From positions 2,709 to 66,708 of the forward strand of contig LBOM01000005.1 of the NCBI GenBank assembly GCA_000989515.1: DNA of 64,000 nt. The letters are read 5' to 3'. Made by a program: the position numbers and the translations under genes. The stretch comes from Candidatus Nomurabacteria bacterium GW2011_GWE1_32_28 (lineage in GTDB: Bacteria; Patescibacteriota; Minisyncoccia; Phycocordibacterales; UBA9973). Below the pieces are notes generated by a model. The model did no database searches. It saw only the letters and a list, made by a program, of their open reading frames with translations, and was not told the origin of the DNA. This document shows, one piece after another, positions 1 through 64,000 of the stretch. The stretch's first letter is position 1; each line of letters begins with the position of its first letter.

Positions 1-1
1 T

Positions 2-865
2 TCTTTAGAATCTTTAGGGTTTCACGGTGAAGGGCTAGAACGAATTCATGATTCTTTAAAACAAAGAATAGGAATGGTGTTGGCTACTGGACCTACTGGT
101 TCTGGAAAGACAACGACACTTTATACGATGCTTGATATTTTAAATAGGCCAGAAGTTAATATTTCTACAGTAGAAGATCCTATTGAATATCAAATACAAC
201 GTGTAAATCAGACTCAAGTAAAGCCAGAGATTGGTCTTACTTTTGCAAATGGGCTTCGTTCTCTTTTGCGACAAGACCCTGATATTCTAATGGTAGGAGA
301 GATTCGTGATAACGAGACAGCAGGACTTGCAATCAATGCTTCTCTCACAGGACATCTTGTTTTGTCTACAATACATACCAATTCTGCATCAGGAGCTATT
401 CCAAGATTGATAGATATAGGAGTCTTGCCCTTTTTAATAATTTCAACTGTTAAAACTATTATTGCACAAAGGTTGGTAAGAAAACTTGTAGATAGTAAAG
501 AAAAATATTTTTTATCTACTAATGAAATAAAAAATTTAGGTAAGCTTGTTGATTTAGATCGCATGCTTTTAATACTTAAAAATGAAAAAATAATAGGACC
601 TGAGGATGAATGGAAAGAAGTTCCATTTTATAAACCAGTAAAAAATAATGAATCTGTAGATGGATATGCAGGTCGTATTGGAATACACGAAGTATTAAAA
701 GTTTCTTCTTCTATAAAAGAATTAATTATACGTGGAAGTTCTCAGGACGAGATAGAAGAACAAGCAAAAAAAGAGGGCATGATAACCATTTTAGAAGATG
801 GTGTTTTTAATGCTGTTTTGGGTCAAACAAGTCTAGAGGAAGTGTTTAGGGTTGTTAGTGAATAG
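2..865 (+). CDS. pilB: Type IV pilus / type II secretion assembly ATPase (PilB/GspE family), C-terminal part. The 5' end lies outside the window.
   Basis: The frame is open to the window edge ([10 protein letters not shown]...). Walker [18 protein letters not shown] and [12 protein letters not shown] boxes are present. pilC follows directly. Confidence 0.9.
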
Positions 866-882
866 TTGATCAGAATATATCT

Positions 883-2100
883 ATGCTTTTTACTTATAAA
901 GCAAAATTAAAAAATGGAGAAATTTTTGAAGGGATGATGGAAGCGACAGACCGTCTTTCTCTTTCTCGTGAGTTAAAATCTCGTGGAAATATTCCAATAT
1001 CTATATCAGAACATGACAATAATTCCTCTTATTTTTTGTCTTTATTTCAGCGTTTATTTTCAAGAATAAAAAATGAAGAATTAATTATTTTTACTAAAAA
1101 TTTGAGTGGGATGCTTAAAGCAGGACTTTCCTTGTTTAGAGCATTATCAGTTCTAAAAAAACAAACAAAAAATACTGAGTTAAATAAAATATTAACATCA
1201 TTGAGTGAGGAAATAAATGCTGGTGGAACTCTTTCTTCTGGTCTTGTAAAATTCCCTAATGTTTTTTCTAAACTTTTTATATCTATGACACGTGCAGGGG
1301 AAGAATCTGGTGATCTTGCTGGTGCTCTGACCGAAGTCGGTATGAATTTAGAAAAAGCACAGTCTTTGAGTAAAAAAGTTAAAGGTGCTCTTATTTACCC
1401 TGGTGTTATTTTATCTGCTATGATTTTGATAGGTGTATTAATGTTTGCTTTTGTTGTACCTACTCTTGCTAGAACATTTCAAGAGCTTGGTGTAGAGTTG
1501 CCCACATCTACAAAATTTATAATTTTGTTAGGTAATTTTTTCTCTGAATATTTATTATTATCATTTGTTTTAATAATAGGATCTGTCTTTAGTATTGTCT
1601 CTTTTTTGCGTGCTCCGTTTATGACTAAGTATGTTGATTTTGTGATTTTAAGGCTTCCTTTTGTTGGTAATTTATCGAAAGAATTAAATACTGCACGTAC
1701 TACGCGTACAATGTCTTCCCTTTTATTATCAGGAGTTTCTATTATTAGGGCATTAGATATAACAAAAGATGTTGTTCAAAATGTTTATTATAAAAAAGTG
1801 TTAATGCAAGCCAAGGAGGAAATAGAAAAAGGTGCTCCATTTTCAAAAGCTTTTGAAGAAAACTTAGATCTTTATCCAGTTATGATGACAGAAATGATAG
1901 AAGTAGGAGAGGAGACTGGTAAGTTGTCGGATATGTTGCTTCAGGTTTCTTCTTTTTATGAAGCAGAGATAGAAAATAAAACTAAAAATCTTTCTGTGGT
2001 TATTGAGCCTCTACTTATGATTTTTATTGGTGCTGCTGTCGGATTCTTTGCTATATCTATGATTTCACCTTTGTATTCAGTGCTGGACAATATTCAATAA
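883..2100 (+). CDS. pilC: Type IV pilus platform protein (PilC/GspF family)
   Basis: 405 aa with the duplicated GspF-type cytoplasmic domain and three hydrophobic spans. It sits immediately downstream of pilB. Confidence 0.85.
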   Translation: MLFTYKAKLKNGEIFEGMMEATDRLSLSRELKSRGNIPISISEHDNNSSYFLSLFQRLFSRIKNEELIIFTKNLSGMLKAGLSLFRALSVLKKQTKNTELNKILTSLSEEINAGGTLSSGLVKFPNVFSKLFISMTRAGEESGDLAGALTEVGMNLEKAQSLSKKVKGALIYPGVILSAMILIGVLMFAFVVPTLARTFQELGVELPTSTKFIILLGNFFSEYLLLSFVLIIGSVFSIVSFLRAPFMTKYVDFVILRLPFVGNLSKELNTARTTRTMSSLLLSGVSIIRALDITKDVVQNVYYKKVLMQAKEEIEKGAPFSKAFEENLDLYPVMMTEMIEVGEETGKLSDMLLQVSSFYEAEIENKTKNLSVVIEPLLMIFIGAAVGFFAISMISPLYSVLDNIQ

Positions 2101-2105
2101 AAAAT

Positions 2106-2573
2106 ATGAAAAAATTTTATCAAAAAGGAATAAGTGTTATAGAAATATTATTAGTTGTAGCGATAATAGGTATTTTATCTTTGATTGTATTTCCTCAATT
2201 TTCAAAAATAAAAGAAAATCAAATATTTAAAAATACAATAGAAGATGTCGTGTCTACTTTGCATAGTGCCCAGTCTCAAAGTTTGGCATCTGTTGATTCC
2301 TTCGAGTATGGTGTACATTTTGAATCTGATGAAATAATAATTTTTAAAGGAAATATTTTTTCTGAAAGTGCTTTAGATAATAAAATTATAAAAATAATTT
2401 CTCCAGCCAATATTTCTAATGTTACATTGGGAGGTGTCAGTTCTAGTTCTGGGGATGTTTATTTTGAACGTCTTTCTGGTGTGCCAAACAAGGTAGGCAC
2501 CATAACTGTTTCTGTTCCTTCTACCTCGAAGATTATTACGATTTATTCCACTGGAGCAGTTGGTGTAGATTAA
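2106..2573 (+). CDS. Type IV pilin / pseudopilin with a prepilin N-terminal motif
   Basis: N-terminus KG|ISVIE followed by a hydrophobic helix, giving Gly at -1 and Glu at +5. It lies in the pilus cluster. Confidence 0.75.
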   Translation: MKKFYQKGISVIEILLVVAIIGILSLIVFPQFSKIKENQIFKNTIEDVVSTLHSAQSQSLASVDSFEYGVHFESDEIIIFKGNIFSESALDNKIIKIISPANISNVTLGGVSSSSGDVYFERLSGVPNKVGTITVSVPSTSKIITIYSTGAVGVD

Positions 2574-2642
2574 AGTCAATTACGAATCAACAATTACGAA
2601 TTACGAATGAAAAAATTAGATTAGAAAATACGAAATAAAAAA

Positions 2643-3125
2643 ATGAAGAATTTTAAAAAAATTTCAGGCGGATTTATGATGGTAGAAGTAATAGTGGCAA
2701 TATCTATTATTGTTGTTTCTGTTTTGGCTGCAATGTCTGTTACCCAAAAATCTATTTTTGTTTCTCGTCAAGCACTTCATGTAAAAGAGGCTTCATTCTT
2801 ACTAGAAGAGGGTGCTGAGTCAATGCGGATTATTCGGGATAATTCATGGAATAATATTTCTACATTAAATATTGGTACTGATTATTATTTTACTTTTTCA
2901 GGTGGAACATGGACATTATCTAATATACCGTCTACTACTGGGATCTTTGTTAGAAAAGTAAATATATCAAATGTTAATCGTAATGTGTCTACCGATGATA
3001 TAGAAAGCCTGGGTATAGACGATCCTGGAACTAAATTAATTACTATTACTGTATCTTGGATTGATGGAGGAGAAACACTAAGTAAGACTTTATCTTTTTA
3101 TATTATGGATATTTTTTCAGAATAA
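2643..3125 (+). CDS. Pilin-like protein (prepilin-type N-terminus)
   Basis: GG|FMMVE followed by a hydrophobic helix. Confidence 0.65.
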   Translation: MKNFKKISGGFMMVEVIVAISIIVVSVLAAMSVTQKSIFVSRQALHVKEASFLLEEGAESMRIIRDNSWNNISTLNIGTDYYFTFSGGTWTLSNIPSTTGIFVRKVNISNVNRNVSTDDIESLGIDDPGTKLITITVSWIDGGETLSKTLSFYIMDIFSE

Positions 3126-3131
3126 AATCTT

Positions 3132-3668
3132 ATGAAAAATTTTTATACAACAAAAAAAGTAAATAAATCATTCTGTTTTAAGAGTAAACGAAATAGCGGA
3201 TATGCTCTTTTGGAAACTATTTTTTATATTCTTCTTTTTGCTATTCTTTCTATTGCTGTGATTAACTCTATGATTACTATGACAAAAGCTTTTAGTGAAA
3301 CCACAATACAAGCAGAATTAATGCAGGGAGGTAGTACACTAGAAAGAATCTCTCGAGAAATAAGAGGTGCTTATAGTATAAATTCAATAACTTCAAACAG
3401 TTTAAAACTTAATACAAAAGATGCAGAAGGGGTAAATAAAACCATAGAATTTTCATTGCTTGATTCTAATATTAGGCTGTTGGAGAATGATATATTTATT
3501 GGAAATTTGAATACATCAAATATTGTAGTAAACAACATTGTCTTTACACAAATAAATACAACTAAAAGTACGGCGATAAAAATAGTTTTAACTGTCAAGT
3601 CTGGTCATGATTTACAAGATCGTACTGAAGATTTTTATAATACAGTAGTTCTTCGTGGTGATTATTAA
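3132..3668 (+). CDS. Pilin-like protein (prepilin-type N-terminus)
   Basis: SG|YALLE followed by a hydrophobic helix. Confidence 0.6.
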   Translation: MKNFYTTKKVNKSFCFKSKRNSGYALLETIFYILLFAILSIAVINSMITMTKAFSETTIQAELMQGGSTLERISREIRGAYSINSITSNSLKLNTKDAEGVNKTIEFSLLDSNIRLLENDIFIGNLNTSNIVVNNIVFTQINTTKSTAIKIVLTVKSGHDLQDRTEDFYNTVVLRGDY

Positions 3669-3695
3669 GCAAATCACGAATTATAAATTTTAAAA

Positions 3696-5456
3696 ATGCA
3701 AAAACAAAAACAAAAAAAAGTTAATAATCAGTCAGGTGCTGCAATGTTGGTGTCTATTGTTTTTTTTCTTTTTATTTCTCTTGCTATAATTTCTGGTCTT
3801 GTTTCACCATCTATTCGTGAATTTAAAAATGCTAATGTTGATTTAAGTTCAAAGAGATCATTTTTCTTAGCTGAATCAGGTATTGAAGATGCATTTTATA
3901 GAATATTAAAAAATAAAATGATAGGAACAAATGAAAATATTACGCTCGATTCTAATTCGACCACGACTACTATTACAACTCTGGAAGGTGGTGAAAAGCA
4001 GATTATGTCACTTGGTGATGTTTCAAATTATGAAAGACAAATAGGTTTAAAACTTTCTACTGGCAGTGGTGTTTCTTTCAATTATGGAGTACAGGTAGGA
4101 CAAGGTGGTATTAATTTAGTTGGTAGTGGTACCGTAAACGGAAATATATATGCAAATGGTCCAATTACTGGAGATGGTTCTGCTATCATCACTGGTACAG
4201 CAATTTCAGCTAATAGTCCTGCTCTAGCTGCAGACCAAGAAAATGGAGTTGGAATTCCAGACTACAATGTTACATTTGGAAATACAAATAGTACTCAAGA
4301 TATTGCTCAAAGTTTTAAAGTTGGAACAGAAAGTCCATTAAATAAAATTCAAATTTATGTTAAAAAAGTTGGTAATCCAAGTAATGCTACTGTTAAGATA
4401 GTCAATGATGTAAATGGAAATCCTGGTACTACAATATATGCTAGTGGAACACTTTCTGCTTCTGCTGTTACTACTTCATATGGATGGTTAAATATTACTT
4501 TCTCGTCTAACCCGTTACTTGATGTTGCCACGACTTATTGGTTAATTCTTGATGCAAGTACTTCTAGTAGTAAATATTATGTTATTGGTGCATCAAATAA
4601 TGGATATTTAAATGGTGTTGGAAAGATTGGTCAATCAAGTGGGATCTGGAACAATACAACACCAGAAGGACTTGATTATTATTTTGGTATTTACCTTGGT
4701 GGTTTTAATGGACTTATACAAGGTAATTCTCTTAGTCAGTGGAATCAGCTTCATGTTGGTACTATATCTGGTTCTGCTCAGGCTCATACTGTAAATTATA
4801 CGAACGCTACTGGAAATATATATTGTCAAACAGGGACTGGTAACAACAAGCCTTGTATCTTGCAGACTGATCCGACTTATATAGATTTTCCTGTTTCAGA
4901 AGCAAATATTTTACAATGGAAAACAGAAGCAGAGGCAGGTGGAGTTTATAATGGTAATTATTCGGTGGGTTGGGCTGGTGCAACCCTGGGTCCTAAAAAG
5001 ATAATTGGAAATTTGACAGTCTCAGGTGGAGGTATCTTAAATGTTACTGGTAGACTATGGGTTACAGGAGAGATTACTCTTAATGGTGGTGGAACGATTA
5101 AACTTGATTCAAGTTATGGCTCAAATGATGAGGTAATTATTTCTGATGATGAAGTTTCTATTTCTGGAGGAGGTCATGCAAGCGGATCTGGTACTGAAGG
5201 AAGTTATATTATGATGTTTTCTACTTCTACTGAGAGTGATGCAATGTTGATTTCTGGTGGAGCTGGTGCTGTTATTGCATACGCTCCTTTTGGCACTATC
5301 ACTATCTCTGGTGGTGCTTCTCTAAAAGAAGCTACAGGATATAGAATAATTGTCTCTGGTGGATCTAGTATTACTTATGAATCTGGTTTGACTAATAATA
5401 ATTTTTCTAGTGGACCTTCTGGTTCATGGGTAGTAGAAGAATGGATGGAGAAATAA
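3696..5456 (+). CDS. Large pilus-associated protein with a PilX-like N-terminal anchor and a Gly/Ser/Thr-rich beta-rich body
   Basis: SG|AAMLV plus a hydrophobic helix, with no Glu at +5. It is the last gene of the pilin block. The function is an inference. Confidence 0.45.
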   Translation: MQKQKQKKVNNQSGAAMLVSIVFFLFISLAIISGLVSPSIREFKNANVDLSSKRSFFLAESGIEDAFYRILKNKMIGTNENITLDSNSTTTTITTLEGGEKQIMSLGDVSNYERQIGLKLSTGSGVSFNYGVQVGQGGINLVGSGTVNGNIYANGPITGDGSAIITGTAISANSPALAADQENGVGIPDYNVTFGNTNSTQDIAQSFKVGTESPLNKIQIYVKKVGNPSNATVKIVNDVNGNPGTTIYASGTLSASAVTTSYGWLNITFSSNPLLDVATTYWLILDASTSSSKYYVIGASNNGYLNGVGKIGQSSGIWNNTTPEGLDYYFGIYLGGFNGLIQGNSLSQWNQLHVGTISGSAQAHTVNYTNATGNIYCQTGTGNNKPCILQTDPTYIDFPVSEANILQWKTEAEAGGVYNGNYSVGWAGATLGPKKIIGNLTVSGGGILNVTGRLWVTGEITLNGGGTIKLDSSYGSNDEVIISDDEVSISGGGHASGSGTEGSYIMMFSTSTESDAMLISGGAGAVIAYAPFGTITISGGASLKEATGYRIIVSGGSSITYESGLTNNNFSSGPSGSWVVEEWMEK

Positions 5457-5484
5457 AATCTATATAATATGATACAATTGTTTT

Positions 5485-6270
5485 ATGTCTAAAAATACTG
5501 TAAATAAAATTACAAAAAAAATAGTATGTGGTAATTGGAAGATGAATCCGCGTTCTTCAGTAGAAGCAGAGAAATTATTTCTTGAAATCATAAAAGAACT
5601 TCCAAGTATTAAAAAAACTGATGTAGTTATTTGTCCTCCTTTTTTATATTTAGAAAAATTTAGAAAAATTTCTAAAAAGATAACATTGGGTGCACAAGAT
5701 GCCTTTATTGGAAATATTGGTGCTTATACTGGAGAGATCTCACCTGAAATGCTTTGTAGTATTGGTTGTAAATATGTTATTTTGGGTCACTCAGAAAGAC
5801 GCACATTAGGAGAAAATAATAATGATATAAATAAAAAAATAAAATCCACGCTTTCTTCTGGACTTGTTCCTGTTGTTTGTGTTGGAGAAAATATGAGAGA
5901 TGAAAATCATGAATATTTAAATTTTATAAAGACACAGATAGAAGAGTCTCTGGATAAAGTTTCCAGAAATTCTATCTCGAAGATTGTTATTGCTTATGAG
6001 CCAGTTTGGGCTATAGGCAAAGGGGCATTACCTGCAACCCCAGAAGAGTTTAGAGAAATGAATATTTTTATTAGGAAAGTTTTAAGTGATAAATTTGGAG
6101 TTAAGGATATTAAAAATATTAGGATTATTTACGGAGGATCAGTTGACGAAAAAAATACTGAAGAATTTATTAAAAATGGTCATGCAGATGGCTTTCTTCT
6201 AGGAAGAGCAAGCCTAGATCCAAAAAAGTTTTCTAAAATTATAAAAATATGCGAAGCATTAAACAAATAA
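5485..6270 (+). CDS. tpiA: Triosephosphate isomerase
   Basis: Motifs CGNWKMN, ILGHSERR, AYEPVWAIG and YGGS. Confidence 0.9.
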   Translation: MSKNTVNKITKKIVCGNWKMNPRSSVEAEKLFLEIIKELPSIKKTDVVICPPFLYLEKFRKISKKITLGAQDAFIGNIGAYTGEISPEMLCSIGCKYVILGHSERRTLGENNNDINKKIKSTLSSGLVPVVCVGENMRDENHEYLNFIKTQIEESLDKVSRNSISKIVIAYEPVWAIGKGALPATPEEFREMNIFIRKVLSDKFGVKDIKNIRIIYGGSVDEKNTEEFIKNGHADGFLLGRASLDPKKFSKIIKICEALNK

Positions 6271-7313
6271 AAAATTTAAAAAATAAAAAAGTATTAGTTC
6301 GTGTAGATTTTAATGTACCTATAAAAAATGGGATCATTTTAGATGATTTTAGAATCAAAAAATCTTTACCGACTATTAAATTCTTAATAAATAAAGGTGC
6401 AAACGTCTTACTCATGACACATTTAGGCAAGGATGGTAGTGAAAGTTTAGAGCCAATAATAAAACATTTTTTTAAAATTTCAAAAATCTCTAAAAATAGA
6501 GTTTCTTTTTTTGAAAACATAAGAAAATTTGAAGGAGAAACAAAAAATGATAAAAATTTTGCAAAAGAGATTTCAAAATTAGGAGATATATATGTAAATG
6601 ATGCTTTTTCTGTTTCTCATAGAAATCATGCATCTATATTATCTTTGCCGAAGTATTTACCAAGCTACGCTGGTTTTCAATTGGAAGAAGAAGTAAAAAG
6701 CTTATCAAGAGTTATAAAAAACATAAAACATCCATTTCTTTATATAACAGGTGGGGCCAAATTTTCAACGAAATTACCTTTGATAAAAAGATATATTAAA
6801 ACAGCAGATTATGTATTTGTAGGTGGTGCATTAGGGAATACTCTTTTGAAAAAGAAAGGATGCGAGACTGGAATTTCGTTAGTAGATTCTGAAAATTATG
6901 ATTTTAAAAATATTTTAAAAAGTAAAAAGATAATCTTACCTAAGGATGTTTTAGTAAGTTCAAATAATAAATTGATTGAGAAAAATTTAGAAAAAATAGA
7001 AAAAGGAGACAATATAATAGATATTGGAGAAAATACAGTTAAAGATTTAACTAGTTTAATTAAGAAATCTAAATTAATTCTTTGGAATGGACCATTGGGT
7101 GAATATGAGAAAGATGGGGGAGAGGCAACAAAAAAGATATTGAAAATAATTTCAAAAACTAATACAGAAAGTATAATAGGGGGAGGAGATATCGTCTCTT
7201 TGATTTCTAAATTAAAATTGGAAAAGAAGTTCACTTTTGTTTCTACAGGAGGAGGAGCTACCTTAGATTTTTTGTCTAATGGAACCCTCCCGGGAATAAA
7301 AGCACTTAAATAA
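6249..7313 (+). CDS. pgk: Phosphoglycerate kinase (short form, 354 aa)
   Basis: VLVRVDFNVP, NDAFSVSHR and C-terminal STGGGATLDFL. It overlaps the tpiA end by 22 nt. Confidence 0.9.
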   Translation: MRSIKQIKNLKNKKVLVRVDFNVPIKNGIILDDFRIKKSLPTIKFLINKGANVLLMTHLGKDGSESLEPIIKHFFKISKISKNRVSFFENIRKFEGETKNDKNFAKEISKLGDIYVNDAFSVSHRNHASILSLPKYLPSYAGFQLEEEVKSLSRVIKNIKHPFLYITGGAKFSTKLPLIKRYIKTADYVFVGGALGNTLLKKKGCETGISLVDSENYDFKNILKSKKIILPKDVLVSSNNKLIEKNLEKIEKGDNIIDIGENTVKDLTSLIKKSKLILWNGPLGEYEKDGGEATKKILKIISKTNTESIIGGGDIVSLISKLKLEKKFTFVSTGGGATLDFLSNGTLPGIKALK

Positions 7314-7701
7314 TTTCTTTTATTATTTTTTTTGTTACTTCTTCTATTTTTATTTCATTATATTTTTTTGTTGGCCAGTTTGAAAGTCCATCGTTAAAAT
7401 AACGTGGTATTAGATGTATATGAAAATGTGGTATATCTTTTCCACTTATTGCGAGCTGTACATAGTCGCAGTTGAAAGCTTTCTTTATAGCCAGCATTAG
7501 CTTCTTAGACAATTTGAATATTCCAGATATTGTATTATCATCAGCATCTTGCATCCAAATGATATGTTTTTTGGGGATTACTAAGATATGACCAAATGCT
7601 ACTGGTTCAATATCTACAAAAGATAAAAATTCTTCATCTTCATAAATCTTTTCACATGATATTTCTTTTTTAATTATTTTACAGAAGATACAATTTACCA
7701 T
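7306..7701 (-). CDS. HIT-family (histidine triad) nucleotide hydrolase
   Basis: C-terminal HFHIHLIP triad and the size expected for a HIT fold. Confidence 0.85.
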   Translation of the reverse strand: MVNCIFCKIIKKEISCEKIYEDEEFLSFVDIEPVAFGHILVIPKKHIIWMQDADDNTISGIFKLSKKLMLAIKKAFNCDYVQLAISGKDIPHFHIHLIPRYFNDGLSNWPTKKYNEIKIEEVTKKIIKEII

Positions 7702-7737
7702 GCGATTATTATATCAAATTATGTTAAAATTGCATTT

Positions 7738-9390
7738 ATGCAGAAATATTCTGAATTATTAAGGACAATTTTACAAAAAAGGGGAATAAAAGATCAAGCT
7801 TTAGCTGAAATTTTTTTAAATCCAGACTATGAAAGAGATTTACATGATCCATTTAAAATGAAAGATATGGAAAAAGCTTGTGTTAAACTTTTTGAGGTAA
7901 TAGAAAATAAAGAAAAAACTATTATTTATGCTGATTATGATTGTGACGGTATTCCTGGGGCAGTCGTTTTAGAGGATTTATTTAAAAAAATAGGTTATGA
8001 GAATTATAAGGTTTATATTCCTGGTAGAAATTCTGAAGGTTATGGTTTGAATTCTTCTGCCATAGAACAATTTGTCGAAAAAAAAGTGAAACTTTTAATT
8101 ACTATTGATCTTGGAATTACTGCAGTTTCTGAAATTGCTCAAGCAGAAGTACAAGGGATTGATGTCATTGTGACAGATCATCATTTACCACACACTACTT
8201 TGCCTCGCGCGTATGCCATATTAAATCCAAAAGTAGATGATTATCCAGAAAAAACATTGTGTGGAGCTGGAGTTGTTTTTAAATTAGTACAAGGATTTGT
8301 AAAAAAGTATGGTGAATTTTATAAGATAAATACTGGTTGGGAAAAATGGTTATTAGATATGGTTGGTATTGCTACACTTTCAGACCTCGTTCCTCTTTTA
8401 GGAGAGAATAGAGCTTTATCATATTTTGGAATGAAGGTTCTTAAAAAATCACCTCGTGTTGGTTTACAAAAACTTCTTTCTAAAATGAAAATTGACCAGA
8501 AATATTTAAATGAAGATGATGTTGGTTTTATGATAGCACCAAGACTAAATGCAGCATCACGAATGGATGATCCGATGAGAGCTTACGAAATTCTTTCTAC
8601 GGAGGATGAAGTTAATGCTGGTATTCTCGCAGATCATTTATCAAAAATTAATGATGATAGAAAAACAATGGTTGCGAGCATAATGCGTGAAGTAAATAAG
8701 AAATTTGAAAAACGCGAGATTAGAGAAGTTATAGTTGTAGGTAATCCTAAATGGCGCGTCGGTGTCCTTGGACTTGTGGCTAGTAAGATTGTAGATCAAT
8801 ACAAAAGACCTGTTTTTGTTTGGGGTAAAGATGAAAATGATTTAATAAAAGGATCTTGTAGGTCAGATGGTTCAGTATCTCTTGTTGAACTTATGACAGA
8901 AGCTAATGAATCTTTCTTGGAATTTGGTGGACATGAATTTGCTGGTGGTTTTACTGTTGATAATGAAAAGATTCACTCTTTAGAGGATGTTCTTTCTTTG
9001 TCTTTTGTTAAGGTTGCTCGTGATAAGATAGAAGAAAAATTAATCTATGATGTTGAATCTGATTTGAGTATTGTAAACATGAAAAGCTGGCGTGAACTAG
9101 AAAAACTTGCTCCATTTGGTTTTGATAATCCAAAACCTATTTTTTTATTTAAAAATATAAATATAGAAAATATAAAAAAGTTTGGAAAGAATGGTTCTCT
9201 AGAACATTTAGAAATTACTTTTTCTAATATTGGTAAAAATAAGATTAAAGCAATTTCTTTTTTTTCAGATAATGATTCTTTTAAAAAGACCATCAATGAA
9301 GGTGACAAAGCTGATTTATTGGCAACCTTTGATCTTTCTAGGTTTAGAGGAAGAGAAGAGCTAAGATTAAGAATAATTGATATAATATAA
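7738..9390 (+). CDS. recJ: Single-stranded-DNA-specific exonuclease RecJ
   Basis: DHH motifs (YADYDCDGI, VTDHH) and a DHHA1-like GGHEFAGG. Confidence 0.85.
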   Translation: MQKYSELLRTILQKRGIKDQALAEIFLNPDYERDLHDPFKMKDMEKACVKLFEVIENKEKTIIYADYDCDGIPGAVVLEDLFKKIGYENYKVYIPGRNSEGYGLNSSAIEQFVEKKVKLLITIDLGITAVSEIAQAEVQGIDVIVTDHHLPHTTLPRAYAILNPKVDDYPEKTLCGAGVVFKLVQGFVKKYGEFYKINTGWEKWLLDMVGIATLSDLVPLLGENRALSYFGMKVLKKSPRVGLQKLLSKMKIDQKYLNEDDVGFMIAPRLNAASRMDDPMRAYEILSTEDEVNAGILADHLSKINDDRKTMVASIMREVNKKFEKREIREVIVVGNPKWRVGVLGLVASKIVDQYKRPVFVWGKDENDLIKGSCRSDGSVSLVELMTEANESFLEFGGHEFAGGFTVDNEKIHSLEDVLSLSFVKVARDKIEEKLIYDVESDLSIVNMKSWRELEKLAPFGFDNPKPIFLFKNINIENIKKFGKNGSLEHLEITFSNIGKNKIKAISFFSDNDSFKKTINEGDKADLLATFDLSRFRGREELRLRIIDII

Positions 9391-9393
9391 AAA

Positions 9394-9894
9394 ATGAAAA
9401 AAGATAAAATAATAATTTATACAGATGGTGCTGCGAGAGGAAACCCAGGTAAGGCTGGATGGGCAGCTATTATAATCAATTACGAATTACGAATTACGAA
9501 TCCAAAAATAATAGAGCTTGGTGGTTCATCTAGTTATGCCACAAATAACCAAATGGAGCTTTCTGGGCCAATAGGAGCATTAAAATATCTACATTTAAAT
9601 TCCGCTAGGCAAGGCCTAGCGCATGATGTAGAAATTTTTTCTGATTCAAAATACGTTATATTGGGTATTACAGAATGGATTTTTAATTGGCAGAAGAATA
9701 ATTGGAGAAATGCAGCCAAAAAATCAGTTTTGAATAAAGAGCTTTGGGTGGAGCTTTATGAGCTTTCTAGAGAATTTAAGATTAAATGGACTTATGTAGA
9801 AGGTCATAGTGGTGATAAATATAATGAAAGAGCAGATGAAATAGCTACAAATTTTGCTGATGGCAATAAAATAGAATTAAAAAACGAAAGATAA
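9394..9894 (+). CDS. rnhA: Ribonuclease HI
   Basis: IYTDGAARGNPG, NNQMEL and the HSGDKYNERAD catalytic pattern. It contains the in-frame heptamer array at 9474-9503. Confidence 0.85.
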   Translation: MKKDKIIIYTDGAARGNPGKAGWAAIIINYELRITNPKIIELGGSSSYATNNQMELSGPIGALKYLHLNSARQGLAHDVEIFSDSKYVILGITEWIFNWQKNNWRNAAKKSVLNKELWVELYELSREFKIKWTYVEGHSGDKYNERADEIATNFADGNKIELKNER

Positions 9895-9923
9895 TTTTTT
9901 ATAATTTTAACCTTAAAATATAA

Positions 9924-11402
9924 ATGCAAGATAAAGTTTTTTATGCATCTTGTTTTGGTTTTATATTTGGAGTGCTGTTGCGCTCTTTTGTTTTTGTAGA
10001 TTTATATTTAGTTATTTTATTTATGTTAATTGCTTTGGCAATTATTTTGTTTTATTCCTTAATTTCAAAAAATAAATGGGGAATATTTGTAGGAATTTTT
10101 ATTTTAGTTTTCTCTTTAGGGATTTTTAGATTTAATATGGTTGATGTTTCTGCTCCTGCAGTTTTTGAATCAAGTCTTGGACAAAAAGCATTTTTCTCTG
10201 GAGAAATAATAGACGAACCGAGTATAGGAGATACTAATCAGAAATTTAGTGTAGAAATTAAGAATAATAAAGATAAAACAAAAGTTTTGTTGTCTGTAAA
10301 TTTAAATGAATATTTAAAATATGGTGATGAAATAAATTTTGAAGGAACACTAGAGAAACCAGAAAATTTTATCACAGATCAAGGAAAAGAATTTGACTAT
10401 ATAAATTATTTACGGAAAGATGGCATATTTTATGTTATGAGATATCCTACGATTGAAATTGTATCTCATGGGAATGGTAATTTTATAAAAAATGCTCTTT
10501 TTTATGTTAAAGAAATGTTTTTAAATAAAATGAATTTGGCTATAAGAGAACCAGAATCATTGCTCATGGGTGGACTTATTTTAGGAGAGAAAGCTTCATT
10601 TGATGAAAGTTTAAGGCAAAGTTTTGTAGATACTGGTACGATACATATTGTTGCACTTTCTGGGTACAATGTGACTATCGTTGCTGAGTGGATAATGAAA
10701 ATATTTTCTTCATTTCCTAAAAACATAGGTCTTGGTGCTGGTATATTTTCTATTCTTCTTTTTGTTTTGATGACTGGTGGGTCTTCTACTGCAGTACGAG
10801 CTGGAATAATGGCGAGTCTTGCACTTTTTGCACGTCTTATAGGAAGAAATTATGATGTTGCACGGGCACTAATACTTGCTGGTATTGTAATGGTTTTAAT
10901 AAATCCATTTGTTCTCGTTTTCGATGTTTCTTTTCAACTTTCTTTCATAGCGACTGTCGCTGTGATATTCTTTGCACCTAAAATTGAGAAATATTTTTTA
11001 TGGGTCACTACTCGTTTTGAATTACGAGATATTATTTCTGTAACATGTGCAGCTTATATTTTTGTTTTACCTTTTATACTTTATAAGATGGGCAATCTTT
11101 CATTGGTGGCATTGCCTGCGAATGTTTTGATATTACCATTTATTCCTTTTACTATGATTTTAGGTTTTCTGACTGGTTTTACAGGAATTATTTGGTATGT
11201 TTTTGCAATTCCTTTTGGTTCACTTTCTTTTGTTCTTCTTCATTATGAACTCTCTGTAATAAGTTTCTTTTCAAATTTGCCATTTGCTGCATTGTCTGTG
11301 CCAAATTTTCCATTTATTCTTACACTTTTAATTTATATCTATTTTATTTATAGACTTTTTGGAAGGAGCATCAAAAGTTTTTTTAAAGAAGCTTTAGAAT
11401 AG
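9924..11402 (+). CDS. comEC: ComEC/Rec2 competence channel, N-terminal OB/DUF4131 plus polytopic membrane domain only
   Basis: About 10 hydrophobic spans and the ComEC core pattern GLILGEK...VDTGTIHIVALSGYNV. No beta-lactamase domain is present in this ORF. Confidence 0.75.
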   Translation: MQDKVFYASCFGFIFGVLLRSFVFVDLYLVILFMLIALAIILFYSLISKNKWGIFVGIFILVFSLGIFRFNMVDVSAPAVFESSLGQKAFFSGEIIDEPSIGDTNQKFSVEIKNNKDKTKVLLSVNLNEYLKYGDEINFEGTLEKPENFITDQGKEFDYINYLRKDGIFYVMRYPTIEIVSHGNGNFIKNALFYVKEMFLNKMNLAIREPESLLMGGLILGEKASFDESLRQSFVDTGTIHIVALSGYNVTIVAEWIMKIFSSFPKNIGLGAGIFSILLFVLMTGGSSTAVRAGIMASLALFARLIGRNYDVARALILAGIVMVLINPFVLVFDVSFQLSFIATVAVIFFAPKIEKYFLWVTTRFELRDIISVTCAAYIFVLPFILYKMGNLSLVALPANVLILPFIPFTMILGFLTGFTGIIWYVFAIPFGSLSFVLLHYELSVISFFSNLPFAALSVPNFPFILTLLIYIYFIYRLFGRSIKSFFKEALE

Positions 11403-11493
11403 CTGCCTTTTCACAGCCCGCACTCGAACCTGAATGTGGTTTACGAATCTAATATTGCGTATGCTGAAAAAGGCACCATTCTAAAGCTTCTTT
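11385..11493. terminator. Long imperfect inverted repeat between the convergent comEC and SOD genes (probable bidirectional terminator)
   Basis: Perfect 16-bp arms AAAGAAGCTTTAGAAT (11385-11400) and ATTCTAAAGCTTCTTT (11478-11493). An inner pair is TGCCTTTT / AAAAGGCA. Confidence 0.5.
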
Positions 11494-12087
11494 TTATTTT
11501 ACCTTTTTGAAGTTTTCTTCTATCACTTCCCAATTTAGATTTTCAAAATAAGCATCAACGTATTTTTTCTTTTCTGAAGTTGCATAGTCGTATATAAAAG
11601 AATGTTCCCACATATCAATACACAAGATCCATTCAAAACCATTTAATTGTCCTATGTGTTGTTCATCTATCCAAATATTTAAGAGTTGTTTTGTTTGTTT
11701 GTCATAGCCTAACACAGCCCAACCTATTCCTCGTGTCATGGCGAGAGTTTTAAAATTAGATAGCCATACATCAAAAGAAGATATTTGTTTTTCTATTTCT
11801 TCTTTTAGTTTAGAATTTTCTGGAAGAGGTTTTGCTCCACCTTCTAAAGATTGAAAATAATACTCATGATTTCTTACACCATTAAATTCAAAACCCAACC
11901 TTCTTCGTAATTCACTTATTATGTATGTGTTCTTCTCAGGATCACTCATATATTCTTCTATCTTTTCTAAAATAAGATTTGTGTGTTTTACATATCCTGA
12001 ATAGAGTTTTAAATGCTCTTCTACGTTTTTAGTTGAGAGATCTTTTAATGGAGGTATATTAAATTTTAGTTCTTCGAATTTTTTCAT
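11494..12087 (-). CDS. Fe/Mn superoxide dismutase
   Basis: C-terminal DMWEHSFIYDY (the D-x-W-E-H-x-Y-Y class) and an N-terminal helical hairpin region. Confidence 0.8.
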   Translation of the reverse strand: MKKFEELKFNIPPLKDLSTKNVEEHLKLYSGYVKHTNLILEKIEEYMSDPEKNTYIISELRRRLGFEFNGVRNHEYYFQSLEGGAKPLPENSKLKEEIEKQISSFDVWLSNFKTLAMTRGIGWAVLGYDKQTKQLLNIWIDEQHIGQLNGFEWILCIDMWEHSFIYDYATSEKKKYVDAYFENLNWEVIEENFKKVK

Positions 12088-12196
12088 TTTGTTTTTAAAT
12101 TATATTTCTTTAGATCTTGTTTGAGATGAAAAGAAGTATAATTTTATATTAAATTAATAATTATCTAAGAGAGGTTTATCGTGTTAATATTATAAC

Positions 12197-13063
12197 ATGC
12201 TTTTGGACTACAAGAAATATTGGTTATTTTTACTTACATTTTTACTTTTAATAGCTAATATTTTTATTTTTTATTTTGATTGGAAAAGTTCTCATAAAAG
12301 TTTTATATTTGCGATGTTAGATGTAGGACAAGGAGATGCACTTTTTATAGAATCTCCAACTGGTACACAAATGTTAATAGATGGAGGTCCTCCAAAAAAG
12401 ATACTGAGTCAGCTTTCTAGCATAATGTCTCCATTTGATAGAAGTATAGATGCTATTTTTGTAACTAACCCAGACCAAGATCATATTGCTGGTTTTTTAG
12501 ATGTTTTAAAAGTTTATAAAGTAGATAAAATGTTTGAACCAGGTACGTTGACTGATTCTAAGGTCTATCAAAATTTAAAAGATGAAATAAAAAAAGATGG
12601 TATTCAGAATATTTTAGCAAAAAAGGGAATGAGATTAAACATGGGTGCTGGTGTGTTTGTTGATATTTTATTTCCAGATCGTGATGTATCCTCTTGGTCT
12701 ACAAATGATGGATCTTTGGTAGCTAGACTCACTTATGGAAATAACAAAATAATGCTTACTGGAGATGCATCAGTAAAGACAGAAAAAATAATTCTTGAAG
12801 AAAATCCTCAAGAACAATTAGAAAGTAATATTTTAAAGATTGGACACCACGGTTCACGTACTTCTACGTCCACTGAATTTTTAAAAGCTATAAATCCATC
12901 TTATGCATTTATTTCAGATGGAAAAGACAACAAATATGGTCATCCACACAAAGAAATATTAGACGAATTGAGTCAATTTGGTACTAAAATACTACGCACT
13001 GATATACTTGGAACAATAATTATGAAATGTGCTAAAATAGACAAATGCGAGATAAACAAATAG
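12197..13063 (+). CDS. Membrane-anchored metallo-beta-lactamase domain protein, corresponding to the C-terminal nuclease domain of ComEC
   Basis: N-terminal TM helix, then MLDVGQGDALFIE, NPDQDHIAG, LTGD and KIGHHGS, as in the ComEC MBL domain. Confidence 0.75.
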   Translation: MLLDYKKYWLFLLTFLLLIANIFIFYFDWKSSHKSFIFAMLDVGQGDALFIESPTGTQMLIDGGPPKKILSQLSSIMSPFDRSIDAIFVTNPDQDHIAGFLDVLKVYKVDKMFEPGTLTDSKVYQNLKDEIKKDGIQNILAKKGMRLNMGAGVFVDILFPDRDVSSWSTNDGSLVARLTYGNNKIMLTGDASVKTEKIILEENPQEQLESNILKIGHHGSRTSTSTEFLKAINPSYAFISDGKDNKYGHPHKEILDELSQFGTKILRTDILGTIIMKCAKIDKCEINK

Positions 13064-14289
13064 AAAAATTAATAAATTTAGAAAAGAAAAGACAAGCTGA
13101 AGGCTTGGAGCTTATTCCATCCGAAAATTATGTCTCAGAAGATGTTTTAAAGGCAAATGGCTCTATTTTTACTAATAAATATTCTGAAGGATACCCAGGA
13201 CGTAGATATTATGGTGGACAGGAATTTACTGATAAAGTAGAGCTTTTGGCGATAGAACGTGTGTGTAAATTGTTTAATTGTAAGTTTGCAAATGTTCAAC
13301 CACATTCTGGCGCTCCTGCAAATCTGGCCGTTTATGCTGCACTTTTGAATCCTGGAGATACTGTCCTTGGTATGGATTTGTCTCATGGTGGACATTTAAC
13401 CCATGGTCATCCAATGACTCTTCCTGCGAAGATTTATAAGTTTGTTACTTATAAAATGAAAGATCCTGAAACAGGAGAGATTGATTATGAAGACTTAAGA
13501 AGGCAAGCCATAGAATTTAAACCTAAAATAATTCTTGCTGGATTTTCTGCATATTCACGAACTCTTGATTATAAAAAATTTGTGGAAATTGCAAAGGAAG
13601 TTGGTGCTGTTACTATGGCAGACATGGCACATATTGCTGGAATGATAGCTGGTGGCGCACTTCGAAATCCTTTTGATGATGGTTTTGATATTATAACTTC
13701 CACTACTCACAAAACTCTACGAGGACCTAGGGGTGGAATAATCTTAACTCGTGAAAATGAAGAAATAGCAAAGAAGATTGATAAAGCAATTTTTCCAGGG
13801 ATACAAGGTGGTCCTCATATGCATACTATCGCTGCTAAAGCAGTGGCTTTTGGTGAAGCAATGACTCCAAAATATAAAAGATATGTTAAACAAATTTTAA
13901 AAAATGCAAAAGCTATGGAAAAAGTTTTACATAAAAATAATATTCGTATGATAGGTGGTGGTACAGACAATCATCTTATTTTGGCTGATGTTTTTGGTTC
14001 TTTGGGTGTGACAGGCAAAGAAGCTCAGACTGTACTCGATGAAGTAGGTATTACTTTAAATATGAATTCTATTGCAGGAGATACAAGGAAGCCATTAGAC
14101 CCTTCTGGTATAAGGTTTGGCACTCCAGCTATCACTACACGTGGTTTTAAGGAAAAAGAATGTGCTTATGTGGCAGGACTTATTATAAAAGTTTTAAAAA
14201 ATAAAGATGATAAGAAGTTAAAAGAATCGGTACATAAAGAAATTAAAAAATTAGCAAAAAAGTTTCCAATACCCAAAAGTTTTGTTTAA
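13045..14289 (+). CDS. glyA: Serine hydroxymethyltransferase
   Basis: LIPSENY, YPGRRYYGG and TSTTHKTLRGPRGG (the PLP lysine region). Confidence 0.95.
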   Translation: MRDKQIEKLINLEKKRQAEGLELIPSENYVSEDVLKANGSIFTNKYSEGYPGRRYYGGQEFTDKVELLAIERVCKLFNCKFANVQPHSGAPANLAVYAALLNPGDTVLGMDLSHGGHLTHGHPMTLPAKIYKFVTYKMKDPETGEIDYEDLRRQAIEFKPKIILAGFSAYSRTLDYKKFVEIAKEVGAVTMADMAHIAGMIAGGALRNPFDDGFDIITSTTHKTLRGPRGGIILTRENEEIAKKIDKAIFPGIQGGPHMHTIAAKAVAFGEAMTPKYKRYVKQILKNAKAMEKVLHKNNIRMIGGGTDNHLILADVFGSLGVTGKEAQTVLDEVGITLNMNSIAGDTRKPLDPSGIRFGTPAITTRGFKEKECAYVAGLIIKVLKNKDDKKLKESVHKEIKKLAKKFPIPKSFV

Positions 14290-14398
14290 AAATTAAATAA
14301 TTCTATGGACGAAAAAGATAAGATGAAAAAAGATTTTAGTAGTAGAATAAACATGAAATAGATTTTCAATTTGTGGCTTTTTTTGCTATATTTTCTAT

Positions 14399-15091
14399 AT
14401 GTCTAAAAAAGGAAAACTAATAGTAATAGATGGAACAGACGGAAGTGGAAAAGCAACACAGGTTGAGCTTTTAGCTAAAAGATTAAAAAAAGAAGGCAAG
14501 ACAGTTAAAATAATAGATTTTCCTGATTATTATTCTAATTTCTTTGGTAAATTTATTGGGCATTGTCTAACAGAACAATATTATAATTTTGTTAAAGTTC
14601 ATCCTAAAATAGCTTCAGTCTTGTATGCAGCAGATAGATTTGAATCAAAAATAAAAACAGAAGATTGGCTTAAGAGAGGGTATATAGTAATAGCAAATAG
14701 ATATGTTTCTGCAAACCAGATTCATCAAGGTGGTAAGATAGCTAATATAAAAAAAAGACAAGCTTTTATTAAATGGCTAGATGAAATGGAATATAAAGTT
14801 TTTAAAATTCCAAGGCCAAATGTTGTAATTTATCTAAATCTTTCTATCCCTTTTATATTAAGTCTTATAAAAGAAAGAAATAAAAAGAGTAATCGTTCTT
14901 ATGTTGGTAAAAAGAAAGATATTGTAGAAGGTGATATAAAATATCTTACAAATTCTCAAAAGAGCGCTGTTTGGTTAGCAAAAACACAATCAGAATTCGT
15001 GCAAATAAAATGTGTAAATAAAAATATATTACGAACTAGAGAAGATATTCATGAAGAAGTTTATGAAAAAGTTAAAAAAATTACTAGATAA
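14399..15091 (+). CDS. tmk: Thymidylate kinase-like nucleotide kinase
   Basis: P-loop IVIDGTDGSGKATQ, a DRF/DRY-like motif and a lid region. Confidence 0.7.
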   Translation: MSKKGKLIVIDGTDGSGKATQVELLAKRLKKEGKTVKIIDFPDYYSNFFGKFIGHCLTEQYYNFVKVHPKIASVLYAADRFESKIKTEDWLKRGYIVIANRYVSANQIHQGGKIANIKKRQAFIKWLDEMEYKVFKIPRPNVVIYLNLSIPFILSLIKERNKKSNRSYVGKKKDIVEGDIKYLTNSQKSAVWLAKTQSEFVQIKCVNKNILRTREDIHEEVYEKVKKITR

Positions 15092-15103
15092 TTTAATAAA
15101 TAT

Positions 15104-15436
15104 ATGGAATTAAAAGAATATCAAAAAAAAGCATTATTAACAGCATTTCATCCAGAAAAATATAAAATTATTTATCCAGCCTTAGGGCTTGGCAACGAAT
15201 CTGGAGAAGTAATGGGGAAGATAAAAAAATGGTTGCGTGGTGATGATAATGGAGAGACCATGAGCGAAGACAGGAAAGAAGCAATAAAAGGAGAATTGGG
15301 TGATGTGTTGTGGTATTTAGCAGTATTGGCTCACGATTTAGATCTATCTCTTGAAGATATTGCTAAATATAATTTAGATAAATTGCAATTGAGAAAAGAA
15401 AGAGGAACGTTAAAAGGCGATGGAGATACAAGATAG
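15104..15436 (+). CDS. MazG-like nucleotide pyrophosphohydrolase (single-domain)
   Basis: ESGEVMGKIKKW ... ELGDVLWYL helical EXXE pattern, in a 110-aa protein. Confidence 0.7.
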   Translation: MELKEYQKKALLTAFHPEKYKIIYPALGLGNESGEVMGKIKKWLRGDDNGETMSEDRKEAIKGELGDVLWYLAVLAHDLDLSLEDIAKYNLDKLQLRKERGTLKGDGDTR

Positions 15437-15443
15437 AATAATT

Positions 15444-17198
15444 ATGAAAGAGAAAATAGAAAATTTAATAAAAAATTCTTTAAAAGAATTTGATATAGAG
15501 ACTAACAATATTTTTTTAGAACATCCTGCAGATATAAAGATGGGAGATTATTCTACGAATGTAGCGATGGTTCTTGCTAAAGAAAATAAAACTAGTCCTA
15601 AAGAATTGGCGGAAAAGATAGCTGGAGAAATAAATAAAATGATCGCTATTTCTCTAGATTTAAGGTTGGATGTTGATAGAGTAGAGGCAAAAAATGGATT
15701 TATTAATTTTTATTTGTCTAAGAATTTTTTGATTGATTCTATTAAAGAAATTTTAGAAAATAAAAATTTTGGGAAAAATAATTATTTTGATGGTAAGAAG
15801 GTAATGATTGAATACACAGATCCAAATCCTTTTAAGCCTTTTCATATTGGACATTTGATGAGTAATGCAATAGGAGAATCTATTTCTCGTATTTTTGAAT
15901 TTTCTGGAGCAAAGGTAGTTCGTGCAAATTATCAAGGAGATGTCGGTCCTCATGTAGCAAAAGCTGTTTATCAAATGTTGGAAAATATAGATGATACAAA
16001 ATCTCTAATGATGGATAATGTTTCTTTGACTGAAAAGATTAATTATATTGGAAGTTCTTATTCAAAAGGAAATGATGTTTATGAAAATAAAGAAGAGTGT
16101 AAAAAAGAAATTGATGAAATAAATAAAAAAATTTACGAAAGAAGTGATAAAAAAATAAATGAGATTTATGATTGGGGAAGAGTTCTTACACTGGAAGCAT
16201 TTGAAGAGATTTATAAAAAATTAGGTACTAATTTTAATTATTATTTTTTTGAAAGTATAGTAGCGCCTATCGGTCTTAAGATAGTACACGAAAATTGTGA
16301 TGAAAATAAGTCTGATAATATTTTTGAGAAGAGTGATGGAGCAATAGTTTTTCATGCAGAAAAATATGATTCAAGGCTTCACACAAGAGTTTTTATTAAT
16401 TCTAAGGGTTTGCCTACATATGAGACTAAGGAGCTGGGGCTTACTCAAATGAAATTTGAAAAAGAAAAATTAGATTTATCTGTTGTAATAACAGCAAATG
16501 AACAAGAAGAATATATGAAAGTTGTCAGTAAGGCATTAGAAATAATAAATCCAGGTATTGTTCATAAGATGAAACATATAGTGCATGGCATGATGCGTCT
16601 TTCTTCTGGAAAGATGTCTTCTCGAAAGGGTAATGTTATAACAGGAGAGTCTCTGATAATAGAATCTTGTGATAAAATTTTAGAAAAAATAAAAGATAGA
16701 GATTTTACAGATGAAGAAAAAAAACAAATAAGTAATGATGTCGGTGTGGCCGCGCTTAAATATTCTATTTTAAGACAAGATATTAGTGGAAATATTATTT
16801 ATGACGCAGATAAATCTATTTCATTTGAAGGAGATTCTGGGCCATATTTACAATATTCATATGCTAGAGCTTTCTCTATTTTAGAAAAAGCTAAAGTAGA
16901 AAATATTTTACCAAGTTTTGTATTTTCAGAGATTGATGTTAATGTTTTTGAAATAGAAAAATTATTATATAGGTTTCCTGAAATAGTATTACGTGGAGCA
17001 CAAGAATTTGAGCCACATTATATTGCAAATTATTTAGTAGATATTGCTCGTGCGTTTAATGCTTTTTATGGGAATAATAAAATTATAGACAAAGATGATT
17101 CAATGTCGTCTTATAAAGTAGCTCTTACATTAGCTTTTTCTTATGTTATTAAAAATGGACTTTATCTATTGGGAATTAAGTCCCCCGAAAGAATGTAG
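15444..17198 (+). CDS. argS: Arginyl-tRNA synthetase
   Basis: PFHIGHLMSN (HIGH), MSSRKG (KMSKS-like) and a DALR-type C-terminus. An alternative ATG at 15420 overlaps the upstream gene. Confidence 0.9.
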   Translation: MKEKIENLIKNSLKEFDIETNNIFLEHPADIKMGDYSTNVAMVLAKENKTSPKELAEKIAGEINKMIAISLDLRLDVDRVEAKNGFINFYLSKNFLIDSIKEILENKNFGKNNYFDGKKVMIEYTDPNPFKPFHIGHLMSNAIGESISRIFEFSGAKVVRANYQGDVGPHVAKAVYQMLENIDDTKSLMMDNVSLTEKINYIGSSYSKGNDVYENKEECKKEIDEINKKIYERSDKKINEIYDWGRVLTLEAFEEIYKKLGTNFNYYFFESIVAPIGLKIVHENCDENKSDNIFEKSDGAIVFHAEKYDSRLHTRVFINSKGLPTYETKELGLTQMKFEKEKLDLSVVITANEQEEYMKVVSKALEIINPGIVHKMKHIVHGMMRLSSGKMSSRKGNVITGESLIIESCDKILEKIKDRDFTDEEKKQISNDVGVAALKYSILRQDISGNIIYDADKSISFEGDSGPYLQYSYARAFSILEKAKVENILPSFVFSEIDVNVFEIEKLLYRFPEIVLRGAQEFEPHYIANYLVDIARAFNAFYGNNKIIDKDDSMSSYKVALTLAFSYVIKNGLYLLGIKSPERM

Positions 17199-17233
17199 GA
17201 AAAAAGTAAATTTTTTGATAATATAGTCTCTAT

Positions 17234-20200
17234 ATGGATAAAGATATAAGTAAATCAGAAGCAGCGCTTCGAGAAGAGGCTGTTTTAGAATTTTGGAAAG
17301 AAAGTAAGATTTTTCAAAAGTCTCTAGAAAAAGAAGCACCAAAAGGTGAATTTATTTTTTATGAAGGTCCACCAACTGCAAATGGTAAACCTGGAATTCA
17401 TCATCTTGAAGCAAGAGCATTTAAAGATGCGATACCTAGATATAAAACAATGCGAGGGTATCATGTTCGCAGAAAAGGCGGATGGGATACACATGGTTTG
17501 CCTGTGGAGCTTCAGGTAGAAAAGAAACTAAATTTAGATTCAAAAATTGCAATTGAAAAATATGGAATTGCAAAGTTTAATCAAGGTTGCAAAGAAAGTG
17601 TTTGGGAATATACAGATCTTTGGAGTAAATTTACAGAACGTATTGGTTATTTTGTTGATCAAGAAAATGCTTATGTAACATATCATAATTCTTATATCGA
17701 GTCTGTCTGGGGTGTTCTTAAAAAAATAGATGAACAAAATTTACTTTATAAAGATTATAAAGTCGTACCTTGGTGTCCAAGATGTGGTACAGTTCTTTCT
17801 TCTCATGAGCTTGCTCAAGGATATGAAGATGTAAAAGATTTATCAGTGACAGTAAAATTTAAAATAAAAGGACAAGAAAATACTTATATTCTCGCTTGGA
17901 CGACGACACCTTGGACATTGCCTGGAAATGTTGCTTTGGCAGTAGGAGAGAAGATTGATTATGTAAAAGTTAGTTTAAATGGAGTTTTTTTAATTTTAGC
18001 AAAAGCACGTTTATCTATAATAGAAGGAGAATTTAAAATAATAGAAGAGATTAAAGGTAAAGACTTAATTGGATTAGAATATGAACCACTCTATCCTTTT
18101 TTAAAAGATACAATTTCTGAGAGCGAAAAACCTAAATTAAATAAAGCTTTTAAGATTTATGGAGCAGATTTTGTGACGACAGAAGATGGTACAGGTGTAG
18201 TACACACTGCTGTCATGTATGGACAAGATGATTTTGTATTGGGTACAGAGATTGGGTTACCAAAACATCATTTAGTTGGTCTTGATGGTGTCTTTTTAAA
18301 GGGTACAGGATTTCTAGAAGGTAGATTTGTTAAAGACGAAGAAGTTGCTATTGATATTATTAAAGATTTGGCGAATCGTTCAACTGATCCACTTTTATTT
18401 AAAAAAGAAAAATATGAGCACTCGTATCCTCATTGTTGGCGTTGTAAAACAGCTCTTATATATTATGCTCGTGACTCTTGGTATATCAAAATGTCTGATA
18501 AAAAAATAAAGGATAAAATGATACAAGAAAATAAAAGTATAAATTGGGAACCATCTCATATTCGTGATGGACGTTTTGGTGAATGGTTAAAAGATATTAA
18601 AGATTGGGCAATTTCTCGTGAACGTTATTGGGGGACACCTCTTCCTGTTTGGGAATGTGTTTCTTGTAAAAAAAGAGAAGTTCTTGGAAGTTTAGACGAA
18701 ATAAAAGAAAGAACAAAAAAATCTGGAAATAAATATTTTGTAATGAGACACGGTCAAGCAGAAAGTAATTTAAAAAATACAATAAGTTCTAAAGTTGAAG
18801 ATGTTGATCATTTAACTGAAAAAGGGAAAAAACAAGTTTTTGATTCTTTGTCTGAGTTAAAAAATAAAAAAATTGATTTTATAATCTCTTCTGATTTTAT
18901 GAGAACAAAAGAAACAGCAGAGATTATAAAAAAAGGACTAGGGATTTCTAATAATAATTTAATTTTTGATAAAAGAATTTGGGAATTATCTGCTGGGATA
19001 TTTGATGGTAATACATGGGATAATTTTTGGGAAGTCCGTGAGAACGGAGAAGGTTATTTTTACAAACCAGAGGGTGGTGAATCACACAAAGATCTCAAGT
19101 TGAGAGTTATTAGTTTTTTATATGATTTAGAAAAAAAATACAAAGATAAGAATATTTTAATCATAACTCATGAAGGACCAGCACGTCTTCTTATTGCTGG
19201 GTTAAAAGGTTTTAATGATATTAATACTATAGAATATTTAAAAGATAATATTGTAAAATTTGATAATGCTGAAATTAAAGAACTAGACTTTGTTTCTATT
19301 CCACATAATGAGAGTTATGAGCTTGATTTACATAGACCATATATTGATGATATAGAAATTGAATGTGAATGTGGTGGAGATCTAATAAGAACAAAAGAAG
19401 TCATGGATGTTTGGTTTGATTCTGGTGCGATGCCTTTTGCTCAAGATCATTATCCGTTTGAAAACAAAGAATGGGTAGATAAAAAAGGTTATCCTGCAGA
19501 TTTTATCTCTGAGGCAATAGATCAGACTCGTGGATGGTTTTATACATTACACGCTGTTGGTGTATTGATGGGACGTGGTAAGGCCTATAAAAACGTTATA
19601 TGTTTAGGTCATTTACTTGATTCAAAGGGTAAAAAGATGTCTAAATCTCTTGGTAACATTGTAGATCCTTGGTCTATGATCGAAAAATATGGAGTAGATA
19701 CATTGCGACTTTGGATGTATTCTGTAAATCAGCCTGGTGAATCAAAGAATTTTGATGAAAAAACCGTTATAGAACTTCATAGACAAGTTTTTGGTTTACT
19801 TTATAATGTTTTAGCTTTTTACGAACTTTATAGAGATATACAACTAGAAACTATTGAGTATAAAAAGTCAGAAAATATTTTAGATAAATGGATTTTAGCT
19901 AGACTTGATGAGTTAATAGATTTTACGACTAAACATCTAGATGATTATAAATTACTTGAACCGACTAGGGCGATAAGAGATTTTATTGGAGATCTTTCTA
20001 CCTGGTATTTGCGTCGCTCAAGAGATAGGATAAAAGATGGAGACAAAGAAGCAAAGCAGACCTTATATTTTGTTTTAAAAAATCTTTCAAAGATAATGGC
20101 ACCATTTACACCTTTTGCCGCTGATGATATATGGTTAAAACTTAAAAATGAAAAAGACATAGAAAGTATTCATTTAGCAGAATGGCCCAAATCATCAAAA

Positions 20201-20716
20201 ACAGTTTTTGATATTTTTAGTAATGGTAAAAATAAAATTTTAGAAGAAATGAAAAAAGTTCGTGAGATTGTTACATTAGGATTTGAAGCTCGACAAAAAG
20301 CAGGTATAAAGGTTCGTCAACCATTAGCGAAGATTCAAATCAAAAATCATACTCTTGATAAAGAGTATGATGAATTAATAAAAGATGAATTAAATATAAA
20401 AGAAATAAAAGAAAATAAAAATATTGAAAGAGGTGTTCTGCTTGATATAGAGATTACAGAAGAATTAAAAGAAGAAGGATGCTATCGTGAATTTGTAAGA
20501 AGCGTGCAGGATATGCGAAAAAATATTGGTCTTACTCCCAGCGATGTTATCTCTCTTTTTATTGAAACGAATGATAAAGGTAAAAAATTAATTCAAAAGT
20601 TTGAGATTGATTTACTTAAAGTAGTTCTAGCCTTAAAAGTAGAATTTAAAGAAAATGAAGGGGAATCTTTAGAGATTGATGAGTTAGTGTTTAAAATTCA
20701 AATAGAAAAAAGATAA
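17234..20716 (+). CDS. ileS: Isoleucyl-tRNA synthetase carrying an internal histidine-phosphatase (PGAM-like) domain insertion
   Basis: PPTANGKPGIHH (HIGH), CP1 editing region TTTPWTLPGN and KMSKSLGN. The insert at about 18722-19315 has RHGQAESN and ITHEGP motifs. Confidence 0.9.
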   Translation: MDKDISKSEAALREEAVLEFWKESKIFQKSLEKEAPKGEFIFYEGPPTANGKPGIHHLEARAFKDAIPRYKTMRGYHVRRKGGWDTHGLPVELQVEKKLNLDSKIAIEKYGIAKFNQGCKESVWEYTDLWSKFTERIGYFVDQENAYVTYHNSYIESVWGVLKKIDEQNLLYKDYKVVPWCPRCGTVLSSHELAQGYEDVKDLSVTVKFKIKGQENTYILAWTTTPWTLPGNVALAVGEKIDYVKVSLNGVFLILAKARLSIIEGEFKIIEEIKGKDLIGLEYEPLYPFLKDTISESEKPKLNKAFKIYGADFVTTEDGTGVVHTAVMYGQDDFVLGTEIGLPKHHLVGLDGVFLKGTGFLEGRFVKDEEVAIDIIKDLANRSTDPLLFKKEKYEHSYPHCWRCKTALIYYARDSWYIKMSDKKIKDKMIQENKSINWEPSHIRDGRFGEWLKDIKDWAISRERYWGTPLPVWECVSCKKREVLGSLDEIKERTKKSGNKYFVMRHGQAESNLKNTISSKVEDVDHLTEKGKKQVFDSLSELKNKKIDFIISSDFMRTKETAEIIKKGLGISNNNLIFDKRIWELSAGIFDGNTWDNFWEVRENGEGYFYKPEGGESHKDLKLRVISFLYDLEKKYKDKNILIITHEGPARLLIAGLKGFNDINTIEYLKDNIVKFDNAEIKELDFVSIPHNESYELDLHRPYIDDIEIECECGGDLIRTKEVMDVWFDSGAMPFAQDHYPFENKEWVDKKGYPADFISEAIDQTRGWFYTLHAVGVLMGRGKAYKNVICLGHLLDSKGKKMSKSLGNIVDPWSMIEKYGVDTLRLWMYSVNQPGESKNFDEKTVIELHRQVFGLLYNVLAFYELYRDIQLETIEYKKSENILDKWILARLDELIDFTTKHLDDYKLLEPTRAIRDFIGDLSTWYLRRSRDRIKDGDKEAKQTLYFVLKNLSKIMAPFTPFAADDIWLKLKNEKDIESIHLAEWPKSSKTVFDIFSNGKNKILEEMKKVREIVTLGFEARQKAGIKVRQPLAKIQIKNHTLDKEYDELIKDELNIKEIKENKNIERGVLLDIEITEELKEEGCYREFVRSVQDMRKNIGLTPSDVISLFIETNDKGKKLIQKFEIDLLKVVLALKVEFKENEGESLEIDELVFKIQIEKR

Positions 20717-20739
20717 TACGATATAAGTATTTTAATAAA

Positions 20740-20773
20740 GGTAGCAAACTCTGCTATAGCAGAGTTTGCTACC
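20740..20773 (+). terminator. Rho-independent terminator after ileS
   Basis: GGTAGCAAACTCTGC-TATA-GCAGAGTTTGCTACC, a 15-bp stem followed by a T-run. A near-identical hairpin is at 31646-31679. Confidence 0.8.
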
Positions 20774-20800
20774 TTTTGTCTTTTTCTATACAATAGACCT

Positions 20801-21277
20801 ATGTCCATTGTATTTGATATTTTAAAGGAATTAAACAATACGACGATTAATTATAAAGGAGGATGTGTTAGTTTGCTTGGGATACCAAAATTTTCTCATT
20901 ATAAATATGGTTCTCTTAAATCTGGGGTTAGTAAATTAAAGAAGAGACAATTAATTATAAAAGATGAATCCGGTTGGTTGTTAACCTCAAAGGGTAAAGA
21001 ATATATTTCCAAGAAACATGATTCTTTGGTTCAATTTGAGTCTCCGTTCAAAAAAAATGATTCTAAAAATTTACTTGTGATGTTTGATATTCCAGAAAAT
21101 AAAAAAGCAGAAAGGGAATGGCTTCGTTGGCATTTAAAGAAATTTAATTATGAAATGATTCAAAAAAGTGTTTGGCGGGGTCCTTCTCCTTTACCTAAAG
21201 AGTTTTTAAATTACATCAAAAAAATAAAAATTTATGATAATTTAAAAATGTTGAAAATATCAAAAATTATTAAATAA
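20801..21277 (+). CDS. PaaX-like protein (winged helix plus Cas2-like central domain). No CRISPR context.
   Basis: LLVMFDIPENKKAEREWLRWHLKKFNYEMIQKSVW matches the Cas2/PaaX-type beta-alpha-beta pattern. The assignment is made by motif only. Confidence 0.5.
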   Translation: MSIVFDILKELNNTTINYKGGCVSLLGIPKFSHYKYGSLKSGVSKLKKRQLIIKDESGWLLTSKGKEYISKKHDSLVQFESPFKKNDSKNLLVMFDIPENKKAEREWLRWHLKKFNYEMIQKSVWRGPSPLPKEFLNYIKKIKIYDNLKMLKISKIIK

Positions 21278-21351
21278 AAAAGGTACCTATTTCTGCTATC
21301 GCAGAAAGTGGTACTTTTTTTTTAATTAAAATTGTATAGTATAATTAAATT

Positions 21352-21495
21352 ATGAAGAAAGTATTTATTATTTATGGATCAGATGATCAAATAGTTTCTT
21401 CAGGGAAATTAAGAGAGATTTCGAAAAATTTAAATTGTGAATTGGTATTTGTTCCTGGAGGAAAATATTTAAATGGTTCTAGTCGTTTTTATTAA
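21352..21495 (+). pseudogene. 47-codon remnant resembling the C-terminus of an alpha/beta (YdeN-like) hydrolase
   Basis: MKKVFIIYGSDDQIVSS...LVFVPGGKYLNG resembles the Asp/His-bearing C-terminal strand pattern. It is too short to be a full enzyme. The call is weak. Confidence 0.25.
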
Positions 21496-21538
21496 GCTCC
21501 ACAGATTTTAGATTCTTTATAAAAAATTATTTTTTAAA

Positions 21539-22117
21539 ATGCACCATATTTATCACACAGAGGGAATAATATTGAGTAGTGGAGACCTCAAGGAAACAGC
21601 TAAATATTATTCTATTTTTACTCGTGATTTGGGAGTTATTTTTGCTTCTGCTCAAGGTGTACGAAAAATGTCTTCAAAATTACGTTTTGTTTTACAAGAT
21701 TTTTCTTATATAAAAATTGATTTAGTAAAAGGGAAAGATTTTTGGAGAGTTACAAGTGCTTCAAAGACAAATAAGCTTGAAGAATTATCTAAACCAGAAA
21801 TTTTTCAAGTTTTTGTAAATATTTTAAGACTTTTGAAACGTTTGCTTGCTGGAGAAGATCCAAATGAGGGTTTGTTTGTTGATTTGTTGAATGGATTGTA
21901 TATTTTAGAAAAATCTAAAACAGAAGAAGAATTACGAAACATCGAAGCTGTTATTGTTTTACGTATCCTTAATAATTTAGGATATATTGGTGGTAATGAA
22001 ATTTTGAAAGATTTTATTAAGTCACCATTTGAAGAAGATTTGATATTTAAAATTTCTAAAAATAGAGTAAAAATATTACATCAGATAAATAAGGCAATAA
22101 AAGAGACAGATTTATAA
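21539..22117 (+). CDS. recO: DNA repair protein RecO (short form)
   Basis: The N-terminal OB-like pattern EGIILS...YSIFTRDLGVIFASAQGVRK is typical of RecO. Confidence 0.7.
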   Translation: MHHIYHTEGIILSSGDLKETAKYYSIFTRDLGVIFASAQGVRKMSSKLRFVLQDFSYIKIDLVKGKDFWRVTSASKTNKLEELSKPEIFQVFVNILRLLKRLLAGEDPNEGLFVDLLNGLYILEKSKTEEELRNIEAVIVLRILNNLGYIGGNEILKDFIKSPFEEDLIFKISKNRVKILHQINKAIKETDL

Positions 22118-22174
22118 TAAATTCTATTTTAGCGAGAGATTCCTAAATTTTGTTTGGAATGTTATAATTAAAAG

Positions 22175-24106
22175 ATGGGACTTGATGATAAAGATAAACT
22201 AAATAGGATAGAAGAATTAAAAAGTAAACTTTTTAATAAAAATTATAAAATAAGAGTTGAACACCATGAGAGCTTCCCACATTTCCAACAAAGAGATGTA
22301 GTAGATTCTTGGGAAAACAAAGAAGAAAAAGAACATAATTCTAGTAATAAATTTTCTATGGAAACATCTTTTTTTAAAAAATTTTTTATATTTTCAATAA
22401 TCTTTTTTGTTTTATCTTTAGGTTATGCTTCTTACATTTACTTTGTTAAAGGTAATACTGTTTCTAATGATAATATAGATATTTCTTTGCTCAGTAATGC
22501 TTTTACTGCTGGTGGAGAGGAATATCCTCTTTTACTTGAAATAGTTAATAGAAATAATCTACCACTTGAATTAGTTGATCTTATAGTAGAATATCCAAAA
22601 AGTTCTCAAGACAGTTTGTCACAAGACAATGAACATATTCGTATATCACTTGGCACTATTCCTGCTGGTGGAATAAAAAATGAAAATATAAAAATTGTAT
22701 TGTTTGGAGAACAAGGAAGTACTCGTCAAATAAAAATTTCTCTTGAATATAGAGTAGAGGGATCAAATGCTATCTTTATAAAAGATAAATTAAGTGAAGT
22801 TTATATTAATTCTACTCCAATAGATCTTTCTATAAATGCCCCTGTAGAAATAAGTCAAAATCAGGATATTACTCTTGATGTAAAGGCGATATTGAATTCT
22901 ACTAAATCAGTTTCAAAGATGCTCATCAAGGTTGATTATCCGATTGGTTTTCAATTCATAAAAGCGACACCAGCACCATCTTCTGGTAATAATGTTTGGG
23001 ATATTGGGGATATTGCCCCCGGTGCAGAACGTAATATTTCCATATTTGGTAAAATGCTGGACGTTTATGATGGTGAAGAAAAGATATTCAGAGTGTGGAG
23101 CGGTTCTCAGTCTACTACAGATAAAACTGTGATAGGAGTTATCTTTAATTCCTCAGAACATCTTGTTTTAATAAAGAAGTCTTCTATTCAAGCCAAGCTT
23201 TTGATAAATGGTGTGTATGAAAGAGAATTTGCTGTAGACACCAAGACATCTATTCAAGGAGAAATACAATGGGTAAACAATCTAGACACAAAAATAAATG
23301 ATTTGGAAGTTCGTGCAAAAATTTCTGGTAATGCCGTTAATCGTAAAACAATATCAAGTAGTAAGGGTTTTTATGATTCAGCACAAGATTTAATTATTTG
23401 GAATAAAAATTCAGATCAAAAATTTTTAGAGATTAATCCTGGTGACTCTGGTTCTTTGTCTTTTTCGCTTTCTCCGCTTTCTCTGTTTTCTGCTTCATCT
23501 GGAATAATAATTTCTCCTACTATCAATGTAGATGTTTATATTTCAGGAAGACAAATACAAAATGGATCTGCTATTTTAGAATTAAGTAACTCAGAATCTA
23601 AAACTATAAAAATTATTTCTGATGTAGGGTTTCTTGCTAAAGGTTTCTATAGTTCTGGTCATTTTACAAATACTGGACCGATACCACCAAAAGTAGGACA
23701 AAAGACAACCTATACTATTGTTTGGTCTCTTTCTAATACATCAAACAATATTTCAAAAACAAAGATAAGTTCTATTTTACCAGATTGGGTTAAATTTGTT
23801 GGTACTTCGTATCCAGACACTGAAGATTTGGTTTATAATACCAACACTAGAGAAGTGACTTGGGATATTGGTACTCTTCCAAAAGGTGCTGGAATTACTG
23901 GTGAAGATAAAGAAGTTTCTTTTCAAATAGAATTTATTCCTTCACTTTCTCAGATTAACACGACACCTATTATCATAAATAGTGCAATTTTGACTGGACA
24001 TGATGATTTTGCTAATGTAGACATAAGAGTTACCAAGCCAGCATTAGGTACTCATCTTTTGAGTGATACTGGTTTTTCTTACTCTATGGGTAGGGTTATA
24101 GAGTAA
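22175..24106 (+). CDS. Hypothetical membrane-anchored protein with repeated beta-sandwich-like segments
   Basis: 643-aa ORF with an N-terminal coiled/charged region, one TM helix and a Ser/Thr/Ile/Asn-rich extracellular body. No catalytic motif was recognised. Confidence 0.6.
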   Translation: MGLDDKDKLNRIEELKSKLFNKNYKIRVEHHESFPHFQQRDVVDSWENKEEKEHNSSNKFSMETSFFKKFFIFSIIFFVLSLGYASYIYFVKGNTVSNDNIDISLLSNAFTAGGEEYPLLLEIVNRNNLPLELVDLIVEYPKSSQDSLSQDNEHIRISLGTIPAGGIKNENIKIVLFGEQGSTRQIKISLEYRVEGSNAIFIKDKLSEVYINSTPIDLSINAPVEISQNQDITLDVKAILNSTKSVSKMLIKVDYPIGFQFIKATPAPSSGNNVWDIGDIAPGAERNISIFGKMLDVYDGEEKIFRVWSGSQSTTDKTVIGVIFNSSEHLVLIKKSSIQAKLLINGVYEREFAVDTKTSIQGEIQWVNNLDTKINDLEVRAKISGNAVNRKTISSSKGFYDSAQDLIIWNKNSDQKFLEINPGDSGSLSFSLSPLSLFSASSGIIISPTINVDVYISGRQIQNGSAILELSNSESKTIKIISDVGFLAKGFYSSGHFTNTGPIPPKVGQKTTYTIVWSLSNTSNNISKTKISSILPDWVKFVGTSYPDTEDLVYNTNTREVTWDIGTLPKGAGITGEDKEVSFQIEFIPSLSQINTTPIIINSAILTGHDDFANVDIRVTKPALGTHLLSDTGFSYSMGRVIE

Positions 24107-24136
24107 TTAATTATAAATTTAAGCAAAAGAATAAAA

Positions 24137-25429
24137 ATGCAGAAAAAAGAAGATAATTTAATGGAAAAGATAGTTTCACTTTGCAAAAGAAGAGGTTTTA
24201 TATTTCAAGGTTCAGAAATTTATGGCGGACTTGCTGGTACTTATGATTATGGCCATTTTGGTTTAGCTCTTAAAAATAATATTAAGCAAAATTGGTGGAA
24301 GAAATTTGTAGACAATAGACATGATATGTATGGCATAGATGCTGCTATCTTGATGCGTCAAGAAGTTTGGCAAAATGCAGGACACGTAGCAAATTTTGCA
24401 GATCCCATGGTTGAATGTGAGAAATGTAAAGAAAAGTTTCGTACTGATCAGATTGAAGATAAAAATAAATGTTCTGTATGTTGTGGAAGGTTAGGTGAGG
24501 CAAAACAATTTAATATGATGTTTCAAACAAAAGTTGGAGCATCTGACGATTCTTCCGCTATATCATATCTACGCCCAGAAACAGCGCAAGGAATGTTTGT
24601 AAATTTTAAAAATACAGTAGACGCTTTTCACCCAAAGCTTCCTTTTGGTATGGCTCAGATAGGTAAAGCTTTTAGGAATGAGATTACTCCTAGAGATTTT
24701 ATTTTTCGTGTTCGTGAATTTGAACAGATGGAGATAGAATATTTTGTTAGAGAAGGAGATTGGGAAAAATATTTCAAATATTGGAAAGATGAAATGATTG
24801 AATGGATGGAAAGTATTGGTCTCGATATGAGCAAAGTTCATGAGCTTGAAGTAGAAGATGGAGATCGTGCACATTATTCTAAAAGAACAGTAGATTTTGA
24901 ATTTGATTATCCTTTTGGCAGGAAAGAACTTTTTGGTTTAGCTTATAGAACAGATTTTGATTTAAAGAACCATAAGCTGGATTACATTGATGAGGAAAAA
25001 GGAGAAAAAATAGTTCCACATGTCATAGAGCCTACATTTGGTGTTGATCGTGCAGTTCTTTCTTTGTTGCTTTCTGCTTATAATGAAGACGACATAGAAC
25101 GTCCATTTTTTAAATTTAATCCAAGTATTGCTCCAGTTATTTGTGCAGTTTCACCATTGCTTAAGAATAAACCAGAACTTGTAGAATATGCGAATACAAA
25201 AGTATTTGCTCCATTAAAAGCAGAGTTTGGGCGTGTAATTTGGGATGACAATGGTAACATAGGTAAGCGTTATCGTCGTCAGGACGAGATAGGTACACCA
25301 TATTGCATCGTAATAGATTTTGATACTTTGACAGACGATACTGTCACAGTACGAGATAGAGATACAGGAGAGCAGGAGAGAGTAAAAGTTGAAAATTTAA
25401 AAGAATATATACAAGAAAAAATTAATTAA
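24137..25429 (+). CDS. glyQS: Glycyl-tRNA synthetase (alpha2 type)
   Basis: RRGFIFQGSEIYGG, RPETAQG, FRNEITPR and a C-terminal anticodon-binding domain. An alternative start is at 24161. Confidence 0.9.
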   Translation: MQKKEDNLMEKIVSLCKRRGFIFQGSEIYGGLAGTYDYGHFGLALKNNIKQNWWKKFVDNRHDMYGIDAAILMRQEVWQNAGHVANFADPMVECEKCKEKFRTDQIEDKNKCSVCCGRLGEAKQFNMMFQTKVGASDDSSAISYLRPETAQGMFVNFKNTVDAFHPKLPFGMAQIGKAFRNEITPRDFIFRVREFEQMEIEYFVREGDWEKYFKYWKDEMIEWMESIGLDMSKVHELEVEDGDRAHYSKRTVDFEFDYPFGRKELFGLAYRTDFDLKNHKLDYIDEEKGEKIVPHVIEPTFGVDRAVLSLLLSAYNEDDIERPFFKFNPSIAPVICAVSPLLKNKPELVEYANTKVFAPLKAEFGRVIWDDNGNIGKRYRRQDEIGTPYCIVIDFDTLTDDTVTVRDRDTGEQERVKVENLKEYIQEKIN

Positions 25430-25435
25430 ATATAA

Positions 25436-26704
25436 ATGAAATTTACAAAAAAAGTTTTAGAGAATGGTTTACGTGTTATTACAGTACCCATGAAAGATAA
25501 TCCTACGGTTACTGTTTTAGTATTAGTAGAAGCTGGTTCTAAATATGAAACGAAGGATATAAATGGTCTATCTCATTTTTTAGAGCATATGTGTTTTAAA
25601 GGAACAACAAAAAGACCTAAAGCTATTGATATTTCGAAAGAATTAGACGCTATTGGTTCTCAATATAATGCTTTTACTGGGCAAGAATATACAGGATATT
25701 ATGCAAAGTCAGGTGCTAAGCATTTTAAAAAGATTTTTGATGTTGTATCAGATATTTATTTGAATTCTACTTTTCCTGAAATTGAAATGCACAGAGAAAA
25801 AGGTGTGATAATAGAAGAAATAAATATGTATGAAGACATGCCAAATAGGCATGTTCAAGATTTGATGATGGAGCTTTTATACGGCGATCAACCTGCGGGA
25901 TGGAATATCGCTGGTCAAAAGAAAAATATTTTAAACATGAAACGTGATGATTTTATAAAATATAAAAAAGCGCATTATCTACCAGAGGCTACTACTCTTG
26001 TTGTTTCAGGAAAAATAAATGAAAAAGATGTGATGAAAGAAGTTAATAAAATTTTTGGAAAAGTTTTATCTGGTAAAAAAGAAAAAAAGTTGAAAGTAAA
26101 AGAAGTACAAACAAAACCAGAAATATTAGTTAAGTTTAAAAAGACAGATCAGACACATTTTGTTTTAGGCATGCGTAGCTTCGATTTATTTAATAAAAAG
26201 AGTTCCATACTTGCTGTTTTAGGAGGAGTTTTAGGTGGGGGAATGAGCTCGAGACTTTTTCAAAAATTACGTGAAGAGATGGGTGTTGGATATTATGTCC
26301 GTGCTTATAATGACACATTTACAGATCATGGATTTTTTCAAGTTTCAGCTGGTGTTGATAATAAAAGAATAGATGAAGTTATTGTTGCTGTACTAGAAGA
26401 GTGTAAAAAGTTAAAAGAGAATTTAGTTGAAGAAGATGAATTAAATAAAGTAAAAGAATGTTTGATAGGGAATATGAAGCTTTCTTTAGAACCTAGTGAT
26501 GATATTGCTAATTTCTATGGTGGACAGGAACTTCTAAAACGTGAAATGAAAAGTGCAGAAGAGAAAGCTAGTGAAATACGCAAAGTCACAGCAAAACAAA
26601 TTAAAGATGTAGCAAATATTATTTTTACAAATGATAAACTTAACTTAGCACTTATTGGACCCTTTAAAGATAAGTCTAAATTTTCTAAAATATTAAAATT
26701 TTAA
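25436..26704 (+). CDS. M16-family zinc peptidase (pitrilysin-like)
   Basis: The inverted zinc motif HFLEHMCFKGT (HxxEH). Confidence 0.85.
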   Translation: MKFTKKVLENGLRVITVPMKDNPTVTVLVLVEAGSKYETKDINGLSHFLEHMCFKGTTKRPKAIDISKELDAIGSQYNAFTGQEYTGYYAKSGAKHFKKIFDVVSDIYLNSTFPEIEMHREKGVIIEEINMYEDMPNRHVQDLMMELLYGDQPAGWNIAGQKKNILNMKRDDFIKYKKAHYLPEATTLVVSGKINEKDVMKEVNKIFGKVLSGKKEKKLKVKEVQTKPEILVKFKKTDQTHFVLGMRSFDLFNKKSSILAVLGGVLGGGMSSRLFQKLREEMGVGYYVRAYNDTFTDHGFFQVSAGVDNKRIDEVIVAVLEECKKLKENLVEEDELNKVKECLIGNMKLSLEPSDDIANFYGGQELLKREMKSAEEKASEIRKVTAKQIKDVANIIFTNDKLNLALIGPFKDKSKFSKILKF

Positions 26705-26743
26705 GTATTTTAAAAGTTTGGTGCTTTGTGCTATTATATCTAT

Positions 26744-27817
26744 ATGTTAGAGAAAAATAATATTTCTTCTATCTATATATCAACTGGGACAATAATCCGG
26801 TTTTTCTTAGTTGCGTTAGGATTTTTTTTGGTCTGGTTTTTGAGGGATATACTTCTAGTTTTATTGACTGCTATCATTCTTGCTTCTTTTGTAGAATCAG
26901 CTATTCCTTATTTTAAAAAGTTTAAAATTAATCGAGTTTTTGGAGTAGTTATTATATATTTTTTTTCAATATCATCTTTGGCTCTTTTATTTTATCTTTT
27001 CGCACCACTTTTAATAACTGAACTTTATAATTTCTCTGTATTCTTGTCTACATATATGCCAGATTCTTCAATCGTGAATTATTTTAAAAATGATGCTTTT
27101 TCTGGTGCTAAAGATATTTTAGGAAATCTTTCTCATAGTTTATCACTGACGACTCTTTTGTCTTCATCTAGTGCTTTTATTACAAATCTTTCAGGTGGTT
27201 TCTTTCAGGTACTTTCTGTGGCATTTGGAAGTATTTTTAACGTTATTCTTATTGTTCTTATTTCTTTTTATCTTTCAATACAAGAAAAAGGGATTGAGAA
27301 TTTCTTGAGAATTATTTTACCAATAGAACACGAAGAGTATGCAGTAGATTTGTGGGTACGTTCACAAAGGAAAATAGCTCTGTGGATGAAAGGACAAATG
27401 CTTTTGGGTATTTTGATTGGTATTTTGACTTATCTTTTATTATCCCTTTTGGGAATTCAATACGCTCTTCTTTTGGCAATAATTGCAGGAATAATGGAAC
27501 TTGTTCCATATGGTATTCTTGTTGCTCTTATTCCCGCTATATCTTTTTCTTATATGTCTGGTGGGCTTTCAAGTGCTTTGATGGTTACTGGAGCTTATAC
27601 AATATTACATCAATTTGAGGTTTTTCTTTTTGCTCCTCTCATTATAAAAAGTGTTGTGGGTCTTTCACCTCTTGTGGTGATACTTGCTGCAGTGGTGGGT
27701 TTTGAATTAGGTGGATTTTGGGGATTAGTTTTAGCTATTCCAGTTGCTGTCTTTATTATGGAATTAATGAGTGATCTTGAGAAAAAAAAGATTTCTTTTA
27801 GGATAAATAAACAATAA
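26744..27817 (+). CDS. AI-2E family transporter (PerM-like permease)
   Basis: Polytopic membrane protein with the C-terminal ELVPYG-type motif (MELVPYGILVALIP). The ATG at 26744 is preferred over the TTG at 26726. Confidence 0.7.
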   Translation: MLEKNNISSIYISTGTIIRFFLVALGFFLVWFLRDILLVLLTAIILASFVESAIPYFKKFKINRVFGVVIIYFFSISSLALLFYLFAPLLITELYNFSVFLSTYMPDSSIVNYFKNDAFSGAKDILGNLSHSLSLTTLLSSSSAFITNLSGGFFQVLSVAFGSIFNVILIVLISFYLSIQEKGIENFLRIILPIEHEEYAVDLWVRSQRKIALWMKGQMLLGILIGILTYLLLSLLGIQYALLLAIIAGIMELVPYGILVALIPAISFSYMSGGLSSALMVTGAYTILHQFEVFLFAPLIIKSVVGLSPLVVILAAVVGFELGGFWGLVLAIPVAVFIMELMSDLEKKKISFRINKQ

Positions 27818-27820
27818 ACG

Positions 27821-29302
27821 ATGAAAAAAGAAAGTTTTTATATTACGACCACGCTACCTTATGTAAATGCACCTCTTCATATGGGGCATGCTCTTGAGCT
27901 CGTTCGTGCAGATGCTATCGCACGTTACAAGAAACTTATTGGATATGATGTATTTTTTAATACTGGTACAGATGAACATGGTATTAAAATATATCAAAAA
28001 GCTAAAGAAAATGAGATAGAAATACAAGATTTTGTTGACCAAGGTTTTGATACATTCAAAAAACAATTAAAAATGTTTGGAATGAGTGATGATATTCATT
28101 TTGTCCGTACTACAGACAAACACCACGAAGCTGCTGCACAAGAATTTTGGAAAAAAGTAAATGATAATGGCTATATTTATAAGAAAAATTATGAGACAAA
28201 ATACTGTATTGGTTGTGAAAGCGAAAAGACTGATTCTGAGCTAGAAGATGATGAATGTAGAGACCATCCTGGTATAAAAGTTTCTATAATTAATGAAGAG
28301 AATTATTTCTTCAAATACTCAGCATTTGGAGATAAGCTTTTAGGTTTTTATGAAAAGAATCCAGATTTTATAGTTCCAGATTTTCGTTTTAATGAAATAA
28401 AGGCTTTTGTAAAAAAAGGATTACAAGATTTTTCTATTTCAAGATTAAAATCAAAAATGCCTTGGGGTATAGCAGTACCAGGGGATGAAGATCATGTTAT
28501 GTATGTTTGGTTTGATGCACTAACAAACTATATTTCTACATTAGGTTGGCCAGAAGATACAGAACAATTTAAAAAATATTGGGAAAATGGAAACCCTACA
28601 CAATATTGCGGGAAAGATAACACACGTTTTCAGGGGGCGATGTGGCAAGCTATGCTCATAGCAGCAGATTTGCCGAATTCTCATCAAGTAGTAGTCGATG
28701 GGTTTATCACCGGGGAAGGAGGTGTAAGAATGTCAAAAACATTGGGTAATGTCGTTGATCCTAGAGAAATCGTATCTGAATATGGTACAGACGCATTACG
28801 ATATTTTCTTTTGAGAGAAGTTGGTAGTTTTGAAGATAGTCCATTTACTTTAGAGAGATTTAAAGATGCATATAATTCTGGTCTAGCAAATGGTTTAGGT
28901 AATTTATCTTCTAGAATAATGACTATGGCTGTTTCTAACAATATCACTATTAGTGAATTTCCTTCATTTGAAGATGTTTTAGAAATTTTTTCAGAAGATG
29001 AAGAAATTCAATTTCATAAATATATAGAAAAATTTGATATAAAAAAAGCAATTGATTTAGTTTGGTTTCAGGTTCAGTTACTTGATGGAATTATACAAAA
29101 ATCTCAGCCTTTTAAGTTAGTCAAAAGTGAGAATCTAGAAGACAGTGAAAAGGGTAAAAAACAAATTGAAGAATTAATTTTAGGTTTATATTATATAGCT
29201 AAACTTCTTGAGCCGATATTACCTGAAACTTCAAAAAAGATTCAACAACTAATTAAAGAAAATAAAAAGCCAGACGCACCTTTATTTTTAAGAAAAGAAT
29301 AA
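27821..29302 (+). CDS. metG: Methionyl-tRNA synthetase
   Basis: PYVNAPLHMGHALE (HIGH), the CxxC knuckle YCIGCESEK and RMSKTLGN. Confidence 0.9.
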   Translation: MKKESFYITTTLPYVNAPLHMGHALELVRADAIARYKKLIGYDVFFNTGTDEHGIKIYQKAKENEIEIQDFVDQGFDTFKKQLKMFGMSDDIHFVRTTDKHHEAAAQEFWKKVNDNGYIYKKNYETKYCIGCESEKTDSELEDDECRDHPGIKVSIINEENYFFKYSAFGDKLLGFYEKNPDFIVPDFRFNEIKAFVKKGLQDFSISRLKSKMPWGIAVPGDEDHVMYVWFDALTNYISTLGWPEDTEQFKKYWENGNPTQYCGKDNTRFQGAMWQAMLIAADLPNSHQVVVDGFITGEGGVRMSKTLGNVVDPREIVSEYGTDALRYFLLREVGSFEDSPFTLERFKDAYNSGLANGLGNLSSRIMTMAVSNNITISEFPSFEDVLEIFSEDEEIQFHKYIEKFDIKKAIDLVWFQVQLLDGIIQKSQPFKLVKSENLEDSEKGKKQIEELILGLYYIAKLLEPILPETSKKIQQLIKENKKPDAPLFLRKE

Positions 29303-29306
29303 CAAA

Positions 29307-30164
29307 ATGAGACCAAAATATATAGACATACATGCTCATGTAAATTTTAAAATCTTTGATAGAGATCATAATGCTGTCATTCGTAGAGCACTTGATAATG
29401 ATACTTGGTTTTTTAATGTTGGTACTCAGTTAGATACCTCTCGTGCTGCGATTAAATTAGCCCATAGATATCAAGAGGGAGTTTTTGCTGTTATTGGTTT
29501 GCATCCTATTCATACGAGCTCTTCACCACATGATGAAGATGAATTAGGGGAAGGTGTAAAAGAATTTATTTCTCGTGAAGAAATTTTTGATAAAAATGTT
29601 TATAGAAAACTTTTGAAAGACCCAAAAGTTGTAGCCATAGGTGAATGTGGTTTGGATTATTATCATCTAAATGTTGAATCTATAGAAAAACAAAAGAAAG
29701 CATTTATTGAACAGATTGAACTTGCAGATGAAGTAGGGAAACCATTAATGCTTCATATTCGTAATAATCCGCAAGATAAAACACATAATGCATATTTTGA
29801 TACTTGCGAATTATTAAAGAAATTTCCAAAAGTTAGAGGTGTTTCTCATTTCTTTGCAGGCAACGTGGAAGACATGAAAAGGTTTGTAAATCAAGGTATT
29901 TATATTTCTTTTGCAGGACCTATCACCTATAAACCCAAACCAGAGATTTGTGATTATGAGGCCGTAATACTAGAAACTCCACTTAATATGATATTGACAG
30001 ACACAGATAGCCCTTATGTGGCCCCAGTTCCTTATCGTGGTAAACGCAATGAGCCATCTTATGTAAAAGAAATTGTTAAAAAAATAGCTTTAATTAAAAA
30101 TTTACAAGAAGTAGAAGTAGCAAAAGCTATTGTAGAAAATACTGAAAGACTTTTTGACATTTAG
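29307..30164 (+). CDS. tatD: TatD-family metal-dependent hydrolase
   Basis: DIHAHVN, GECGLDYY, LHIR, HFF and TDSPY motifs. Confidence 0.85.
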   Translation: MRPKYIDIHAHVNFKIFDRDHNAVIRRALDNDTWFFNVGTQLDTSRAAIKLAHRYQEGVFAVIGLHPIHTSSSPHDEDELGEGVKEFISREEIFDKNVYRKLLKDPKVVAIGECGLDYYHLNVESIEKQKKAFIEQIELADEVGKPLMLHIRNNPQDKTHNAYFDTCELLKKFPKVRGVSHFFAGNVEDMKRFVNQGIYISFAGPITYKPKPEICDYEAVILETPLNMILTDTDSPYVAPVPYRGKRNEPSYVKEIVKKIALIKNLQEVEVAKAIVENTERLFDI

Positions 30165-30271
30165 AGATATAATTGCTATTGTGTATACATCTCATTTATT
30201 ACGACTATGAATTCGTAATACAAAGGTCCATAGTGAGATTTATTAAAAATAATTAATATATAGTTAGATAA

Positions 30272-30781
30272 ATGGAAAATACTAATGAAGAGGTAGAAGT
30301 GGCTCCTGGTGAAGAATCAGAAGTGAATTTAAGGGTTTATGAGCTTGGTTATCTTTTGATACCTACTATTTCAGAAGAGAATATACCAGTTGTTTATGGT
30401 AATTTAAAAGAGCTTGTTTCTAATTTGGGTGGAGAAATAATTTCAGATGAAATGCCTAAGATGATTTCTCTTGCTTATCAAATGCTTAAAGTTACACAAA
30501 ATGTACGAAGTAAGTTTAATACAGCTTATTTTGGTTGGATAAAGTTTGAAATGGGTTCGGATAAAATTTTAGAGTTGAAGAAAAAAGTAGATCTAGATCC
30601 AAATTTTATTAGATTCTTGATACTAAAAACAGTTAAAGAAAACACCATTGCCGCTAAAAGATTTACACGTAAAGATTTTAAGAGAAAAACTTCTACTAAA
30701 AAAGATGGTGAAAACGAAGAAGCTCTTCCAATCGATAAAGAGGAAATAGATAAAGAGATAGAAGCTATGATCGCAGATTAA
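30272..30781 (+). CDS. rpsF: Ribosomal protein S6 with a charged C-terminal extension
   Basis: YELGYLLIP-type N-terminus and the conserved rpsF-ssb-rpsR gene order. Confidence 0.75.
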   Translation: MENTNEEVEVAPGEESEVNLRVYELGYLLIPTISEENIPVVYGNLKELVSNLGGEIISDEMPKMISLAYQMLKVTQNVRSKFNTAYFGWIKFEMGSDKILELKKKVDLDPNFIRFLILKTVKENTIAAKRFTRKDFKRKTSTKKDGENEEALPIDKEEIDKEIEAMIAD

Positions 30782-30842
30782 ATTAGTTATAGAGTTTATA
30801 AAGTCGAAAAGTTTATAAAGTTAAATAATAGATAAAAAAACT

Positions 30843-31292
30843 ATGTACCTAAATAAAGCAATTGTAATAGGAAATCTTACTCGTGATCCAGAAATACGCT
30901 CTCTTCCTTCTGGAATAAAAGTTTGTTCATTTTCTTTGGCCACAAATCGTGTCTGGAAAGATAAAAATAATGCACGACAAGAATCTACAGACTATCACAA
31001 TGTTGTAGTCTTTGGACGACAAGCAGAAACAGTAGCACAATATATGAAGAAAGGTAGTTCTATTTTAATTGAAGGTAGAATGCAAACAAGAAGTTGGGAA
31101 GATAAAACAAGTGGAGAGAAAAAATATCGTACAGAAATAGTCGCAGATCGTACGCAATTTGGTCCTAAGGGTGGAAGTTCTGGAGCATCTACACCAAGTG
31201 CGGATTCTGAAAAAGTATCAGGCACAAAAGAAGAAATAGATACTATAGAATATCCAGAAGAGGATATTAATCCAGAAGATATTCCATTTTAA
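30843..31292 (+). CDS. ssb: Single-stranded DNA-binding protein
   Basis: OB fold pattern NKAIVIGNLTRDPEIR...VVVFGRQAE and an acidic tail ending in DIPF. Confidence 0.9.
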   Translation: MYLNKAIVIGNLTRDPEIRSLPSGIKVCSFSLATNRVWKDKNNARQESTDYHNVVVFGRQAETVAQYMKKGSSILIEGRMQTRSWEDKTSGEKKYRTEIVADRTQFGPKGGSSGASTPSADSEKVSGTKEEIDTIEYPEEDINPEDIPF

Positions 31293-31409
31293 TTCAATTA
31301 CGAATTATAAATTACGAATTACGAATTAAAATACAAAAGAAGGGAGAATCAATTATGAATTAACAATTACCTGCCTACCGGTAGGCAGGCGAATTACGAA
31401 TTAATAAAC

Positions 31410-31610
31410 ATGAAACAAGATTATTTTTCAGCAAACAATATAAAACATATCGACTATAAGGATGTTGAAATTCTAAGGAAATTCTTAAATCCTAATGGCA
31501 AGATTATGAATCATAAACGTACTGGAGTAACAGCAAAGAATCAACGCGCCTTAGCTGGTGCAGTTAAGAATGCTAGATTCTTAGGATTACTTCCTTTTGT
31601 AGCTAAATAA
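31410..31610 (+). CDS. rpsR: Ribosomal protein S18
   Basis: [13 protein letters not shown]...[34 protein letters not shown]. Confidence 0.9.
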
Positions 31611-31645
31611 AATTAAATATTAAAGTTAAATTAAAAAACAAAAAA

Positions 31646-31679
31646 GGTAGCAAACTCAGCGATAGCAGAGTTTGCTACC
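31646..31679. terminator. Bidirectional terminator between rpsR and efp
   Basis: GGTAGCAAACTCAGC-GATA-GCAGAGTTTGCTACC flanked by an A-run and a T-run. It is a sequence homolog of the hairpin at 20740-20773. Confidence 0.75.
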
Positions 31680-31683
31680 TTTT

Positions 31684-32262
31684 TTATACTCTTTCTACAT
31701 ACAATCCAGTTTCAGTATTTACACGTATTATATCTCCCTCTTCTATAAACATAGGAGTAGTTAATGTTGTTCCATTTTCTAATGTAATTATTTTATTTCC
31801 ACCTTGTGCTGTATTTCCTTTTACTGCAGGAGGAGCTTCTTTTACCTTGAATTCCATTTTTATTGGAAGAGTTATTTTAATTATCTTTTCTTCATCGTCG
31901 TCATCCCAGACTAGGGCAGTGACAAGACCATTTTCTTTAAAGAATTTACCAGAATCACCTACAAGAGATGAATTTAATTCAAATCTATTTTTGGGATCTT
32001 CGGGATCACAAAACCAATATTCTCCTTTATTTTGATAAAGAAATTTTATATCTTTTTTTTCTATATCTGCCTCCATCGCAGAGTCAGAAACATGAAAAGT
32101 CGCAGAGATTGTCTTACCAGAAATCAAACTTCTTAATTTTACTTGATTTTGAGGTTTTCTTTGTTGTGTACGTGCTACATGAGAATCTATTACTTCACAA
32201 GGTTCACCACTATAAATGATTATTTTCTTTTCTCTTATTTCGCTATATTGTAATTGTGACAT
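31684..32262 (-). CDS. efp: Elongation factor P
   Basis: The region GEPCEVIDSHVARTQQRKPQNQVKLRSLISGK and a three-domain length. Confidence 0.9.
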   Translation of the reverse strand: MSQLQYSEIREKKIIIYSGEPCEVIDSHVARTQQRKPQNQVKLRSLISGKTISATFHVSDSAMEADIEKKDIKFLYQNKGEYWFCDPEDPKNRFELNSSLVGDSGKFFKENGLVTALVWDDDDEEKIIKITLPIKMEFKVKEAPPAVKGNTAQGGNKIITLENGTTLTTPMFIEEGDIIRVNTETGLYVERV

Positions 32263-32366
32263 ATATTCTTATCTTACAGATTTTTAATAATATTTCTATA
32301 TTGACTTATTTATAATTTGTGATATTGTTTGGCTGGAATATTCTTTAATAAAAAAAGGTGGAAGAA

Positions 32367-33770
32367 ATGAAAAAATTACTTGTTTTGTTTGTTTTGTTAG
32401 CTATTCCTATATCTGCACAGTTTCTTTATAATTTTGGACCTGATAGTCCAAACGTTTTGAAAAAAACAACAGGATTTGGTGGATCTCTTGCATGTGAAAT
32501 CAATATTACATGTGATAATGGTTTCCTTCCTGTTTCAGATGGGGTCTTCTGGTTTAATGGATGTACGGCTTTCTTTTTAGCAAACACATCAGGTGATGGG
32601 CGTTTGTTGTTTATGACAGTCAATCACGTTTTCCCATCGAATGTAGCAATAGGGGGGACGACAACAATAGCTATAAAATTTAATTATCAATCTTCTTCAT
32701 GTTCAAACCCAATAATTGAACCATCTGATGGAGTTTTTTCATTAAATTTAACAGTTAGATTGCTTGTAAGAACTTCTTATGATCAAGTTCTCTGTGAGAT
32801 TGTTGATGATGGGTCTTTGCCTCCAATGAATATTACATTACTTGGTTGGGATACTCGCTATACAAGAACATCGTCTATTGAGATGGCTTTTATGGGTCAC
32901 CCTCAAGCAGATATCAAGAAAATTGCATACCCGACAGTTACGGGGAGTAACTCTTGGAATACTTGGACTAAAGTAATAAAAGGCAATGGTACTGTTGAAG
33001 TAGGATATTCTGGGGCTCCATTGTTGGGAAAAGATGACGATGGGATTCGTGTATATGGATTAGCAAGTGCTGGTTCAGTATATGGATGTAATAGTGATGT
33101 ACAATCATATATTACAGCTAAAAATATAGGAGCTGATTGGAATTTATTAGCTCCTTATTTAGATCCATTAAATTCTAATGCATTGTTTTGTAGTGGGGAA
33201 CCAGCAGCTCTTCCAGTTGAATTGATATTTTTCTCAGCTTTTGTTGATGAAAATTTTGTTGAGTTAAATTGGAAAACAGCAACAGAAGTAAACAATTATG
33301 GATTTGAAGTAGAAAGAAAAACTTTAGATTCTGGTTGGGAGACTATTGGTTTTGTTGAAGGACATGGTAATAGTAATTCGCCCAAAGAATATTTATTTTT
33401 TGATGCAGATGTAACTAATGGTGTCTATTCATATAGATTAAAGCAAATTGATAACAATGGTAAATTTGAATATTCTTCTATCTTAGAAGTAATTATAAAA
33501 ATACCAATTAATTTTGTTTTTTCCCAAAACTATCCAAATCCTTTTAATCCAGAAACTGTAATTAGTTATCAACTTCCCATAGATGATTTTGTAAACTTAA
33601 AAATTTACGATATTGTCGGTAGGGAAGTTTCAGAATTAGTTAACGAAGAAAAAAAAGCTGGGATTTATCAAATTAGATTTGATGGTTCCAATTTGTCTAG
33701 TGGGGTTTATTTTTATAGAATTACCACTGGTGATTTTTCTAAAATTAAAAAAATGATTCTTATAAAATAA
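32367..33770 (+). CDS. Secreted trypsin-like serine peptidase with a T9SS (Por) type-A C-terminal sorting domain
   Basis: Signal peptide MKKLLVLFVLLAIPISAQ, the GYSGAPLL serine-protease-like motif, and LPVELIFFSA...WKTATEVNNYGFEVER...YRLKQIDNNGK. The tail is QNYPNPFNPETVISYQLP...SGVYFYRI. Confidence 0.7.
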   Translation: MKKLLVLFVLLAIPISAQFLYNFGPDSPNVLKKTTGFGGSLACEINITCDNGFLPVSDGVFWFNGCTAFFLANTSGDGRLLFMTVNHVFPSNVAIGGTTTIAIKFNYQSSSCSNPIIEPSDGVFSLNLTVRLLVRTSYDQVLCEIVDDGSLPPMNITLLGWDTRYTRTSSIEMAFMGHPQADIKKIAYPTVTGSNSWNTWTKVIKGNGTVEVGYSGAPLLGKDDDGIRVYGLASAGSVYGCNSDVQSYITAKNIGADWNLLAPYLDPLNSNALFCSGEPAALPVELIFFSAFVDENFVELNWKTATEVNNYGFEVERKTLDSGWETIGFVEGHGNSNSPKEYLFFDADVTNGVYSYRLKQIDNNGKFEYSSILEVIIKIPINFVFSQNYPNPFNPETVISYQLPIDDFVNLKIYDIVGREVSELVNEEKKAGIYQIRFDGSNLSSGVYFYRITTGDFSKIKKMILIK

Positions 33771-33776
33771 TAAAAA

Positions 33777-33796
33777 CCCCCTTCGGAGGAAGGGGG
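33777..33796. terminator. GC-rich hairpin between the convergent 32367 gene and recA
   Basis: CCCCCTTC-GGAG-GAAGGGGG, flanked by A and T runs. Confidence 0.75.
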
Positions 33797-33810
33797 TTTT
33801 CTTATACCTT

Positions 33811-34851
33811 TTAAACTTCTTCTGTAAACTTTTTACGGATTTCTTTTAGTATCTGTTCAGCTATTTTTTTATTTTCCTTCAAGAATGTTCGAGTAGAATC
33901 ATAACCCACACCTAATTTCATCTTTTCTGCACCTGCGACACCCGATGTATAAAAATAAGAGTTACCAGCCTTTTCTACAATTTTAAATTTCTCGCCTAAT
34001 GCTATTATTTCACCTTCTTTAGATATTCCTTCATTGTAAATAATATCAAATTCTGTTTGTTTAAATGGTGCAGCGACTTTATTCTTTACTACTTTTACAC
34101 GAGTACGAGAGCCGACTATGTCTTCTCCTTTTTTAATCTGTGCTATTTTTCTTATATCAAGTCTTACAGAAGTATAGAATTTGAGTGCTTTTCCTCCTGT
34201 GGTTGTCTCAGGATTACCAAACATCACACCTATCTGCATTCTGATTTGATTTATGAATATTACGACAGTCTTACTTCTTGCTACGATGGCTGTGAGTTTA
34301 CGGAGTGCTTGAGACATTAGTCTTGCTTGTTTTCCTACATGATAAGCTCCCATGTCTCCCTCTATTTCATCTTTTGGTGTGAGTGCTGCTACAGAATCTA
34401 TCACTATCACATCGATTTTACCAGTTCGCACAAGACTCTCGACTATTTCAAGTGCTTGTTCTCCAGTGTCTGGTTGAGAGATGAGTAAGTTGTCGATATT
34501 TACTCCGAGTTTTTTAGTATAGTCAGGGTCCATCGCATGTTCAGCATCTATATATGCACATACTCCTCCGAGTTTTTGTGCTTCTGCTACTATATGTAAC
34601 GAGAGGGTAGTCTTTCCAGAAGATTCTGGTCCAAATATCTCAATGATTCTTCCACGAGGTATTCCTCCTACACCGAGTGCCATGTCGAGCCCGATAGATC
34701 CTGTTGGTATTGTGTTTACATCTACCTTTGGGGAGTCTCCTAGTTTCATGATAGATCCTTCTCCAAATTTTGCTTGGATGGCTTTTACTGTATCATTGAG
34801 TAACGATATTCCCATTGTTTTGTCTTCTTTTTTAATTTTTTTCTTTTGCAT
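33811..34851 (-). CDS. recA: Recombinase RecA
   Basis: [16 protein letters not shown] (Walker A), [10 protein letters not shown] and FINQIR. Confidence 0.95.
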
Positions 34852-35025
34852 AAATTTTCTTTAAAAAAATAAGAATAATGTTTTTAAGGGATTTTGAGGC
34901 TTTTATTCTTAGTTTTTTAAGTTTTTTTTAAAGAACTTATAAATAAAAATTTCAAGAGTCGTGTTGGTTCCCTGTCCTTATGTCTCCGATGGCGAAGGCT
35001 CAGAAATTTTTGATTTTTAAGTTCT

Positions 35026-35394
35026 TTAATACATTAATTTATAAATTTTCTCATCAGCATTTCCAAATTCATCTTTAGCTTCTATATTGATTGTATTATA
35101 TCCTGGTAGCAAAGCTATCGTTTCATTAAAATTTCCTTTTTGGTCTACTGATATTTCACGATTATTTAATATTAAGTTAATAGCATTTCTAGCATTTCCT
35201 GTTATTTTTATGATGTTGTTTACGACCTTTGTACCTTCTTGGATTGGCAATCCATCTACCGACATATTTACATCTTTTATTTTAACACCGAATATTACAT
35301 CTTTAGATGTAAAAAATCCAAAAACAATTATAAAAAGTAAAAGAAAAATAATAGAACCCATTTTTACTATTTTTTTTGCATCTGTGTTTGTCAT
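35026..35394 (-). CDS. Small membrane-anchored protein with an Ig-like ectodomain (hypothetical)
   Basis: 122-aa ORF with an N-terminal TM helix and a beta-rich C-terminus. No motif was recognised. Confidence 0.5.
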   Translation of the reverse strand: MTNTDAKKIVKMGSIIFLLLFIIVFGFFTSKDVIFGVKIKDVNMSVDGLPIQEGTKVVNNIIKITGNARNAINLILNNREISVDQKGNFNETIALLPGYNTINIEAKDEFGNADEKIYKLMY

Positions 35395-35513
35395 AGTTTA
35401 TTAAAATATTATATAGTTTGCTTTTTTGAGCTGGTCTGGCTGGGGGTCGGGGCCCCAGGGAACCGAGGACCCGAGAAAAAGTGAACTATGTCATATTTTT
35501 ATTTTTTAAATTG

Positions 35514-37775
35514 TTAATTGACTATGTTCTCTCCACTCTCTGTATGTTCTATTTTCTCCAAAACTTCTCTTGGTTTTGCACCATCACCAGCACTTATGAC
35601 TCCACGTTCTTGTAATGTATCCATCAGTCGTGCTGCACGAGCATATCCGAGTTTTAATTTTCTTTGAAGATATGACGTTGAAGCTTTTCCTGCTTCTATC
35701 ACACATTGTCTTGCTTCTTCATACATTTCATCTTCATCATCGTCTTTATCATCCAATGTACTTTCAAATATGCTTTTATCTGCAGAGATTGAACCACTAG
35801 TTAGTGATATTTCATCGGTTAATTCATCTTTGTATGCATCTACTAAATATTTAACAACTTTTTTAACTTCTGTTTCTGAAATAAATGCACTCTGTAGACG
35901 TTCTGGCTGAGCTTCTCCTGAGGAATATAGCATATCACCAGCTCCTAAGAGTTTCTCTGCCCCACCTGCATCGAGGATAGTACGCGAATCTATTTGTGAA
36001 GATACTTTGAGTGCCACGCGAGCAGGAATATTTGCTTTGATAAGTCCAGTAATGACATTTACTTCAGGGCGTTGCGTGGACAATATCAAATGTATTCCGA
36101 CAGCTCTAGACATTTGAGCTAGGCGGACGATTGCAGATTCTAGTTCTCTAGGGTAAGAGCTCATGATATCTGCTAATTCGTCTATGATGATGACTATATA
36201 AGGTAGGCGATCAGCATCTACTTCTGTTTTTGTTCCATCTTCGCCTGTCTTTGTTTTCTTTGGATTTTTACCAAATACATTAGTGTGGTAAGACTCTATA
36301 TCTCTCACAGATTCTGCTTCGAGTATATCATAACGGCGATCCATTTCTTTTGCTGCCCATTTTAATGCTAATATTGTCTTTTTTGCTTCAGTTATGACAG
36401 GGGTAAGTAGGTGTGGAATGTTGTTATAAAGAGTTAGCTCTACGCGTTTTGGATCTATCAAGATAAGTTTTAAATCATCTGGTCCATTTCTATATAATAG
36501 GGAAGTGATAATAGAATGTATTGTCACAGATTTTCCAGAGCCTGTAGTACCTGCGACAAGTGCATGTGGCATTTTTGCTAAGTTTCCAAACATAGCTTTT
36601 CCTGATATTCCTCGTCCTAGAGCTATGGTGAGAGGTTTTGGAGAATTTTGGAACTTACTATCTGAGAGAAGTGTTGCGAGGCCTACTATTGATTTTGATT
36701 TATTTGGGATCTCAATACCTACGAGAGATTTACCTGGGATAGGAGCTTCTATACGGATAGGGTGTGCAGCTAGAGAAAGTGCGAGGTCGTTTTGTAGACC
36801 GACTATGCGTGAGAGTTTTACACCTTCGGCTGGCTTCAATGCATAACGTGTGACGGTAGGTCCGACTGTTATCTCATCCATTTCGACTTCAATGCCGAAG
36901 TTTGCAAGTGTGCGTTTGATTATATTTGCATTTGCTTTTATGTCTCCAGTATTTGGCTTACCTTGATCTTCTTCGAGCAATGAGAGTGGGGGAGGGACAT
37001 AAGTAGAGACGAGGCCACCTTTTCTTTTTCTAATAGGCATCTCTTCTTCCTCTTCTTGTCCGTGTTTTATATCTAGAGCTTTTTTAATTTTCTCTACAGT
37101 AGAACTTTGTTCTTCTACTTCCTTTGTTGCTTTTTCTGAGGCAGGATTTTTGTCTATCATGTTTTCTTCTTTTTCGTTCAATGTGGAGACTGGTTGTTCT
37201 TTTTTTCTTGAAATCGATGCCCATAAATTTTTGAAAGTTAAAATGATGTTTAGCTTCACGTCAAACATCACTACGATAGATATCAATAGTAATGCACCGA
37301 GGAATATTATACTGGCATAGACATCAAATAAAGATACGAGGGGAGTCGAAAGAATTCTTCCCAAGAACCCTCCTCTATGTTCGAGAGAGACGACGTCTAT
37401 GATGCCGAGACTAGAGAGCAAAAACATGGTTCCACTCAATGCACGAGTGAGTCCGACATTTGGAGTTTCTGATTTCAAAAATGATGAGCCGAGTAATATA
37501 AAAAGAAGAGGGAGAAGTATGTATCCTATACCGAGTAAATAATTTAAAATTTCATAAATAAATTGACCAGCTACTCCAGCAATATCAAATATAGACATCA
37601 AAAGAAAAAGCGCTAAAACAAAAAATAAGATTGCCCAGATGCTGTGTATCGTTTCTGTTTTTAATTTGCTCATGGAATAAGAATTATTGTTGGAAGATTC
37701 TCTGTTGTTTTTCTGTTTATTATTTTTTGCCATATAGTACATTTTATCACTTTTTTTCATTTTAGTTAAATCCAC
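35514..37775 (-). CDS. ftsK: DNA translocase FtsK/SpoIIIE
   Basis: N-terminal TM helices, the motor domain GTTGSGKS and IIIDELAD, and the C-terminal gamma wHTH (TSYLQRKLKLGYARAARLMD). Confidence 0.9.
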   Translation of the reverse strand: MDLTKMKKSDKMYYMAKNNKQKNNRESSNNNSYSMSKLKTETIHSIWAILFFVLALFLLMSIFDIAGVAGQFIYEILNYLLGIGYILLPLLFILLGSSFLKSETPNVGLTRALSGTMFLLSSLGIIDVVSLEHRGGFLGRILSTPLVSLFDVYASIIFLGALLLISIVVMFDVKLNIILTFKNLWASISRKKEQPVSTLNEKEENMIDKNPASEKATKEVEEQSSTVEKIKKALDIKHGQEEEEEMPIRKRKGGLVSTYVPPPLSLLEEDQGKPNTGDIKANANIIKRTLANFGIEVEMDEITVGPTVTRYALKPAEGVKLSRIVGLQNDLALSLAAHPIRIEAPIPGKSLVGIEIPNKSKSIVGLATLLSDSKFQNSPKPLTIALGRGISGKAMFGNLAKMPHALVAGTTGSGKSVTIHSIITSLLYRNGPDDLKLILIDPKRVELTLYNNIPHLLTPVITEAKKTILALKWAAKEMDRRYDILEAESVRDIESYHTNVFGKNPKKTKTGEDGTKTEVDADRLPYIVIIIDELADIMSSYPRELESAIVRLAQMSRAVGIHLILSTQRPEVNVITGLIKANIPARVALKVSSQIDSRTILDAGGAEKLLGAGDMLYSSGEAQPERLQSAFISETEVKKVVKYLVDAYKDELTDEISLTSGSISADKSIFESTLDDKDDDEDEMYEEARQCVIEAGKASTSYLQRKLKLGYARAARLMDTLQERGVISAGDGAKPREVLEKIEHTESGENIVN

Positions 37776-37825
37776 TTATTAAGGATTTTTATAGGAACAA
37801 TTTTTAAAAACTATATAGATAAAAT

Positions 37826-38137
37826 CATAAATTAAAAGTCTCAAATTATCAAAAAGATTTTAGTAAGAATCAATTTTTATAAAGCAATCTATCTGGCGAA
37901 GCTTCGGGAGCGTTCTGCTCGTCACTCAAGAAAATAATAAATGGAATACCATTTTTATTTTCTAAGCTCCTGCGCAAGGCTTTCTAAAAACTATTCTTAC
38001 TAAAATCTTAAATTACTAAAGTCTTGAATTGTTGCTTTTAAAAAGCATTGCGCAGGCTGTCGAGCTGAGCATAGCAATTTTCTAGCAAGAAAATATGTGC
38101 GGTTTTTAAAAGTAATAATTTGAGACTTTTAATTTAT
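37826..38137 (+). other. Nested inverted-repeat element, a candidate structured leader or ncRNA (a MITE-like alternative is possible)
   Basis: A perfect 23-bp outer inverted repeat (37826-37848 / 38115-38137), an inner hairpin (37855-37869 / 37992-38006) and a 26-bp hairpin (38017-38042 / 38104-38129) with four G.U pairs on the + strand only. Confidence 0.4.
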
Positions 38138-38207
38138 CTTAATTCGTAATTCGTAATTGTTAATTCGTAATTGATTCCCCCTTGCATTTTTCTCTGTCCT
38201 ATATATA

Positions 38208-39107
38208 ATGGACAACATGATCTTAGGTGAAAATAAAAACCTAAAAGACACCTCTAAGGATTCTTTTAAAGACACCTTTTCTGTTCCTATCTCAACATCT
38301 AATAAACAAGAGCAATCTGTCTCTTTGGTTTCTTCTTGGCAAAATTATTCTGGTTCATATACTAAAACAAATAAGTTGGTTACCGCTTTATATATGGTAA
38401 CGGACATAATGGAAAAAGGAGAACCTATTCGTTTAAAATTAAGAACTCTAGGAGTAGAAATTCTATCAGACATTGCATTTCTAGAAAAAGGGACTTTTGG
38501 TAATATAAAGGACAAGGTTATTTCAATTTTGTCCTTTTTAAATATTGCTTCTGATTTAGGAATGATATCAGGAATGAACAGTACTATTTTAAAGAAAGAG
38601 TTTACTGGACTTAAGCAATCAATAGAAGAATTTACAAATAAAAACAATCTTTGGTTTGAAGAATTTATGAGTGATAATTCAAAAGAAGAATTAAATGATT
38701 CTGTTTCAAGTCCTTTAGTTTCTAAGATAGATTTTTCTATCGGACACTCTAAATTAAATGATAAAAAAGATGTGTCTTTTGCTAAAGGACAAAGTGTGAG
38801 AATAGGAGTTCAAAAAGGAAGTACATTACTCAAGGCCTTGAGTAATGTTAAGGGAAATTCCATTAACAAAAATGCTAGTTCAGAGGGCTTTGAAATGCTT
38901 AAAAAAGACAGAAGAGAATCAATAATAAAAATTACAAAAAGTATACCAAATGGGGTGAGTATAAAGGACATTGTTACAAGATTAGATAACACTGGAAAAA
39001 AGTATGGAGAGAAGACAATACAAAGAGAATTGGTATCTATGGTAAAGGACAATGTCCTTAAGAAAACTGGAGAGAAGAGATGGAGTAAATACTCAATTAA
39101 CAATTAG
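38208..39107 (+). CDS. Hypothetical protein with a C-terminal winged-helix-like region
   Basis: 299-aa ORF. The C-terminus IKDIVTRLDNTGKKYGEKTIQRELVSMVKDNVLKKTGEKRWSKY resembles a wHTH. Confidence 0.5.
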   Translation: MDNMILGENKNLKDTSKDSFKDTFSVPISTSNKQEQSVSLVSSWQNYSGSYTKTNKLVTALYMVTDIMEKGEPIRLKLRTLGVEILSDIAFLEKGTFGNIKDKVISILSFLNIASDLGMISGMNSTILKKEFTGLKQSIEEFTNKNNLWFEEFMSDNSKEELNDSVSSPLVSKIDFSIGHSKLNDKKDVSFAKGQSVRIGVQKGSTLLKALSNVKGNSINKNASSEGFEMLKKDRRESIIKITKSIPNGVSIKDIVTRLDNTGKKYGEKTIQRELVSMVKDNVLKKTGEKRWSKYSINN

Positions 39108-39189
39108 AAATTACGAATTACGAATTGGATTCAATTGACCTTTAAAAGGGCCCGCCTTCATAGTAATGAAAGTGGGCCCTTAATTTTTG

Positions 39190-39301
39190 TAATTCGTAAT
39201 TGATTAGTCTTCTTTTGAGCCTTTAAATTCGTAATTCATAATTGTTAATTCGTAATTGATTAGTCTTCTTTTGAGCCTTTAAATTCGTAATTCGTAATTC
39301 G
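39190..39301. repeat. Tandem duplication (2 x 56 bp) built on ATTCGTAATT heptamer units
   Basis: TAATTCGTAATTGATTAGTCTTCTTTTGAGCCTTTAAATTCGTAATTC occurs at 39190 and again at 39246. Confidence 0.85.
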
Positions 39302-39854
39302 TAATTTTTAATTGATTCTATAGTTGCTTTTTACCCAAAAATATGCGAAAATAGAGTTGTGGATATTTGGCCTCAAAAGCTATTGTTCTTTTATTAGACG
39401 AGTTATCCACATAATATATTGCTCTATCTTATAGCTATATATTATACTATCTAAAGTGTTCAGAGATTGCGCTTTTATTGAGTGTGTTCTGTGTTCACAA
39501 TTTATATTTGTTTTTGTTCATAATTTCGTCGAAAAAATTTTGAATAAAGGCAAGCCCAACAAAGGTCAAAAATTTGTTTGGGTAAAAGAAAGGTCATTGA
39601 AAACTGAATAAAAAATATCTTATAAAAAGTAAATTTTTTGTAAGAGATTTTGTTCAAGTTTTTAATCTCAATTGAAAAATAAAAAATATTAAAAACATTT
39701 TTTATCATCAATTGATGTTTAAAGAAATCTGTTCATTATTAAATTTTTTCGTCGCATTATTAATTTTTATAAGTTATAGACGAAGAAAAAATAATGATAG
39801 AAAAAATACGCTTTTGGTTTTGTCGAAACTAACTTAATGGCGTAGAAAAAAATT

Positions 39855-42800
39855 ATGAGTAAATTATTAAAATCAAAATTTTTTCTTGGAGTAGCAGTGT
39901 TCGCACTTGCATTCGTTGTCACAGCTTCAGCTATGGCAGCAGATGGTGTTATCACAAAAACTCTTAAGAAGGGAATGAAAGATGTTCAAGTTCAATATCT
40001 TCAACAGACTCTTAACGAAAAAGGTTTTACAGTATCATCAACAGGTGCTGGTTCAGCTGGTTCTGAAACAACATACTTTGGTCCTGCTACTGTAAATGCA
40101 GTAAAAGCTTTTCAAGCTGCTAAGAGTTTAGTAGCTGATGGTATATTTGGTGCAAAGTCACGTGCAGCTTTAGATAGTTCATCTACAGTTGGTGATCTTT
40201 GTCCAAATGGCATGACAATGGCAAGTAACTGTACTACTCTACCAAGTAGTACAACAGAAACTCTTTGTCCAAATGGCATGACATTAGCAAGTAACTGTTC
40301 AGTTGCTCCAGCTGGAAATTCAACTTCAACTGGTCCTATCGCAGTTTCTCTTGCTTATACAAATCCAGCTCCTGGAACATTAGTTACAGGTCAAGCAACA
40401 GCTGACCTTGCACACTTTAATTTCACAGGAACAGGAACAGTCACAGCTCTTACATTACAAAGAATCGGAGTTTCCGCTGACACAACACCTTCAAATATCT
40501 ATCTTTTTGATGGAGCAACACGTCTTACAGACGCAGCTTCTGTCACAAATACTGGTTTAGTTACTTTTGCAAACCCAGCTGGTTTGTTTGTAGGTGGCAA
40601 GACCATTTCTGTAAAGTCAGATATCTTGACAAATACATCAGGTCAAACTCTTGGAATGAAATTAGTATCTTACACAGTAGATGGAGTAGCTACAGCTGCT
40701 AACATTTCAGGAAATATACACAATATTGCTTCTGCAACATTGGCTGCAGTTTCTGCAGGTACAGTTACACCATCAGGTGCAACTATCAACCCAGCTGCTG
40801 CTGTAACACTATGGCAATCAACATTAACAGTCTCACAAAGAGATGTGTTGATGAAAAGATTAGCTCTACGTCAAGTAGGTTCAGCTCCAGCTTCAGCTTT
40901 CCAAAACTTTAAGCTCTATGTAAATGGAGTACAAGTAGGAACAGCTACAGGTCTTGATATCAACGGATATGTCACATTTGATTTAACTTCTGCTCCAGCT
41001 ACATTAGTAGCAGGATCAAGAGTTGTTAGAGTAGATGCAGATGTTGTATCTGGTGCTTCACGCACAGTTCAACTTTCTCTACGTCAAGCAGCAGATGTTG
41101 ATTTCGTAGATTCAAGCTTCGGTGTAAACATTACCCCAACTTCAACTCCATGGACAGGATCAGCAAGTACAATTTCTGGTACTTCAGGTGGATCATTGAC
41201 AGTTGAAAAGGATGTTACATCTCCTTCAACAAACTTAACTTTGTCTGGAACTGATGTAAATCTTGGAACATTCAAATTAACAGCTTATGGTGAATCAATC
41301 AAGGTTGAAACACTTACAGCTGGATTTACCTATACAGATACTTCAGCTGGTGGTAACACAGCTACATTGAGAAACGGACGTCTTTTGATTAACGGTGTTC
41401 AATATGGCTCTACAGCTACAATATTAGCTGCTGGAACTTCATTTACAACAAACTACACAGTAGTTCCTGGTACACCAGTACTAGTAGAAGTACATGCAGA
41501 TGTTTATGACAATGATGGTACTCTAGCAATCGAAGCTGCAGATACAATTGTTGCAACACTTAAGACAGGTTCTTCAAATGCTACACGTGTAGATTCAATG
41601 GGTTCGTTCAATGTTCCTAGTGCAGATGTCTCAGGAAATACATTGACAGTAGCTACAACATCTATCACATTATCAAAGAATGGAACATATGCTAACCAAA
41701 CAACAGTTCTTCCAGCAACTAATTTCAAAATTGGTTCATGGAATTTGACTGGTAGTTCAGTAGAAGATGTTCTTTTGACAACATTGTCATTTGATGCTGA
41801 TGAGGTAGTTGGTACAGAATTTGACGAAGGTGATATGACAAATATGTATGTAGTAGTAAAGAGTGGTTCAACAACAGTTGCTCAACCTTCACCACTAGGT
41901 ACAGTGTCAGCAGCCGACAACAATTTCTCAATCAATTACACTCTTCCTAAAAATGGAAGTGTAACAATTGAATTGTTTGCTAATCTTTCTGATGATGGTC
42001 TTGATTCTGCTATTGATGCAGCTGATTCATTCAAAACAGATCTTACTATAACAGGTACTTCTCTTGTTTCTGGTCAATCTGTCACAGCTACTTCAGCTGA
42101 TACAGATGGTCAAACAATTGCTTATGGTTCAGCTTCAATCACTGTCACAAAAGATGCTTCAACACCAGTTGCAGCTATCGTTTATGACAACCAAGAAGTA
42201 ACAACAGCAGCATTGAAATTTGCAGCTGTCACTTCAGGTTACAACGTAACAGATCTTACATTTACAGTTGATTCTACAACAGTAGCTAATACAGTCAATC
42301 TTTATGATGGTTCTACTTTGTTAGCATCACAAGCAGGTGGAGTATCTCCATTGACTTTCTCAGGATTGGCATGGAACATTCCAGCTAATACAAATAAAGT
42401 CCTTACTGTTAAATTAGTATTAGGTGAAGTTTCTGATTCAGGTGCTGGTAGTACAAACGGTGCTGCATTGTTAACAACATTGACATCCTTTACTGCAACT
42501 TCAACATCAACAGGTGTTTCAGCAGCGGGTACTATCACAAGTGGAGCAGGAAATGTAGCATACGTTTATGCAGCAGTTCCTTCTCTTGAAAATGTATCTT
42601 TGTCTTCTACTAATGTTACTGCAGGTACAAATGTATTTGCTAAATACAAAGTTACTTCAAATGGAGGTCCTACAGCATGGGAAAAAACAATCTTTACTAT
42701 TGCTCGTGCAACAACAGGTGCAGCAGTTGCAAATACCTTTACTCTTTGGGATGAAAACAATACCCAAGTAGCAGGTACAGCAACTCTAACCGATGCAGGT

Positions 42801-43145
42801 ACAGCAGATAACGATTGTGCTGATGCTCTTGATACTTCATGTACAGTTACATTTGTTGCAACTACAGAACAGCAAGTAAGTACTTCAAAGACATACTCAT
42901 TAAAGGGTTCAGTCTCTGGTACACTTACTGATGGAGATTACTTCTCTACTTCTATAGCTCAACCTTCAAGTTTTGTAGCAGCTGATGATTACACAGCAGT
43001 TGCTGCAACAGCAGCTACATTTGTATGGTCAGATATGACTGGTATTGGTCATGACATTACAAGTGAGACTGTTCTTGATTGGAACAATGGATATCTTGTA
43101 AAAATTCTTCCTCTTGATGCACAAACTTTGACTAGATCACTCTAG
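39855..43145 (+). CDS. Major cell-surface (S-layer-like) protein with an N-terminal peptidoglycan-binding domain
   Basis: Signal/anchor MSKLLKSKFFLGVAVFALAFVVTASAMA and a PG_binding_1-like segment (VQYLQQTLNEKGF...FGPATVNAVKAFQ). About 950 aa are Thr/Ser/Ala/Gly/Val-rich and beta-rich. The codon choice is distinct and visibly biased. Confidence 0.65.
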   Translation: MSKLLKSKFFLGVAVFALAFVVTASAMAADGVITKTLKKGMKDVQVQYLQQTLNEKGFTVSSTGAGSAGSETTYFGPATVNAVKAFQAAKSLVADGIFGAKSRAALDSSSTVGDLCPNGMTMASNCTTLPSSTTETLCPNGMTLASNCSVAPAGNSTSTGPIAVSLAYTNPAPGTLVTGQATADLAHFNFTGTGTVTALTLQRIGVSADTTPSNIYLFDGATRLTDAASVTNTGLVTFANPAGLFVGGKTISVKSDILTNTSGQTLGMKLVSYTVDGVATAANISGNIHNIASATLAAVSAGTVTPSGATINPAAAVTLWQSTLTVSQRDVLMKRLALRQVGSAPASAFQNFKLYVNGVQVGTATGLDINGYVTFDLTSAPATLVAGSRVVRVDADVVSGASRTVQLSLRQAADVDFVDSSFGVNITPTSTPWTGSASTISGTSGGSLTVEKDVTSPSTNLTLSGTDVNLGTFKLTAYGESIKVETLTAGFTYTDTSAGGNTATLRNGRLLINGVQYGSTATILAAGTSFTTNYTVVPGTPVLVEVHADVYDNDGTLAIEAADTIVATLKTGSSNATRVDSMGSFNVPSADVSGNTLTVATTSITLSKNGTYANQTTVLPATNFKIGSWNLTGSSVEDVLLTTLSFDADEVVGTEFDEGDMTNMYVVVKSGSTTVAQPSPLGTVSAADNNFSINYTLPKNGSVTIELFANLSDDGLDSAIDAADSFKTDLTITGTSLVSGQSVTATSADTDGQTIAYGSASITVTKDASTPVAAIVYDNQEVTTAALKFAAVTSGYNVTDLTFTVDSTTVANTVNLYDGSTLLASQAGGVSPLTFSGLAWNIPANTNKVLTVKLVLGEVSDSGAGSTNGAALLTTLTSFTATSTSTGVSAAGTITSGAGNVAYVYAAVPSLENVSLSSTNVTAGTNVFAKYKVTSNGGPTAWEKTIFTIARATTGAAVANTFTLWDENNTQVAGTATLTDAGTADNDCADALDTSCTVTFVATTEQQVSTSKTYSLKGSVSGTLTDGDYFSTSIAQPSSFVAADDYTAVAATAATFVWSDMTGIGHDITSETVLDWNNGYLVKILPLDAQTLTRSL

Positions 43146-43260
43146 TACTTAGTTTATGAAATCTAGTCGAGTCTTTTAAAAGATTAAACTAAAGTTTCAG
43201 TTAAGTAAGTTTTCCTAAACTATAAATTGGAAGTCTGATTGACTTAAATCATCAACAAAA

Positions 43261-43282
43261 AACCACCCTTAATTGGGTGGTT
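43261..43282 (+). terminator. Terminator after the surface-protein gene
   Basis: AACCACCC-TTAATT-GGGTGGTT followed by a T-run. Confidence 0.75.
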
Positions 43283-43494
43283 TTTTGTTTGCCAATTTTT
43301 TTATCCAAACCTAACCACCTCCAATTCTTCCACTTCACCTAATTTCCCACAAGTCCCACAAGTTGAACTTGTGGGAAATTAAATCTTAATTAAATAAGGG
43401 CCTTCTTTTCATAGTTATCCACAATTAGCTTTCCCCGAAACCAGGTTTCGGGGAAGGAGAAGGTGGGTTTGTTTTTGTTGTTCATTATATTATA

Positions 43495-44199
43495 ATGAAC
43501 ATTATGATGAATATAGATAAAAAATATATAAAAGTTTGGGTTATTATAGCTGTTGTTGTTATTTTATTAGGATTAGGTTTTTATTTTAAAACTGACATAC
43601 AAAAGAAGTTTTCAACCCAAGAACCTATTGTTGAAGACAAGGTTTTATTAGAAGATGAAGAAAATAATAATACTGAAGCTCCTTCAGAAATAGAAGTAGG
43701 AGTAGAGGAGACAAAAGAAAATGTAGATTTGAAAGCTAAATTTAACGAAGCATTAAAAAATGCACGTGAAGCTTTTGTAAAAAAAGAATATCAAAAATCT
43801 TTAGATTATTATAACGAATCACTAAAATATAAAAATTCTGATATAAGTTATGCTGGAATGTTTTCAGTGTATTCTGCAAAGGGGGAGACAGCAAAAGCAG
43901 TGGAAATGTTAGATAAAGCTATCAAATTAAATCCTGCATATACTGAATATTGGAATTGGAAACTAATCATCTTAGAAGAAAAGACGAGTGCATCTTTTGC
44001 TGATTTAAAAAAGATTTATGAAGATGGTTTAACCAAAGTAGATTATAGAACTAAAGTAAATTTAGTCACTTTCTTTGCAAATATTACGGAGAGGTTTAAT
44101 CAAAAAGAGGAGGCCATATCACTTTGGACTTATGCACAAGAACTCTATCCAGAAAATAAAGAAATTTATCAGAAAGAGATAGATAGATTAACTGAATAA
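43495..44199 (+). CDS. Membrane-anchored TPR-repeat protein
   Basis: N-terminal TM helix and TPR-like repeats (YQKSLDYYNESLKY..., AKAVEMLDKAIKLNP...). Confidence 0.65.
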   Translation: MNIMMNIDKKYIKVWVIIAVVVILLGLGFYFKTDIQKKFSTQEPIVEDKVLLEDEENNNTEAPSEIEVGVEETKENVDLKAKFNEALKNAREAFVKKEYQKSLDYYNESLKYKNSDISYAGMFSVYSAKGETAKAVEMLDKAIKLNPAYTEYWNWKLIILEEKTSASFADLKKIYEDGLTKVDYRTKVNLVTFFANITERFNQKEEAISLWTYAQELYPENKEIYQKEIDRLTE

Positions 44200-44364
44200 G
44201 TGGTCCCCACAAGTTCAACTTGTGGAAACACTAAAACCACCTGATGGTGGTTTTAGTGTTTATTTTATGGTATAATAACAATACGTAATATTTATACTCT
44301 TTTGGTCGATACAAAATCTCTTTTTATATTTATACGCATTATTATAATAATTTCTAAAAATTTT

Positions 44365-44877
44365 ATGGAAAATGAAAATAAAAACAATAAGGTTGTCTAT
44401 TATGTTATAGGTGTAGTTATCGTTGTTGTTTTAATTCTTTTAGTTGTTTTGAATATGCAAACTTCTAATGAAACAATTACTCCAAATACAGATGATGAGA
44501 CGGCACTCGAGTCTGATCTAACGGCTGAGGATATCACAAAAATCTCAGAAGATACTAGTGAGGGGAGTATAAATGTTGGTGCTAGTGTTTCTACGATTTC
44601 TTATGCAGATGCATTGATAAAATATGCAGACAAAAGAATTCAATTTGATACAGCATGTCAGACATTTCCAAATACTGTCACATATAAAGATAATACTGGT
44701 ATCATGCTTGACAATCGTTCATCAATATCTAGAACTATTAAAGTAGGAACCAATTACACAGTTAAACCTTGGAGTTTTAAAATTGTTGTTCTACCAAATA
44801 TTTATCTTCAATCAAAAACTATCCTAGTAGATTGTGATAAATCTCAAAACGTAGCAACCATTCTAGTCCAAGAATAA
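44365..44877 (+). CDS. Hypothetical membrane-anchored protein
   Basis: The ATG at 44365 precedes a TM helix (VVYYVIGVVIVVVLILLVV). The track's TTG start at 44302 is less likely. Confidence 0.5.
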   Translation: MENENKNNKVVYYVIGVVIVVVLILLVVLNMQTSNETITPNTDDETALESDLTAEDITKISEDTSEGSINVGASVSTISYADALIKYADKRIQFDTACQTFPNTVTYKDNTGIMLDNRSSISRTIKVGTNYTVKPWSFKIVVLPNIYLQSKTILVDCDKSQNVATILVQE

Positions 44878-44893
44878 AATTTAATAAATCTTA

Positions 44894-44912
44894 TCGGGTG
44901 TTGGACACCCGA
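44894..44912. repeat. REP-like palindrome, copy 1
   Basis: TCGGGTGTTGGACACCCGA. It begins a composite repeat of about 125 bp that is also found at 45789. Confidence 0.85.
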
Positions 44913-45085
44913 CAGAAAGAAAGTTTTTTCAAAACACTCACAAAATGTGGGTGTTTTTTATTATATTATGAGATAATGAGTAAGTTGTATTTTTATAATT
45001 TAATTTAAATATTTTTTTATACATTAAGTGTAAGGGGAATATTTTTTTACTAATGACGTATAGAAAAGTTCCACTTATATCTTCC

Positions 45086-45106
45086 GTCGGGTGTCCAACA
45101 CCCGAC
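45086..45106. repeat. REP-like palindrome, copy 2 (loop flipped)
   Basis: GTCGGGTGTCCAACACCCGAC. The central TGG/CCA is inverted relative to the other copies. Confidence 0.85.
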
Positions 45107-45177
45107 AGTTGAATAAATTTGAAGATTTTTTGTTGGTCTGTATACTTTTTTACTTTTTAAAAGTATATAATTAGATA

Positions 45178-45774
45178 ATGGATCAAAAACAACCATGGTT
45201 TATAAATTTGTTTTTAAATTTTAAAGGAAGACTTTTAATTATAGTTTTTATTACGATCTTTGTTACGTTAATTACAGTTATTCATTCTTTTGTATTGAGA
45301 TTAAATCCTTATTTAATCATAGAGTTAGTAATCACTGTTTCTTTTTTTGGTATGTATTTTTCTATTCCTCAATTGATTGCTACTCAAAAAAGTGAAAAAT
45401 TTAGAAAAAGATTATATCTTAAAAGTGGTAAAAAAATATTATCATTATTATCTTCGATTTCTTTCTATTTTATTTTATGTATTTTAATTGTTTTTTTATT
45501 TGGTATGGTTCTTGCTACTATATTTACTTCATCTGACAATGGAGAAATTTGGGCTTATTCTCTTTTTGGTTCTGGTTTATATGTTTTTATCTTTTGGTTA
45601 GCTTCTTTCTTAGTTGGTGTAATTTCTTTATTATTAAATTCTAATAAATCGGAAATTGTAATAGTTCAGGAAAGAACTCCTGTTAAAGTTTATTTTTCAT
45701 CTATTATTTTTATTTTTTTATCCGTACTTGTATTATTCTTTGTATTTATATTTACTGTAGAAAATTATTTATAA
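45178..45774 (+). CDS. Hypothetical polytopic membrane protein
   Basis: 198 aa with about 5 hydrophobic spans. Confidence 0.5.
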   Translation: MDQKQPWFINLFLNFKGRLLIIVFITIFVTLITVIHSFVLRLNPYLIIELVITVSFFGMYFSIPQLIATQKSEKFRKRLYLKSGKKILSLLSSISFYFILCILIVFLFGMVLATIFTSSDNGEIWAYSLFGSGLYVFIFWLASFLVGVISLLLNSNKSEIVIVQERTPVKVYFSSIIFIFLSVLVLFFVFIFTVENYL

Positions 45775-45788
45775 TTTTACTTTATTAT

Positions 45789-45815
45789 CTTGTCGGGTGT
45801 TGGACACCCGACAAG
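45789..45815. repeat. REP-like palindrome, copy 3
   Basis: CTTGTCGGGTGTTGGACACCCGACAAG. Confidence 0.85.
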
Positions 45816-45962
45816 ATAAGGAGTTTTTATAAAACACTCATATTTTACGGGTGTTTTATTTTGTGTTATGAGATAATAGTTATGGTTGTATTTATAATTT
45901 TATTTTAATAAAGATTTTTAAAAGATTTCCAGTTATTGGATTTCTGTAGATCTTAATTTTTT

Positions 45963-46622
45963 ATGAGAAAAAATCCTCTTGTAACTAATCAGTATTATCA
46001 TATTTATAATAGAGGAGTCGATAAAAGAGATATTTTTATGAATAAATCTGATTTAGATAGATTTATTTTGAGTGTAAAGGAATTTAATATAGTTAAACCT
46101 ATAGGTAGTATTAAAGAGCGATTAATAGAATTAAAAGCCCCGTCGGGTGTTGGACACCCGACGGGGCTTGTTTCTATTGTCTGTTATTGTTTTAATCCAA
46201 ATCATTTTCATTTTATTTTAAAACAAGAAGTAGATGGTGGAATTTCAGAATTTTTTAAGCGTTTACTTGGTGGATATACAAATTATTTTAATTTAATACA
46301 CAAGAGAAATGGGGCATTATTTCAAGGAAGATTTAAGTCTAATTTGGTTGACGATGAAGAATATTTTTTAAAAATTCGTCCTTATGTGCATTTAAATTAT
46401 TTAGTACATGATATTCCAAAAGAAAAAAAGTATTTAATATCATCAAGCAAGAAAGAATATGATACTAATAAATTTACTATTGTTTCAAAAAAAGAAGCAA
46501 AAGAACTTTTGGATTTTTATAATGGTAATCTAAATTATAAAAAAGAATGCTTAGATGTAATTTCTTTTATTCGAGAAGAAAGAGGATTAACTTCTTTGTT
46601 TGAAGAAGAATTATTACCATAA
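45963..46622 (+). CDS. REP-associated tyrosine transposase (RAYT; IS200/IS605 TnpA-like HUH Y1 enzyme)
   Basis: YYHIYNRGVDKRDIF, the HUH motif NPNHFHFIL, ALFQGRFKS and the Tyr motif RPYVHLNYL. REP palindromes flank it. Confidence 0.8.
   Translation: MRKNPLVTNQYYHIYNRGVDKRDIFMNKSDLDRFILSVKEFNIVKPIGSIKERLIELKAPSGVGHPTGLVSIVCYCFNPNHFHFILKQEVDGGISEFFKRLLGGYTNYFNLIHKRNGALFQGRFKSNLVDDEEYFLKIRPYVHLNYLVHDIPKEKKYLISSSKKEYDTNKFTIVSKKEAKELLDFYNGNLNYKKECLDVISFIREERGLTSLFEEELLP
46137..46167. repeat. REP-like palindrome, copy 4, inside the RAYT coding sequence
   Basis: GCCCCGTCGGGTGT-TGG-ACACCCGACGGGGC (14-bp stem). It is translated in frame as APSGVGHPTGL. Confidence 0.85.
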
Positions 46623-46635
46623 AAATTATCCCTTA

Positions 46636-46654
46636 TCGGGTGTTGGACACCCGA
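46636..46654. repeat. REP-like palindrome, copy 5
   Basis: TCGGGTGTTGGACACCCGA, 14 bp after the RAYT stop codon. Confidence 0.85.
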
Positions 46655-46723
46655 AATGGAAAGTTATACACCTTTTTGCTTTATTTTTGTTGTGTAATGT
46701 TTTCATTAGCATATACTTGAACA

Positions 46724-47374
46724 ATGGATAAAATAAAAATATTTTTTGGTGCTCACAAAATTTTGAAAATATTTATGTGGGCTTTTTTAATTCTACTTGG
46801 ATTGTATATTATTTTGGTTGCTTTTCGTGTTGTTAATCTTTTTAATTTAGATAAGACAAATGCACAAGTAGAAAAGATTCATAATACAAAACTTTCTATA
46901 GATGATGTGATGGGTGTAAATCTTCCTTCTGATCCTGGTGTTGAAGCTGATAAAACTGTGCAAGGTATCGATGCTAATGAAAATGGTATTCGTGATGATG
47001 TGGAGATAGCTATATTTAAAGAATATCCCAATTCTGCAAAAACTCGCGCAGTCCTTTTGCAGTATGCTTTAGCTTTGCAGATGGAAGTAATTCAACCTAT
47101 TGAGAATACAGTTACTGTGACAGAAATTATAACAGAACAAAGCAGGGCAGATACTTGTGTTGCCGATACTCTTGTACCCAGAGAAAGTCCTGAATCTTCA
47201 AGACATTATTCTGATGTGGAAAAAATTAACACTTTTATTAAATCTATTGAAGGTAAACAATTTAATACAGAGGTAAGAAAATCAAATCATCAAAATTTTA
47301 TGAAAAATCTTAGAAGTTTTGGAGAATCAACTAATGAAATTTGTGACATAGATATTTTGAAGTTAACAGATTAA
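46724..47374 (+). CDS. Hypothetical membrane-anchored protein
   Basis: 216-aa ORF with an N-terminal TM helix. Confidence 0.5.
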   Translation: MDKIKIFFGAHKILKIFMWAFLILLGLYIILVAFRVVNLFNLDKTNAQVEKIHNTKLSIDDVMGVNLPSDPGVEADKTVQGIDANENGIRDDVEIAIFKEYPNSAKTRAVLLQYALALQMEVIQPIENTVTVTEIITEQSRADTCVADTLVPRESPESSRHYSDVEKINTFIKSIEGKQFNTEVRKSNHQNFMKNLRSFGESTNEICDIDILKLTD

Positions 47375-47391
47375 AGTTTTTAATTTTTTAT

Positions 47392-48030
47392 ATGAAAAAT
47401 AGAATATTGTTTATTTTTATCTTGATCTCATTATTTTCATTAAGTTCTAGGGTTTTTGCAAGTGGATTATGTTCTCAGAATGGCTACACTATCGCAACTA
47501 TTAATGGAATATTTACTAATGAAGATGGTGCAAAAGAAAATAGAAATAATTTAAAAAAAGGTTTACCTCTAACTTATAACAACCAACCACTTACAGTAGA
47601 CTATCTATATAACCCAACGCATCTTGCTGGGCTAGGTGATGTTTTTGATGCTATTGCACAGGGGGCTTTCTTTCAAAGATCGGACTATGACCTTACAGAA
47701 ATGCTAAATGATGCAAGTCAGAAGATTGGAACCCAGAAACTTCTTTTAGTGGGTCATTCTCAAGGTAATTTTTATACAAATAATTTTTATGACAAAGTTT
47801 CATCACGTCCTGGTGGGATTCCTGGGAGATCTATCAGTGTGTATGGTGTAGCAAGCCCAGCGGGTTATGTGGATGGTGGAGGAAAATATTTAACTTCAAA
47901 TACAGATGAGGTTATAAATTTTGTTAGAGAAAAAAATACAATTGATGTCTTATCACCCAATATTCATATACCGTTGCAAGCAAGTGATGGCAATGGGCAT
48001 AGTTTCTCAGATGTATATTTGAAATACTAG
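47392..48030 (+). CDS. Secreted lipase/esterase-like alpha/beta hydrolase domain. It ends at a TAG that is in frame with the next ORF.
   Basis: Signal peptide, the nucleophile elbow LVGHSQGN and a late GNGHSF histidine. Confidence 0.6.
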   Translation: MKNRILFIFILISLFSLSSRVFASGLCSQNGYTIATINGIFTNEDGAKENRNNLKKGLPLTYNNQPLTVDYLYNPTHLAGLGDVFDAIAQGAFFQRSDYDLTEMLNDASQKIGTQKLLLVGHSQGNFYTNNFYDKVSSRPGGIPGRSISVYGVASPAGYVDGGGKYLTSNTDEVINFVREKNTIDVLSPNIHIPLQASDGNGHSFSDVYLKY

Positions 48031-51000
48031 GGTGATAGAATTGTTTCTGATATTAAATCATTGCTAAATAATTTAAAAGAAAATGATGAACAGGAAATAG
48101 GGGAGCCTTGTATTTCTCCACCAGAACTTTCTTTACTTCATAAAGTTCAGGGTGTTTTGTTTGCTGTAGCTGACCCGACTGCAGGAGTAGTGAAAGTCGG
48201 ATTAATTAGTTCTTATAATGCAGGTTCTTATATCGCTGATGGTGTGCATAATGCTGGATTAGCAGTAGGAAACGGGATACATGATACTAGCTTAAAAATA
48301 AATAATATGGTTTCAGGATTGTTGGCAAATGCTATTGGAAGTTTGCCTGATGCTGGTGTTATAGCTGCTGTTCCTTTTGGTGTATTAGATTCTGAAAATA
48401 TAGAAGCTGGGGCGGAGGAATTGCCTCCGCCTGCTTCGTCTGTAGAGAAAGAGACCGTCCTTCCACAAGAGATACCTGAGATAAAAGATGAAGTAACTAT
48501 TCCTACTGAACCTGAACCTATTTTAGTTGAGCCAGTTCCTGAAAAAGAAGAAGTTGTGGATGTTGTACCAGAGAAGATTGATCCTATCGTATCTAATACC
48601 ACATATTATGGTGGAGGTGGCGGAAGTAGTACACCTACAGATATAGTTGCTCCAGTTATTACAATTCTTGGAAATAATCCTGAGACAATTACAAAAGATT
48701 CTATTTATCTTGATGCAGGTGCGACAGCTTTGGACGATGTTGATGGTGTGATAGAAGTAGTTGTCACTGGTGTTGTGGATATTAGTGTCGTTGGTGTTTA
48801 TATTATTACTTATACTGCGACAGATCTTTCTAATAATATTGCGACAATGATACGTACTATCAACGTTGTTTTGCCTCCACCCCCACCACTTGCTACTTTT
48901 ACAATTGACTCTGATACTACATTAGTTGCTGGTGAATATAATTATGATAATTTAATTATTACAAATAATGCGGTACTTACCTTAGATAGCAATCGTGATT
49001 CACTAGACCCATTTAAGGGTGTAAAAATAAATGCAGTAAATATAACTATTGAAAATGGTTCATCTATTTCTGCTCAAAGTAAAGGATACGCGAATGGTCC
49101 AGGAACTTATGCAGAGAATAGTCCTGGTGCGAGTTATGGTGGAACAGGTGATAAAAATATTTCAACATCGATATATGGTAGTGCGACCAAGCCTATTGAT
49201 TTAGGTAGTGGGGGATATAATTATTTTCGTGATGGTGGAGCTATTCGTCTTGTCGTCACAGATACTCTCATAAATAATGGTATTGTTTCTTCGAATGGAG
49301 ATAGTACATCGAGTGGTGGAAGTATTTATGTAACAACAAAAAATTTGACTGGAAGTGGTTCATTTAGTGCAAATGGTGGAGGATTATACTCTACTTCCGT
49401 TATTCACGGTTCTGGTAGTGGAGGTAGAATTGCTATATATTATGAAGTTAATTCTTTTTCTGGAATAGTAGAAGCAAAAGGTGGATGTGGAAGTTATGAT
49501 GGATATTCTAGAACTTGTGCGATGGATGGAACAGTTGGATATTTTGATACAATAAATAATGATCTTTCTGTATATAATTCATGGCAATTTTTAAAAGTAG
49601 ATAGTCCATTTAATTATAATAAAATTATTTTAACAAATGGTTCGACAATAAGATCAGAAAAAGAAGTTAATATAACAGCAGACGATCTTCTTTTAGATAA
49701 GATTTCTAATTTTACATTAAACGAAGATCAGATTATAAATATTTCGTCAATTAGGTTAAATGAAAATTCTAGATTAACACTTTCTGGAAGTGAAATGATA
49801 ACTGCTGACAATTTAATTATTAGTGGCAATTCTGATGTCACTATAGTTATAGAGAAAATATTTTCTTTAACTATTCCGAACATTAATATTGAAAGTGGAT
49901 CTTCTATTTCAGCTGATACAAAAGGGTATTTTGGTGGTCCGGGTGCTCCTTTGGTATACAGGGCTGGTGCAAGCTATGGAGGAGCAGGCGAGGGAAGCGA
50001 TGATGCATTAACTTATGGTTCAGTTTTGGAACCTGTAGATTTTGGAAGTGGTGGAAATGGTGATCTACGTGGTGGTGGAGCTATTCGTCTTGTCGTCACA
50101 GATACTTTCATAAACAATGGTATTGTTTCTTCAAATGGAAACAGCACATCGAGTGGTGGAAGTATATATATAACAGTAAAGAATTTATCTGGAAGTGGAA
50201 AATTTAGTGCAAACGGAGGAGGGCTTTATTCTTCTTCTGTTATATTTGGTTCTGGTGGAGGTGGTAGAAATGCAATTTATTATGAGAGTAATCTTTTTAC
50301 TGGAACAGTGGAAGCAAAAGGTGGATGTGGAAGTTATGATGGATATTCTAGAGTCTGTGCAAAAGATGGAACAGTAAAAATGATTGATACTACAAAGAGT
50401 TCAGTAAAACAAATTACGACATTTGATTTTATGAGTTTGACACCAAACGTTGTTGGAATGATTGATGAAGTTAATCATGCTGTTTCTCTAACTGTTCCTT
50501 TTGGTACTGCTGTGACAGCTCTCGTCTCAACTATTACAATTTCAGAAAAAGCGATAATTAGTCCAGATACTAATGTAGCTCAAGATTTTACAAATGCTGT
50601 TACTTACACAGTGACTGCAGAGAATGGTTCTACTCAGGATTATATTGTCACAGTTTTGGTCGCTTCTGATCCAAATCCTCTACCTGATGATACGATACCT
50701 TCAATATTAAGCTCTTCATTAAATGGAATTGCTAGTGATGTGGCGACCAATCCTGTCGTAGACCTTGTTTCTATTGCTTTTATTGCAAATGAAAATGTAG
50801 ATTGGGTTTCTATAAAAATTGAGAAAGAAGACGATGAAACTGTTTACAAATATTTTTATCCAGGGATTGATTGTGATGGGCAGGATGCTTGTACTAAATC
50901 ATGGAATGGTTTATTAGCGGGAGATTCAATAGCACCAATCGGTGTATATAAGATAAGGGTTCGTATTCGAGATCTGATTAGCCTAGAAGAATATGATTTT

Positions 51001-51039
51001 TCCCATTTATATAAAATTACAGTAGATACTTCTCTATAA
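48031..51039 (+). CDS. Large beta-helix / Ig-like surface protein, possibly the continuation of 47392-48030 across the in-frame TAG
   Basis: It has no signal peptide of its own and no in-frame ATG near its start. A DUF5011-like Ig domain is present (APVITILGNNPETITKDSIYLDAGATALDDVDG...). Two long Gly/Ser-rich beta-helix repeats are nearly identical. Confidence 0.55.
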   Translation, partial: GDRIVSDIKSLLNNLKENDEQEIGEPCISPPELSLLHKVQGVLFAVADPTAGVVKVGLISSYNAGSYIADGVHNAGLAVGNGIHDTSLKINNMVSGLLANAIGSLPDAGVIAAVPFGVLDSENIEAGAEELPPPASSVEKETVLPQEIPEIKDEVTIPTEPEPILVEPVPEKEEVVDVVPEKIDPIVSNTTYYGGGGGSSTPTDIVAPVITILGNNPETITKDSIYLDAGATALDDVDGVIEVVVTGVVDISVVGVYIITYTATDLSNNIATMIRTINVVLPPPPPLATFTIDSDTTLVAGEYNYDNLIITNNAVLTLDSNRDSLDPFKGVKINAVNITIENGSSISAQSKGYANGPGTYAENSPGASYGGTGDKNISTSIYGSATKPIDLGSGGYNYFRDGGAIRLVVTDTLINNGIVSSNGDSTSSGGSIYVTTKNLTGSGSFSANGGGLYSTSVIHGSGSGGRIAIYYEVNSFSGIVEAKGGCGSYDGYSRTCAMDGTVGYFDTINNDLSVYNSWQFLKVDSPFNYNKIILTNGSTIRSEKEVNITADDLLLDKISNFTLNEDQIINISSIRLNENSRLTLSGSEMITADNLIISGNSDVTIVIEKIFSLTIPNINIESGSSISADTKGYFGGPGAPLVYRAGASYGGAGEGSDDALTYGSVLEPVDFGSGGNGDLRGGGAIRLVVTDTFINNGIVSSNGNSTSSGGSIYITVKNLSGSGKFSANGGGLYSSSVIFGSGGGGRNAIYYESNLFTGTVEAKGGCGSYDGYSRVCAKDGTVKMIDTTKSSVKQITTFDFMSLTPNVVGMIDEVNHAVSLTVPFGTAVTALVSTITISEKAIISPDTNVAQDFTNAVTYTVTAENGSTQDYIVTVLVASDPNPLPDDTIPSILSSSLNGIASDVATNPVVDLVSIAFIANENVDWVSIKIEKEDDETVYKYFYPGIDCDGQDACTKSWNGLLAGDSIAPIGVYKIRVRIRDLISLEEYDFSHLYKITVDTSL

Positions 51040-51160
51040 TTTTCCACAAGTTCAACTTGTGGGGGAAGGGGGAGATTGAGTTGTTTGAAGGTTGTTATTA
51101 TTATTAGGAGTAGTATTATTAGTAAGGAATAATTCTTTAACAAATCTTAGAGGTATTGTT

Positions 51161-51370
51161 ATGGAACAAAATTGTTGTGTTGCTTATTTGGGTCAATGTG
51201 ACTTTAAAATTCTTTCTCGTATAGACGGTCATTATAAAGAATTTTTTTATGTTTGTATGAACTGTGGAAGAGAAAAGATTTTAGATAGAATTTCTCTTAA
51301 TCATAAAAATCATAAGTATTCAGAAGGAGATCAAATAAAAATGGAAGAGCTATCTTTACAGGGCAAGTAG
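51161..51370 (+). CDS. Small Cys-rich (zinc-ribbon-like) protein
   Basis: MEQNCCVAYLGQC...CMNCG. The hairpin CAAGTAGATTATT...AATAATCTACTTG plus a T-run follows. Confidence 0.45.
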   Translation: MEQNCCVAYLGQCDFKILSRIDGHYKEFFYVCMNCGREKILDRISLNHKNHKYSEGDQIKMEELSLQGK

Positions 51371-51420
51371 ATTATTTATAAATAATCTACTTGCCTCTTT
51401 TTTTATGTTATAATAAAATT

Positions 51421-51564
51421 ATGGTGAAACATTTTTTAAAGACTTTATCTATTTTTATTTTTATGATAATTTTAGGACTCATAGGAGTTTATCTAGTAGG
51501 TTATTTTGATAATAATGAAGAATCAGCTAATGTTTTAAATAATCAAGCGGAAGTAGCAATATAA
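51421..51564 (+). CDS. 47-aa single-pass membrane peptide (hypothetical, not in the ORF track)
   Basis: ATG..TAA ORF MVKHFLKTLSIFIFMIILGLIGVYLVGYFDNNEESANVLNNQAEVAI. Confidence 0.3.
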   Translation: MVKHFLKTLSIFIFMIILGLIGVYLVGYFDNNEESANVLNNQAEVAI

Positions 51565-51599
51565 GGATATAAAATATATTGCTTTAGTTTAAAAGTTGT

Positions 51600-51802
51600 G
51601 ATATTATACAAATACCGCAAAGAAAATAGGCGTAATCAATTAACAATTAAGAATTACGAGTTAACAATTTGAAATTCGTAATTAAAAATTCGTAATTGAA
51701 TGTAAGTCCTATTTAGTGGGTCGATATTTGCCAAACAGGCGAAAAAGATTTGCGGCGAAAGCCGTTTTTTTTGTTTTTAAAAAATAAAAAGGTAATAAAA
51801 TT
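51600..51802 (+). promoter_or_regulatory. Structured leader upstream of rplJ (candidate L10-leader-type autoregulatory attenuator)
   Basis: Paired heptamer arrays (51631-51701) and the GC hairpin GCGGCGAAAGCCG plus T8 (about 51752-51775) lie just before the rplJ start. Confidence 0.35.
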
Positions 51803-52282
51803 ATGTTACAAAAATCAAAAAAAGAAGAAATAATAAAGAGTCTTGAAAAAGCAATCAAAGAATCTTTATCTGTTGTATTTGTTAATTTTCATGGTATGAA
51901 CGTTGGCGATGAGACTGTTCTTCGTAGAGAACTTAGAGACAAAGGAGTAGATTATAAAGTATCTAGAAAAACTTTATTAAAGAGAGCATTGACCAAAAAA
52001 GCAGAAGGGGATATTCCTGAGCTTTCAGGCGAAGTTGCTATAGCATATTCAAAAGATGAAGTTGCTTCTTCTCGTGAAATTTATAATTTTCAAAAAACCC
52101 ATAAAGGTGTCTTGAATATTTTAGGTGGAATTTTTGAAGGTAAATTTATAGGCAAGGAAAGAATGATGGAGATAGCTGTAATACCTTCTAGAGAGGTACT
52201 TCTCTCCAAAATTGCATTTTTGCTTAAATCTCCAATACAACGTTTGGCTATTACAGTCAATGAAGTTGCAAAAAAGAAATAA
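51803..52282 (+). CDS. rplJ: Ribosomal protein L10
   Basis: The pattern VVFVNFHGMNVGDETVLRRELRDKGVDYKVSRKTL and its position upstream of rplL. Confidence 0.9.
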   Translation: MLQKSKKEEIIKSLEKAIKESLSVVFVNFHGMNVGDETVLRRELRDKGVDYKVSRKTLLKRALTKKAEGDIPELSGEVAIAYSKDEVASSREIYNFQKTHKGVLNILGGIFEGKFIGKERMMEIAVIPSREVLLSKIAFLLKSPIQRLAITVNEVAKKK

Positions 52283-52304
52283 TTATTAAATAATAAAAAA
52301 TATT

Positions 52305-52673
52305 ATGTCAAAATTTGATTCATTTATGAAAGACCTTGAGAGCGCATCAGTTTTAGAATTGAATGATCTCGTAAAGGCAATAGAAGAAAAGTTTGGAGTT
52401 TCCGCCGCCGCTGTCGCAGCTGCCGGTCCTGCTGCAGGTGCTGCAGAAGCCGCTGAAGAAAAAGATTCATTTACATTAGTACTTACATCTGCTGGTGAAC
52501 AAAAAATAGCTATCATGAAAGTTGTAAAAGAAGTTTTGAGTCTTGGACTTAAAGAGGCTAAAGATCTAGTCGATGCTGTCCCTTCTACATTAAAAGAAGG
52601 TATGAAGAAAGCTGAAGCTGATGAACTTAAGAAAAAGATTGAAGAAGCAGGTGGAAAAGTAGAATTAAAATAA
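52305..52673 (+). CDS. rplL: Ribosomal protein L7/L12
   Basis: An Ala-rich hinge ([19 protein letters not shown]) and the C-terminal [19 protein letters not shown]... Confidence 0.95.
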
Positions 52674-52681
52674 TAGAAGAA

Positions 52682-52754
52682 AGAGCGAATACAAAAGTTT
52701 TCTGGCGGACAAAAGAACAAAGTGCCCGCAGGCGAAAACTTTTGTATTCGCTCT
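52682..52754 (+). terminator. Long-stem terminator after rplL
   Basis: Perfect 21-bp stem AGAGCGAATACAAAAGTTTTC / GAAAACTTTTGTATTCGCTCT with a 31-nt loop, followed by a T-run. Confidence 0.7.
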
Positions 52755-52794
52755 TTTTTATTGTTTTTTATAAAAAGGGTGGTATTATATATAT

Positions 52795-53376
52795 ATGGAA
52801 ATTCTGGGAAAAATATTAGGGAGTGGAGCTCGGGTAAAAATAATGCGTCTTTTTTTGTTGAATTCTAAGAGTGGATTTAGTAAAAAAGATATAGTAAAAA
52901 GAAGTCGTGTAAGTTCTAGTATCGCAGGTAAAGAAATAAAACTTTTATCTTCTTTGGATTTTATTAAAAAACATAATATAAATTGGTTTTTTAATCCACT
53001 TTTTAAATACGGGAAAGAATTTGAGAGACTTTTAATAGGGTCTGAGACATTAGACAACAAGATAATTGCTGATACTTTTAAAAAAGTTGGACGAGTAAAA
53101 CTTCTATTAGTTTCTGGTATTTTTATTAAAAATAAAGACACTAGAATTGATCTTCTCATTGTTGGAGATAAAATGAAAAAAAATAAAATTGAAGAAGGGA
53201 TACATAAGTTAGAAGCTGAAATAGGTACTGAACTCGTTTATGCTATTTTTGATACAAAAGAGTTTATATATAGATTAAATATGTATGATAAACTCGTACG
53301 GGACATACTTGATTTTCCTCACAAGATTATTTTTCAAGCTAAAGAGTTATCCACACAAGCTTTAAAAAAATCCTAA
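52795..53376 (+). CDS. Hypothetical protein with an N-terminal wHTH-like region
   Basis: 193-aa ORF. ARVKIMRLFLLNSKSGFSKKDIVKRSRVSSSIAGKEIKLL resembles a wHTH. Confidence 0.5.
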   Translation: MEILGKILGSGARVKIMRLFLLNSKSGFSKKDIVKRSRVSSSIAGKEIKLLSSLDFIKKHNINWFFNPLFKYGKEFERLLIGSETLDNKIIADTFKKVGRVKLLLVSGIFIKNKDTRIDLLIVGDKMKKNKIEEGIHKLEAEIGTELVYAIFDTKEFIYRLNMYDKLVRDILDFPHKIIFQAKELSTQALKKS

Positions 53377-53485
53377 AAATTGTTATAATAAAATATAGAA
53401 CTTTACAAGGTCGAAACTTTATAAGTTTTTATTAGTTAATTTTTTAGCTTAATGCTGATCCGTTTTTAGCGGAAATTATAAATTT

Positions 53486-54181
53486 ATGAGTAATATTTGG
53501 ATGACATGGGGTGATGTTTTTAATGTTTCATTGCAAAGTTTGTGGTGGGCTTTTATTCAATTTGCTCCAAGACTTATTTTAGCGATTATTTTATTTGTTG
53601 TTGGTTGGGTATTGGGTTCTCTTGTTGCTAAAGCATTTGAACAAGTTTTTGGTACTTTAAAAATTGATAATATTTTTAAATCTATTGGTGTAGATGATTT
53701 TTTTAGAAAGGCAGGAATGAATCTTAATTCTGGTCATTTCGTTGGAGAAGTAATGAAATGGTTTATAATTATTATTTTCTTGCTCCCTTCACTTAATTTG
53801 ATTGGGTTGGATTCAATTGCATATTTCTTAAAAGATGATGTGCTTGGATTTTTGCCTAAGGTTATAATTGCTGCTTTTGTATTAATAATTGCGACAATCT
53901 TGGCAGAATTTCTTTCAAAAACAGCTTATGCTTCAGCTCGTGCAATGAATCTTAAATCTGCACATATGTTGAGTTCACTTGTAAAATATACAGTTTGGGC
54001 CTTTGCATTTATTATTGCATTAGGTCAGCTTGGAGTAGCAGAAGGGTATATGAATACTCTTTTCGCTGGAATAGTTGGAATGCTTGCTCTTGGTGGTGCT
54101 CTTGCTTTTGGCTTGGGTGCTAAAGATGCAGCAGGAAGATTGATTTCAAAACTTGGAGAAGAAATGTCTCACAAAGAATAA
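53486..54181 (+). CDS. Membrane protein with conserved-TM-helix repeats (small mechanosensitive-channel-like)
   Basis: 231 aa with 4-5 hydrophobic spans. The family call is by pattern only. Confidence 0.45.
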   Translation: MSNIWMTWGDVFNVSLQSLWWAFIQFAPRLILAIILFVVGWVLGSLVAKAFEQVFGTLKIDNIFKSIGVDDFFRKAGMNLNSGHFVGEVMKWFIIIIFLLPSLNLIGLDSIAYFLKDDVLGFLPKVIIAAFVLIIATILAEFLSKTAYASARAMNLKSAHMLSSLVKYTVWAFAFIIALGQLGVAEGYMNTLFAGIVGMLALGGALAFGLGAKDAAGRLISKLGEEMSHKE

Positions 54182-55082
54182 TAAATACTTTATAGAAATA
54201 GAAAAAAGATGTCCACACTTTCCCCATTGGGGCTTAGGTTGACATCTTTTTTCGTTTAATATATACTCTTTCAATCAGTATGATTACATTAAGAAACAAG
54301 TTTAAAAGGCGGTTTTAAGCAGACTTTCTTTTGTCTGTTGACCGCTTAAAAAGCGGTTTTTTATTTGGTAAGTATGGCTTGAAAATTGACAACTTAAATC
54401 CTATCCTAGTATTCTTGGACAACTTGCAAAAGTGTGTCCGGCATGCAGCCTGTATGCTTAGGGTCTTTTCAAAGCTAGAGATAGGAAATTGTTTAAATAA
54501 TTTTGAATGCCGAGCGGTCGGACTAGATTTTATTATAAGCATTGTTTTATCCTTATGTAATGTAAGGATTGTGATTTATAAATTTCTTAACAGGAAATTT
54601 AAGGGCGTATGGTGGATGCCTTGACTTTAAGAGGCGATGAAGGACGTGGCGTTGCTGCGATAAGCTTCGGGGAGGTGCTTAGCTACCTTTGATCCGGAGA
54701 TTTCCGAATGGGGAAACCCTATCAAGTAAACCTTGATAACTTTTATCTTTATGATAAAAGAGCATACCCTGGGAAGTGAAACATCTCAGTACCAGGAGGA
54801 ATAGAGACAAATATGTATTTCCTTAGTAGCGGCGAGCGAAAAGGAAGAAGCCCAAACCGTTCTCGCAAGAGGGCGGGGTTGTAAGATGACAATGTAGTTT
54901 ACTAGGAGAGTTAAAAAATAAATTATTAGTTGAAGTTGCTGGAAAGCGACACCGTAGGGGGTGATAGTCCCGTAAACGAAAATAATTTATCTCTTTTATT
55001 GTTATTCTTGAGTACCCCAGGACATGAATGGCCGGGGGGAATCTAGCGGAACTAACCGCTAAGGCTAAATACTCTTAAAGAT

Positions 55083-55119
<37 letters not shown>

Positions 55120-56332
55120 CAGCCCGATTAGGGCGGTGAAATAGACCTGAAACCATATGTCTACAAGGAGTCGGAGCAGGTATTTATATCTGCAACGGCG
55201 TGCCTATTGAAGAATGAGCCAACGAGTTTATTCATACTGCAAGGCTAAGCTGGCTAAAACAGCAGAGCCGAAGGGAAACCGAGTGTTAATAGCGCGAATG
55301 AGTAGTATGCATAAGACCCGAAGCCAGGTGAGCTTGCCATGAGCAGGTTGAAGTTTGTCGAAAGACAAATGGAGGACCGAACCGGTAGATCGTACAACGT
55401 CTTCGGATGACTTGTGGTAAGGAGTGAAAAGCTAATCGAACCTGGTAATAGCTGGTTCTCTCCGAAATAGCTTTAGGGCTAGCGTCACTGGAAGGTTTCG
55501 ACAGGGAGCAATCTCGCGAAACCTATCAAACTCCGAATACCAGAAACCATAGCTTGGCAGTTAGGCCATGGGGGCGAAGCTCCATTGGCCAAAAGGGAAA
55601 CAGCCCAGATCTCAAAATAAGGTCCCTAAATTTATGCTAAGTGTAAGATAAGAAGGTGGAATTTCTCTGACAATGAGGAGGTTGGCTTAGAAGCAGCCAT
55701 CCTTTAAAGATAGCGTAACAGCTCACTCATCTAGAGATTTTGCGTCGACATAGTACCGAATTTGAGGATTTCGTTTTTCTTCGGAAGAACGGAGTGGTAG
55801 GAGAGTGTTCCAATCTGCTGTGAAGTAGGACTCGTGAGAGCCTATGGAGCGTTTGGAAGTAAGAATGTTGGCACAAGTAACCGCAATGAGGGTGAGATCC
55901 CCTCACGTCGAAAGATCAAGGTTTCCTTGGTAATGTCAATCAGCCAAGGGTTAGTCGGGCCTAAGGGAATGGAGAAATCCGTACTCGATGGACATAGGGT
56001 TAATATTCCCTGACTTCTGTATTTTGTGATGGGACGACGGAGTGTAGTATGTATTGCTCATTATTGGATTTGAAGTTTGTTTACTAAAGATGAGGTGTAG
56101 GAAAATCCGCACACTGCTTTCAATGGCAAATCTAAGGTAAATGAAAAGTCTTAAGCCTCGGTTTAGGACAATAATACAAAGCACGCTTCCAAGAAAAATC
56201 TCTAAACTTAAAAATATAGAATCCGTACCGCAAACCGACACAGGTGATCAGGTCGAGTAGACCAAGACGAACGAGTGAGTGGTCCCCAAGGAACTCGGCA
56301 AAAAAGCAGCCGTAACTTCGGGATAAGGCTTG

Positions 56333-56486
56333 CCCCCACCACTTTGGATATTTCTAAATATTTGAGAGTGTTGGGAGAGTAAGATTTAAGTATCGAGCAA
56401 AAAGAGACAATGAGGAATTAAATTAAAGCTCTTCATCATTTTTTATTTCACAGAATTTTTTTGTGAAGTATCTAAAGTGGTGGGGG
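56333..56486 (+). other. AT-rich expansion / intervening-sequence-like insertion in the helix-63 region of the 23S
   Basis: A closing stem CCCCCACCACTTT / AAAGTGGTGGGGG encloses about 128 nt of AT-rich sequence, where E. coli has a much shorter helix. Confidence 0.6.
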
Positions 56487-56640
56487 CCGCAGCGAAAGTT
56501 TCTCTGGCAACTGTTTACCAAAAACACAGCTCCCTGCGAACTCGTAAGAGGATGTATAGGGGGTGACACCTGACCAATGCCAGAAGGTCAAATATCGGCG
56601 GTGTATGTCGCAAGATGTATGCAGACTGATATAAGCCCTG

Positions 56641-56683
<43 letters not shown>

Positions 56684-57301
56684 ACCTTGTCGGGTAAGTT
56701 CCGACGCGCACGAATGGTGTAATGACTGGAGAACTGTCTCGGGGACCAGCTCGGTGAAAATACAATGCCGGTGAAGATGCCGGCTAAGTGCAGTTAGACG
56801 AAAAGACCCTAGAAGCTTTACTATAACTTGATATTGAGCATGTTTTTAAACTGCGTAGAATAGATGGGAGAGGTTTGAAGTGTACGGTTTCGGCTGTATT
56901 CTACTCGTCAGTGAAATACCATTCTTTTTGAAGGCATGTTCTAACCAATACGGCAAAAACGTATTGAGACAGTATCTGGTGGATAGTTTTACTGGGGCTG
57001 TACCCTCCTAAAAAGTAAAGGAGGGGTTTAAAGGTTAGCTAGGCGCGAATGGAAACCGTGCCGATAGTGTAATGGCACAAGCTAGCTTGACTGTAAGAGG
57101 TACATCTCAAGCAGGTGGGAAACCAGAACATAGTGATCCGACCATACGCATTAGACGCGGTGGAAGCTCAACGGATAAAAGCTACTCTAGGGATAACAGG
57201 CTAGTTCCGCCTAAGAGTTCATATCGACGGCGGAGTTCGGCACCTCGATGTCGGCTCACCTTAGCGCGGCGGTGGAGAAGCTGCCAAGCGTTTCAGACCG
57301 T

Positions 57302-57643
57302 TCTTCAGTCAATTATTAAATTGACTTCAGAACAGTCTGGATCCTCAGAGGAATAGTGAACGAAAGTGAACTACTGTTTTAATCGAAATTAACCATATTG
57401 CTGTTTGCAATATCACGGCGGTCGCGTTAAATTTATATTAACAAATCACGCGATGAAGTCGGGGTTTTCGGTGGAATCCTATCACATTTATGTGAGGACA
57501 ATACCGAGAAGAAAATTTATTTTTTCTTTGTAGAGACTACAAACCGACCCCCTTAAATTGGGGAATGTATAGTCCAATCCCATAAGTAATTATGGAAATT
57601 GCTAAAGCCTAAGGCCTAATGCCTAAAGCCTAGCATGTAGATG
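57302..57643 (+). mobile_element. ORF-less group-I-like intron at the position equivalent to E. coli 23S U2593 (boundaries provisional)
   Basis: The 3' flank resumes exactly at CGTGAGACAG. The 5' flank ends in U and the insert ends in G. A core can be drawn: GTCGG/CCGAC, TTCGGTG/TACCGAG, GACTAC/GTATAGTC, CCCC/GGGG, and an S-like AATGTATAGTCC at 57564-57575. Confidence 0.55.
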
Positions 57644-57706
57644 CGTGAGACAGGTTGGTCTCCTATCTACTGCACTCGTTGATTCTTGAGAAGATTTGCT
57701 CCTAGT

Positions 57707-58526
57707 AGGCCCGGAAGGGCTTTGCTACTTCACGAAGAAATTTGTGATGAAAAAGTGGCTAATAACGGTGAAGTCTTCATTGATGTTTCTGATTTGAGAA
57801 AAATAATATCATTCGATCCTTGATATTATGATTCGCTTGAGGACCAGAAATATGATAAGATAATACCGTGGGAAGTCGATTTAAAATTATGAAAGAAATT
57901 GAGAAAGCTTATATTGCTGGTTTTCTTGATGGAGATGGTAGTCTAATGCTTCAAATTAAAAAAAGAAGTGATAGTAAACGAGGAATTCGTTTTATGACAA
58001 CCATTTGTTTCTATCAAGACACTAGACATGAAAAGACTTTATATTGGATGAAAAAGATTTTAGGTATTGGTTATATTTCCAGAAGAAATGATGGAATGAC
58101 TGAACTTAGAATAAATGGATATGTGCAGATTGCAAAAATTCTTAAAGATTTATTGCCTTTTGTAAAATTCAAAAAAATACAAGCTAATATTTTATACAAA
58201 GCTTGTAATCTTTTATCTAAAACAAAGTTTAGTAATCTCTCGGAAAAACAATTAATTAAGCTCGTTGATTTAATTTTAGTTATTCAAGGTGAAAACTATG
58301 TTACTAAAAAGAAAAAAACCAAAAATGAATTGTTTAAAATTTTAAATTTGACCCCGTAACGACTTGTTTCCGACTTTATGTCGGAACGGACTTACATAAC
58401 ACTGGAAAGTTCTAATATATTTAATATATGAGAACAGGTTTATGTTTGTAATACGCCAACGCCTTAACTTTAATTAAAGAAAGGCGAAGATATAGTCTGC
58501 ACTCCTAGAAATAGGGGAGATATGTG
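57707..58526 (+). mobile_element. Group I intron inserted inside the sarcin-ricin loop of the 23S, carrying a LAGLIDADG homing-endonuclease gene
   Basis: GCTCCTAGT|...|ACGAGAGGACCGGAGTG. The 5' exon ends in U and the insert ends in G. The conserved J8/7-P7 element AAGATATAGTC lies at 58487-58497. Confidence 0.8.
57889..58359 (+). CDS. LAGLIDADG homing endonuclease (single-motif, I-CreI-like)
   Basis: MKEIEKAYIAGFLDGDGSLMLQIKK..., 156 aa from the ATG at 57889, located inside the intron. Confidence 0.9.
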   Translation: MKEIEKAYIAGFLDGDGSLMLQIKKRSDSKRGIRFMTTICFYQDTRHEKTLYWMKKILGIGYISRRNDGMTELRINGYVQIAKILKDLLPFVKFKKIQANILYKACNLLSKTKFSNLSEKQLIKLVDLILVIQGENYVTKKKKTKNELFKILNLTP

Positions 58527-58793
58527 ACGAGAGGACCGGAGTGAACTGACCTCTGGTGTACGAGCTCTATTGCCAAATGGACTGCTCGGTAGCTATGTCG
58601 GGATTGGATAACCTCTGAAAGCATCTAAGAGGGAAGCCAGCTTCAAGATTAGGAATCGTTAAGAACCGTGAGAGATGATCACGTTGATAGGCTTTAAGTG
58701 TAAGCGAGAAGTACTAATGTTTCGATTCCTGTTAAGAAATTTGTAAATCACAATTAAAAAAATAAAAAAATTCATATTAATATTCATTATTAT

Positions 58794-58902
<109 letters not shown>

Positions 58903-59036
58903 ATAGTAATGAATTTTTTTATTTAAATTTGTCGCAGGATGCCCCGTCTTACAGGCACAGTACACCTTTTGGATTTTTTCATTCACGTTGTTCTGAAAAA
59001 TTCTCAAAAGCTCTTGCACTTGGGTCCCAAACCAAA

Positions 59037-59119
<83 letters not shown>

Positions 59120-59143
59120 CACTGAGTATTTGATTCTTTTAAA

Positions 59144-59167
59144 AACCTAATAAATTAATATTAGGTT
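59144..59167 (+). terminator. Terminator 1 after the rRNA locus
   Basis: AACCTAATA-AATTAA-TATTAGGTT followed by a T-run. Confidence 0.7.
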
Positions 59168-59198
59168 TTTTATATATTTATTTGTTTAAAAAATAAAA

Positions 59199-59216
59199 CC
59201 CTTGAATATTCAAGGG
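59199..59216 (+). terminator. Terminator 2 after the rRNA locus
   Basis: CCCTTGAATATTCAAGGG followed by a T-run. Confidence 0.7.
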
Positions 59217-59361
59217 TTTTTTGGGTTTTTAAAAGAGTTAAAAAAAAGATATTACTTACAATACATCATGCAATGGCTTTGGCCATTTGTTGCTGTTTTG
59301 CATTAATTATCAAATTTTTCAATTTGATTAATTCAGTCTTTTGACTGTTGATTCCAAGATT

Positions 59362-59436
59362 TTAAAGAACAATTTTGAAGCTTCTCGAATTTAAATTTAA
59401 GGGTGATGAATGGTTGCGAACCATCAGTGTTTCCAT
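59362..59436 (-). CDS. Possible 24-aa micro-ORF with a strong Shine-Dalgarno sequence (speculative)
   Basis: On the minus strand, GGAGGT then 4 nt then ATG. The product is METLMVRNHSSPLNLNSRSFKIVL. There is no other support. Confidence 0.2.
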   Translation of the reverse strand: METLMVRNHSSPLNLNSRSFKIVL

Positions 59437-59625
59437 GCTAACCTCCAAATTAATTGATCATCTTTGAATTTATCTTTCCCTAAGAATTTAGGGGGAATAT
59501 ATCTTAAGAACAAACTAGATTCATATAAATGATACATCAAATTTTAGATTAATCAATAGGAAATGTGGAAAAACACAAAAGAAAGGATTTTATAGAAAAC
59601 GCTGTTTTATATATTATTTTGATAC

Positions 59626-59654
59626 TTGACATATTCATTTTTAACTTGTAGTAT
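59626..59654 (+). promoter_or_regulatory. Near-consensus sigma70-type promoter for the 59720-62713 operon
   Basis: TTGACA (59626-59631), a 17-nt spacer, then TAGTAT (59649-59654). The leader has a GCCAAAATATTTTTGGC hairpin, and AAGGAGG precedes the ATG. Confidence 0.5.
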
Positions 59655-59719
59655 CAAATTAAGTATGTGCGCCAAAATATTTTTGGCTTTGATAACTTAA
59701 TAAAAGGAGGTACCACGTT

Positions 59720-59989
59720 ATGGCTACAGAAAGATCAGTAGTTGAAGTCAAAGCACGGTGTAAACCACTCTTAGGTCAATTACCACTAGTTGAGTTTGTT
59801 CAACAAAGTGGTAGTCCTACAGCTGCTTATACTATTATTTTTTCTGAAACTAATAGTAAAGAATTAGCAAAGGCGGGACGATGGCTTGCTGTTTTAAAGC
59901 GAGACTTTCCGCAAGAGTATAATTCTGTCATTTTTTCACTTAAATTAAGCCATGCTAATGAAGCAAGGTTAAAAGGAGAATCATCATGA
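59720..59989 (+). CDS. 89-aa protein of unknown function, first gene of the aaRS/rSAM operon
   Basis: AAGGAGG lies 7 nt upstream. Its stop overlaps the next start (ATGA at 59986-59989). No motif was recognised. Confidence 0.6.
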   Translation: MATERSVVEVKARCKPLLGQLPLVEFVQQSGSPTAAYTIIFSETNSKELAKAGRWLAVLKRDFPQEYNSVIFSLKLSHANEARLKGESS

Positions 59990-61305
59990 AAACTGTTTCT
60001 GCAAATCAACATCTCAATGTCCATGCTTGTTCTTTAAATGAATACGATAGACAAAAAATAACCATAAGCGGAGCGATTTACAGAATTCGCAAGTTAGGAG
60101 GAGGGTTATTTTTTATCGTTATTCGCGACGGAGAATCTTTGATTCAATGTAAACTTGAATCAAACGAGAGTATAATTTCTATAGAAGAATATTCTGAAGG
60201 AGATTATGTTTCTATTACGGGTATTTGTCAAAAAGAAAATCGTGCTCCACATGGAGCTGAAATTAAAGTTCAAAGTATAGAAATTTTATCAAAATCAACA
60301 GAAGAGATGCCTTTTTCTATAAATCAAAAGCTCTTTGAAGTTGGTCTAGATAGTAATCTTAACTTTCGTCCAATTAGTTTACGACATCCAAAACAGCGTG
60401 CAATTTTTGCTATTCAATCAGCAATTTCAATGCTTTTCAGGCAGGGATTAAGCTTGATTGATTTTACAGAAATTCACACTCCAAAATTAGTTTTTGCTGG
60501 CGCCGAAGGTGGAGCCAATGTATTCAAGGTAAAATACTTTGAAAGAGAACTTTTTTTGGCCCAATCACCTCAGTTTTATAAACAAATGATGGTTGGAGTT
60601 TTTGGTAAGGTAATGGAGGTGGGTCCAGTATTTAGAGCGGAACCACATGAAACTTCTCGACACCTAAATGAATATACTTCAATGGATCTCGAGGTAGGAC
60701 CAATCAAAAGTTTCGAAGATATAATGGAAATTGAAACTTATCTTCTTAGATATATTTTTGAAGAACTTCCAAAATTCTGTTCAGCAGAATTAAAATTATT
60801 AGAGGTTTCCATGCCACAGATTAATAATATTCCTATTATTAAAATGTCTGAAGCATTGGAAATCATTAGTAAAAATCGTAAAATAAAAGATAGGAGTGAT
60901 CTTGATCCTCAAGGAGAACAGATTATTTGCCAATACATTTTTAAAGAAACTGGTAGCGAATTTGTTTTTGTTACTCACTATCCGACAATTAAACGTCCTG
61001 TATATGCAATGGAAGATCCTGAAAATAATGAAGTTACATTAAGCTTTGATCTACTTTTTCGTGGATTAGAAATCACGACTGGAGGGCAAAGAATCCATGA
61101 CTACAAGATGCAAGTTGAAAAAATGAAACGTCTTGGTTATAATCCAGATGATTTTGTATCTTATCTTCAAATCCATAAATATGGTATGCCACCTCACGGT
61201 GGATTTGGTTTGGGTTTAGAGAGACTAACAATGCAACTTCTTAATCTTTCAAGTATTAAAGAAGCTTGTCTATTTCCAAGAACTATAAATAGGATAACAC
61301 CATGA
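59986..61305 (+). CDS. aspS: Class IIb aminoacyl-tRNA synthetase, archaeal/eukaryal-type aspartyl-tRNA synthetase homolog (full length, with the OB anticodon-binding domain)
   Basis: OB domain ISGAIYRIRKLGGGLFFIVIRDG, QSPQFYKQ, motif 2 VFRAEPHETSRHLNEYTSMDLE, GGQRIHDY, and motif 3 PPHGGFGLGLERL...FPRTINRITP. Confidence 0.85.
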   Translation: MKTVSANQHLNVHACSLNEYDRQKITISGAIYRIRKLGGGLFFIVIRDGESLIQCKLESNESIISIEEYSEGDYVSITGICQKENRAPHGAEIKVQSIEILSKSTEEMPFSINQKLFEVGLDSNLNFRPISLRHPKQRAIFAIQSAISMLFRQGLSLIDFTEIHTPKLVFAGAEGGANVFKVKYFERELFLAQSPQFYKQMMVGVFGKVMEVGPVFRAEPHETSRHLNEYTSMDLEVGPIKSFEDIMEIETYLLRYIFEELPKFCSAELKLLEVSMPQINNIPIIKMSEALEIISKNRKIKDRSDLDPQGEQIICQYIFKETGSEFVFVTHYPTIKRPVYAMEDPENNEVTLSFDLLFRGLEITTGGQRIHDYKMQVEKMKRLGYNPDDFVSYLQIHKYGMPPHGGFGLGLERLTMQLLNLSSIKEACLFPRTINRITP

Positions 61306-62603
61306 AAAACTCAGAATATAAAACAAGGCTTTTCCATGGTTTGCCTGCAGTTTTTTGCAATAACCATTGGGTAGTAATATCTCCTTACGCTGGAGAACTG
61401 GTTCGTATTGATGATGATAAATTTGATAGTCAGGAAACAAAAATAGAGCTAGAAAAGAAAGGATTCTTTGGACATCCATCAGAAAAAGGACCTGGTGCTT
61501 TAAGTGATTACCTTCAGTTGACCTTAATTACAAACAGTGATTGCAATTTAAAATGTAGTTATTGTTTTGCTAACGCTGGAGAAACTAAGATTGTTATGGA
61601 AGAGAATGTGGCTTTTGCTGCGGTTCGTTATTCTGTTAAAAAAGCAAAAAGCAGAGATTTATTAATTTCATTCTTTGGTGGTGAACCTTCTTTAACCCAG
61701 TCATTGATTAAAAAAGTTGTTGCTTATGCAAAGCAATCAATAATCGGTACTGAAGTTAAAAAAGTACGTTTTAATATTACCACTAATGGAGTAATGAGTA
61801 AGTCTTTCTTAAACTTTTTAATTGATAATGATTTTTTTCTTACAATTTCAATGGATGGATTACCTATTGTTCAAAACCATCAAAGACCACTAAGATATCC
61901 ATCAAAAGGAAGCTTTGACTCTTCTCCAATTTTGGAAAGAACAGTTAAAACGTTAGTTGCTAAAAAGCATGAATTTATGATCAGAGCTACAGTTACTGAT
62001 TTTTCTGTAAAATATCTTGTGCAAACAATTCAGTATTTAGATAATCTTGGAGTGACTCAATTTCACTGTGAAGTTATAAATCTTGCTGGTAGAGCCATAA
62101 TTAAAACTAAAGGACAACCAATGAAACGTCCGGCAGTAGATGATTTTATAGAAAATCTTAAAGCTTCTATCTTAGAAGCTGGTAAACTAGGAATGGGAAT
62201 TTTAAACTCATCTTACATGAATCTTCTTCAACCATCAGTGCATTTCTGTGATGGTGTGGGAGGAAATAGAATTTCTGTTTCTTATACCGGTGAAGTAACT
62301 ACTTGTCTTGAAGTACAAGGTGGTTGTCATCCAACAGCTGATAATTTTATTATCGGTGCTTATAATAAAGAAACAGGTGATATAGATATTAGTTCTTTAA
62401 AGCAGCTAAAAATTTGCAGTAATCCAATTACTAGTCAAAATTCTTGCTGTAAGGATTGTTTCGCTATTTACATTTGTGGTGGCGGATGTCCAATTCGTAA
62501 CTATCACATGACAGGTGATCAAAATAAAGTAGATCTTTTTCGTTGTCAGGTTATTAAATCAATTTTACCATTTATCTTTGATCTTTTTGACCAAAGCAGT
62601 TAA
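61302..62603 (+). CDS. Radical SAM enzyme with a C-terminal SPASM domain (peptide-maturase-like)
   Basis: CNLKCSYC (CX3CX2C), GGEPSL and the SPASM motif CKDCFAIYICGGGC (CX2CX5CX3C). An extension of about 80 aa precedes the cluster. Its start overlaps the aspS-like stop (ATGA). Confidence 0.85.
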   Translation: MKNSEYKTRLFHGLPAVFCNNHWVVISPYAGELVRIDDDKFDSQETKIELEKKGFFGHPSEKGPGALSDYLQLTLITNSDCNLKCSYCFANAGETKIVMEENVAFAAVRYSVKKAKSRDLLISFFGGEPSLTQSLIKKVVAYAKQSIIGTEVKKVRFNITTNGVMSKSFLNFLIDNDFFLTISMDGLPIVQNHQRPLRYPSKGSFDSSPILERTVKTLVAKKHEFMIRATVTDFSVKYLVQTIQYLDNLGVTQFHCEVINLAGRAIIKTKGQPMKRPAVDDFIENLKASILEAGKLGMGILNSSYMNLLQPSVHFCDGVGGNRISVSYTGEVTTCLEVQGGCHPTADNFIIGAYNKETGDIDISSLKQLKICSNPITSQNSCCKDCFAIYICGGGCPIRNYHMTGDQNKVDLFRCQVIKSILPFIFDLFDQSS

Positions 62604-62638
62604 ATAGATTAAAATGAATAAGAAGGAGGTGATAAAAG

Positions 62639-62713
62639 ATGAAGACTTATAAACTTATAATTCCAAAAGGAATTATCGTTAAACAAGGTCGCGTTGCTTC
62701 TTGTGACGATTAA
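62639..62713 (+). CDS. Unannotated 24-aa peptide, the candidate precursor or substrate peptide
   Basis: AAGGAGG, then 7 nt, then ATG. The product is MKTYKLIIPKGIIVKQGRVASCDD. It lies 35 nt after the rSAM stop and directly before the terminator. Confidence 0.45.
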   Translation: MKTYKLIIPKGIIVKQGRVASCDD

Positions 62714-62741
62714 ATTCAAGCCAGTTATTCTGGCACATCAA

Positions 62742-62769
62742 GGGATAGAAAAATTAATTTTTCTATCCC
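62742..62769 (+). terminator. Operon terminator
   Basis: GGGATAGAAAAA-TTAA-TTTTTCTATCCC followed by TTTTATT. Confidence 0.75.
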
Positions 62770-62841
62770 TTTTATTATTTTACATCATTGTAAATTTATT
62801 TTAATAATTGTAATATAAATGAGTTCCCTAGTTAAATATTT

Positions 62842-63243
62842 ATGTATAAAAAAGAACAAGAAATAGAAATTAAAAACTTATCACTTTTACCTAAGAATAT
62901 TTTTCATTTAGTTCCTGAAGAACTATTTAATAAGTTTATTAATAAAAATGGTGATTATGATTGTAGATATAAAAAAGTATGGGGAAATAATTCTCCTTTT
63001 ATACATACTACACCCACAAAAAAGCAATTAAAAAAAAGAGTCGCTGATGTTAATTGGTCAAAATATCCAATAAAAAAGAATTTTTTATTATTAAAAATAG
63101 ACACAAGAAAAATTAACAGCAAGGTGACCTATTCAATCTTTGAAAATAATATTTACCACCACATCTGGGGAAAATTACTAAAAGAATCTTTTCAGATAAT
63201 AGATGTCGTTCGTGACAAAAATGGTAAATTTTTATTTTTATAA
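62842..63243 (+). CDS. DUF952-like small protein
   Basis: The pattern SPFIHTTPTKKQL...LLLLKID...YHHIWGKL resembles DUF952 (FIH...Q...LLxID...PHxYG). Confidence 0.5.
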   Translation: MYKKEQEIEIKNLSLLPKNIFHLVPEELFNKFINKNGDYDCRYKKVWGNNSPFIHTTPTKKQLKKRVADVNWSKYPIKKNFLLLKIDTRKINSKVTYSIFENNIYHHIWGKLLKESFQIIDVVRDKNGKFLFL

Positions 63244-63342
63244 GTTTTTTAAGACGATAAGTAGTTTTGTGTAAATATTATTTTGTAATTTATTAAATAA
63301 AAAGAGTATTCACTACATTGAAGTTGTAAATACTCTTTTGGA

Positions 63343-64000
63343 TTAAAATTTAAAAAATGTTTTAGCATTTTTATAAAAAACTTTCTCTTTTATTCTTTCT
63401 CTCTCTGGAGCTGTAAATGTATTTATGGCTGATCTAATAGCATTCATTGATAACCAATGAGAATGTATTACCCCACTAGCTAAATGAGAATATAAACGAT
63501 GATTTTCTTCGTCAACCCAGTGGTATAAATATTCTGTAATAAGCCATTGACCTTTTTTAGGATGTATAAATACTTGAGACCTAATAAGATATAATGGTTC
63601 ATCACTACCAAACATTATTCTATCTTCACCAAATATATCTAGTGCTAGTTTAACTATTTCTGGAGACGGATTAAGGGCGGTATCTAAAAAAATATTTTCA
63701 TACGTTGTAAACTCTTTAAAGACACTTTTGAGTTGAGGAATCAAAACTTTTAAAGATCCGAGGTGTGCAATTGAAATTTTCAAGTTTGGAAAATCTTTTA
63801 AAACTTGTTTTAAGTCTCCCTTACTTTCGGTTATAATTTTTGGTAAATGAAGAATAATTGGAATACCAAGTGTTTGAGCTTCTTCTAATATTTTTGGTTT
63901 GAAAAACTCATAGATTTTTGTAGCTGTAGGTTCTACATAAGAGTAATACATTTTCAAAGCTGAAACTCTTGGATTACTTAACATTGATATTGTATATTCT
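63343..64000 (-). CDS. Amidohydrolase-2 / TIM-barrel metal-dependent hydrolase. The N-terminus lies outside the window.
   Basis: The frame stays open upstream of the ATG at 63984 to the window edge. ILHLP...IAHLG...MFGSDEP is typical of the ACMSD-like amidohydrolase family. Confidence 0.6.
   Translation of the reverse strand, partial: EYTISMLSNPRVSALKMYYSYVEPTATKIYEFFKPKILEEAQTLGIPIILHLPKIITESKGDLKQVLKDFPNLKISIAHLGSLKVLIPQLKSVFKEFTTYENIFLDTALNPSPEIVKLALDIFGEDRIMFGSDEPLYLIRSQVFIHPKKGQWLITEYLYHWVDEENHRLYSHLASGVIHSHWLSMNAIRSAINTFTAPERERIKEKVFYKNAKTFFKF

Follow-up and report, generated by a model that had tools for sequence, protein, structure and literature searches.

The isoleucyl-tRNA synthetase (IleRS) encoded in the window, by which we mean the whole 64-kb stretch of DNA that was analysed, carries a histidine-phosphatase domain nested at the tip of its CP3 hairpin. 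We consider it virtually settled what this domain is, how it folds, where it is inserted, that its catalytic set is conserved, how it is spread among genomes and how it relates to gene order. As judged from sequence comparisons, the nested insert belongs to a "synthetase-linked phosphatase" module that occurs in several forms across the candidate phyla radiation (CPR).

The host gene ileS (17234..20716, + strand) encodes 1160 amino acids in one continuous frame, which contains all of the peptides quoted in the preliminary description of this DNA. In the profile search the protein scored 857.5 bits against TIGR00392 (ileS; cut-off 621.4) in two stretches on either side of the insert, and in Pfam the tRNA-synt_1 match was likewise split into two stretches around His_Phos_1. 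The best PDB matches were IleRS2 8c8w (E=5e-248, of the order of 1e-248) and T. thermophilus 1ile (about 1e-233), whereas the IleRS1 structure 1ffy was matched only at 7.5e-95. The comparisons indicate a type-2 IleRS (IleRS2), nearer to the IleRS2 / T. thermophilus type than to IleRS1, and the class I signature motif, present here in the non-canonical G-X-H-H form (GIHH, aa 54-57; 17393..17404, +; found in 108 of 120 orthologs), fits this assignment. The G/AXHH motif is tied to mupirocin hyper-resistance in IleRS2 and has never been seen in IleRS1 (PMC10485003). The acquired mupirocin-resistance enzymes MupA/MupB (NF000257/NF000258) were considered and rejected, since the scores, 763 and 785 bits, fell short of the cut-off of 1900; they are homologous as IleRS2 only. 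The host synthetase is the organism's housekeeping type-2 IleRS.

As had been claimed, both halves of the synthetase are intact. In addition to the GIHH signature, the core motifs of the CP1 editing domain (TTTPWT, aa 223-228, and GTGVVH, aa 319-324; 17900..18205, +) were present and (nearly) invariant in 31 orthologs, and the KMSKS loop (aa 801-805; 19634..19648, +) was found in 118 of 120. The CP3 zinc knuckle (for the CP3 nomenclature and the zinc motif of T. thermophilus IleRS, see PMC7191050) is interrupted by the insert: its first half, C475-V-S-C478 (18656..18667, +), had its cysteines in 118 of the 120 orthologs, and its second half, C711-E-C713 (19364..19372, +), in 117-118. In about one third of the deep relatives the cysteines of the first half are gone, and the insert is still kept there.

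Alignment to 8c8w paired residues 10-492 of the query with 10-476 of the solved chain and residues 690-1067 with 479-856. The insert thus comprises about 197 residues (aa 493-689; 18710..19300, +) at a site that holds about 2 residues in this solved IleRS2 and 3-13 residues in insert-less CPR IleRS; the interval given previously, 18722-19315, was right to within 4-5 codons. When the whole protein was searched against Pfam, His_Phos_1 (PF00300) was detected at aa 502-661 (E=1.2e-26; 94 bits, cut-off 21.7), and the previously given interval by itself reached E=3.2e-28 (99 bits, same cut-off); a match of this strength is far beyond chance. The AF2 model of the isolated insert (pLDDT 93.7, pTM 0.91) has the fold of a histidine phosphatase, which, together with the Pfam score, bore out the earlier assignment of the nested domain. 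In this model the RHG motif lies directly after strand E8-13. Foldseek matched the model with probability 1.00 and TM 0.75-0.80 to 4ij5, 4qih, 1h2e, 3dcy and 6nru, the top match (TM 0.80) being the PspA/PhoE-type enzymes 4ij5/4ij6. The AF2 model of full-length IleRS was poor (pLDDT 67, pTM 0.41, Rossmann core below 50; shallow MSA of 31 sequences). Profile, RHG motif, pocket residues and predicted fold all assign the insert to branch 1 of the histidine phosphatase superfamily. No second His_Phos copy was found elsewhere in the 64-kb window.

The motifs that the preliminary description cited as signatures of this superfamily proved to be real, and the catalytic arginines and histidines are conserved in orthologs. 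The nucleophile motif R505-H506-G507 (18746..18754, +), in which His506 is the predicted phospho-acceptor, had its Arg and His in 120 of 120 orthologs and in 25 of 25 deep representatives, and the equivalents of R505 and H506 were retained at every locus and in each of the tandem copies of the domain. The second phosphate-binding arginine, R557, located in "SSDFMRTKET" (18902..18904, +), and the distal catalytic histidine, H646, located in "ITHEG" (19169..19171, +), were equally invariant (120/120 and 25/25 each). E584 (18983..18985, +), the predicted general acid/base, was found in 115 of 120 orthologs and as E or D in all 25 deep representatives; it follows R557 by 27 residues, a family-like spacing, and its role is one that we assume from general knowledge of the histidine phosphatase family. 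The insert is complete and is predicted to be catalytically competent. It is very improbable that the insert is a catalytically irrelevant structural module, i.e., an enlargement of CP3 that serves only folding, tRNA binding or protein-protein contacts. Such a module would agree with the structural variability of CP3 between IleRSs (PMC7191050), with the faster divergence of the insert than of the synthetase body (48% versus 79% identity) and with the replacement of the RHG glycine by A, S or P in a few lineages. However, R505, H506, R557, E584 (as E or D) and H646 have been kept between very distant relatives and in each tandem copy, although most other positions drifted, which argues for selection on catalysis.

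The insert, with the same junctions, was present in all 120 closest orthologs and, among the 150 nearest representatives at 50% identity, in 94, which are IleRSs; these sequences come from independent projects, and the same nested architecture therefore exists in related CPR genomes. In the scan of GTDB genomes, where the best 80 of at least 600 stretches were considered, the insert-bearing genomes among the matches listed belonged to Paceibacteria, Yanofskybacteria, Spechtbacterales and Peregrinibacteria/Peribacteria. No insert was found in any non-CPR IleRS examined. The chance that the architecture is artefactual, be it through chimeric assembly, through a frameshift that merged separate genes or through a selfish insertion of the intein kind, is practically nil, as the orthologs already refute this reading. 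No positive evidence for it was found, only a broken frame within the insert at one related locus (L017). Both junctions are shared by divergent orthologs that number in the hundreds and come from NCBI, JGI, ENA and Logan assemblies, the identical protein was found on 11 contigs, and the GC content runs without a break across both junctions. Chimeric assembly, which had been named as a possible refutation, is thereby excluded. A self-splicing insertion was likewise rejected: Pfam gave no HINT or endonuclease match, and the fold is that of a histidine phosphatase. The insert starts with RTKKSGNKY, whereas an intein would need an N-terminal Cys or Ser; the "PHN" at the C-terminal junction precedes Glu, where an intein would have HN followed by Cys, Ser or Thr, and H691 was found in just 9 of 25 deep relatives.

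Within branch 1, the profile scores and the structural model point to the short PhoE/CobC/PspA-like phosphomonoesterase type and not to a phosphoglycerate mutase. CobC (TIGR03162; 74-79 bits, cut-off 162.9) and PspA (NF045917; 50-54 bits, cut-off 350) were the nearest named relatives, with scores below the threshold of membership in either case. That the insert represents the glycolytic cofactor-dependent phosphoglycerate mutase (dPGM) of the cell, parked in IleRS, is extremely improbable, even though the fold is "PGAM-like" and the dPGM models gave weak matches. These were far under the equivalog cut-offs (NF038349, 72-75 bits against 225; PRK01295, 37-42 against 316; TIGR01258, 25 against 82), and the top structural neighbours of the insert are phosphatases. 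The mutase-specific substrate residues are E-R-x-Y after the catalytic Glu and H-G-N at the distal His. Among the 120 orthologs, E-R-x-Y after E584 was absent and the residues were variable instead (EMSL, ETSS, ELSA and others), and H-G-N at H646 occurred in just 5, the usual next residues being GG, EG or GD. The long insertions of the mutases are also missing from this domain of about 190 aa. Metabolic reconstructions may nevertheless miscount it as a phosphoglycerate mutase.

In the window, ileS is directly preceded, with a spacer of 35 nt, by argS (592 aa; 15420..17198, +), and recO (21539..22117, +; Pfam RecO_N/RecO_C) marks the downstream side of an argS-(phosphatase)-ileS-x-recO block. 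This gene order recurs at related loci (L081, L083-85, L090, L091, L093). The closest free-standing homologs of the insert, about 190 aa long, were located between argS and an insert-less ileS in seven of the seven cases examined, in a syntenic block shared with the window. In four contexts (L081, L083-85, L088, L090) the free-standing gene overlaps argS by 1-37 nt, and it is predicted to be translationally coupled to argS. The preliminary description had argued against a fusion of neighbouring genes or a frameshift; this holds for today's gene, which encodes a nested domain, but needs the nuance that related CPR keep a homolog as the upstream neighbour of ileS, which makes that gene and the nested domain evolutionarily the same module. 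In NJ trees with long branches, no support values and midpoint rooting, insert-less IleRSs were scattered among the insert-bearing ones, and the free-standing phosphatases formed mostly one clade. The median pI was 9.7 for the free-standing forms versus 6.5 for the nested ones. We considered the basic pI as a hint of RNA binding and rejected it, as the small ORFs of the same loci have a median of about 9.5, which is the genomic background. Annotation pipelines mislabel the free-standing phosphatase as "isoleucyl-tRNA synthetase" and call the nested enzyme only a "class I tRNA ligase family protein".

The module was also observed as a C-terminal fusion of ArgRS, located in the same syntenic block, nested in ValRS at the same CP3 site, and fused to Sua5/YrdC; in some relatives it is present in 2-4 tandem copies, and Peribacteria have two diverged paralogous copies. 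Thus, among the closest relatives, all partners of the forms that are not free-standing are tRNA-related and ATP-consuming (IleRS, ValRS, ArgRS, Sua5/YrdC), and where ileS has moved, the module appears to have stayed with one class-Ia synthetase or another. The attachment points include the CP3 tip, a second CP3 loop, the boundary of the catalytic and anticodon domains, and the C-termini of ArgRS and YrdC. Such variability speaks against a coupling to one active site that depends on geometry. A few orthologs carry an extra HD hydrolase or P-loop kinase-like domain; the P-loop domain of one protein (P0255) and the HD domain of two others (P0116/P0040) gave weak, sub-threshold matches to APS, shikimate or guanylate kinase, Pnkp1, HDIG and 5'-deoxynucleotidase, which are not diagnostic of a substrate class. 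In CPR, YrdC also occurs in fusions with Ogt, TruB, CPDase, NUDIX and GNAT, and this multitude of unrelated partners weakens the Sua5/YrdC fusion as evidence of a tRNA function. Unrelated housekeeping enzymes are freely fused in CPR genomes.

As to function, we see an even chance that the insert is an autonomous small-molecule phosphatase. Following the chemistry of the family, it would hydrolyse phosphomonoesters via a phospho-His506 intermediate, with R505, R557 and H646 holding the phosphate and E584 acting as the acid/base. Least certain in this scheme are the substrate, which would be some small metabolite bearing a phosphate (our leading guess is a nucleotide-type phosphomonoester), and the idea that phosphatase and synthetase would be two independent catalytic units of one chain, whose linkage would chiefly keep expression one-to-one and the phosphatase in the same place as class-Ia synthetases. 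We count in favour of this explanation the free fusion of housekeeping enzymes in CPR genomes and also the nucleotide-handling genes that recur in the block, namely mazG and tmk in the window and, at related loci, a NUDIX or CYTH gene that separates the phosphatase from ileS, and pyrH-like kinase genes upstream. However, mere co-expression does not obviously explain why all partners are tRNA-related and why the module follows class-Ia synthetases, a pattern that would fit a module functionally tied to tRNA or to what aminoacylation produces. Moreover, if co-regulation were the sole gain, a nested insertion would be structurally costly to maintain over the very deep divergence of CPR.

The partner pattern could be accommodated if the phosphatase were a third active site acting on tRNA, which would remove a 2'/3'-phosphate, or carry out the second step of removing a 3'-pyrophosphate, from the acceptor (or another) end of the synthetase-held tRNA and so restore its chargeability. 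We regard this as rather unlikely. This reading was modelled on the nested CP1 editing domain, which receives the CCA end. Every fusion partner either binds tRNA or produces an intermediate of tRNA modification, the module remains with a class-Ia synthetase despite changes in gene order, the extra HD hydrolase and P-loop kinase-like domains are reminiscent of end-healing enzyme sets, and the two Peribacteria paralogs could perform sequential steps. The blocking of tRNA by pyrophosphorylation of its 3'-CCA end, which such an activity would counter, is documented (bioRxiv 10.1101/2021.04.30.441581; PMC11559606). Against it, we found in the literature no branch-1 histidine phosphatase that acts on RNA ends, and the scattered attachment, including the ArgRS C-terminus past the anticodon-binding domain, is ill-suited to a precise reach to the acceptor end. 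In addition, the module is nearly universal in CPR, in the manner of a housekeeping gene, whereas a counter-toxin would be expected to occur in patches, and the basic pI of the free-standing forms does not exceed the background. The broader proposal, according to which CPR would have evolved a third catalytic site in class-Ia synthetases that dephosphorylates tRNA (e.g., a 2'/3'-phosphorylated or pyrophosphorylated CCA end) and combines repair and charging on one platform, with the stand-alone, ArgRS-fused and ValRS-nested forms as variants of the same tRNA-repair module, is in our opinion unlikely.

The same partners would also be expected if the insert cleared a product in cis, i.e., hydrolysed a by-product common to its hosts (PPi or AMP released in adenylate formation) and thereby pulled aminoacylation forward or, given the minimal metabolism of these organisms, fed nucleotide salvage, which we judge distinctly unlikely. 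IleRS, ValRS, ArgRS and Sua5/TsaC all turn ATP into AMP and PPi, the adjoining MazG, NUDIX and CYTH are PPi- or NMP-producing hydrolases, and rare orthologs have an HD_3-like (5'-nucleotidase-like) or NMP-kinase-like domain. However, we know of no inorganic pyrophosphatase in this branch of histidine phosphatases, tethering gains little for diffusible products, and the HD and kinase-like domains were assigned on weak scores under the family cut-offs. The histidine phosphatase superfamily includes protein phosphatases (PGAM5, Sts-1, SixA), and the insert might accordingly strip an inhibitory phosphorylation from the synthetase or from translation factors, which would provide resistance to kinase toxins or a link to signalling. 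We find this improbable: although SixA was weakly matched (35 bits, cut-off 74.5) and a stoichiometric linkage to the synthetase would suit a self-acting enzyme, PGAM5, Sts and SixA are not among its nearest neighbours in sequence and structure, which are small-molecule phosphatases, and no kinase partner was seen in the conserved block.

Our literature search yielded no published description of a phosphatase nested in IleRS, and recent surveys of IleRS evolution did not mention a phosphatase-in-CP3 architecture, which agrees with the earlier impression that it is undescribed. Few enzymes are as conserved and as well studied as the aminoacyl-tRNA synthetases, yet here, across much of CPR, one of them hosts a second putative enzyme in CP3. 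The separate-gene, ArgRS-fused and ValRS-nested forms turn this curiosity into a defined and testable system. If the module acts on tRNA or on the products of aminoacylation, it would mean that ultra-small symbiotic bacteria maintain their translation at a level not seen before; should it prove to be a metabolic enzyme with no such connection, it would be a striking case of genome-minimal organisms nesting genes inside essential genes.

Among known systems, the solved IleRS2 enzymes (P. megaterium 8c8w and T. thermophilus 1ile) resemble the host over the full length on either side of the insert and share its GXHH and KMSKS motifs, CP1 editing motifs and four-Cys CP3 knuckle; they differ at the tip of the CP3 hairpin, where the 197 extra residues of the host are replaced by about 2. 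The insert itself resembles PhoE (Geobacillus), PspA (the Hydrogenobacter phosphoserine phosphatase), the CobC alpha-ribazole phosphatase, GpgP Rv2419c and TIGAR, with which it shares the fold (TM 0.75-0.80), the RHG motif, the second Arg, the Glu, the distal His and a size of about 190-210 aa (E from 1e-8 to 1e-5). However, it is only 20-26% identical to these enzymes, stays under every equivalog cut-off and is nested, not free-standing. The CP1 editing domain, a hydrolytic domain nested in the class-Ia Rossmann fold of the same enzyme, shows that a second active site can be accommodated in a class-Ia synthetase, although CP1 is found universally, has mis-acylated tRNA as its substrate and sits at another insertion point, whereas the phosphatase is CPR-specific and of an unrelated fold. 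The NCBI-curated family NF040702 ("ileS_w_GNAT") is a precedent for an IleRS with an additional enzyme domain; there the accessory fold is GNAT, and the IleRS of the window, with 319 bits against a cut-off of 1999, is not a member. Branch-1 histidine phosphatases fused to other enzymes are known from the bifunctional Rv2228c-type RNase H / acid phosphatase (NF005567) and from PFK-2/FBPase-2, both of which the insert matched weakly (60-63 bits, and in PDB). These are end-to-end fusions with different partners, whereas here the phosphatase is nested and its partners are aminoacyl-tRNA synthetases.

The ileS gene of the window lies at 17234-20716 on the forward strand as an uninterrupted frame of 1160 codons, in agreement with the continuous reading frame of the preliminary description, whose quoted peptides are all present in it. 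The protein was identified as ileS by NCBIfam TIGR00392 (857 bits versus a cut-off of 621), and Pfam resolved it into tRNA-synt_1, split in two stretches, His_Phos_1, Anticodon_1 and DUF5915. A total of 11 contigs encode the identical protein, which is annotated as IleRS in Candidatus Nomurabacteria bacterium GW2011_GWE1_32_28, and the GC content is continuous across both insert junctions. Judging from the conservation of KMSKS and of the CP1 editing motifs TTTPWT and GTGVVH, the synthetase part looks fully functional. The class I signature (17393-17404, forward strand) has the GIHH form, as it does in 108 of the 120 close orthologs; the G/AXHH motif makes IleRS2 hyper-resistant to mupirocin (PMC10485003). 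Deeper CPR relatives have two signature types, HxGH and GxHH, and the insert occurs in IleRS2 of both.

The closest solved enzyme was the IleRS2 of P. megaterium (8c8w; HMMER alignment, E=5e-248). Residues 10-492 of the window protein aligned to chain residues 10-476 and residues 690-1067 to 479-856, so that aa 493-689 (nt 18710-19300, forward strand) are an inserted segment, replacing about 2 residues in 8c8w and 3-13 residues in insert-less CPR IleRSs. The insert is flanked by C475-x-x-C478 and C711-x-C713, the four-Cys knuckle of CP3, the subdomain that joins CP2 to the second half of the Rossmann fold (PMC7191050). The CP3 zinc motif is found in T. thermophilus IleRS and absent from other IleRSs, and the topology of CP3 differs among IleRSs (PMC7191050); CP3 is thus a peripheral, evolutionarily plastic element.

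The histidine phosphatase proposed in the preliminary description was recovered when the interval 18722-19315 was scanned alone (PF00300, E=3.2e-28), and in the whole protein His_Phos_1 covered aa 502-661 (E=1.2e-26; 94 bits versus a cut-off of 21.7). The nearest NCBIfam models were of the CobC, archaeal dPGM, PspA and PhoE types, all scoring far under their cut-offs. Modelled alone with an ortholog alignment (pLDDT 93.7, pTM 0.91), the predicted fold superposed on PspA (4ij5/4ij6) with a TM of 0.80; further structural matches were GpgP, riboflavin-pathway HFP, TIGAR, PhoE and CobC, all small-molecule branch-1 phosphatases, and sequence matches returned the same set. We assessed conservation in 120 orthologs at 65-80% identity and in 25 representatives whose synthetase halves were 38-60% identical. 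R505, H506, R557 and H646 were present in every member of both sets, N512 in 120/120 and 19/25, R624 in 120/120 and 24/25, and E616 in 119/120 and 25/25, while E584 was found in 115/120 orthologs and as E or D in all 25 representatives. Loci apparently without RHG carry RHS, RHP or RHA instead, with all else intact. With a mean identity of 48%, against 79% for the synthetase body, the insert diverges far more quickly, and the invariance of the pocket in spite of this indicates selection for catalysis. The insert is real and, from its motifs and predicted fold, probably an active histidine phosphatase; the phosphatase fold is complete and its pocket intact, and the IleRS2 that hosts it in CP3 is intact apart from the insertion. 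Phosphoglycerate mutase identity was rejected, as E-R-x-Y, H-G-N and dPGM equivalog scores are all absent from the insert, which by its motifs is of the phosphomonoesterase type.

PF00300 and IleRS domains were both found in all 120 best homologs (1138-1355 aa; NCBI, JGI, ENA and Logan), and the insert is neither an artefact nor rare. When it was searched exhaustively against 1.8 billion 50%-identity representatives, 1266 proteins were obtained at E<=1e-10. Of the best 150 of these, 94 were IleRSs that have the insert at exactly this junction (both flanks being present in 70), and 40 were complete-looking free-standing proteins of ~190 aa; there was also one ValRS-nested, one ArgRS-fused and one Sua5/YrdC-fused form, and one fragment of a class-I synthetase bearing four copies in tandem. 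Among the GTDB matches listed, insert-bearing IleRSs came from Paceibacteria, Minisyncoccia, Yanofskybacteria, Spechtbacterales, "Saccharibacteria"-labelled MAGs and Peregrinibacteria/Peribacteria; a few Patescibacteria in that listing lacked the insert, and it was absent from all the non-CPR IleRS2 listed (Bacillota, Ignavibacteria, Chloroflexota, archaea and others). The NCBI pipeline labels many insert-bearing IleRSs (P0005, P0011 and others) merely "class I tRNA ligase family protein", and metabolic reconstructions could mistake the nested domain for a phosphoglycerate mutase. In Candidatus Yanofskybacteria RIFOXYD1_FULL_42_10 (L017, 2681-4733) the IleRS frame ends at aa 516, just past RHG, and the remainder of the phosphatase domain is encoded in a different frame, which could reflect a sequencing frameshift or a pseudogene.

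The number and position of the copies varied. Peribacteria IleRSs (~1470-1490 aa) contain two diverged phosphatase copies, and in the Peregrinibacteria/Peribacteria loci L016 (4001-4795), L018, L019 and L020, where both copies have catalytic motifs, the second occupies the other loop of the CP3 knuckle, replacing its C-x-C half. The second copy of P0176 is placed where the catalytic domain meets the anticodon-binding domain. Copies stand in tandem in P0177 and P0251. P0123, which is cut off by the end of its 3.9-kb ENA contig, consists of an N-terminal class I synthetase half and, after it, four copies that all have RHG. RH[G/A] was found in all copies of multi-copy synthetases and the distal His in all complete ones. 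Rare orthologs carry an HD domain within the C-terminal DUF5915 region (P0040, aa 1122-1233; P0116, aa 1160-1269) or, following the "WFESG" strand, a P-loop kinase-like domain (P0255, aa 747-863), both too generic for typing. The fusion partners of CPR YrdC/TsaC (t6A) proteins (P0398-P0510, homologs of the YrdC part of P0135) are remarkably varied: the commonest is the O6-methylguanine methyltransferase DNA-binding domain, and others are TruB, 2H/CPDase cyclic phosphodiesterase, NUDIX, GNAT, purine DNA glycosylase and histidine phosphatase.

Free-standing relatives make up a large family in CPR (643 matches; Staskawiczbacteria, Nealsonbacteria, "Patescibacteria group"), some labelled PhoE and some mislabelled "isoleucyl-tRNA synthetase", a name that JGI gives to some 190-aa proteins such as P0292 and P0369. 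In all seven contexts retrieved the free-standing gene lies immediately 3' of argS; four of these contexts (L081, L083-85, L088, L090) show an overlap of 1-37 nt with argS, and in the remaining three the spacer is 0-199 nt. Downstream is an insert-less ileS of 957-1008 aa, sometimes after a NUDIX, CYTH or small unknown gene; usually x-recO follows the block and SmpB/IF3/L35/L20 and a pyrH-like kinase precede it. The window has the same block: tmk (thymidylate kinase, 14399-15091), a gene for a 110-aa MazG-like NTP pyrophosphohydrolase (15104-15436) that runs into the start of argS, argS itself (15420-17198, forward strand), a 35-nt spacer, the insert-bearing ileS, a small ORF and recO. Considering this MazG together with the NUDIX and CYTH genes of relatives, nucleotide (pyro)phosphohydrolases recur in the block. 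The small ORF (158 aa, 20801-21277) matches PaaX_M (Cas2-like central domain) and CRISPR_Cas2, and in two unrelated free-standing contexts an RVT_1 reverse-transcriptase gene (L086, 3890-4663; L090, 1558-2535) lies just 5' of the pyrH-argS-phosphatase-ileS block.

The ArgRS-phosphatase fusion P0238 occupies the same block, from which ileS has gone, and its phosphatase groups with the free-standing genes in the domain tree, which would be expected of a fusion by read-through. The form nested in ValRS is encoded elsewhere, and the argS of that genome has no adjoining phosphatase. From these contexts, a single phosphatase module has been kept across this radiation in association with class-Ia synthetases, as a neighbouring gene, a fusion or a nested domain. 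In neighbour-joining trees without support values, insert-less IleRSs were scattered among insert-bearing ones and most free-standing phosphatases fell into one clade. The nested form may derive from a captured neighbouring gene, or the free gene may have been excised from ileS. The insert-less IleRSs of L083, L089 and L090 are highly divergent ("NPWLDA" replacing "DVWFDS", a GVHH signature, outgroup position in the neighbour-joining tree), and these ileS genes may have been replaced or horizontally acquired beside a retained free-standing phosphatase.

By family chemistry, His506 would attack a phosphomonoester to form a phospho-enzyme that water would then hydrolyse, with R505, R557 and H646 binding the phosphate and E584 serving as acid/base. 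We give roughly even chances to an autonomous phosphatase of small, possibly nucleotide-type molecules, whose linkage would enforce co-expression with class-Ia synthetases. This reading is favoured because the closest relatives act on small molecules, the module is attached at widely differing points, genes for nucleotide handling are a repeated feature of the block and CPR genomes freely fuse unrelated enzymes. However, the partners are without exception tRNA-related enzymes that consume ATP, and where gene order changes the module stays with a synthetase, which counts against autonomy and keeps two coupled models alive. One of these, that the insert dephosphorylates the tRNA end, is unlikely: tRNA blocking through CCA pyrophosphorylation is documented (bioRxiv 10.1101/2021.04.30.441581; PMC11559606), but the literature search found no RNA-end activity for this phosphatase branch. 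That the insert clears PPi or AMP appears distinctly improbable, and a protein phosphatase, a purely structural role, a glycolytic mutase or an artefact is less likely.

The preliminary impression that the architecture was undescribed held, since full-text literature searches found no description of it, and two studies of IleRS evolution and architecture (PMC10485003; bioRxiv 10.64898/2026.02.03.703510) mention neither CPR nor a phosphatase insert. The component parts, the PF00300 phosphatase and IleRS2 with its CP3 knuckle, are known. New are the nested phosphatase-in-IleRS architecture with its breadth in CPR, and the interchangeability of the nested module with ArgRS and ValRS fusions and with a separate gene located between argS and ileS. 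As the sequences and Pfam hits were already in public databases, the novelty is one of recognition and interpretation, not of data. Precedents for a synthetase bearing an extra catalytic domain are the CP1 editing domain and the NCBIfam family "ileS_w_GNAT".

Follow-up and report, generated by a model that had tools for sequence, protein, structure and literature searches.

The open reading frame at positions 32367–33770 (+ strand) of the analysed stretch of DNA (64 kb, referred to as the window) from Candidatus Nomurabacteria GW2011_GWE1_32_28 is predicted to encode a lysyl-endopeptidase-like S1 serine protease with an intact catalytic triad. The product carries a putative Sec signal peptide, judged by eye, and ends in what its profile matches identify as a bona fide type A C-terminal sorting domain of T9SS cargo. 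S1 proteases bearing a T9SS tail are already a recognized type of protein; the surprise is the CPR host. The account that we consider probable, and in part infer, is that of a horizontally acquired FCB-type protease which would be exported by Sec alone, with a tail unused for sorting.

The coding sequence (NCBI UR25_C0005G0035) is complete and comprises 467 amino acids plus stop, with an ATG start codon at 32367 and the stop codon at 33768–33770. The Shine-Dalgarno sequence AGGTGG was read directly from the DNA (32356–32361, + strand), and the ATG begins 5 nt further on. A consensus scan yielded a promoter-like site 5' of the gene (TTGACT, 16 nt, TG-TATTGT; 32301–32328, + strand), which is weak evidence because the same scan found more sites in shuffled than in real sequence. 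The gene is followed by a GC-rich hairpin (33772–33801) that has a run of T on each strand, a candidate bidirectional terminator common to the protease gene and the convergent recA gene. The GC content of the gene is 0.324 and its GC3 value 0.182, compared with window means of 0.308 and 0.180. Its codon-usage distance is typical and its tetranucleotide distance lies at the 64th percentile among the window segments. The initial annotation had described this reading frame, the gene order, two sequence signatures near the C-terminus, a host-like codon usage, and a signal peptide and terminator belonging to the gene. We recovered all of these, the signal peptide by inspection and the terminator as an element shared with recA. 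Tetranucleotide continuity, which it had proposed to check, was also found: composition is continuous across the protease gene.

The Sec-type signal peptide (residues 1–17, MKKLLVLFVLLAIPISA; 32367–32417, + strand) was recognized by inspection of its n-, h- and c-regions. Cleavage is predicted at ISA↓Q and would place Gln18 at position +1, which by eye matches the Q-rule of Bacteroidetes signal peptides, as described in PMC10653852. Cleavage at A↓Q or G↓Q was found for 10 of 12 inspected N-termini of the family and for 62 of the 88 cassette proteins with a crude signal peptide. Both native secreted window proteins that were inspected (n = 2) lack Gln at +1.

The catalytic domain comprises residues ~36–278 (32472–33200, + strand) and was assigned from a profile match, the triad and AF2/Foldseek modeling. 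A single-sequence search with the N-domain returned the query alone, owing to a word-index limit, and an alignment-based profile search was used instead. The N-domain profile matches Achromobacter protease I (lysyl endopeptidase, PDB-entry 1arb) with E = 3.8e-23 over the entire mature enzyme (profile positions 49–284 aligned to chain residues 2–262) and PDB-entry 4nsy with E = 1e-21, in agreement with the earlier guess of a peptidase of family S1. The catalytic residues His87 (32625–32627), Asp139 (32781–32783) and Ser215 (33009–33011, all + strand) are invariant across the seven closest homologues. In a wider set of 23 relatives, Asp139 is invariant and His87 and Ser215 are kept in at least 90%. 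The cysteines Cys43, Cys49, Cys112 and Cys241 are conserved. An AF2 model from the 23-sequence alignment reached a pLDDT of 88 for this domain, up from 58 in an earlier model built from 7 sequences, and Foldseek related it to chymotrypsin, enteropeptidase and uPA at a TM-score of ~0.6. The catalytic domain begins near residues 36–40 compared with ~190 in most relatives, and the long propeptide of the Lys-C type is absent. In Lys-C, Asp225 is the residue that sets the specificity for lysine. The region aligned to it (GCNSDVQSY) varies among the homologues, and Asp225 is not clearly conserved.

The C-terminal part can be subdivided into two β-sandwich units. The first is an FnIII/Ig-like domain (residues 282–377, LPVEL...NWKTATEVNNYGFEVER...YRLKQIDNNGKFEYS; 33210–33497, + strand), assigned by AF2/Foldseek and a custom cassette HMM. 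No Pfam family matched this middle domain; its model is all-β with pLDDT values of 83–95 and resembles tandem FnIII domains in Foldseek. The second unit is the type A T9SS sorting domain (residues 389–467; 33531–33767, + strand). It matches Pfam PF18962 with 45.2 bits (cutoff 27, E = 1.2e-11, residues 389–464) and NCBIfam TIGR04183 with 46.3 bits (cutoff 23), so that the assignment is statistically solid. The PF18962 match ends at residue 464 of 467, that is, at the extreme C-terminus, and the consensus motifs NYPNPFNP, VxLKIYDxxGREV, SGVYFYRI and KKMILIK are all intact. Residues 396–465 are all β in the AF2 model (pLDDT 90–97), and a Foldseek search with the C-terminal half returned generic Ig/FnIII sandwiches and also PorU of P. 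gingivalis. The initial annotation had attributed both of its signatures to the sorting tail. This holds for the second (QNYPNPFNP...SGVYFYRITTG...KKMILIK), which TIGR04183 and PF18962 cover, whereas the first (LPVEL...NWKTATEVNNYGFEVER...YRLKQID) belongs to the separate FnIII-like domain.

The FnIII-like domain, as first half, and the tail together form a cassette of 186 residues that is found at 55–63% identity in thousands of proteins, of which the few that are named come from Ignavibacteriales or Bacteroidetes MAGs. With 295 bits against the cassette HMM the window copy scores on par with genuine FCB cargo. In an alignment with such cargo the tail is without decay, and every motif is kept in all CPR and DPANN copies, so the suggestion that the tail had lost its function was not borne out. 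For the proteins P0003 and P0004, the sole pair of close variants and one whose lineage may be FCB, dN/dS is 0.27 in the tail and 0.26 in the protease domain, which points to purifying selection on their tail equal to that on the enzyme. The cassette HMM found no further tail-bearing open reading frame in the 64-kb window. The cassette also occurs on 52 IMG/VR viral loci and the protease domain on none of them, which is uninformative on the route of transfer.

The gene lies between efp (31684–32262, − strand; Pfam EFP_N, EFP and Elong-fact-P_C, and synteny) and recA (33811–34851, − strand; Pfam RecA, 456 bits, and synteny). Among 80 metagenomic loci with a RecA 73–94% identical to that of the window, ~55 cover the recA-efp junction, with the order ftsK-p122-recA-efp-S18-SSB-S6 retained; a protease domain at the junction was found in none of these ~55. 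The two genes are adjacent in these relatives or separated by other variable DNA, with a gap from a few bp to ~5 kb. Since the order is kept without the protease gene, the latter is an insert in a hot spot of variable content, in keeping with the insert between efp and recA described earlier. In a sister Nomurabacteria-like lineage (locus L096) this spot is occupied by a different gene with a T9SS tail, and yet another such gene lies nearby in a third relative (L105); these were the only two matches of the cassette/tail HMM in 712 kb of related loci. We considered the L096 gene as a positional orthologue and rejected it: its best relatives are P0094 and a protein encoded in a Bacteroidetes MAG, P0098, whereas the window cassette ranks only 32nd for it. 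No integrase or transposase was recognized among the open reading frames adjoining the protease gene.

The N-domain profile retrieved 7040 relatives, the majority of them long forms with a propeptide of ~190 residues. When each GTDB species was represented by a single genome, Bacteroidota accounted for 78 of the best 80 matches, at 26–31% identity. The closest homologue is just 47% identical, and the donor of the gene is unsampled. Within the short-form subfamily, P0121 and P0122 are encoded on contigs with other Por_Secre_tail genes, that of P0122 also carrying a CarboxypepD_reg TonB-dependent receptor, and P0126 (locus L090) lies on a diderm-like contig with MlaE encoded nearby. One Komeilibacteria MAG contains three paralogs (P0006, P0124 and P0129), and P0005 is identical to PIZ99394.1 from another Komeilibacteria MAG. 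P0002 is encoded on a 47-kb contig together with archaeal RpoD, uS4, uS13, L21e and RpoN; the closest named sequences to this RpoD are from Pacearchaeota. The Nomurabacteria and Pacearchaeota copies group with P0003/P0004 and P0126 in a clade with 90% NJ bootstrap. These data suggest that the protease family has its roots among diderms of the Bacteroidota type and that the short-form subfamily is common to FCB-like contigs, Komeilibacteria and a Pacearchaeota-like archaeal contig.

P0003 and P0004 are encoded at loci L006 and L227. L006 has one small open reading frame, 39% identical, in common with the archaeal contig L003.

We propose the following explanation. The gene encodes a protein with the design of FCB cargo, in which a Q-rule signal peptide precedes the catalytic domain and an FnIII-like spacer lies between the latter and a type A tail. 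It was probably acquired horizontally as a single unit, ultimately from a T9SS-bearing lineage of the FCB type, and integrated at the variable site that separates recA from efp. Because the short-form subfamily is also present in Komeilibacteria and on the Pacearchaeota-like contig, the immediate donor may have been another low-GC genome of CPR or DPANN affiliation. Of the ameliorated horizontal acquisition considered in the initial annotation, the acquisition is thus retained, whereas amelioration is not required. If the host has a single membrane and lacks a T9SS, as is presumed, the enzyme would leave the cell by means of its signal peptide alone, and the C-terminal domain would not act as an outer-membrane sorting signal. 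The tail may persist as a folded β-sandwich extension that is tolerated or has taken on another role. Once outside, the active protease could digest external or host-surface proteins for a symbiont that depends on amino acids. Several points speak against this explanation: the tail shows no decay, it appears to be under selection in P0003/P0004, T9SS-tailed genes recur in CPR, the search for T9SS or outer-membrane genes covered 64 kb of the genome, the closest homologue is as distant as 47% identity, and the signal peptide was recognized by eye.

The recurrence seen in the Komeilibacteria paralogs, L096 and L105 exceeds what a single accidental transfer would give and hints at a use of the cassette. 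The cassette could have been retained for a putative function in CPR/DPANN cells that is independent of a T9SS of their own, a reading that we regard as rather unlikely. It might serve in docking onto a T9SS-bearing FCB host via the surface-exposed PorV/PorU attachment complex, or act more generally as an adhesion, anchoring or latency domain, and the hosts suggested by such repeated acquisition of FCB cargo genes would be FCB bacteria. The intact tail in all CPR and DPANN copies is consistent with such a function, as are the three paralogs in one Komeilibacteria MAG, the independent T9SS-tailed genes at or next to the hot spot in L096 and L105, and the dN/dS of 0.27, close to that of the protease domain, in the tail of P0003/P0004. 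This last pair could, however, belong to an FCB bacterium, and intactness may reflect recent or repeated transfer, because the cassette is extremely conserved everywhere. The gene is also dispensable, because it is absent from all sampled close relatives. A further argument against this reading is that the T9SS is understood to recognize the tail from the periplasmic side. The bolder proposal that CPR and DPANN organisms repeatedly capture and keep complete FCB cargo cassettes, with the tail of the Sec-secreted enzyme as a host-targeting or surface-docking module acting via PorV/PorU or the glycolipid layer, is in our judgement unlikely.

Vertical inheritance is very unlikely. The gene would then be ancient in Parcubacteria and lost in most lineages, and its proximity to recA and ftsK would reflect common ancestry. 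Such proximity is indeed seen in the Komeilibacteria contig L092, where P0129 lies ~3.5 kb from the trio recA-(Glucodextran_B protein)-ftsK, the same trio that the window gene adjoins. However, the ~55 closer relatives lack the gene at the junction, P0129 falls outside the clade that unites the window protein with the archaeal and diderm-like copies (90% bootstrap), and the diversity of the family is overwhelmingly that of Bacteroidota. The current tree already points to a polyphyletic placement of the CPR copies among the FCB sequences.

We also considered whether the organism is an atypical CPR bacterium, or has a T9SS encoded elsewhere in its genome, so that the protein would be ordinary T9SS cargo. 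The search for T9SS components covered 64 kb of the genome, which leaves some room for this reading, and we nonetheless hold it to be highly improbable. NCBI assigns UR25_C0005G0035 to Candidatus Nomurabacteria GW2011_GWE1_32_28 in the Patescibacteria/Parcubacteria group, a lineage that was confirmed. The gene order around recA matches that of the 80 RecA relatives wherever the locus is long enough. The window also has hallmarks of CPR genomes: type IV pilus genes without a secretin, no 16S gene upstream of the 23S gene, and a homing-endonuclease open reading frame in the rRNA spacer. The CPR-like host recognized in the initial annotation is thereby supported, and its own doubt about that taxonomic guess was rejected on the grounds of naming, lineage, RecA relatives and shared gene order. 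No T9SS component was recognized in the window and its ±10-kb flanks (open reading frame translations examined by eye and Pfam-scanned open reading frames), and the 712 kb of related loci gave just the two cassette matches. Patescibacteria have been proposed to be without an outer membrane (PMC12102498), and a genome survey found the T9SS in Bacteroidetes only (PMC4793230), its reported range being Bacteroidetes/FCB.

An FCB fragment joined to a CPR contig by assembly or binning, which the foreign type of the gene relative to the host clade might suggest and which the initial annotation had raised as a chimeric contig, is effectively refuted and extremely unlikely: the identical protein and the same neighbours occur on at least 24 contigs of 50–410 kb, among them one of 410 kb from the ENA assembly ERZ28564079 and the separately deposited NCBI assembly GCA_003511065.1. 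Neither GC and GC3 nor codon usage and tetranucleotide profile set the gene apart from its neighbours, the spacers on either side are short, and recA shares the terminator.

In the literature searched we found no description of T9SS tails in CPR, Patescibacteria or DPANN. The relatives in Komeilibacteria and on the Pacearchaeota-like contig place them in organisms thought to lack both an outer membrane and a T9SS. A TIGR04183 match can therefore be taken as evidence neither of a T9SS nor of bin contamination. The distribution suggests gene flow, apparently repeated, from FCB-type bacteria to ultra-small symbionts of both domains, here into a hot spot by recA, and such flow may tell who lives with whom. 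A tail that is intact where the machine is presumably absent offers a natural test for a function beyond sorting, and a secreted protease is a plausible tool for an amino-acid-dependent episymbiont. If docking did occur, a symbiont protease would be placed on the envelope of a Bacteroidota or Ignavibacteriota host, and recurrent flow from FCB to CPR would identify FCB bacteria as the hosts of these Nomurabacteria.

Compared with Achromobacter protease I/Lys-C (1arb, 4nsy; S1), the window protein has the triad in the same motifs (HV, DxxLxE and GxSGxP), an N-terminal CxIxxxC motif and a chymotrypsin-like fold, with homology across the mature enzyme. It differs in having no long propeptide, the catalytic domain starting ~20 residues past the signal peptide, and in its C-terminal extension by an FnIII-like domain and a T9SS tail. 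With type A T9SS cargo of Bacteroidota and Ignavibacteriota, e.g. the gingipains of P. gingivalis, it shares the C-terminal β-sandwich sorting domain above curated cutoffs, the Sec signal peptide with Gln at +1 and a cassette at 55–63% identity. Its host, in contrast, is a CPR bacterium presumed to be without outer membrane and T9SS, so that the tail could not serve in outer-membrane translocation, PorU cleavage or A-LPS anchoring, and the 64 kb contain a single such gene instead of a large cargo repertoire. The long-form, lysyl-endopeptidase-like proteases of Bacteroidota (L011–L089) belong to the same catalytic family at 26–31% identity, and some have a T9SS tail. They possess an N-terminal pro-region of ~150–250 residues, the FnIII-like half of the cassette is missing from most of them, and in the tree they branch as outgroup to the short-form clade with 100% bootstrap. 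The three-domain architecture and the cassette recur in P0121 and P0126, whose protease domains are 34–41% identical to that of the window protein, whereas P0122 stops after the first ~49 cassette positions. What sets these three apart is their neighbourhood of Por_Secre_tail genes, a TonB-dependent receptor or MlaE, where use of the tail is to be expected.

We located the gene at 32367-33770, where it is the lone plus-strand ORF claimed by the initial annotation; its translation of 467 residues contains both of the signatures quoted there. The start codon ATG (32367, + strand) follows an AGGTGG motif five bases upstream. Pfam confirmed the proposed flanking genes as efp (31684-32262, - strand) and recA (33811-34851, - strand). 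The gene and the convergent recA are separated by a GC-rich hairpin (33772-33801) that has T-runs on either strand and agrees with the terminator ascribed to the gene. By inspection, a classical Sec signal peptide forms the N-terminus, again as annotated, with a predicted cleavage at ISA/Q.

The final ~80 residues form a type A T9SS C-terminal sorting domain according to two curated models, TIGR04183 (46.3 bits, cutoff 23) and PF18962 (45.2 bits, cutoff 27). The second of the two supposed tail signatures is covered by these models. The first one, LPVEL...NWKTATEVNNYGFEVER...YRLKQID, lies outside the tail model in an FnIII-like domain (residues 282-377) that matched no Pfam family. This domain and the tail constitute a cassette of 186 residues. 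Thousands of proteins that show no other relationship have C-termini 55-63% identical to it; the few named carriers belong to Ignavibacteriales, Ignavibacteriaceae or Bacteroidetes MAGs. Searched alone, the N-terminal 280 residues yielded only a weak Trypsin_2 match. A profile from seven full-length homologues matched Achromobacter protease I (lysyl endopeptidase, 1arb) over the entire mature enzyme with E=3.8e-23, which bears out the suspected peptidase S1 relationship. The catalytic residues His87, Asp139 and Ser215 are invariant among the closest homologues, each within the expected motif, and the four conserved cysteines fit the expectation for a secreted enzyme. An AlphaFold model from 23 sequences (pLDDT 88.4) begins with a domain of chymotrypsin fold, after which come two beta-sandwiches. 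Foldseek matched this model to chymotrypsin, enteropeptidase and uPA (TM ~0.6) as well as to tandem FnIII domains and P. gingivalis PorU.

From 1.84 billion representative proteins the profile of the protease domain retrieved 7040 relatives, and a pro-region of ~190 residues is present in most of these. With one genome per GTDB species, 78 of the best 80 confirmed relatives belong to Bacteroidota (26-31% identity), the remaining two to a Komeilibacteria MAG (40% identity) and to Neomarinimicrobiota. The window protein falls into a clade of short forms lacking the pro-region, monophyletic in 100% of the neighbor-joining bootstraps with four long-form outgroups. There it clusters with an archaeal copy (P0002), the pair P0003/P0004 and P0126, whose gene adjoins mlaE (90% bootstrap, neighbor joining). 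The contigs of two further homologues, P0121 and P0122, carry additional Por_Secre_tail genes, that of P0122 also a CarboxypepD_reg TonB-dependent receptor; their sources look like genuine FCB-type (Bacteroidota/Ignavibacteriota-type) diderms. A single Komeilibacteria MAG (GCA_024654345.1) contains three paralogs (P0006, P0124, P0129) on three contigs (L005/L010, L092, L093), and P0005 is identical to a protein from a second Komeilibacteria MAG. One of the three paralogs is located near recA-Glucodextran_B-ftsK, a neighbourhood that echoes the gene order of the window; the RecA encoded there is 63% identical to the window's.

P0002 is the nearest full-length homologue of the window protein (47% identity). 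Its gene (10001-11464) lies on L003, a 47-kb contig of uniform ~32% GC with archaeal markers at 15529-19352 (RpoD, uS11, uS4, uS13, L21e, RpoN), and the closest named sequences to this RpoD are from Pacearchaeota and Nanoarchaeota. Should this contig prove sound, a DPANN archaeon would encode a T9SS-tailed protease; a second assembly (L004) bears out the local gene order only, not the linkage to the archaeal markers. In IMG/VR, 52 predicted viral loci (L174-L225) carry the cassette or the tail alone, with identities reaching ~60% in the best segment, and none of them has the protease domain beside it.

With RecA as the probe we fetched 80 metagenomic loci (L094-L173; RecA 73-94% identical to the window's). 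Some 55 of these loci extend across the recA-efp junction and retain the order ftsK, 122-aa protein, recA, efp, S18, SSB, S6. The gap between recA and efp ranges from a few bp to ~5 kb in these related CPR loci (window counterpart 32263-33810), and efp is inverted in several of them, e.g. L094, L095, L099 and L109. The protease domain is absent from all 80 loci. The window gene is thus an insertion between recA and efp at a variable hot spot. At the exact position of the window gene, and likewise convergent with recA, the closest relative (L096, RecA 94%) carries a gene for a different Por_Secre_tail protein. The passenger domain and the cassette of this protein are nearest to P0094 and P0098, the latter from a Bacteroidetes MAG, which marks it as an independent insertion. 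The hot spot of L096 (8072-11346) holds three secreted proteins: this one, with a Q-rule signal peptide, a second anchored through a C-terminal transmembrane segment, and a third of 384 residues ending in a dockerin type I domain. On another Nomurabacteria-like contig (L105, 2084-2887) a Por_Secre_tail protein of 268 residues (50 bits), also with a Q-rule signal peptide, is encoded between efp and S18. The CPR clade of the window has therefore taken up T9SS-tailed genes repeatedly at this site.

Glutamine directly follows the predicted signal-peptide cut in 10 of the 12 family N-termini compared and in the L096 and L105 proteins, and is absent from this position in two native secreted window proteins that we inspected. 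Such a glutamine corresponds to the Bacteroidetes 'Q-rule' (PMC10653852). The family distribution and this residue place the origin of the protein design in the FCB group. It may well be that the gene came last from a different low-GC genome, CPR or DPANN, because its composition is identical to that of its low-GC host, yet it is missing in near relatives. Since the nearest sampled homologue is only 47% identical, this donor is unsampled. Horizontal acquisition, the first interpretation of the initial annotation, is thus supported by the FCB-type design and the absence from the 80 RecA relatives.

Signal peptide, catalytic triad and tail are all intact in the window protein. Across a single cell membrane, export by Sec would already place the protease outside, where it could plausibly digest environmental or host-surface proteins for a symbiont reliant on external amino acids. 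In the canonical pathway the tailed protein crosses the outer membrane through SprA and is then cleaved by PorU and anchored to A-LPS; in a one-membrane host this job would be without a substrate. A systematic survey detected T9SS in Bacteroidetes only (PMC4793230), and Patescibacteria have been proposed to be without an outer membrane (PMC12102498). No T9SS components were recognised among the ORFs of the 64-kb window, for which we read the translations by eye and compared about two dozen unknown or large ORFs with Pfam.

The tail itself gives no sign of decay: the window cassette scores 295 bits against a cassette HMM (118 sequences out of the best 120 database matches, query included), and every CPR and DPANN copy keeps all tail motifs. 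For P0003 and P0004, the sole close pair (85% identical) and of unassigned lineage, dN/dS is 0.26 in the protease, 0.30 in the FnIII-like domain and 0.27 in the tail. These observations, the trio of paralogs in one Komeilibacteria MAG and the repeated insertions at the hot spot leave room for a retained, T9SS-independent role, which we consider rather unlikely; its specific version as a host-docking module appears more doubtful still.

The other two interpretations of the initial annotation, a wrong taxonomic guess and a chimeric contig, are both rejected. In NCBI the identical protein is entered under UR25_C0005G0035 and assigned to Candidatus Nomurabacteria bacterium GW2011_GWE1_32_28 (Patescibacteria group, Parcubacteria group). 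Several traits of the window are typical of CPR genomes: type IV pilus genes but no secretin, a 23S rRNA gene that no 16S precedes, a LAGLIDADG ORF between 23S and 5S, and many ORFans. The protein recurs with the same neighbours on 24 or more contigs, of which 23 are at least 50 kb long; one, of 410 kb, belongs to an ENA assembly, and the NCBI assembly GCA_003511065.1, a separate deposition, is also represented. As the initial annotation had noted for codon usage, the gene is host-like: in GC (0.324), GC3 (0.182), codon usage and tetranucleotide profile it cannot be told apart from the other 49 window genes.

The 23S (54589-57407) and 5S (58796-58901) rRNA genes of the window are ~1.4 kb apart, with a LAGLIDADG homing-endonuclease ORF (57868-58359) in the spacer; no 16S was found upstream of the 23S and no tRNA gene in the whole 64 kb. 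An isoleucyl-tRNA synthetase (17234-20716, +) contains a complete His_Phos_1 domain (residues 502-661, 94 bits) within its class I catalytic domain, an unusual fusion with a histidine phosphatase. Two putative surface proteins of very large size are encoded at 39855-43145 (+; 1096 residues, Ala/Thr/Ser/Gly-rich, N-terminal PG_binding_1, GC 0.39, GC3 0.15) and 48061-51039 (+; 992 residues, two long internal repeats by eye, Bact_surface_Ig-like and DUF5018). Further genes encode a small PaaX_M/Cas2-like protein (20801-21277, +), near which we noticed no CRISPR array, an IS200-like protein (Y1_Tnp, borderline score; 45963-46622, +) and a radical-SAM protein (61302-62603, +) that overlaps the end of a class II aminoacyl-tRNA-synthetase-like gene (59986-61305).

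In the literature that we searched, no paper reported T9SS tails from CPR bacteria or DPANN archaea. The automatic annotation at NCBI already names a Komeilibacteria homologue a T9SS type A sorting domain-containing protein. The window protein is a recognised kind of protein in an unexpected host.

Follow-up and report, generated by a model that had tools for sequence, protein, structure and literature searches.

The 312-bp region between ftsK and its divergent downstream neighbor in this Candidatus Nomurabacteria genome is not one unit: it consists of two diverged, inverted copies of a single family of structured elements. The family is previously undescribed, belongs to Nomurabacteria/Paceibacteria, covaries strongly and has no Rfam match. 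Its unit is ~105–155 nt long and can be recognized at the same intergenic site in many related genomes.

We use 'the window' for the whole stretch of DNA analyzed, 64 kb (64,000 nt) of a 410-kb contig; it has 32% G+C, carries nearly all of its genes on the + strand and shows a positive GC skew almost throughout. The intergenic region was compared by blastn and nhmmer with 80 fetched loci encoding orthologues of the downstream protein, and each lobe separately matched one element of ~105–150 nt that occupies the same intergenic position elsewhere, in either orientation. We call the common alignment sense of these elements the A-sense, and the opposite strand the B-sense. The + strand of copy 1 is homologous to the reverse complement of copy 2, so that in the window copy 1 has its B-sense on the – strand and copy 2 on the + strand. 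Read in the A-sense, the unit runs from a closing stem (P1) through GCAC-ACATA, P2, TTGCT-nTG-CTCG, P3 and CCTGCGCAAGGC to the returning arm of P1, and the three sequences between the helices are conserved, unpaired junctions. P1 is 20–36 bp long and its sequence is specific to each copy, with complementarity kept. P2 has a variant form made up of ATCTATCT, a G+C-rich palindrome and AGCGAACTG. P3 is a 4-bp hairpin with the loop CGNC that can bear a long extension; this optional extension is ~45 nt long. Some copies also have a conserved basal module.

Copy 1 (37854..38009, the first lobe) matches the family profile with an nhmmer E-value of 7.7e-13 and folds better on the – strand, its B-sense. 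Its closing stem pairs 37854–37877 with 37986–38009 and encloses a variant P2 region at 37889–37918 (ATCTATCT-GGCGAAGCTTCGGG-AGCGTTCTG) in which the hairpin is partly decayed, a long P3 extension hairpin at 37929–37963, and the conserved junction CCTGCGCAAGGC at 37969..37980, which is homologous to the copy 2 junction on the opposite strand at 38044–38055. Relative to the family and to a paralogous copy found in contig L297, copy 1 has altered conserved positions and a partly broken P2 hairpin. Aligned in reverse orientation, copy 1 and the copy in L028 share 82% identity over 137 nt; for the copy in L008 the figure is 82% over 127 nt. Copy 2 (38009..38137, the left end being approximate) folds better on the + strand, its B-sense, and is recognized by covariance model R1 with 86.6 bits (E = 1.8e-14), with the A-sense on the – strand. 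It has a closing stem of 38018–38044 with 38103–38129 that can be extended to 38009 and 38137, a P3 at 38055–38066 (GGCT-GTCG-AGCT, with a G55.T66 wobble on the + strand) and a P2 at 38077–38094 with the loop AGCA. Copy 1 thus combines the alternative P2 with a long P3, and copy 2 the common P2 with a short P3.

All helices reported for this region in a preliminary description are confirmed, and they far exceed chance expectation. The perfect 23-bp inverted repeat, whose left arm had been placed one base too far to the left, has its arms at 37827–37849 and 38115–38137, and none of 100 shuffles contained any match to it with up to three mismatches allowed; the arms enclose 265 bp, with divergent genes on either side. 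Also recovered were the inner helix (37854–37877 with 37986–38009, 24 nt, 88% complementary), the hairpin inside it (the apical hairpin at 37929–37963) and the second helix (38018–38044 with 38103–38129), in which 23 of the 27 positions are Watson-Crick pairs and exactly four are G.T. Those four pairs (38025/38122, 38026/38121, 38031/38116 and 38034/38113) are valid wobbles on the + strand only, as had been claimed. Because the arm 38115–38129 is part of the outer helix as well as of the second one, the two helices do compete. The motif TGCGCA...GGCT was correctly noticed in both lobes, but it occurs there in opposite senses because the lobes are inverted homologues, and it represents one conserved junction read from opposite strands. 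The fold of the whole region is similarly extreme on both strands when compared with shuffled sequences (z = –7.9 for the + strand and –8.4 for the – strand), indicating that the region as a whole has no strand preference.

The outer arms trace to a direct repeat internal to the locus, in which 37801–37849 repeats 37981–38031 (78% match between the left part and 37981–38030). The right-hand member of this repeat comprises the end of the copy 1 stem and the outer 5' arm of the copy 2 stem. The left arm of the inverted repeat (37827..37849) lies within the left-hand member and is an extra, third copy of the outer 5' stem arm of copy 2, exactly complementary to the 3' arm; the right arm (38115..38137) is the outer 3' stem arm of copy 2 and can pair with either 37827–37849 or 38009–38031. 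The proximal arm differs from the left 23-mer by four transitions and one indel. The remaining left part of the direct repeat (37801..37826) is a relic similar to the 3' arm of the stem in a copy-1-type element (TTTTTAAAAACTAT...TAAAATC). We infer that a local duplication of ~180 bp gave rise incidentally to both the perfect 23-bp repeat and the 'mutually exclusive' helices. Since the left 23-mer is a duplicated arm, the competing helices can be explained without any switch. The flanks of the 23-bp arms, ending in GATAAAATC on the left and beginning with TCTTAATTCG on the right, contain no direct repeat that would represent a target-site duplication.

A syntenic copy with covariation, which the preliminary description had proposed looking for, is what the orthologous loci revealed. 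From 21 copies aligned with MAFFT without tuning, RNAalifold predicted P1, P2 and P3, with 31 of 33 pairs kept through double changes. When 41 copies were aligned by covariance model, double changes were present at 33 of 34 pairs, and 89.1% of cells were paired, compared with 55.9% in column shuffles; none of 500 shuffles reached the observed value, and sliding the partners along the alignment gave at most 55.5%. The core is far better conserved than the host genes, and P1 differs even within one genome. Two loci (L024 and L063c) have an identical 37-nt core beside proteins that are 34% identical, and the proteins adjacent to copy 1 and to its 82% match in L028 are 49% identical. In one metagenome contig (L180), the copies at 2526 and 10432 are almost alike in their cores, and their stems are unrelated to each other and self-complementary. 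Such conservation of the core, with stems that vary freely but stay complementary, is what characterizes a functional folded nucleic acid; a MITE shows the reverse. P2 and P3 are strictly Watson-Crick, with no G.U pair in 268 cells; this is unusual in that it is atypical for RNA, and it counts against an RNA reading. A small ORF or type I toxin was considered and rejected: by eye in the alignment, one-column length differences and the compensatory changes in P3 break the reading frame, so no reading frame is conserved.

The family, unlike the two-copy region as a whole, has a strand preference. RNA folds were more stable in the B-sense for 42 of 48 copies, by a mean of 6.8 kcal/mol (Wilcoxon p = 3e-8). 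The preference persisted when only the copy-specific outer P1 was folded around the same artificial loop (B-sense better in 36 of 48, p = 2e-4), and the outer P1 has 50 G.U pairs in the B-sense versus 22 in the A-sense. In the window, copy 1 folds at –53.6 kcal/mol on the – strand versus –49.0 on the +, and copy 2 at –45.4 kcal/mol on the + strand versus –27.7 on the –. The B-sense is thus the wobble-tolerating strand, and the + strand G.U pairs of copy 2 are one case of this family-wide property, which does not extend to a single 312-nt + strand RNA. Replication-strand mutation bias was rejected as the source of the G.T pairs because the bias tracks the orientation of the element and is unaffected by the genomic strand on which a copy lies (18/25 and 18/23). 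G.T wobbles are tolerated in single-stranded DNA as well, and the strand bias is therefore no proof of RNA.

Both flanking genes have promoters that bound the element. On the right, the downstream gene has its promoter and its true start at 38182..38219 (+ strand), with TTGCAT at 38182–38187, TATAAT at 38204–38209 and the ATG at 38217, framed by a palindrome of TGTCC (38195–38199), ten nucleotides and GGACA (38210–38214). The element ends at 38137, upstream of this –35 box. A database protein, P0001, begins at the same ATG, and the conserved product has 296 aa; the promoter is conserved in the orthologous loci that we read, with ~7 nt from the –10 box to the ATG. On the left, the ftsK promoter and start (37734..37769, – strand) comprise TTAACT, a 17-nt spacer, a TG-extended –10 box TAAAAT at 37741–37746, and the ATG at 37734, 7 nt from the –10 box; the arrangement 'GCCAT...ATTTTAACA' of this start recurs in the orthologous loci read. 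With –10 boxes ~7 nt from their start codons, both mRNAs are leaderless, which places the element outside both of them. A structure model of the downstream protein (mean pLDDT 66) predicts two domains, the C-terminal one a winged helix; we refer to the protein as an Avd-like four-helix-bundle/winged-helix protein. It is a plausible nucleic-acid binder, and any link between it and the element is putative.

The preliminary description had seen no signature of RNase P, tmRNA, SRP or 6S RNA, and a scan of the window with Rfam 15 at gathering thresholds agrees, matching only 23S and 5S rRNA. Searching the region and one canonical relative at E-values up to 10 yielded nothing meaningful; the best local matches, to eukaryotic miRNA and snoRNA models, had E ≥ 0.09, far below threshold. 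A tRNA/tmRNA search found none. By-eye comparison led us to reject SRP RNA, 6S RNA, ribozymes and group II domain 5, as the 'AGG' that is unpaired in SRP RNA covaries here within P3 and no Rfam match exists. Across copies, no sigma-70-like promoter occurs at a consistent upstream place in either sense (mean best scores of 7.3/12 in the B-sense and 7.7 in the A-sense), and no intrinsic terminator consisting of a G+C-rich stem and a T run was found in 37600–38400. A replication origin was considered in view of the diverging genes and DnaA boxes at 39358 and 39403, but cumulative GC skew has no lasting reversal, and DnaA boxes are not enriched (19 versus 22 expected). One P2 variant superficially resembles E. 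coli dif; a dif/Xer site was rejected, as the arms covary, the other variant is unlike dif and the skew does not switch. A literature search found no description of the element.

Among the 80 orthologous loci, 75 have ftsK upstream on the opposite strand, and 26–28 have the element in the interval separating ftsK from the winged-helix gene, a single syntenic site shared by hosts whose neighboring proteins are 34–60% identical. Single copies occur in both orientations, 11–12 in one and 9–10 in the other. All eight doublets (the window, L023, L027, L037, L038, L041, L063 and L086) have the same arrangement, with the A-sense on the + strand followed by the A-sense on the – strand. The simplest account of the two single-copy orientations is thus that an ancestral doublet lost either its first or its second member, and not that a copy was inverted. 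In L018 an additional copy directly follows ftsK, in L034 and L063 one follows the downstream gene, and L180 has three copies within 12 kb in unrelated intergenic regions. For copies placed after genes, the A-sense is co-directional in L018 and L034 and the B-sense in L063 and L180; orientation relative to surrounding transcription is thus not fixed, which counts against an RNA reading. The window itself holds the one locus and one remnant, a core-deleted copy upstream of recA (34868..34912, + strand) that keeps a stem arm, a junction (AAGAATAATGTTTTTAAGGGATTTTGAGGC) and the returning arm and matches the right-hand copy of L086 at 29 of 31 positions by eye. Dispersed copies, for which a search had been proposed, are therefore present in part: some genomes have several, but copy number is low.

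A further paralogous copy is implied by L297, a contig 99.5% identical to the window that switches inside copy 1 to a paralogous copy beside an RNase T-like gene that is leaderless. The 11 differences are confined to 37905–37952, and the next 2355 nt have none; a switch at this place means that the copies either are substrates for recombination or are points where assemblies break. In the closest relatives (L002, L003 and L082, with 53–69% protein identity) the element is absent, and the same spot is occupied by unrelated sequences, either G+C-rich palindromes or 7-bp repeats in inverted arrays. These other palindromes and heptamer arrays, together with the truncated copies, favor a repeat-element lifestyle. 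Some arm sequences are common to different loci and genomes. A 16-base pattern from the core was also used to scan collections of viral and metagenome sequences. Nearly all matches were due to chance; true copies were found in five metagenome contigs only, and none in the viral collection.

Three explanations treat the region as a single functional unit. The region had been read as a + strand 5' leader or riboswitch acting on the downstream gene through two competing helices. Those helices exist, and their four G.U pairs are specific to the + strand, but the conserved promoter lies 3' of the element and yields a leaderless mRNA, in orthologous loci the element may face either way or be missing, copy 1 folds better on the – strand, and Rfam offers no match; we consider a leader very improbable. 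It is scarcely credible, too, that the region is one MITE with 23-bp terminal inverted repeats, the other reading proposed initially. Perfect inverted repeats do stand at its ends, but no second 312-bp copy was found in the window or in any fetched locus, and no target-site duplication was seen beside the arms. The homologous unit elsewhere is a single lobe of ~105–155 nt, its stems differ around a conserved core, and the left arm belongs to the direct duplication as a duplicated piece of the copy 2 stem. An invertible promoter switch, in which site-specific recombination would flip the 265 bp between the 23-bp repeats, would account for the perfect inverted repeat between divergent genes and for the homologous elements in both orientations in other genomes. 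We give it next to no weight: three independent assemblies of this population match exactly (L001 in the intergenic region, L295 and L296 with 100% identity over 3291 nt), so that no inversion is seen, both genes have fixed promoters outside the repeats, and loss of either member of the ancestral doublet explains the two orientations elsewhere. In addition, no ORF scanned across ~30.3–48 kb matched a recombinase, the only mobile-element match being a weak Y1 transposase.

Two further explanations apply to the element at the level of DNA. One is an architectural role between back-to-back promoters, in which a cruciform-prone palindrome or protein scaffold would insulate or tune ftsK and the winged-helix gene, perhaps bound by the adjacent protein. 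In most loci the element fits tightly between the two conserved promoters, some outer stems end in a CTTGCAA-like sequence that coincides with the –35 box, most lineages read have a long palindrome or inverted heptamer array of some family here, and the neighboring protein has a winged helix. We nonetheless regard this role as improbable, as the wobble strand bias is unexpected for double-stranded DNA, copies are also found after genes and in unrelated intergenic regions, and the conserved parts are unpaired junctions, not palindromic half-sites. The other, the main rival to the reading that we prefer, is a palindromic repeat of REPIN/MITE type that would be mobile or selfish and whose single-stranded DNA hairpins would be recognized by a trans-acting transposase or recombinase, so that conservation would reflect competence for mobilization and the doublet would be the mobile form. 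Several copies per genome at unrelated sites (the three in L180 and the extras in L018, L034 and L063), the remnant at 34868–34912, the paralogous copy beside the RNase T-like gene in L297, the two orientations with 8/8 identically inverted doublets, and the patchy presence with other palindrome families at the vacant site all fit this explanation, as do the strictly Watson-Crick P2 and P3, the arms common to different loci and genomes, and a RAYT-like Y1 transposase ORF in the window. But copies within one genome keep the core and have unrelated flanking stems, the reverse of the conservation expected of terminal repeats; copy number is low, the 64 kb containing a single locus and a single remnant; in diverged hosts, copies are strongly concentrated at a single syntenic site; the RAYT-like ORF has its own, different 20-nt hairpin repeat; and no target-site duplication or transposase could be linked to the copies. 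A mobile repeat is, in our judgment, somewhat unlikely as the explanation, though it carries real weight.

The reading toward which we lean, tentatively and a little short of even confidence, is that selection acts on the element as a single RNA strand, folded in the B-sense. The unit would behave as a low-copy, ERIC-like intergenic structured module or as a small RNA. Its conserved junctions would be the likely recognition surface, and the long stem a closing or processing stem of the kind that RNase III cuts; leader-type regulation of the gene at 38217 would not be among its functions. Against this reading, stems of 25–36 bp that pair almost perfectly are what one would sooner expect of a palindromic repeat than of a small RNA in bacteria. 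Of the options raised in the preliminary description, a structured RNA, stand-alone or embedded, and a mobile palindromic element both survive, applied to the smaller unit and not to the 312 bp. A bolder form of the preferred reading would make the element an undescribed class of small structured RNA, widespread in Paceibacteria (CPR), with a three-way junction, a long stem that RNase III could cut, transcription in the B-sense and a core conserved almost like rRNA, perhaps acting with the adjacent Avd-like four-helix-bundle/winged-helix protein; this is an unlikely possibility.

CPR genomes are tiny and densely packed, and few non-coding elements have been described in them. If transcription is shown, the covariation, conserved core and strand preference would make the family a good candidate for a new RNA family; otherwise, it would exemplify a persistent ERIC/REPIN-like repeat system in CPR. 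The copies may also act as breakpoints of recombination or assembly, as L297 suggests, which bears on genome plasticity and on the quality of metagenome-assembled genomes.

Several known systems share features with the element. It resembles structured small RNAs with a long processing stem in having a conserved core within a sequence-free, covarying stem. It differs from them in that no promoter or terminator was found, its orientation relative to neighbors is not fixed and it belongs to no Rfam family. The window has an example of a closing or processing stem in the rRNA processing stems around the 5S gene (58774–58922). Correia elements of Neisseria are intergenic, hairpin-forming, modular repeats. 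The pneumococcal BOX, RUP and SPRITE sequences are likewise small, interspersed, intergenic modular repeats that fold as RNA (PMC3049150). Like these and the Correia elements, our element lies near promoters and has long stems that are plausible RNase III substrates. In those repeats, however, the termini are conserved and copies number in the tens to hundreds, whereas the element here is found mainly at one syntenic locus and has copy-specific stems.

The doublets recall REP sequences and the REPIN-RAYT system, in which hairpin units form inverted doublets in one fixed arrangement, singlets can be read as decayed doublets, and the elements are long-lived and vertically inherited (PMC3116915, PMC3337134). 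Fixed-arrangement doublets, singlets, long-lived vertical inheritance and a Y1 (RAYT-like) gene in the window are all shared with that system. In contrast to REP sequences of 20–35 nt, the unit here is ~105 nt long, has a branched core and occurs in low copy number. Nor does it flank the RAYT-like gene, a weak Y1 transposase ORF at 45963–46622 that is surrounded instead by five copies of a different 20-nt hairpin repeat, GTCGGGTGTTGGACACCCGAC.

The likeness to ERIC/IRU elements of enterobacteria is what gives the preferred reading its name. ERIC sequence is conserved across species above neighboring genes and can carry optional insertions at fixed internal sites; these elements are not known to have a transposase, their copy number can be low and RNA-level effects are suspected. 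They are imperfect intergenic palindromes of ~100–150 nt that occur in either orientation (Hulton 1991; Wilson and Sharp 2006). The element described here is like ERIC in its size as an intergenic palindrome, its orientation, its conservation, its internal insertions, its low copy number, its lack of a known transposase and the suspicion that it acts at the RNA level. It is unlike ERIC in host phylum, and no resemblance in sequence was obvious by eye. The whole length of ERIC is common to its copies, whereas here the outer stem is copy-specific and it is the three-way-junction core that is conserved.

The contig L297 (ERZ27254744 k141_420214, positions 1-870) follows the window at 99.5% identity from 37873 rightward. 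To the left of the switch, ftsK is replaced by an RNase T/ExoX-like gene, which is leaderless. The switch point lies within copy 1, the left lobe of the inverted hairpin doublet between ftsK and the winged-helix gene (37854-38009), and all of the mismatches (11/11) fall in 37905-37952. Either L297 is a recombinant haplotype, or paralogous copies were joined in its assembly.

At the promoter of the winged-helix gene, a palindrome, TGTCC-N10-GGACA (38195-38214), encloses the -10 box, and it does likewise in the orthologous loci read. This palindrome is probably an operator. At the same site, some other genomes (L002, L007, L014, L082, and L086) have an additional inserted hairpin with AAAGGACTTGCAA. 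A 7-bp repeat, (AATTCGT)n, forms arrays on either side of the gene; within the window, it gives 28 matches versus 0.2 expected, with arrays at 2578-2609, 3672-3689, 9478-9502, 31296-31368, 38141-38172, 39102-39126, 39184-39313, and 51638-51697, and gene starts lie immediately downstream of most of them. Related genomes have other heptamers (CTAGGTT, CTAGGCN, TAGCTTC) at the ftsK/winged-helix spot, in some cases forming inverted arrays (L008, L010, L022, L032, and L082 for different heptamers or inverted arrays). The heptamer arrays may be protein-binding sites that differ from species to species. Downstream of the winged-helix gene, GAGTTATCCACATAATATATTGCT, which includes a perfect DnaA-box 9-mer, is kept both in the window (39358-39411) and in locus L034 (about 4090-4115); across the whole window, DnaA boxes show no enrichment.

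Between 44893 and 46655 there are five copies of a 20-nt hairpin repeat, GTCGGGTGTTGGACACCCGAC (at 44893, 45086, 45792, 46142, and 46635), grouped around ORFs 45178-47374. One ORF (45963-46622) weakly matches the IS200-like Y1 transposase and REP-associated tyrosine transposase (RAYT) families (E = 7.5e-5 and 3e-5). Together, the repeats and ORFs 45178-47374 have the look of a REP-RAYT cluster, here in the genome of a CPR bacterium.

In the rRNA region, the 23S (54589-57407) and 5S (58796-58901) genes are separated by a gap of ~1.4 kb containing a LAGLIDADG endonuclease ORF (57868-58359), and a 30-nt processing-stem repeat lies on both sides of the 5S gene (58774-58803 and 58893-58922). Within the window, no 16S gene precedes the 23S gene, and no tRNA genes were found across its 64 kb.

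Long palindromes characterise the spacers of this genome in general. Further hairpins, long and A+T-rich and in some cases richer in G+C at the centre, occupy intergenic regions at 11385-11493, 34924-35030 (flanked by recA and a 122-aa gene), 39086-39322, and 52666-52770. G+C-rich palindromic repeats, GGGGTGAGG / AAGGAGAGGG, are intergenic in loci L002-L004, and motifs of them lie within the winged-helix gene coordinates, in the variable linker of the gene, at L009:3451, L017:3457, L043:3403, and L052:3385. These latter repeats may be in-frame insertions comparable to the Rickettsia palindromic elements.

Follow-up and report, generated by a model that had tools for sequence, protein, structure and literature searches.

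The 64-kb window of the tiny groundwater bacterium Candidatus Nomurabacteria bacterium GW2011_GWE1_32_28 (the whole stretch of DNA analysed here; W in comparisons, with L numbers for sequence stretches of relatives) holds 12–13 copies of a cassette of 35–70 bases built from the unit AATTACG, at 7 loci, with 1 copy lying within a coding sequence. On balance, we favour the reading that these arrays are a small non-coding repeat of the STRR/LSSR heptanucleotide class, dispersed as cassettes, the copies of which are probably selfish or neutral and would move by recombination or template switching. For the cassette, neither a target-site duplication nor a transposase or any further mobilising activity was found. 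Wherever relatives permit comparison of a site, the element proves to be an optional insertion and no conserved regulatory part. The AATTACG cassettes are a new example of an already known, poorly understood class of heptamer repeat.

Structure and enrichment of the cassette

Exact AATTACG heptamers occur 30 times on the two strands of the window, against 7.26 ± 2.65 in dinucleotide shuffles (largest value 15), and periodic AATTA-N2 clusters, taken at a periodic score of ≥ 17/18, number 9 against 0 in 10 Markov-1 randomisations. The arrays are thus a true dispersed repeat family, as the original prediction had held; random scatter of the motif in AT-rich DNA, which that prediction had named as grounds for abandoning the idea, does not describe them, the shuffles lying far below the observed count. 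An accident of A+T-rich composition was rejected on these shuffles and keeps a negligible probability: although the source genome has ~31% G+C and AATT-rich strings are common in it, no shuffle reached 30 heptamers, and the copies have their ends and unit order in common.

TRF reported period-7 arrays at seven places (2578–2608, 9478–9501, 31296–31337, 38140–38172, 39109–39126, 39226–39257 and 39282–39306), with 2.6–6.3 copies each, and uninterrupted (AATTACG)×3 runs stand at 9478 and 39286. Both orientations are present, as first described, and so are the AATCAATT/AATTGATT border and the two GC hairpins (31370–31389 and 39148–39179). A lone TTACGAAT near 11443, also put forward as a site, is a single unit and carries no weight.

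The window copies follow a model of 4–5 units, TC followed by AATTACG-AATTA(A/T)N-AATTACG-AATTACG-AATT(A/T)AA, in which the variant unit is unit 2 in most copies. TC directly precedes 9/9 strong window copies, and C directly precedes 24/32 copies when the window and relatives are pooled; fixed ends and unit order are common to copies at non-orthologous sites. The cassette takes four forms: solitary sense copies in stop-to-start spacers, three in-frame units, inverted pairs round a terminator hairpin, and a ~69-nt palindrome. The solitary form has no self-complementarity beyond AATT and no GTAG. A ‘palindromic tetramer plus triloop’ as an explanation of the 7-nt unit length was considered and rejected: AATTACG, CTAGAAC and GGCCTAA conform to it, TAACTGA and the classical STRRs do not, and the control AAATTCG is rare.

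Searched with Rfam 15 covariance models, none of the arrays gave a match, either at the gathering threshold or at E ≤ 1, and no tRNAs were found in the window. A further 17.8 kb of the source genome (~82 kb covered in all) held no additional cassette; single heptamers there sit in internal repeats of a protein.

Filled and empty sites in Nomurabacteria

The window sites comprise two pilin-operon spacers, one coding sequence, the ssb-rpsR spacer, a divergent promoter region, a gene 3′ end and the rplJ leader. The original prediction placed the arrays mostly in leaders of highly expressed genes, which is overstated given these sites.

In the first pilin spacer, between two pilin-like genes, a solitary sense cassette (2578–2608, +; C followed by AATTACG AATCAAC AATTACG AATTACG AAT) begins 4 nt past the stop codon of ORF 2106–2573, which carries an N_methyl pilin motif (Pfam). 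The second holds a decayed three-unit cassette (3672–3695, +; AATCACG AATTATA AATTTTA AAA) that adjoins the ATG of ORF 3696–5456. This copy scores 15/18 on the periodic scan and was absent from the list of sites first drawn up; relative L122 has an intact cassette at 4070–4100 in the equivalent pilin-operon spacer.

The copy within a coding sequence consists of three exact in-frame units (21 nt; 9478–9498, +) in an ORF identified by Pfam as RNase_H, where they encode NYELRIT in a β-hairpin loop. A protein alignment of 24 close homologues shows the seven-residue insertion present in 9 and absent in 15, among homologues that are 72–85% identical; in P0002, which has the insertion, and P0015, which lacks it, the C-terminal ~90 residues are identical. 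A further supposed member of the family, a hairpin at 30198–30219, instead belongs to a conserved rpsF 5′ leader as its inner helix; the arms covary in 12 relatives, with compensatory changes in 9/16 pairs.

Two sense cassettes lie in the ssb-rpsR spacer. One (31296–31333, +) begins 3 nt past the ssb stop codon and comes in addition to the one cassette found here in relatives. The other (31350–31410, +; AATTATG AATTAAC AATTAC, an interruption, then G AATTACG AATTAAT AAAC) reaches the rpsR ATG at 31411 and is split within a heptamer unit by a 20-nt GC palindrome (31370–31389) that recurs in L157 and L160; once the palindrome is taken out, a five-unit cassette like those of L131, L197 and L204 remains. 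Among 77 relatives the spacer is 2–20 nt in most and carries a cassette in about 12, scattered over the tree. Other inserts found there in relatives include other heptamer families, 9-mer arrays, TIR hairpins, GC palindromes and a GIY-YIG ORF, which makes such spacers permissive hot spots.

Orthologous ssb-rpsR cassettes from 10 lineages are 86.7% identical, against 50% at 4-fold sites, which could reflect selection instead of recent spread. As to a recent recombination tract as a possible source of this conservation, the last 60 nt of ssb show no unusual similarity, and the first 60 nt of rpsR are unusually similar in all lineages. The predicted accessibility of the rpsR start region is unchanged by the cassette (0.57 vs 0.59 unpaired), and a role for the cassette in improving start-codon accessibility was rejected on this prediction.

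In the conserved rplJ leader, a palindromic doublet of ~69 nt (51631–51697), made of one + and one − cassette, occupies the terminal loop of the helix AATAGG/CCTATT. W, L308 and L309 have the doublet; L307, L310 and L312 have just 10–23 nt at that position. W and L308 are identical at 76/77 nt of the doublet, with the flanking leader differing at many positions. The doublet has inverted ends, as a MITE would, but the target-site duplication expected of a MITE was not seen on comparing filled with empty sites at the rplJ leader, the ssb-rpsR spacer and RNase H. Close relatives without a cassette at orthologous sites indicate that the element behaves as an insertion at permissive positions.

The most elaborate arrangement surrounds the gene for a 299-aa protein (ORF 38208–39107). 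A reverse cassette (38135–38172, −) in the divergent ftsK/299-aa-gene spacer has its end ~10 nt upstream of TTGCAT, the −35 box of a putative promoter, TTGCAT-17-TATAAT, that is conserved in relatives; the closest relative, L131, lacks this upstream cassette. At the 3′ end, a sense cassette (39088–39126, +) overlaps the last codons of the ORF and supplies its stop codon (AAT TAG). The cassette is conserved in both L131 and L169, and W and L131 are 94–96% identical in this region compared with ~77% over the coding sequence. The better conservation of the 3′-end cassette and terminator than of the adjoining coding sequence could, here too, mean selection instead of recent spread. A terminator-like GC hairpin follows (39148–39188, +; GGGCCCGCCTTCAT..ATGAAAGTGGGCCC then TTAATTTTT), enclosed by inverted cassettes and forming the inner helix of the fold. 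Beyond it lie three reverse cassettes (39185–39320, −) derived from the 56-bp tandem duplication already recognised in the original prediction (TRF 39189–39317, period 56, 2.3 copies, 91% matches), the last of which pairs with 39088–39126.

The + array at 39095 and the last − array are predicted to form a ~40-bp stem, and the region 39085–39325 folds at −66.9 kcal/mol (z = −7.5). With −16.4 kcal/mol (z = −3.6) for 51631–51697, this agrees with the earlier expectation that paired copies form long stems. In relatives, a GC hairpin at the 3′ end of the gene for the 299-aa protein is flanked by GTTCTAG/CTAGAAC or GCCTAAN arrays, so that the architecture persists while the unit differs. Unit-number differences separate W from L131 downstream of this gene.

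Under the favoured reading of a dispersed, tolerated repeat, the unit of dispersal would be the stereotyped 4–5-unit cassette, alone or as an inverted doublet, rather than a free microsatellite. New sites would gain ready-made cassettes, which would persist solely at harmless positions: stop-to-start spacers, in the stop-free orientation; the surface loop of RNase H, as exactly three units and hence seven codons; the flank of a terminator hairpin; and the end loop of a pre-existing RNA helix. Later, copies would change as 7-nt units slip, stretches duplicate locally, CpG sites decay and other small palindromes insert within them. The stems of inverted pairs would stack on helices already present, as by-products and not the reason for the element.

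Occurrence in other phyla and likeness to known repeats

At least 120 stretches in GTDB genomes of many phyla contain (AATTACG)×3; Cyanobacteria, Bacteroidota, Acidobacteriota, Chloroflexota, Planctomycetota and CPR are among the matches listed, and (AATTACG)n is present in Nostoc, Calothrix and Anabaena. Viral sequences contributed 64 such stretches, against 22, 6 and 3 for composition-matched controls. Related Nomurabacteria carry the cassette at the corresponding sites and at others. Contrary to what had been proposed, the family is accordingly not genome-specific. Other-phyla loci with AATTACG arrays contain 69 other exact heptamer arrays, compared with 1–7 arrays for periods 5, 6, 8 and 9, and the viral loci contain 23, compared with 1–4 for other periods; 946 kb of Nomurabacteria contain just 4 exact ×3 heptamer arrays, a small number. 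Slippage alone does not explain the recurrence of AATTACG in distant phyla.

Among the other-phyla matches listed, about 92% of arrays are intergenic, and the 9 within ORFs are all in sense orientation. In the same matches, arrays lie by gene 3′ ends more often than by 5′ ends (111 vs 69) and in convergent more often than divergent spacers (24 vs 4), a location pattern typical of tolerated repeats; orientation in co-directional spacers is unbiased (26 vs 23). The host genes have no common function: a Pfam census of 57 start-adjacent genes from other phyla, again among the matches listed, gave 71 families, none occurring more than twice. A regulon of highly expressed or ribosomal genes was rejected on this census, which, together with the preference for 3′ ends, runs against the enrichment at such genes that the original prediction had anticipated.

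The arrays resemble the STRR heptanucleotides of heterocystous cyanobacteria and the heptanucleotide LSSRs of Mrazek et al. 2007 (both as summarised in PMC4692102 and PMC4679880), with which they have in common a 7-nt unit, short tandem arrays, many dispersed and mostly intergenic sites, several unit families per genome, a sporadic taxonomic distribution and no established function. The richness of AATTACG-array loci from other phyla and viruses in other heptamer arrays, and not in other periods, adds to this likeness. AATTACG differs in its host, a ~1-Mb CPR genome, in its short 3–5-unit arrays, which make up a stereotyped cassette whose ends are fixed and whose second unit varies, and in the frequency of inverted pairs. 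The unit itself, including AATTACGAATTACG in any phase, gave no match in a search of 8 million full texts.

A second comparison is with the TAACTGA direct repeats of marine Beggiatoaceae, Cyanobacteria and Bacteroidetes (MacGregor 2015, PMC4679880). Like AATTACG, this heptamer is common to distant phyla, its forward copies stand just upstream of SD-less starts and overlap upstream stop codons, it occurs in ribosomal-protein operons, and its occasional in-frame ORF copies take the stop-free orientation alone (PMC4679880). The units differ, with stops in the forward strand of TAACTGA and the reverse strand of AATTACG, and inverted pairs are rare in TAACTGA but common here. The empty orthologous sites found here, in addition, show the AATTACG element to be dispensable.

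Nostoc AATTACG arrays are also interrupted by GC-rich hairpin inserts. In 2008, Elhai et al. reportedly described small dispersed repeats (SDR) nested in the tandem heptamer repeats of Nostoc, and the nested element, not the array, is said to be mobile. The 20-nt GC palindrome inside a heptamer unit of the ssb-rpsR cassette, recurrent in two relatives, resembles these in architecture.

Ever since the description of STRRs in 1990 it has been an open question why heptanucleotides dominate bacterial LSSRs and why unrelated phyla have identical units. With its many sequenced relatives, this streamlined CPR genome allows unusually clean comparisons of filled with empty sites (a protein loop, an RNA-helix loop and stop-to-start spacers), in which the arrays behave as insertions of a defined cassette and not as in-situ microsatellites. 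Such arrays can also mislead gene callers, through the stop codons that they provide and the seven residues that they insert in RNase H; they can break assemblies and can pass for regulatory motifs.

Alternative readings

A role in RNA, although unlikely, is the alternative that survives best. Sense cassettes would be SD-independent, A/U-rich, unstructured and S1-bound initiation regions for internal cistrons, and inverted pairs would be mRNA-stabilising or RNase III-processing hairpins. Solitary cassettes span the interval from 2–4 nt after a stop codon to 0–13 nt before the next ATG, and in the co-directional spacers of Nomurabacteria all five independent sites (pilin 1–2, pilin 3–4, ssb-rpsR, rpsF-ssb and X-glyS) are sense, with none antisense. 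The combination of sense-only orientation and abutment on start codons hints at an RNA-level or strand-specific constraint. The starts abutted are SD-less, and SD motifs are scarce generally (9/54 genes, vs 8/54 in a control window). The identity of the ssb-rpsR cassette core and the position of TAACTGA repeats, some of them in ribosomal-protein operons, point the same way.

The TMV Omega leader is active in bacteria. The junction of units 2 and 3 holds ACAATTAC, an octamer present three times in this leader (PMC9502800), a translational enhancer with three ACAAUUAC repeats plus poly-CAA. Both have CAAUUAC-type repeats running up to the AUG in a leader without SD (PMC9502800), although Omega is a plant virus leader and the likeness is that of an 8-nt motif alone. 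Against a role in RNA, most relatives express rpsR from a cassette-free 2–20-nt spacer, predicted start-region accessibility is equal with and without the cassette, and the constraint on the first 60 nt of rpsR in all lineages makes local conservation not specific to the cassette. Across phyla, the unbiased orientation and the preference for gene 3′ ends among the matches listed do not fit, nor do the copies within a coding sequence and upstream of promoters; the sense bias itself is inseparable from replication direction because nearly all genes lie on one strand.

It is improbable that the arrays are the substrate or product of a conserved sequence-specific activity in many phyla and viruses. 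Conceivable versions are an Omega-like enhancer recognised by the ribosome or S1 in place of the Shine-Dalgarno in SD-poor lineages, and an enzyme that writes or copies heptamer cassettes into DNA. Either, if true, would explain the unit, the inverted-pair architecture and the above-neutral conservation from a 1-Mb CPR genome to a 9-Mb Nostoc.

We give little credence to a DNA-level array, in which a regulator or nucleoid protein would bind the repeats, or they would enhance adjacent promoters in the manner of an UP element. The AATT cores have a fixed period, reverse cassettes at 38135–38172 and 39276–39320 end in AATTGATTC ~8–10 nt upstream of −35-like boxes (TTGCAT and TTGCTT), and L131 has the composite ‘cassette + GATTCCCCC + TTTTTTTGCATTTT’ three times. 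The cassette-flanked 299-aa gene could encode a cognate protein, its C-terminal end showing a possible winged-helix domain by a weak match to 4y66 (E = 0.13). However, a 7-bp period sets successive AATT cores on different helix faces, the contexts (coding sequence, intercistronic spacers and RNA-helix loops) are too diverse for one regulator, and the neighbouring genes are not a regulon. No Pfam or NCBIfam match makes the 299-aa protein a DNA binder, and with the upstream cassette missing from L131 it was rejected as the cognate binding protein.

A REPIN- or MITE-type element, with an inverted doublet that replicates under mobilisation in trans by a RAYT or other transposase and singlets as decaying remnants, is to our minds very doubtful. 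Like the REP, BIME and REPIN sequences associated with RAYT transposases, for which the REPIN concept is set out in PMC3116915, the arrays are short extragenic repeats with lineage-specific copy number that prefer gene 3′ ends and convergent spacers, and their inverted doublets give long hairpins. Doublets occur at 51631–51697 and at 39088–39126 with 39276–39320, that of rplJ being a clean ~69-nt insertion, and RAYT-like Y1 transposase ORFs lie at 45963–46622 in the window and at 1961–2596 in L305. Yet the window ORF is flanked by a REP of its own, the palindrome GTCGGGTGTTGGACACCCGAC in five copies, and no AATTACG arrays were found at 44.2–47.5 kb around it; the separation of this family from the RAYT palindromes, asserted at the outset, is borne out, and RAYT/REP membership was rejected. 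The solitary cassette is not palindromic, lacks GTAG and shows no target-site duplication, and solitary copies outnumber doublets and have conserved ends in common. An identical unit in many phyla with unrelated mobilomes is, moreover, unexpected for RAYT-specific REPs.

Least probable, apart from chance, is a contingency locus, with phase-variable repeats switching pilin or surface genes by gain or loss of 7-nt units. Two copies do lie in the pilin operon and others near surface-protein genes, and hmw1A of Haemophilus is controlled by 7-nt repeats (PMC8262952). But the arrays have merely 3–5 units, broken by variant units, and no array sits in a −35/−10 spacer or, out of frame, in the 5′ part of a coding region. 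The orthologous ssb-rpsR arrays of the 10 lineages hold 4–5 units and differ mostly by point changes, not in unit number, and the window, L124 and L126 all have exactly three units in the in-frame RNase H copy.

Composition and settings of the AATTACG arrays

The window, bases 316871-380870 of a 410-kb metagenomic scaffold (source genome read over about 82 kb), has a G+C content of ~31%. Its RNase H and L10 proteins match, at 100% identity, proteins assigned to Candidatus Nomurabacteria bacterium GW2011_GWE1_32_28. AATTACG occurs 30 times on its two strands, compared with 7.26 ± 2.65 in dinucleotide-preserving shuffles, none of 100 of which reached 30. Tandem Repeats Finder gave period-7 arrays at 2578-2608, 9478-9501, 31296-31337, 38140-38172, 39109-39126, 39226-39257 and 39282-39306, and, at 39189-39317, a 56-bp unit in 2.3 copies. 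A periodic score (AATTA every 7 nt across three units, cut-off 17/18) found nine clusters in the window and none in ten first-order Markov randomisations. The score also brought out a decayed copy at 3672-3695 that the original prediction had missed. The array family proposed there is real. Two suggested members fall away: the ‘hairpin upstream of rpsF’ at 30198-30219 belongs to a conserved, structured rpsF leader, of which it forms the inner helix, and TTACGAAT near 11443 is one unit only.

The copies form a stereotyped cassette and are not free microsatellites. Lined up in register, they give the consensus TC followed by AATTACG AATTA(A/T)N AATTACG AATTACG AATT(A/T)AA, in which the variant unit is usually the second. 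TC precedes all nine strong window copies, and C precedes 24 of 32 non-redundant copies from the window and its relatives. The AATTACG direction is stop-free in every frame (AAT TAC GAA TTA CGA ATT ACG), and on the reverse strand every frame contains TAA.

Four settings were recognised. Solitary plus-strand (sense) copies fill intercistronic spacers, starting 2-4 nt past a stop codon and ending 0-13 nt short of the following ATG (2578, between pilin genes; 3672, decayed; 31296-31410, between ssb and rpsR). In RNase H, exactly three in-frame units (9478-9498, plus strand) encode NYELRIT. At ORF 38208-39107, a 299-aa gene, a sense copy (39088-39126, plus strand) supplies the last codons and the TAG stop. 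Downstream come a GC hairpin and its T-run (39148-39188), then three minus-strand copies from the 56-bp duplication (39185-39320). The first and last copies of this stretch (39088-39320) are predicted to base-pair along some 40 bp (-66.9 kcal/mol, z = -7.5), in line with the extended stems expected of paired arrays. The fourth setting is a palindromic doublet of ~69 nt (51631-51697). A further reverse copy (38135-38172, minus strand) lies just upstream of the promoter of the 299-aa gene, TTGCAT-17-TATAAT.

Filled and empty sites in related Nomurabacteria

Eighty loci of related Nomurabacteria (SSB 79-94% identical, 814 kb) were compared. Tandem AATTACG x2 is their commonest tandem heptamer other than A-runs, at a density of 0.16 units per kb compared with 0.47 in the window. 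The ssb-rpsR spacer is 2-20 nt in most of the 77 relatives scored; about 12 carry an AATTACG cassette of 35-46 nt reaching the rpsR ATG, and these carriers are scattered over a short SSB+S18 tree (240 columns). Other inserts there include inverted GCCTAAN heptamer arrays, TTATAAAGT 9-mer arrays (a family carried by L157, L176 and L203), hairpins of 110-135 nt with CCCGTACGAAAT/ATTTCGTACGGG ends, GC palindromes and, in L151, 331 nt carrying a small GIY-YIG-like ORF. Across loci L130-L209, at least six kinds of small element have inserted in this spacer, making it an insertion hot spot. The TTATAAAGT 9-mer also occurs four times between rpsF and ssb in the window (30787-30822).

In the window this spacer is 117 nt long and is explained as the ancestral five-unit cassette with a 20-nt GC palindrome inside unit 3 and a second cassette upstream. 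The perfect palindrome, CCTGCCTACCGGTAGGCAGG (31370-31389, inside one heptamer unit), recurs at unrelated sites in L157 (3245-3264) and L160 (16259-16278), which suggests a very small dispersed element.

The seven-residue RNase H insertion is present in 9 of 24 close homologues and absent from 15; P0002, which has it, and P0015, which lacks it, are identical across the C-terminal ~90 residues. Without the insertion, the loop matches the 15-residue E. coli RNase HI loop in length. The insertion DNA is still AATTACGAATTAGGAATTACGAAT in L126 (37% G+C, protein 72-73% identical) and has decayed to AATTATGAATTAAAAATTACAAAT in L124. Beside the RecJ-RNase H region of one relative (L126 3564-4586; L127 141-1560), a reverse transcriptase (RVT_1) and its bAvd-like neighbour resemble a diversity-generating retroelement.

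Upstream of rplJ, the conserved leader frame ATACCGCAAAG..AATAGG[loop]CCTATTTAGTGGGTCGATA..TTGCGGCGAAAGCCGTTTTTTT holds the ~69-nt doublet in its loop in the window, L308 and L309, and 10-23 unrelated bases in L307, L310 and L312. At the 3' end of the 299-aa gene, L131 and L169 retain the cassette including the AAT TAG stop; L155, L133, L161, L168, L194 and L139 have an array, GC hairpin and inverted array built from GTTCTAG/CTAGAAC, in exact tandem runs in L139. From these filled and empty sites together, the insertion sites are permissive hot spots at which the element is optional, and the architecture outlasts the particular heptamer unit.

GTTCTAG/CTAGAAC constitutes a third heptamer family, matching AATTACG of the window in position and in its inverted pairs around a GC hairpin. 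A second, CTAAAGC/GCCTAAN, occurs at 57602-57632, in the ssb-rpsR spacers of L130, L148 and L198, and upstream of the 299-aa gene in L131; in relatives it often forms inverted pairs, giving hairpins.

Origin and possible role of the cassette

We lean towards reading the arrays as a heptanucleotide-class repeat, a small element of insertion type that persists at harmless sites, its long stems being additions onto pre-existing helices. The fixed ends of the cassette argue for this. So does the fact that the cassette may be present or absent in protein loops, in RNA loops and in short spacers where other small elements accumulate as well.

The distribution beyond the lineage bears on the same question; the unit, sought in related genomes as originally proposed, is present in relatives, other phyla and viral contigs. 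A GTDB scan found (AATTACG)3 in at least 120 stretches, hosts among the matches listed being Nostoc, Calothrix, Anabaena, Planktothrix, Chitinophaga, Flavobacterium, many Bacteroidales, Ignavibacteria, Acidobacteriota, Chloroflexota, Planctomycetota, Akkermansia, a Shapirobacteria CPR genome and others, in proportions that carry no meaning. Viral contigs have it in 64 stretches, compared with 22, 6 and 3 for the composition-matched AATTAGC, ATATACG and AAATTCG. In the foreign loci among the matches listed there are 69 other exact x3 heptamer arrays, built from many different units, while periods of 5, 6, 8 or 9 give 1-7; this is the heptamer-specific excess of Mrazek et al. 2007 as summarised in PMC4679880.

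Among the matches listed, about 118 foreign arrays lie away from contig ends (ORFs called mechanically). Nine lie within ORFs, all in sense orientation; convergent spacers outnumber divergent ones (24 vs 4), and arrays adjoin gene 3' ends 111 times and 5' ends 69 times. Co-directional spacers show no orientation bias (26 vs 23), and 19 of 113 arrays, in several phyla, are followed 17-153 nt downstream by an inverted partner, in some cases with a GC hairpin between the two. The expected enrichment at one gene class did not emerge: the 57 genes among these matches whose starts adjoin an array represent 71 Pfam families, each seen at most twice. The reading-frame and stop-codon rules, the bias to gene 3' ends and convergent spacers, and the lack of a theme among adjoining genes all favour an insertion-type repeat.

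The main rival, possible though unlikely, is a strand-specific RNA role, above all as a Shine-Dalgarno-independent initiation region. Solitary copies, exclusively sense, abut ATGs at five independent spacers, and the genome is poor in Shine-Dalgarno motifs (9 of 54 called genes vs 8 of 54 in a control window). The cassette also shares the octamer ACAAUUAC with the TMV Omega leader, which is active in bacteria. TAACTGA repeats offer a precedent (PMC4679880).

Conservation above neutral also speaks for an RNA role. Between 10 lineages the four-unit core in the ssb-rpsR spacer averages 86.7% identity, whereas four-fold degenerate sites of ssb and rpsR are 50.1% identical (chance 34%); variant units are mostly ATG, ACA or ATA, that is, changes at CpG. 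The window and L131 share 90-96% identity over the 3' cassette and terminator and roughly 77% over the 299-aa gene, and the rplJ doublet differs from that of L308 at 1 of 77 positions while the flanking leader differs at many. Such conservation can mean selection, or that ready-made copies spread recently. Among carriers, the final 60 nt of ssb show no unusual similarity (59% identical synonymous codons). The opening 60 nt of rpsR do, but in carriers and non-carriers alike (83% and 73%). Against an RNA role stand the short ssb-rpsR spacers of most relatives, the cross-phylum statistics and the unchanged accessibility of the rpsR start (predicted unpaired probability 0.57 with the cassette, 0.59 without). 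Replication direction could explain the sense bias just as well, the window having nearly all its genes on one strand and a positive GC skew along its whole length.

A DNA-binding array or UP element is improbable, and a REPIN/MITE-type element quite improbable. The cassette is not a REP/RAYT element, a distinction rightly drawn at the outset; the region of the RAYT-like ORF holds a different palindrome, GTCGGGTGTTGGACACCCGAC. A phase-variable locus is very improbable, a classical contingency locus having been rejected, and, against the shuffled counts, chance origin is practically negligible.

The insertion-type repeat has known relatives in cyanobacterial STRRs, heptanucleotide long SSRs and TAACTGA repeats, of which the cassette is an additional member. 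The arrays have no Rfam match, and the unit matched nothing, in any phase, in the 8 million full texts searched; the heptamer unit and the host group, CPR, are new here. Not previously emphasised in that class are the stereotyped fixed-end cassette, the frequent inverted pairs and the clean insertion into loops of an RNA helix and of a protein.

Neighbouring leaders and other elements

The rpsF 5' leader (30189-30238; TCTCAT..hairpin..CAAAGGTCCATAGTGAGAT) follows a promoter, TTGACA-17-TATTGT, at 30154-30182. Its arms change together in 12 relatives, with compensatory double substitutions in 9 of 16 predicted pairs; an additional hairpin is inserted in some relatives. An Rfam search made no call on this leader, which is probably the S6:S18-binding one of rpsF. 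The rplJ leader (51617-51800, and L307-L312) reads ATACCGCAAAG..AATAGG/CCTATTTAGTGGGTCGATA..TTGCGGCGAAAGCCG plus a T-run. Two of its hairpin positions are variable. The whole resembles an L10-leader analogue and had no match in the Rfam search. Many genes have a TATAAT-like box immediately 5' of the ATG, and near-consensus promoters stop just short of the annotated ATG, by only a few bases, or run into it (38183-38220; many starts in L305, L306 and L128). Such abutting promoters, with Shine-Dalgarno motifs at background level, suggest widespread leaderless or Shine-Dalgarno-independent initiation in these Nomurabacteria.

Five copies of GTCGGGTGTTGGACACCCGAC (44890-46663) flank and lie within the region of the RAYT-like Y1 transposase ORF 45963-46622, which has weak Y1_Tnp and REP_Tyr_transpos matches and one copy inside (46139-46170). 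Another RAYT-like ORF (L305 1961-2596) is located ~7 kb upstream of the window. The 23S-5S rRNA gap of 1.4 kb (57408-58901) contains a LAGLIDADG endonuclease ORF (57868-58359), and a second 5S-like match (59019-59121) falls just under the Rfam threshold (37.2 vs 38 bits).

DnaA boxes in the window do not exceed chance in overall count, and GC skew shows no origin here. The perfect consensus TTATCCACA occurs in the context GAGTTATCCACA at 39358-39411, 43415 and 53347, and an inverted TGTGGATA-like partner precedes it by ~40 nt; the copy at 39403, downstream of the 299-aa gene, is conserved in nearly all relatives.
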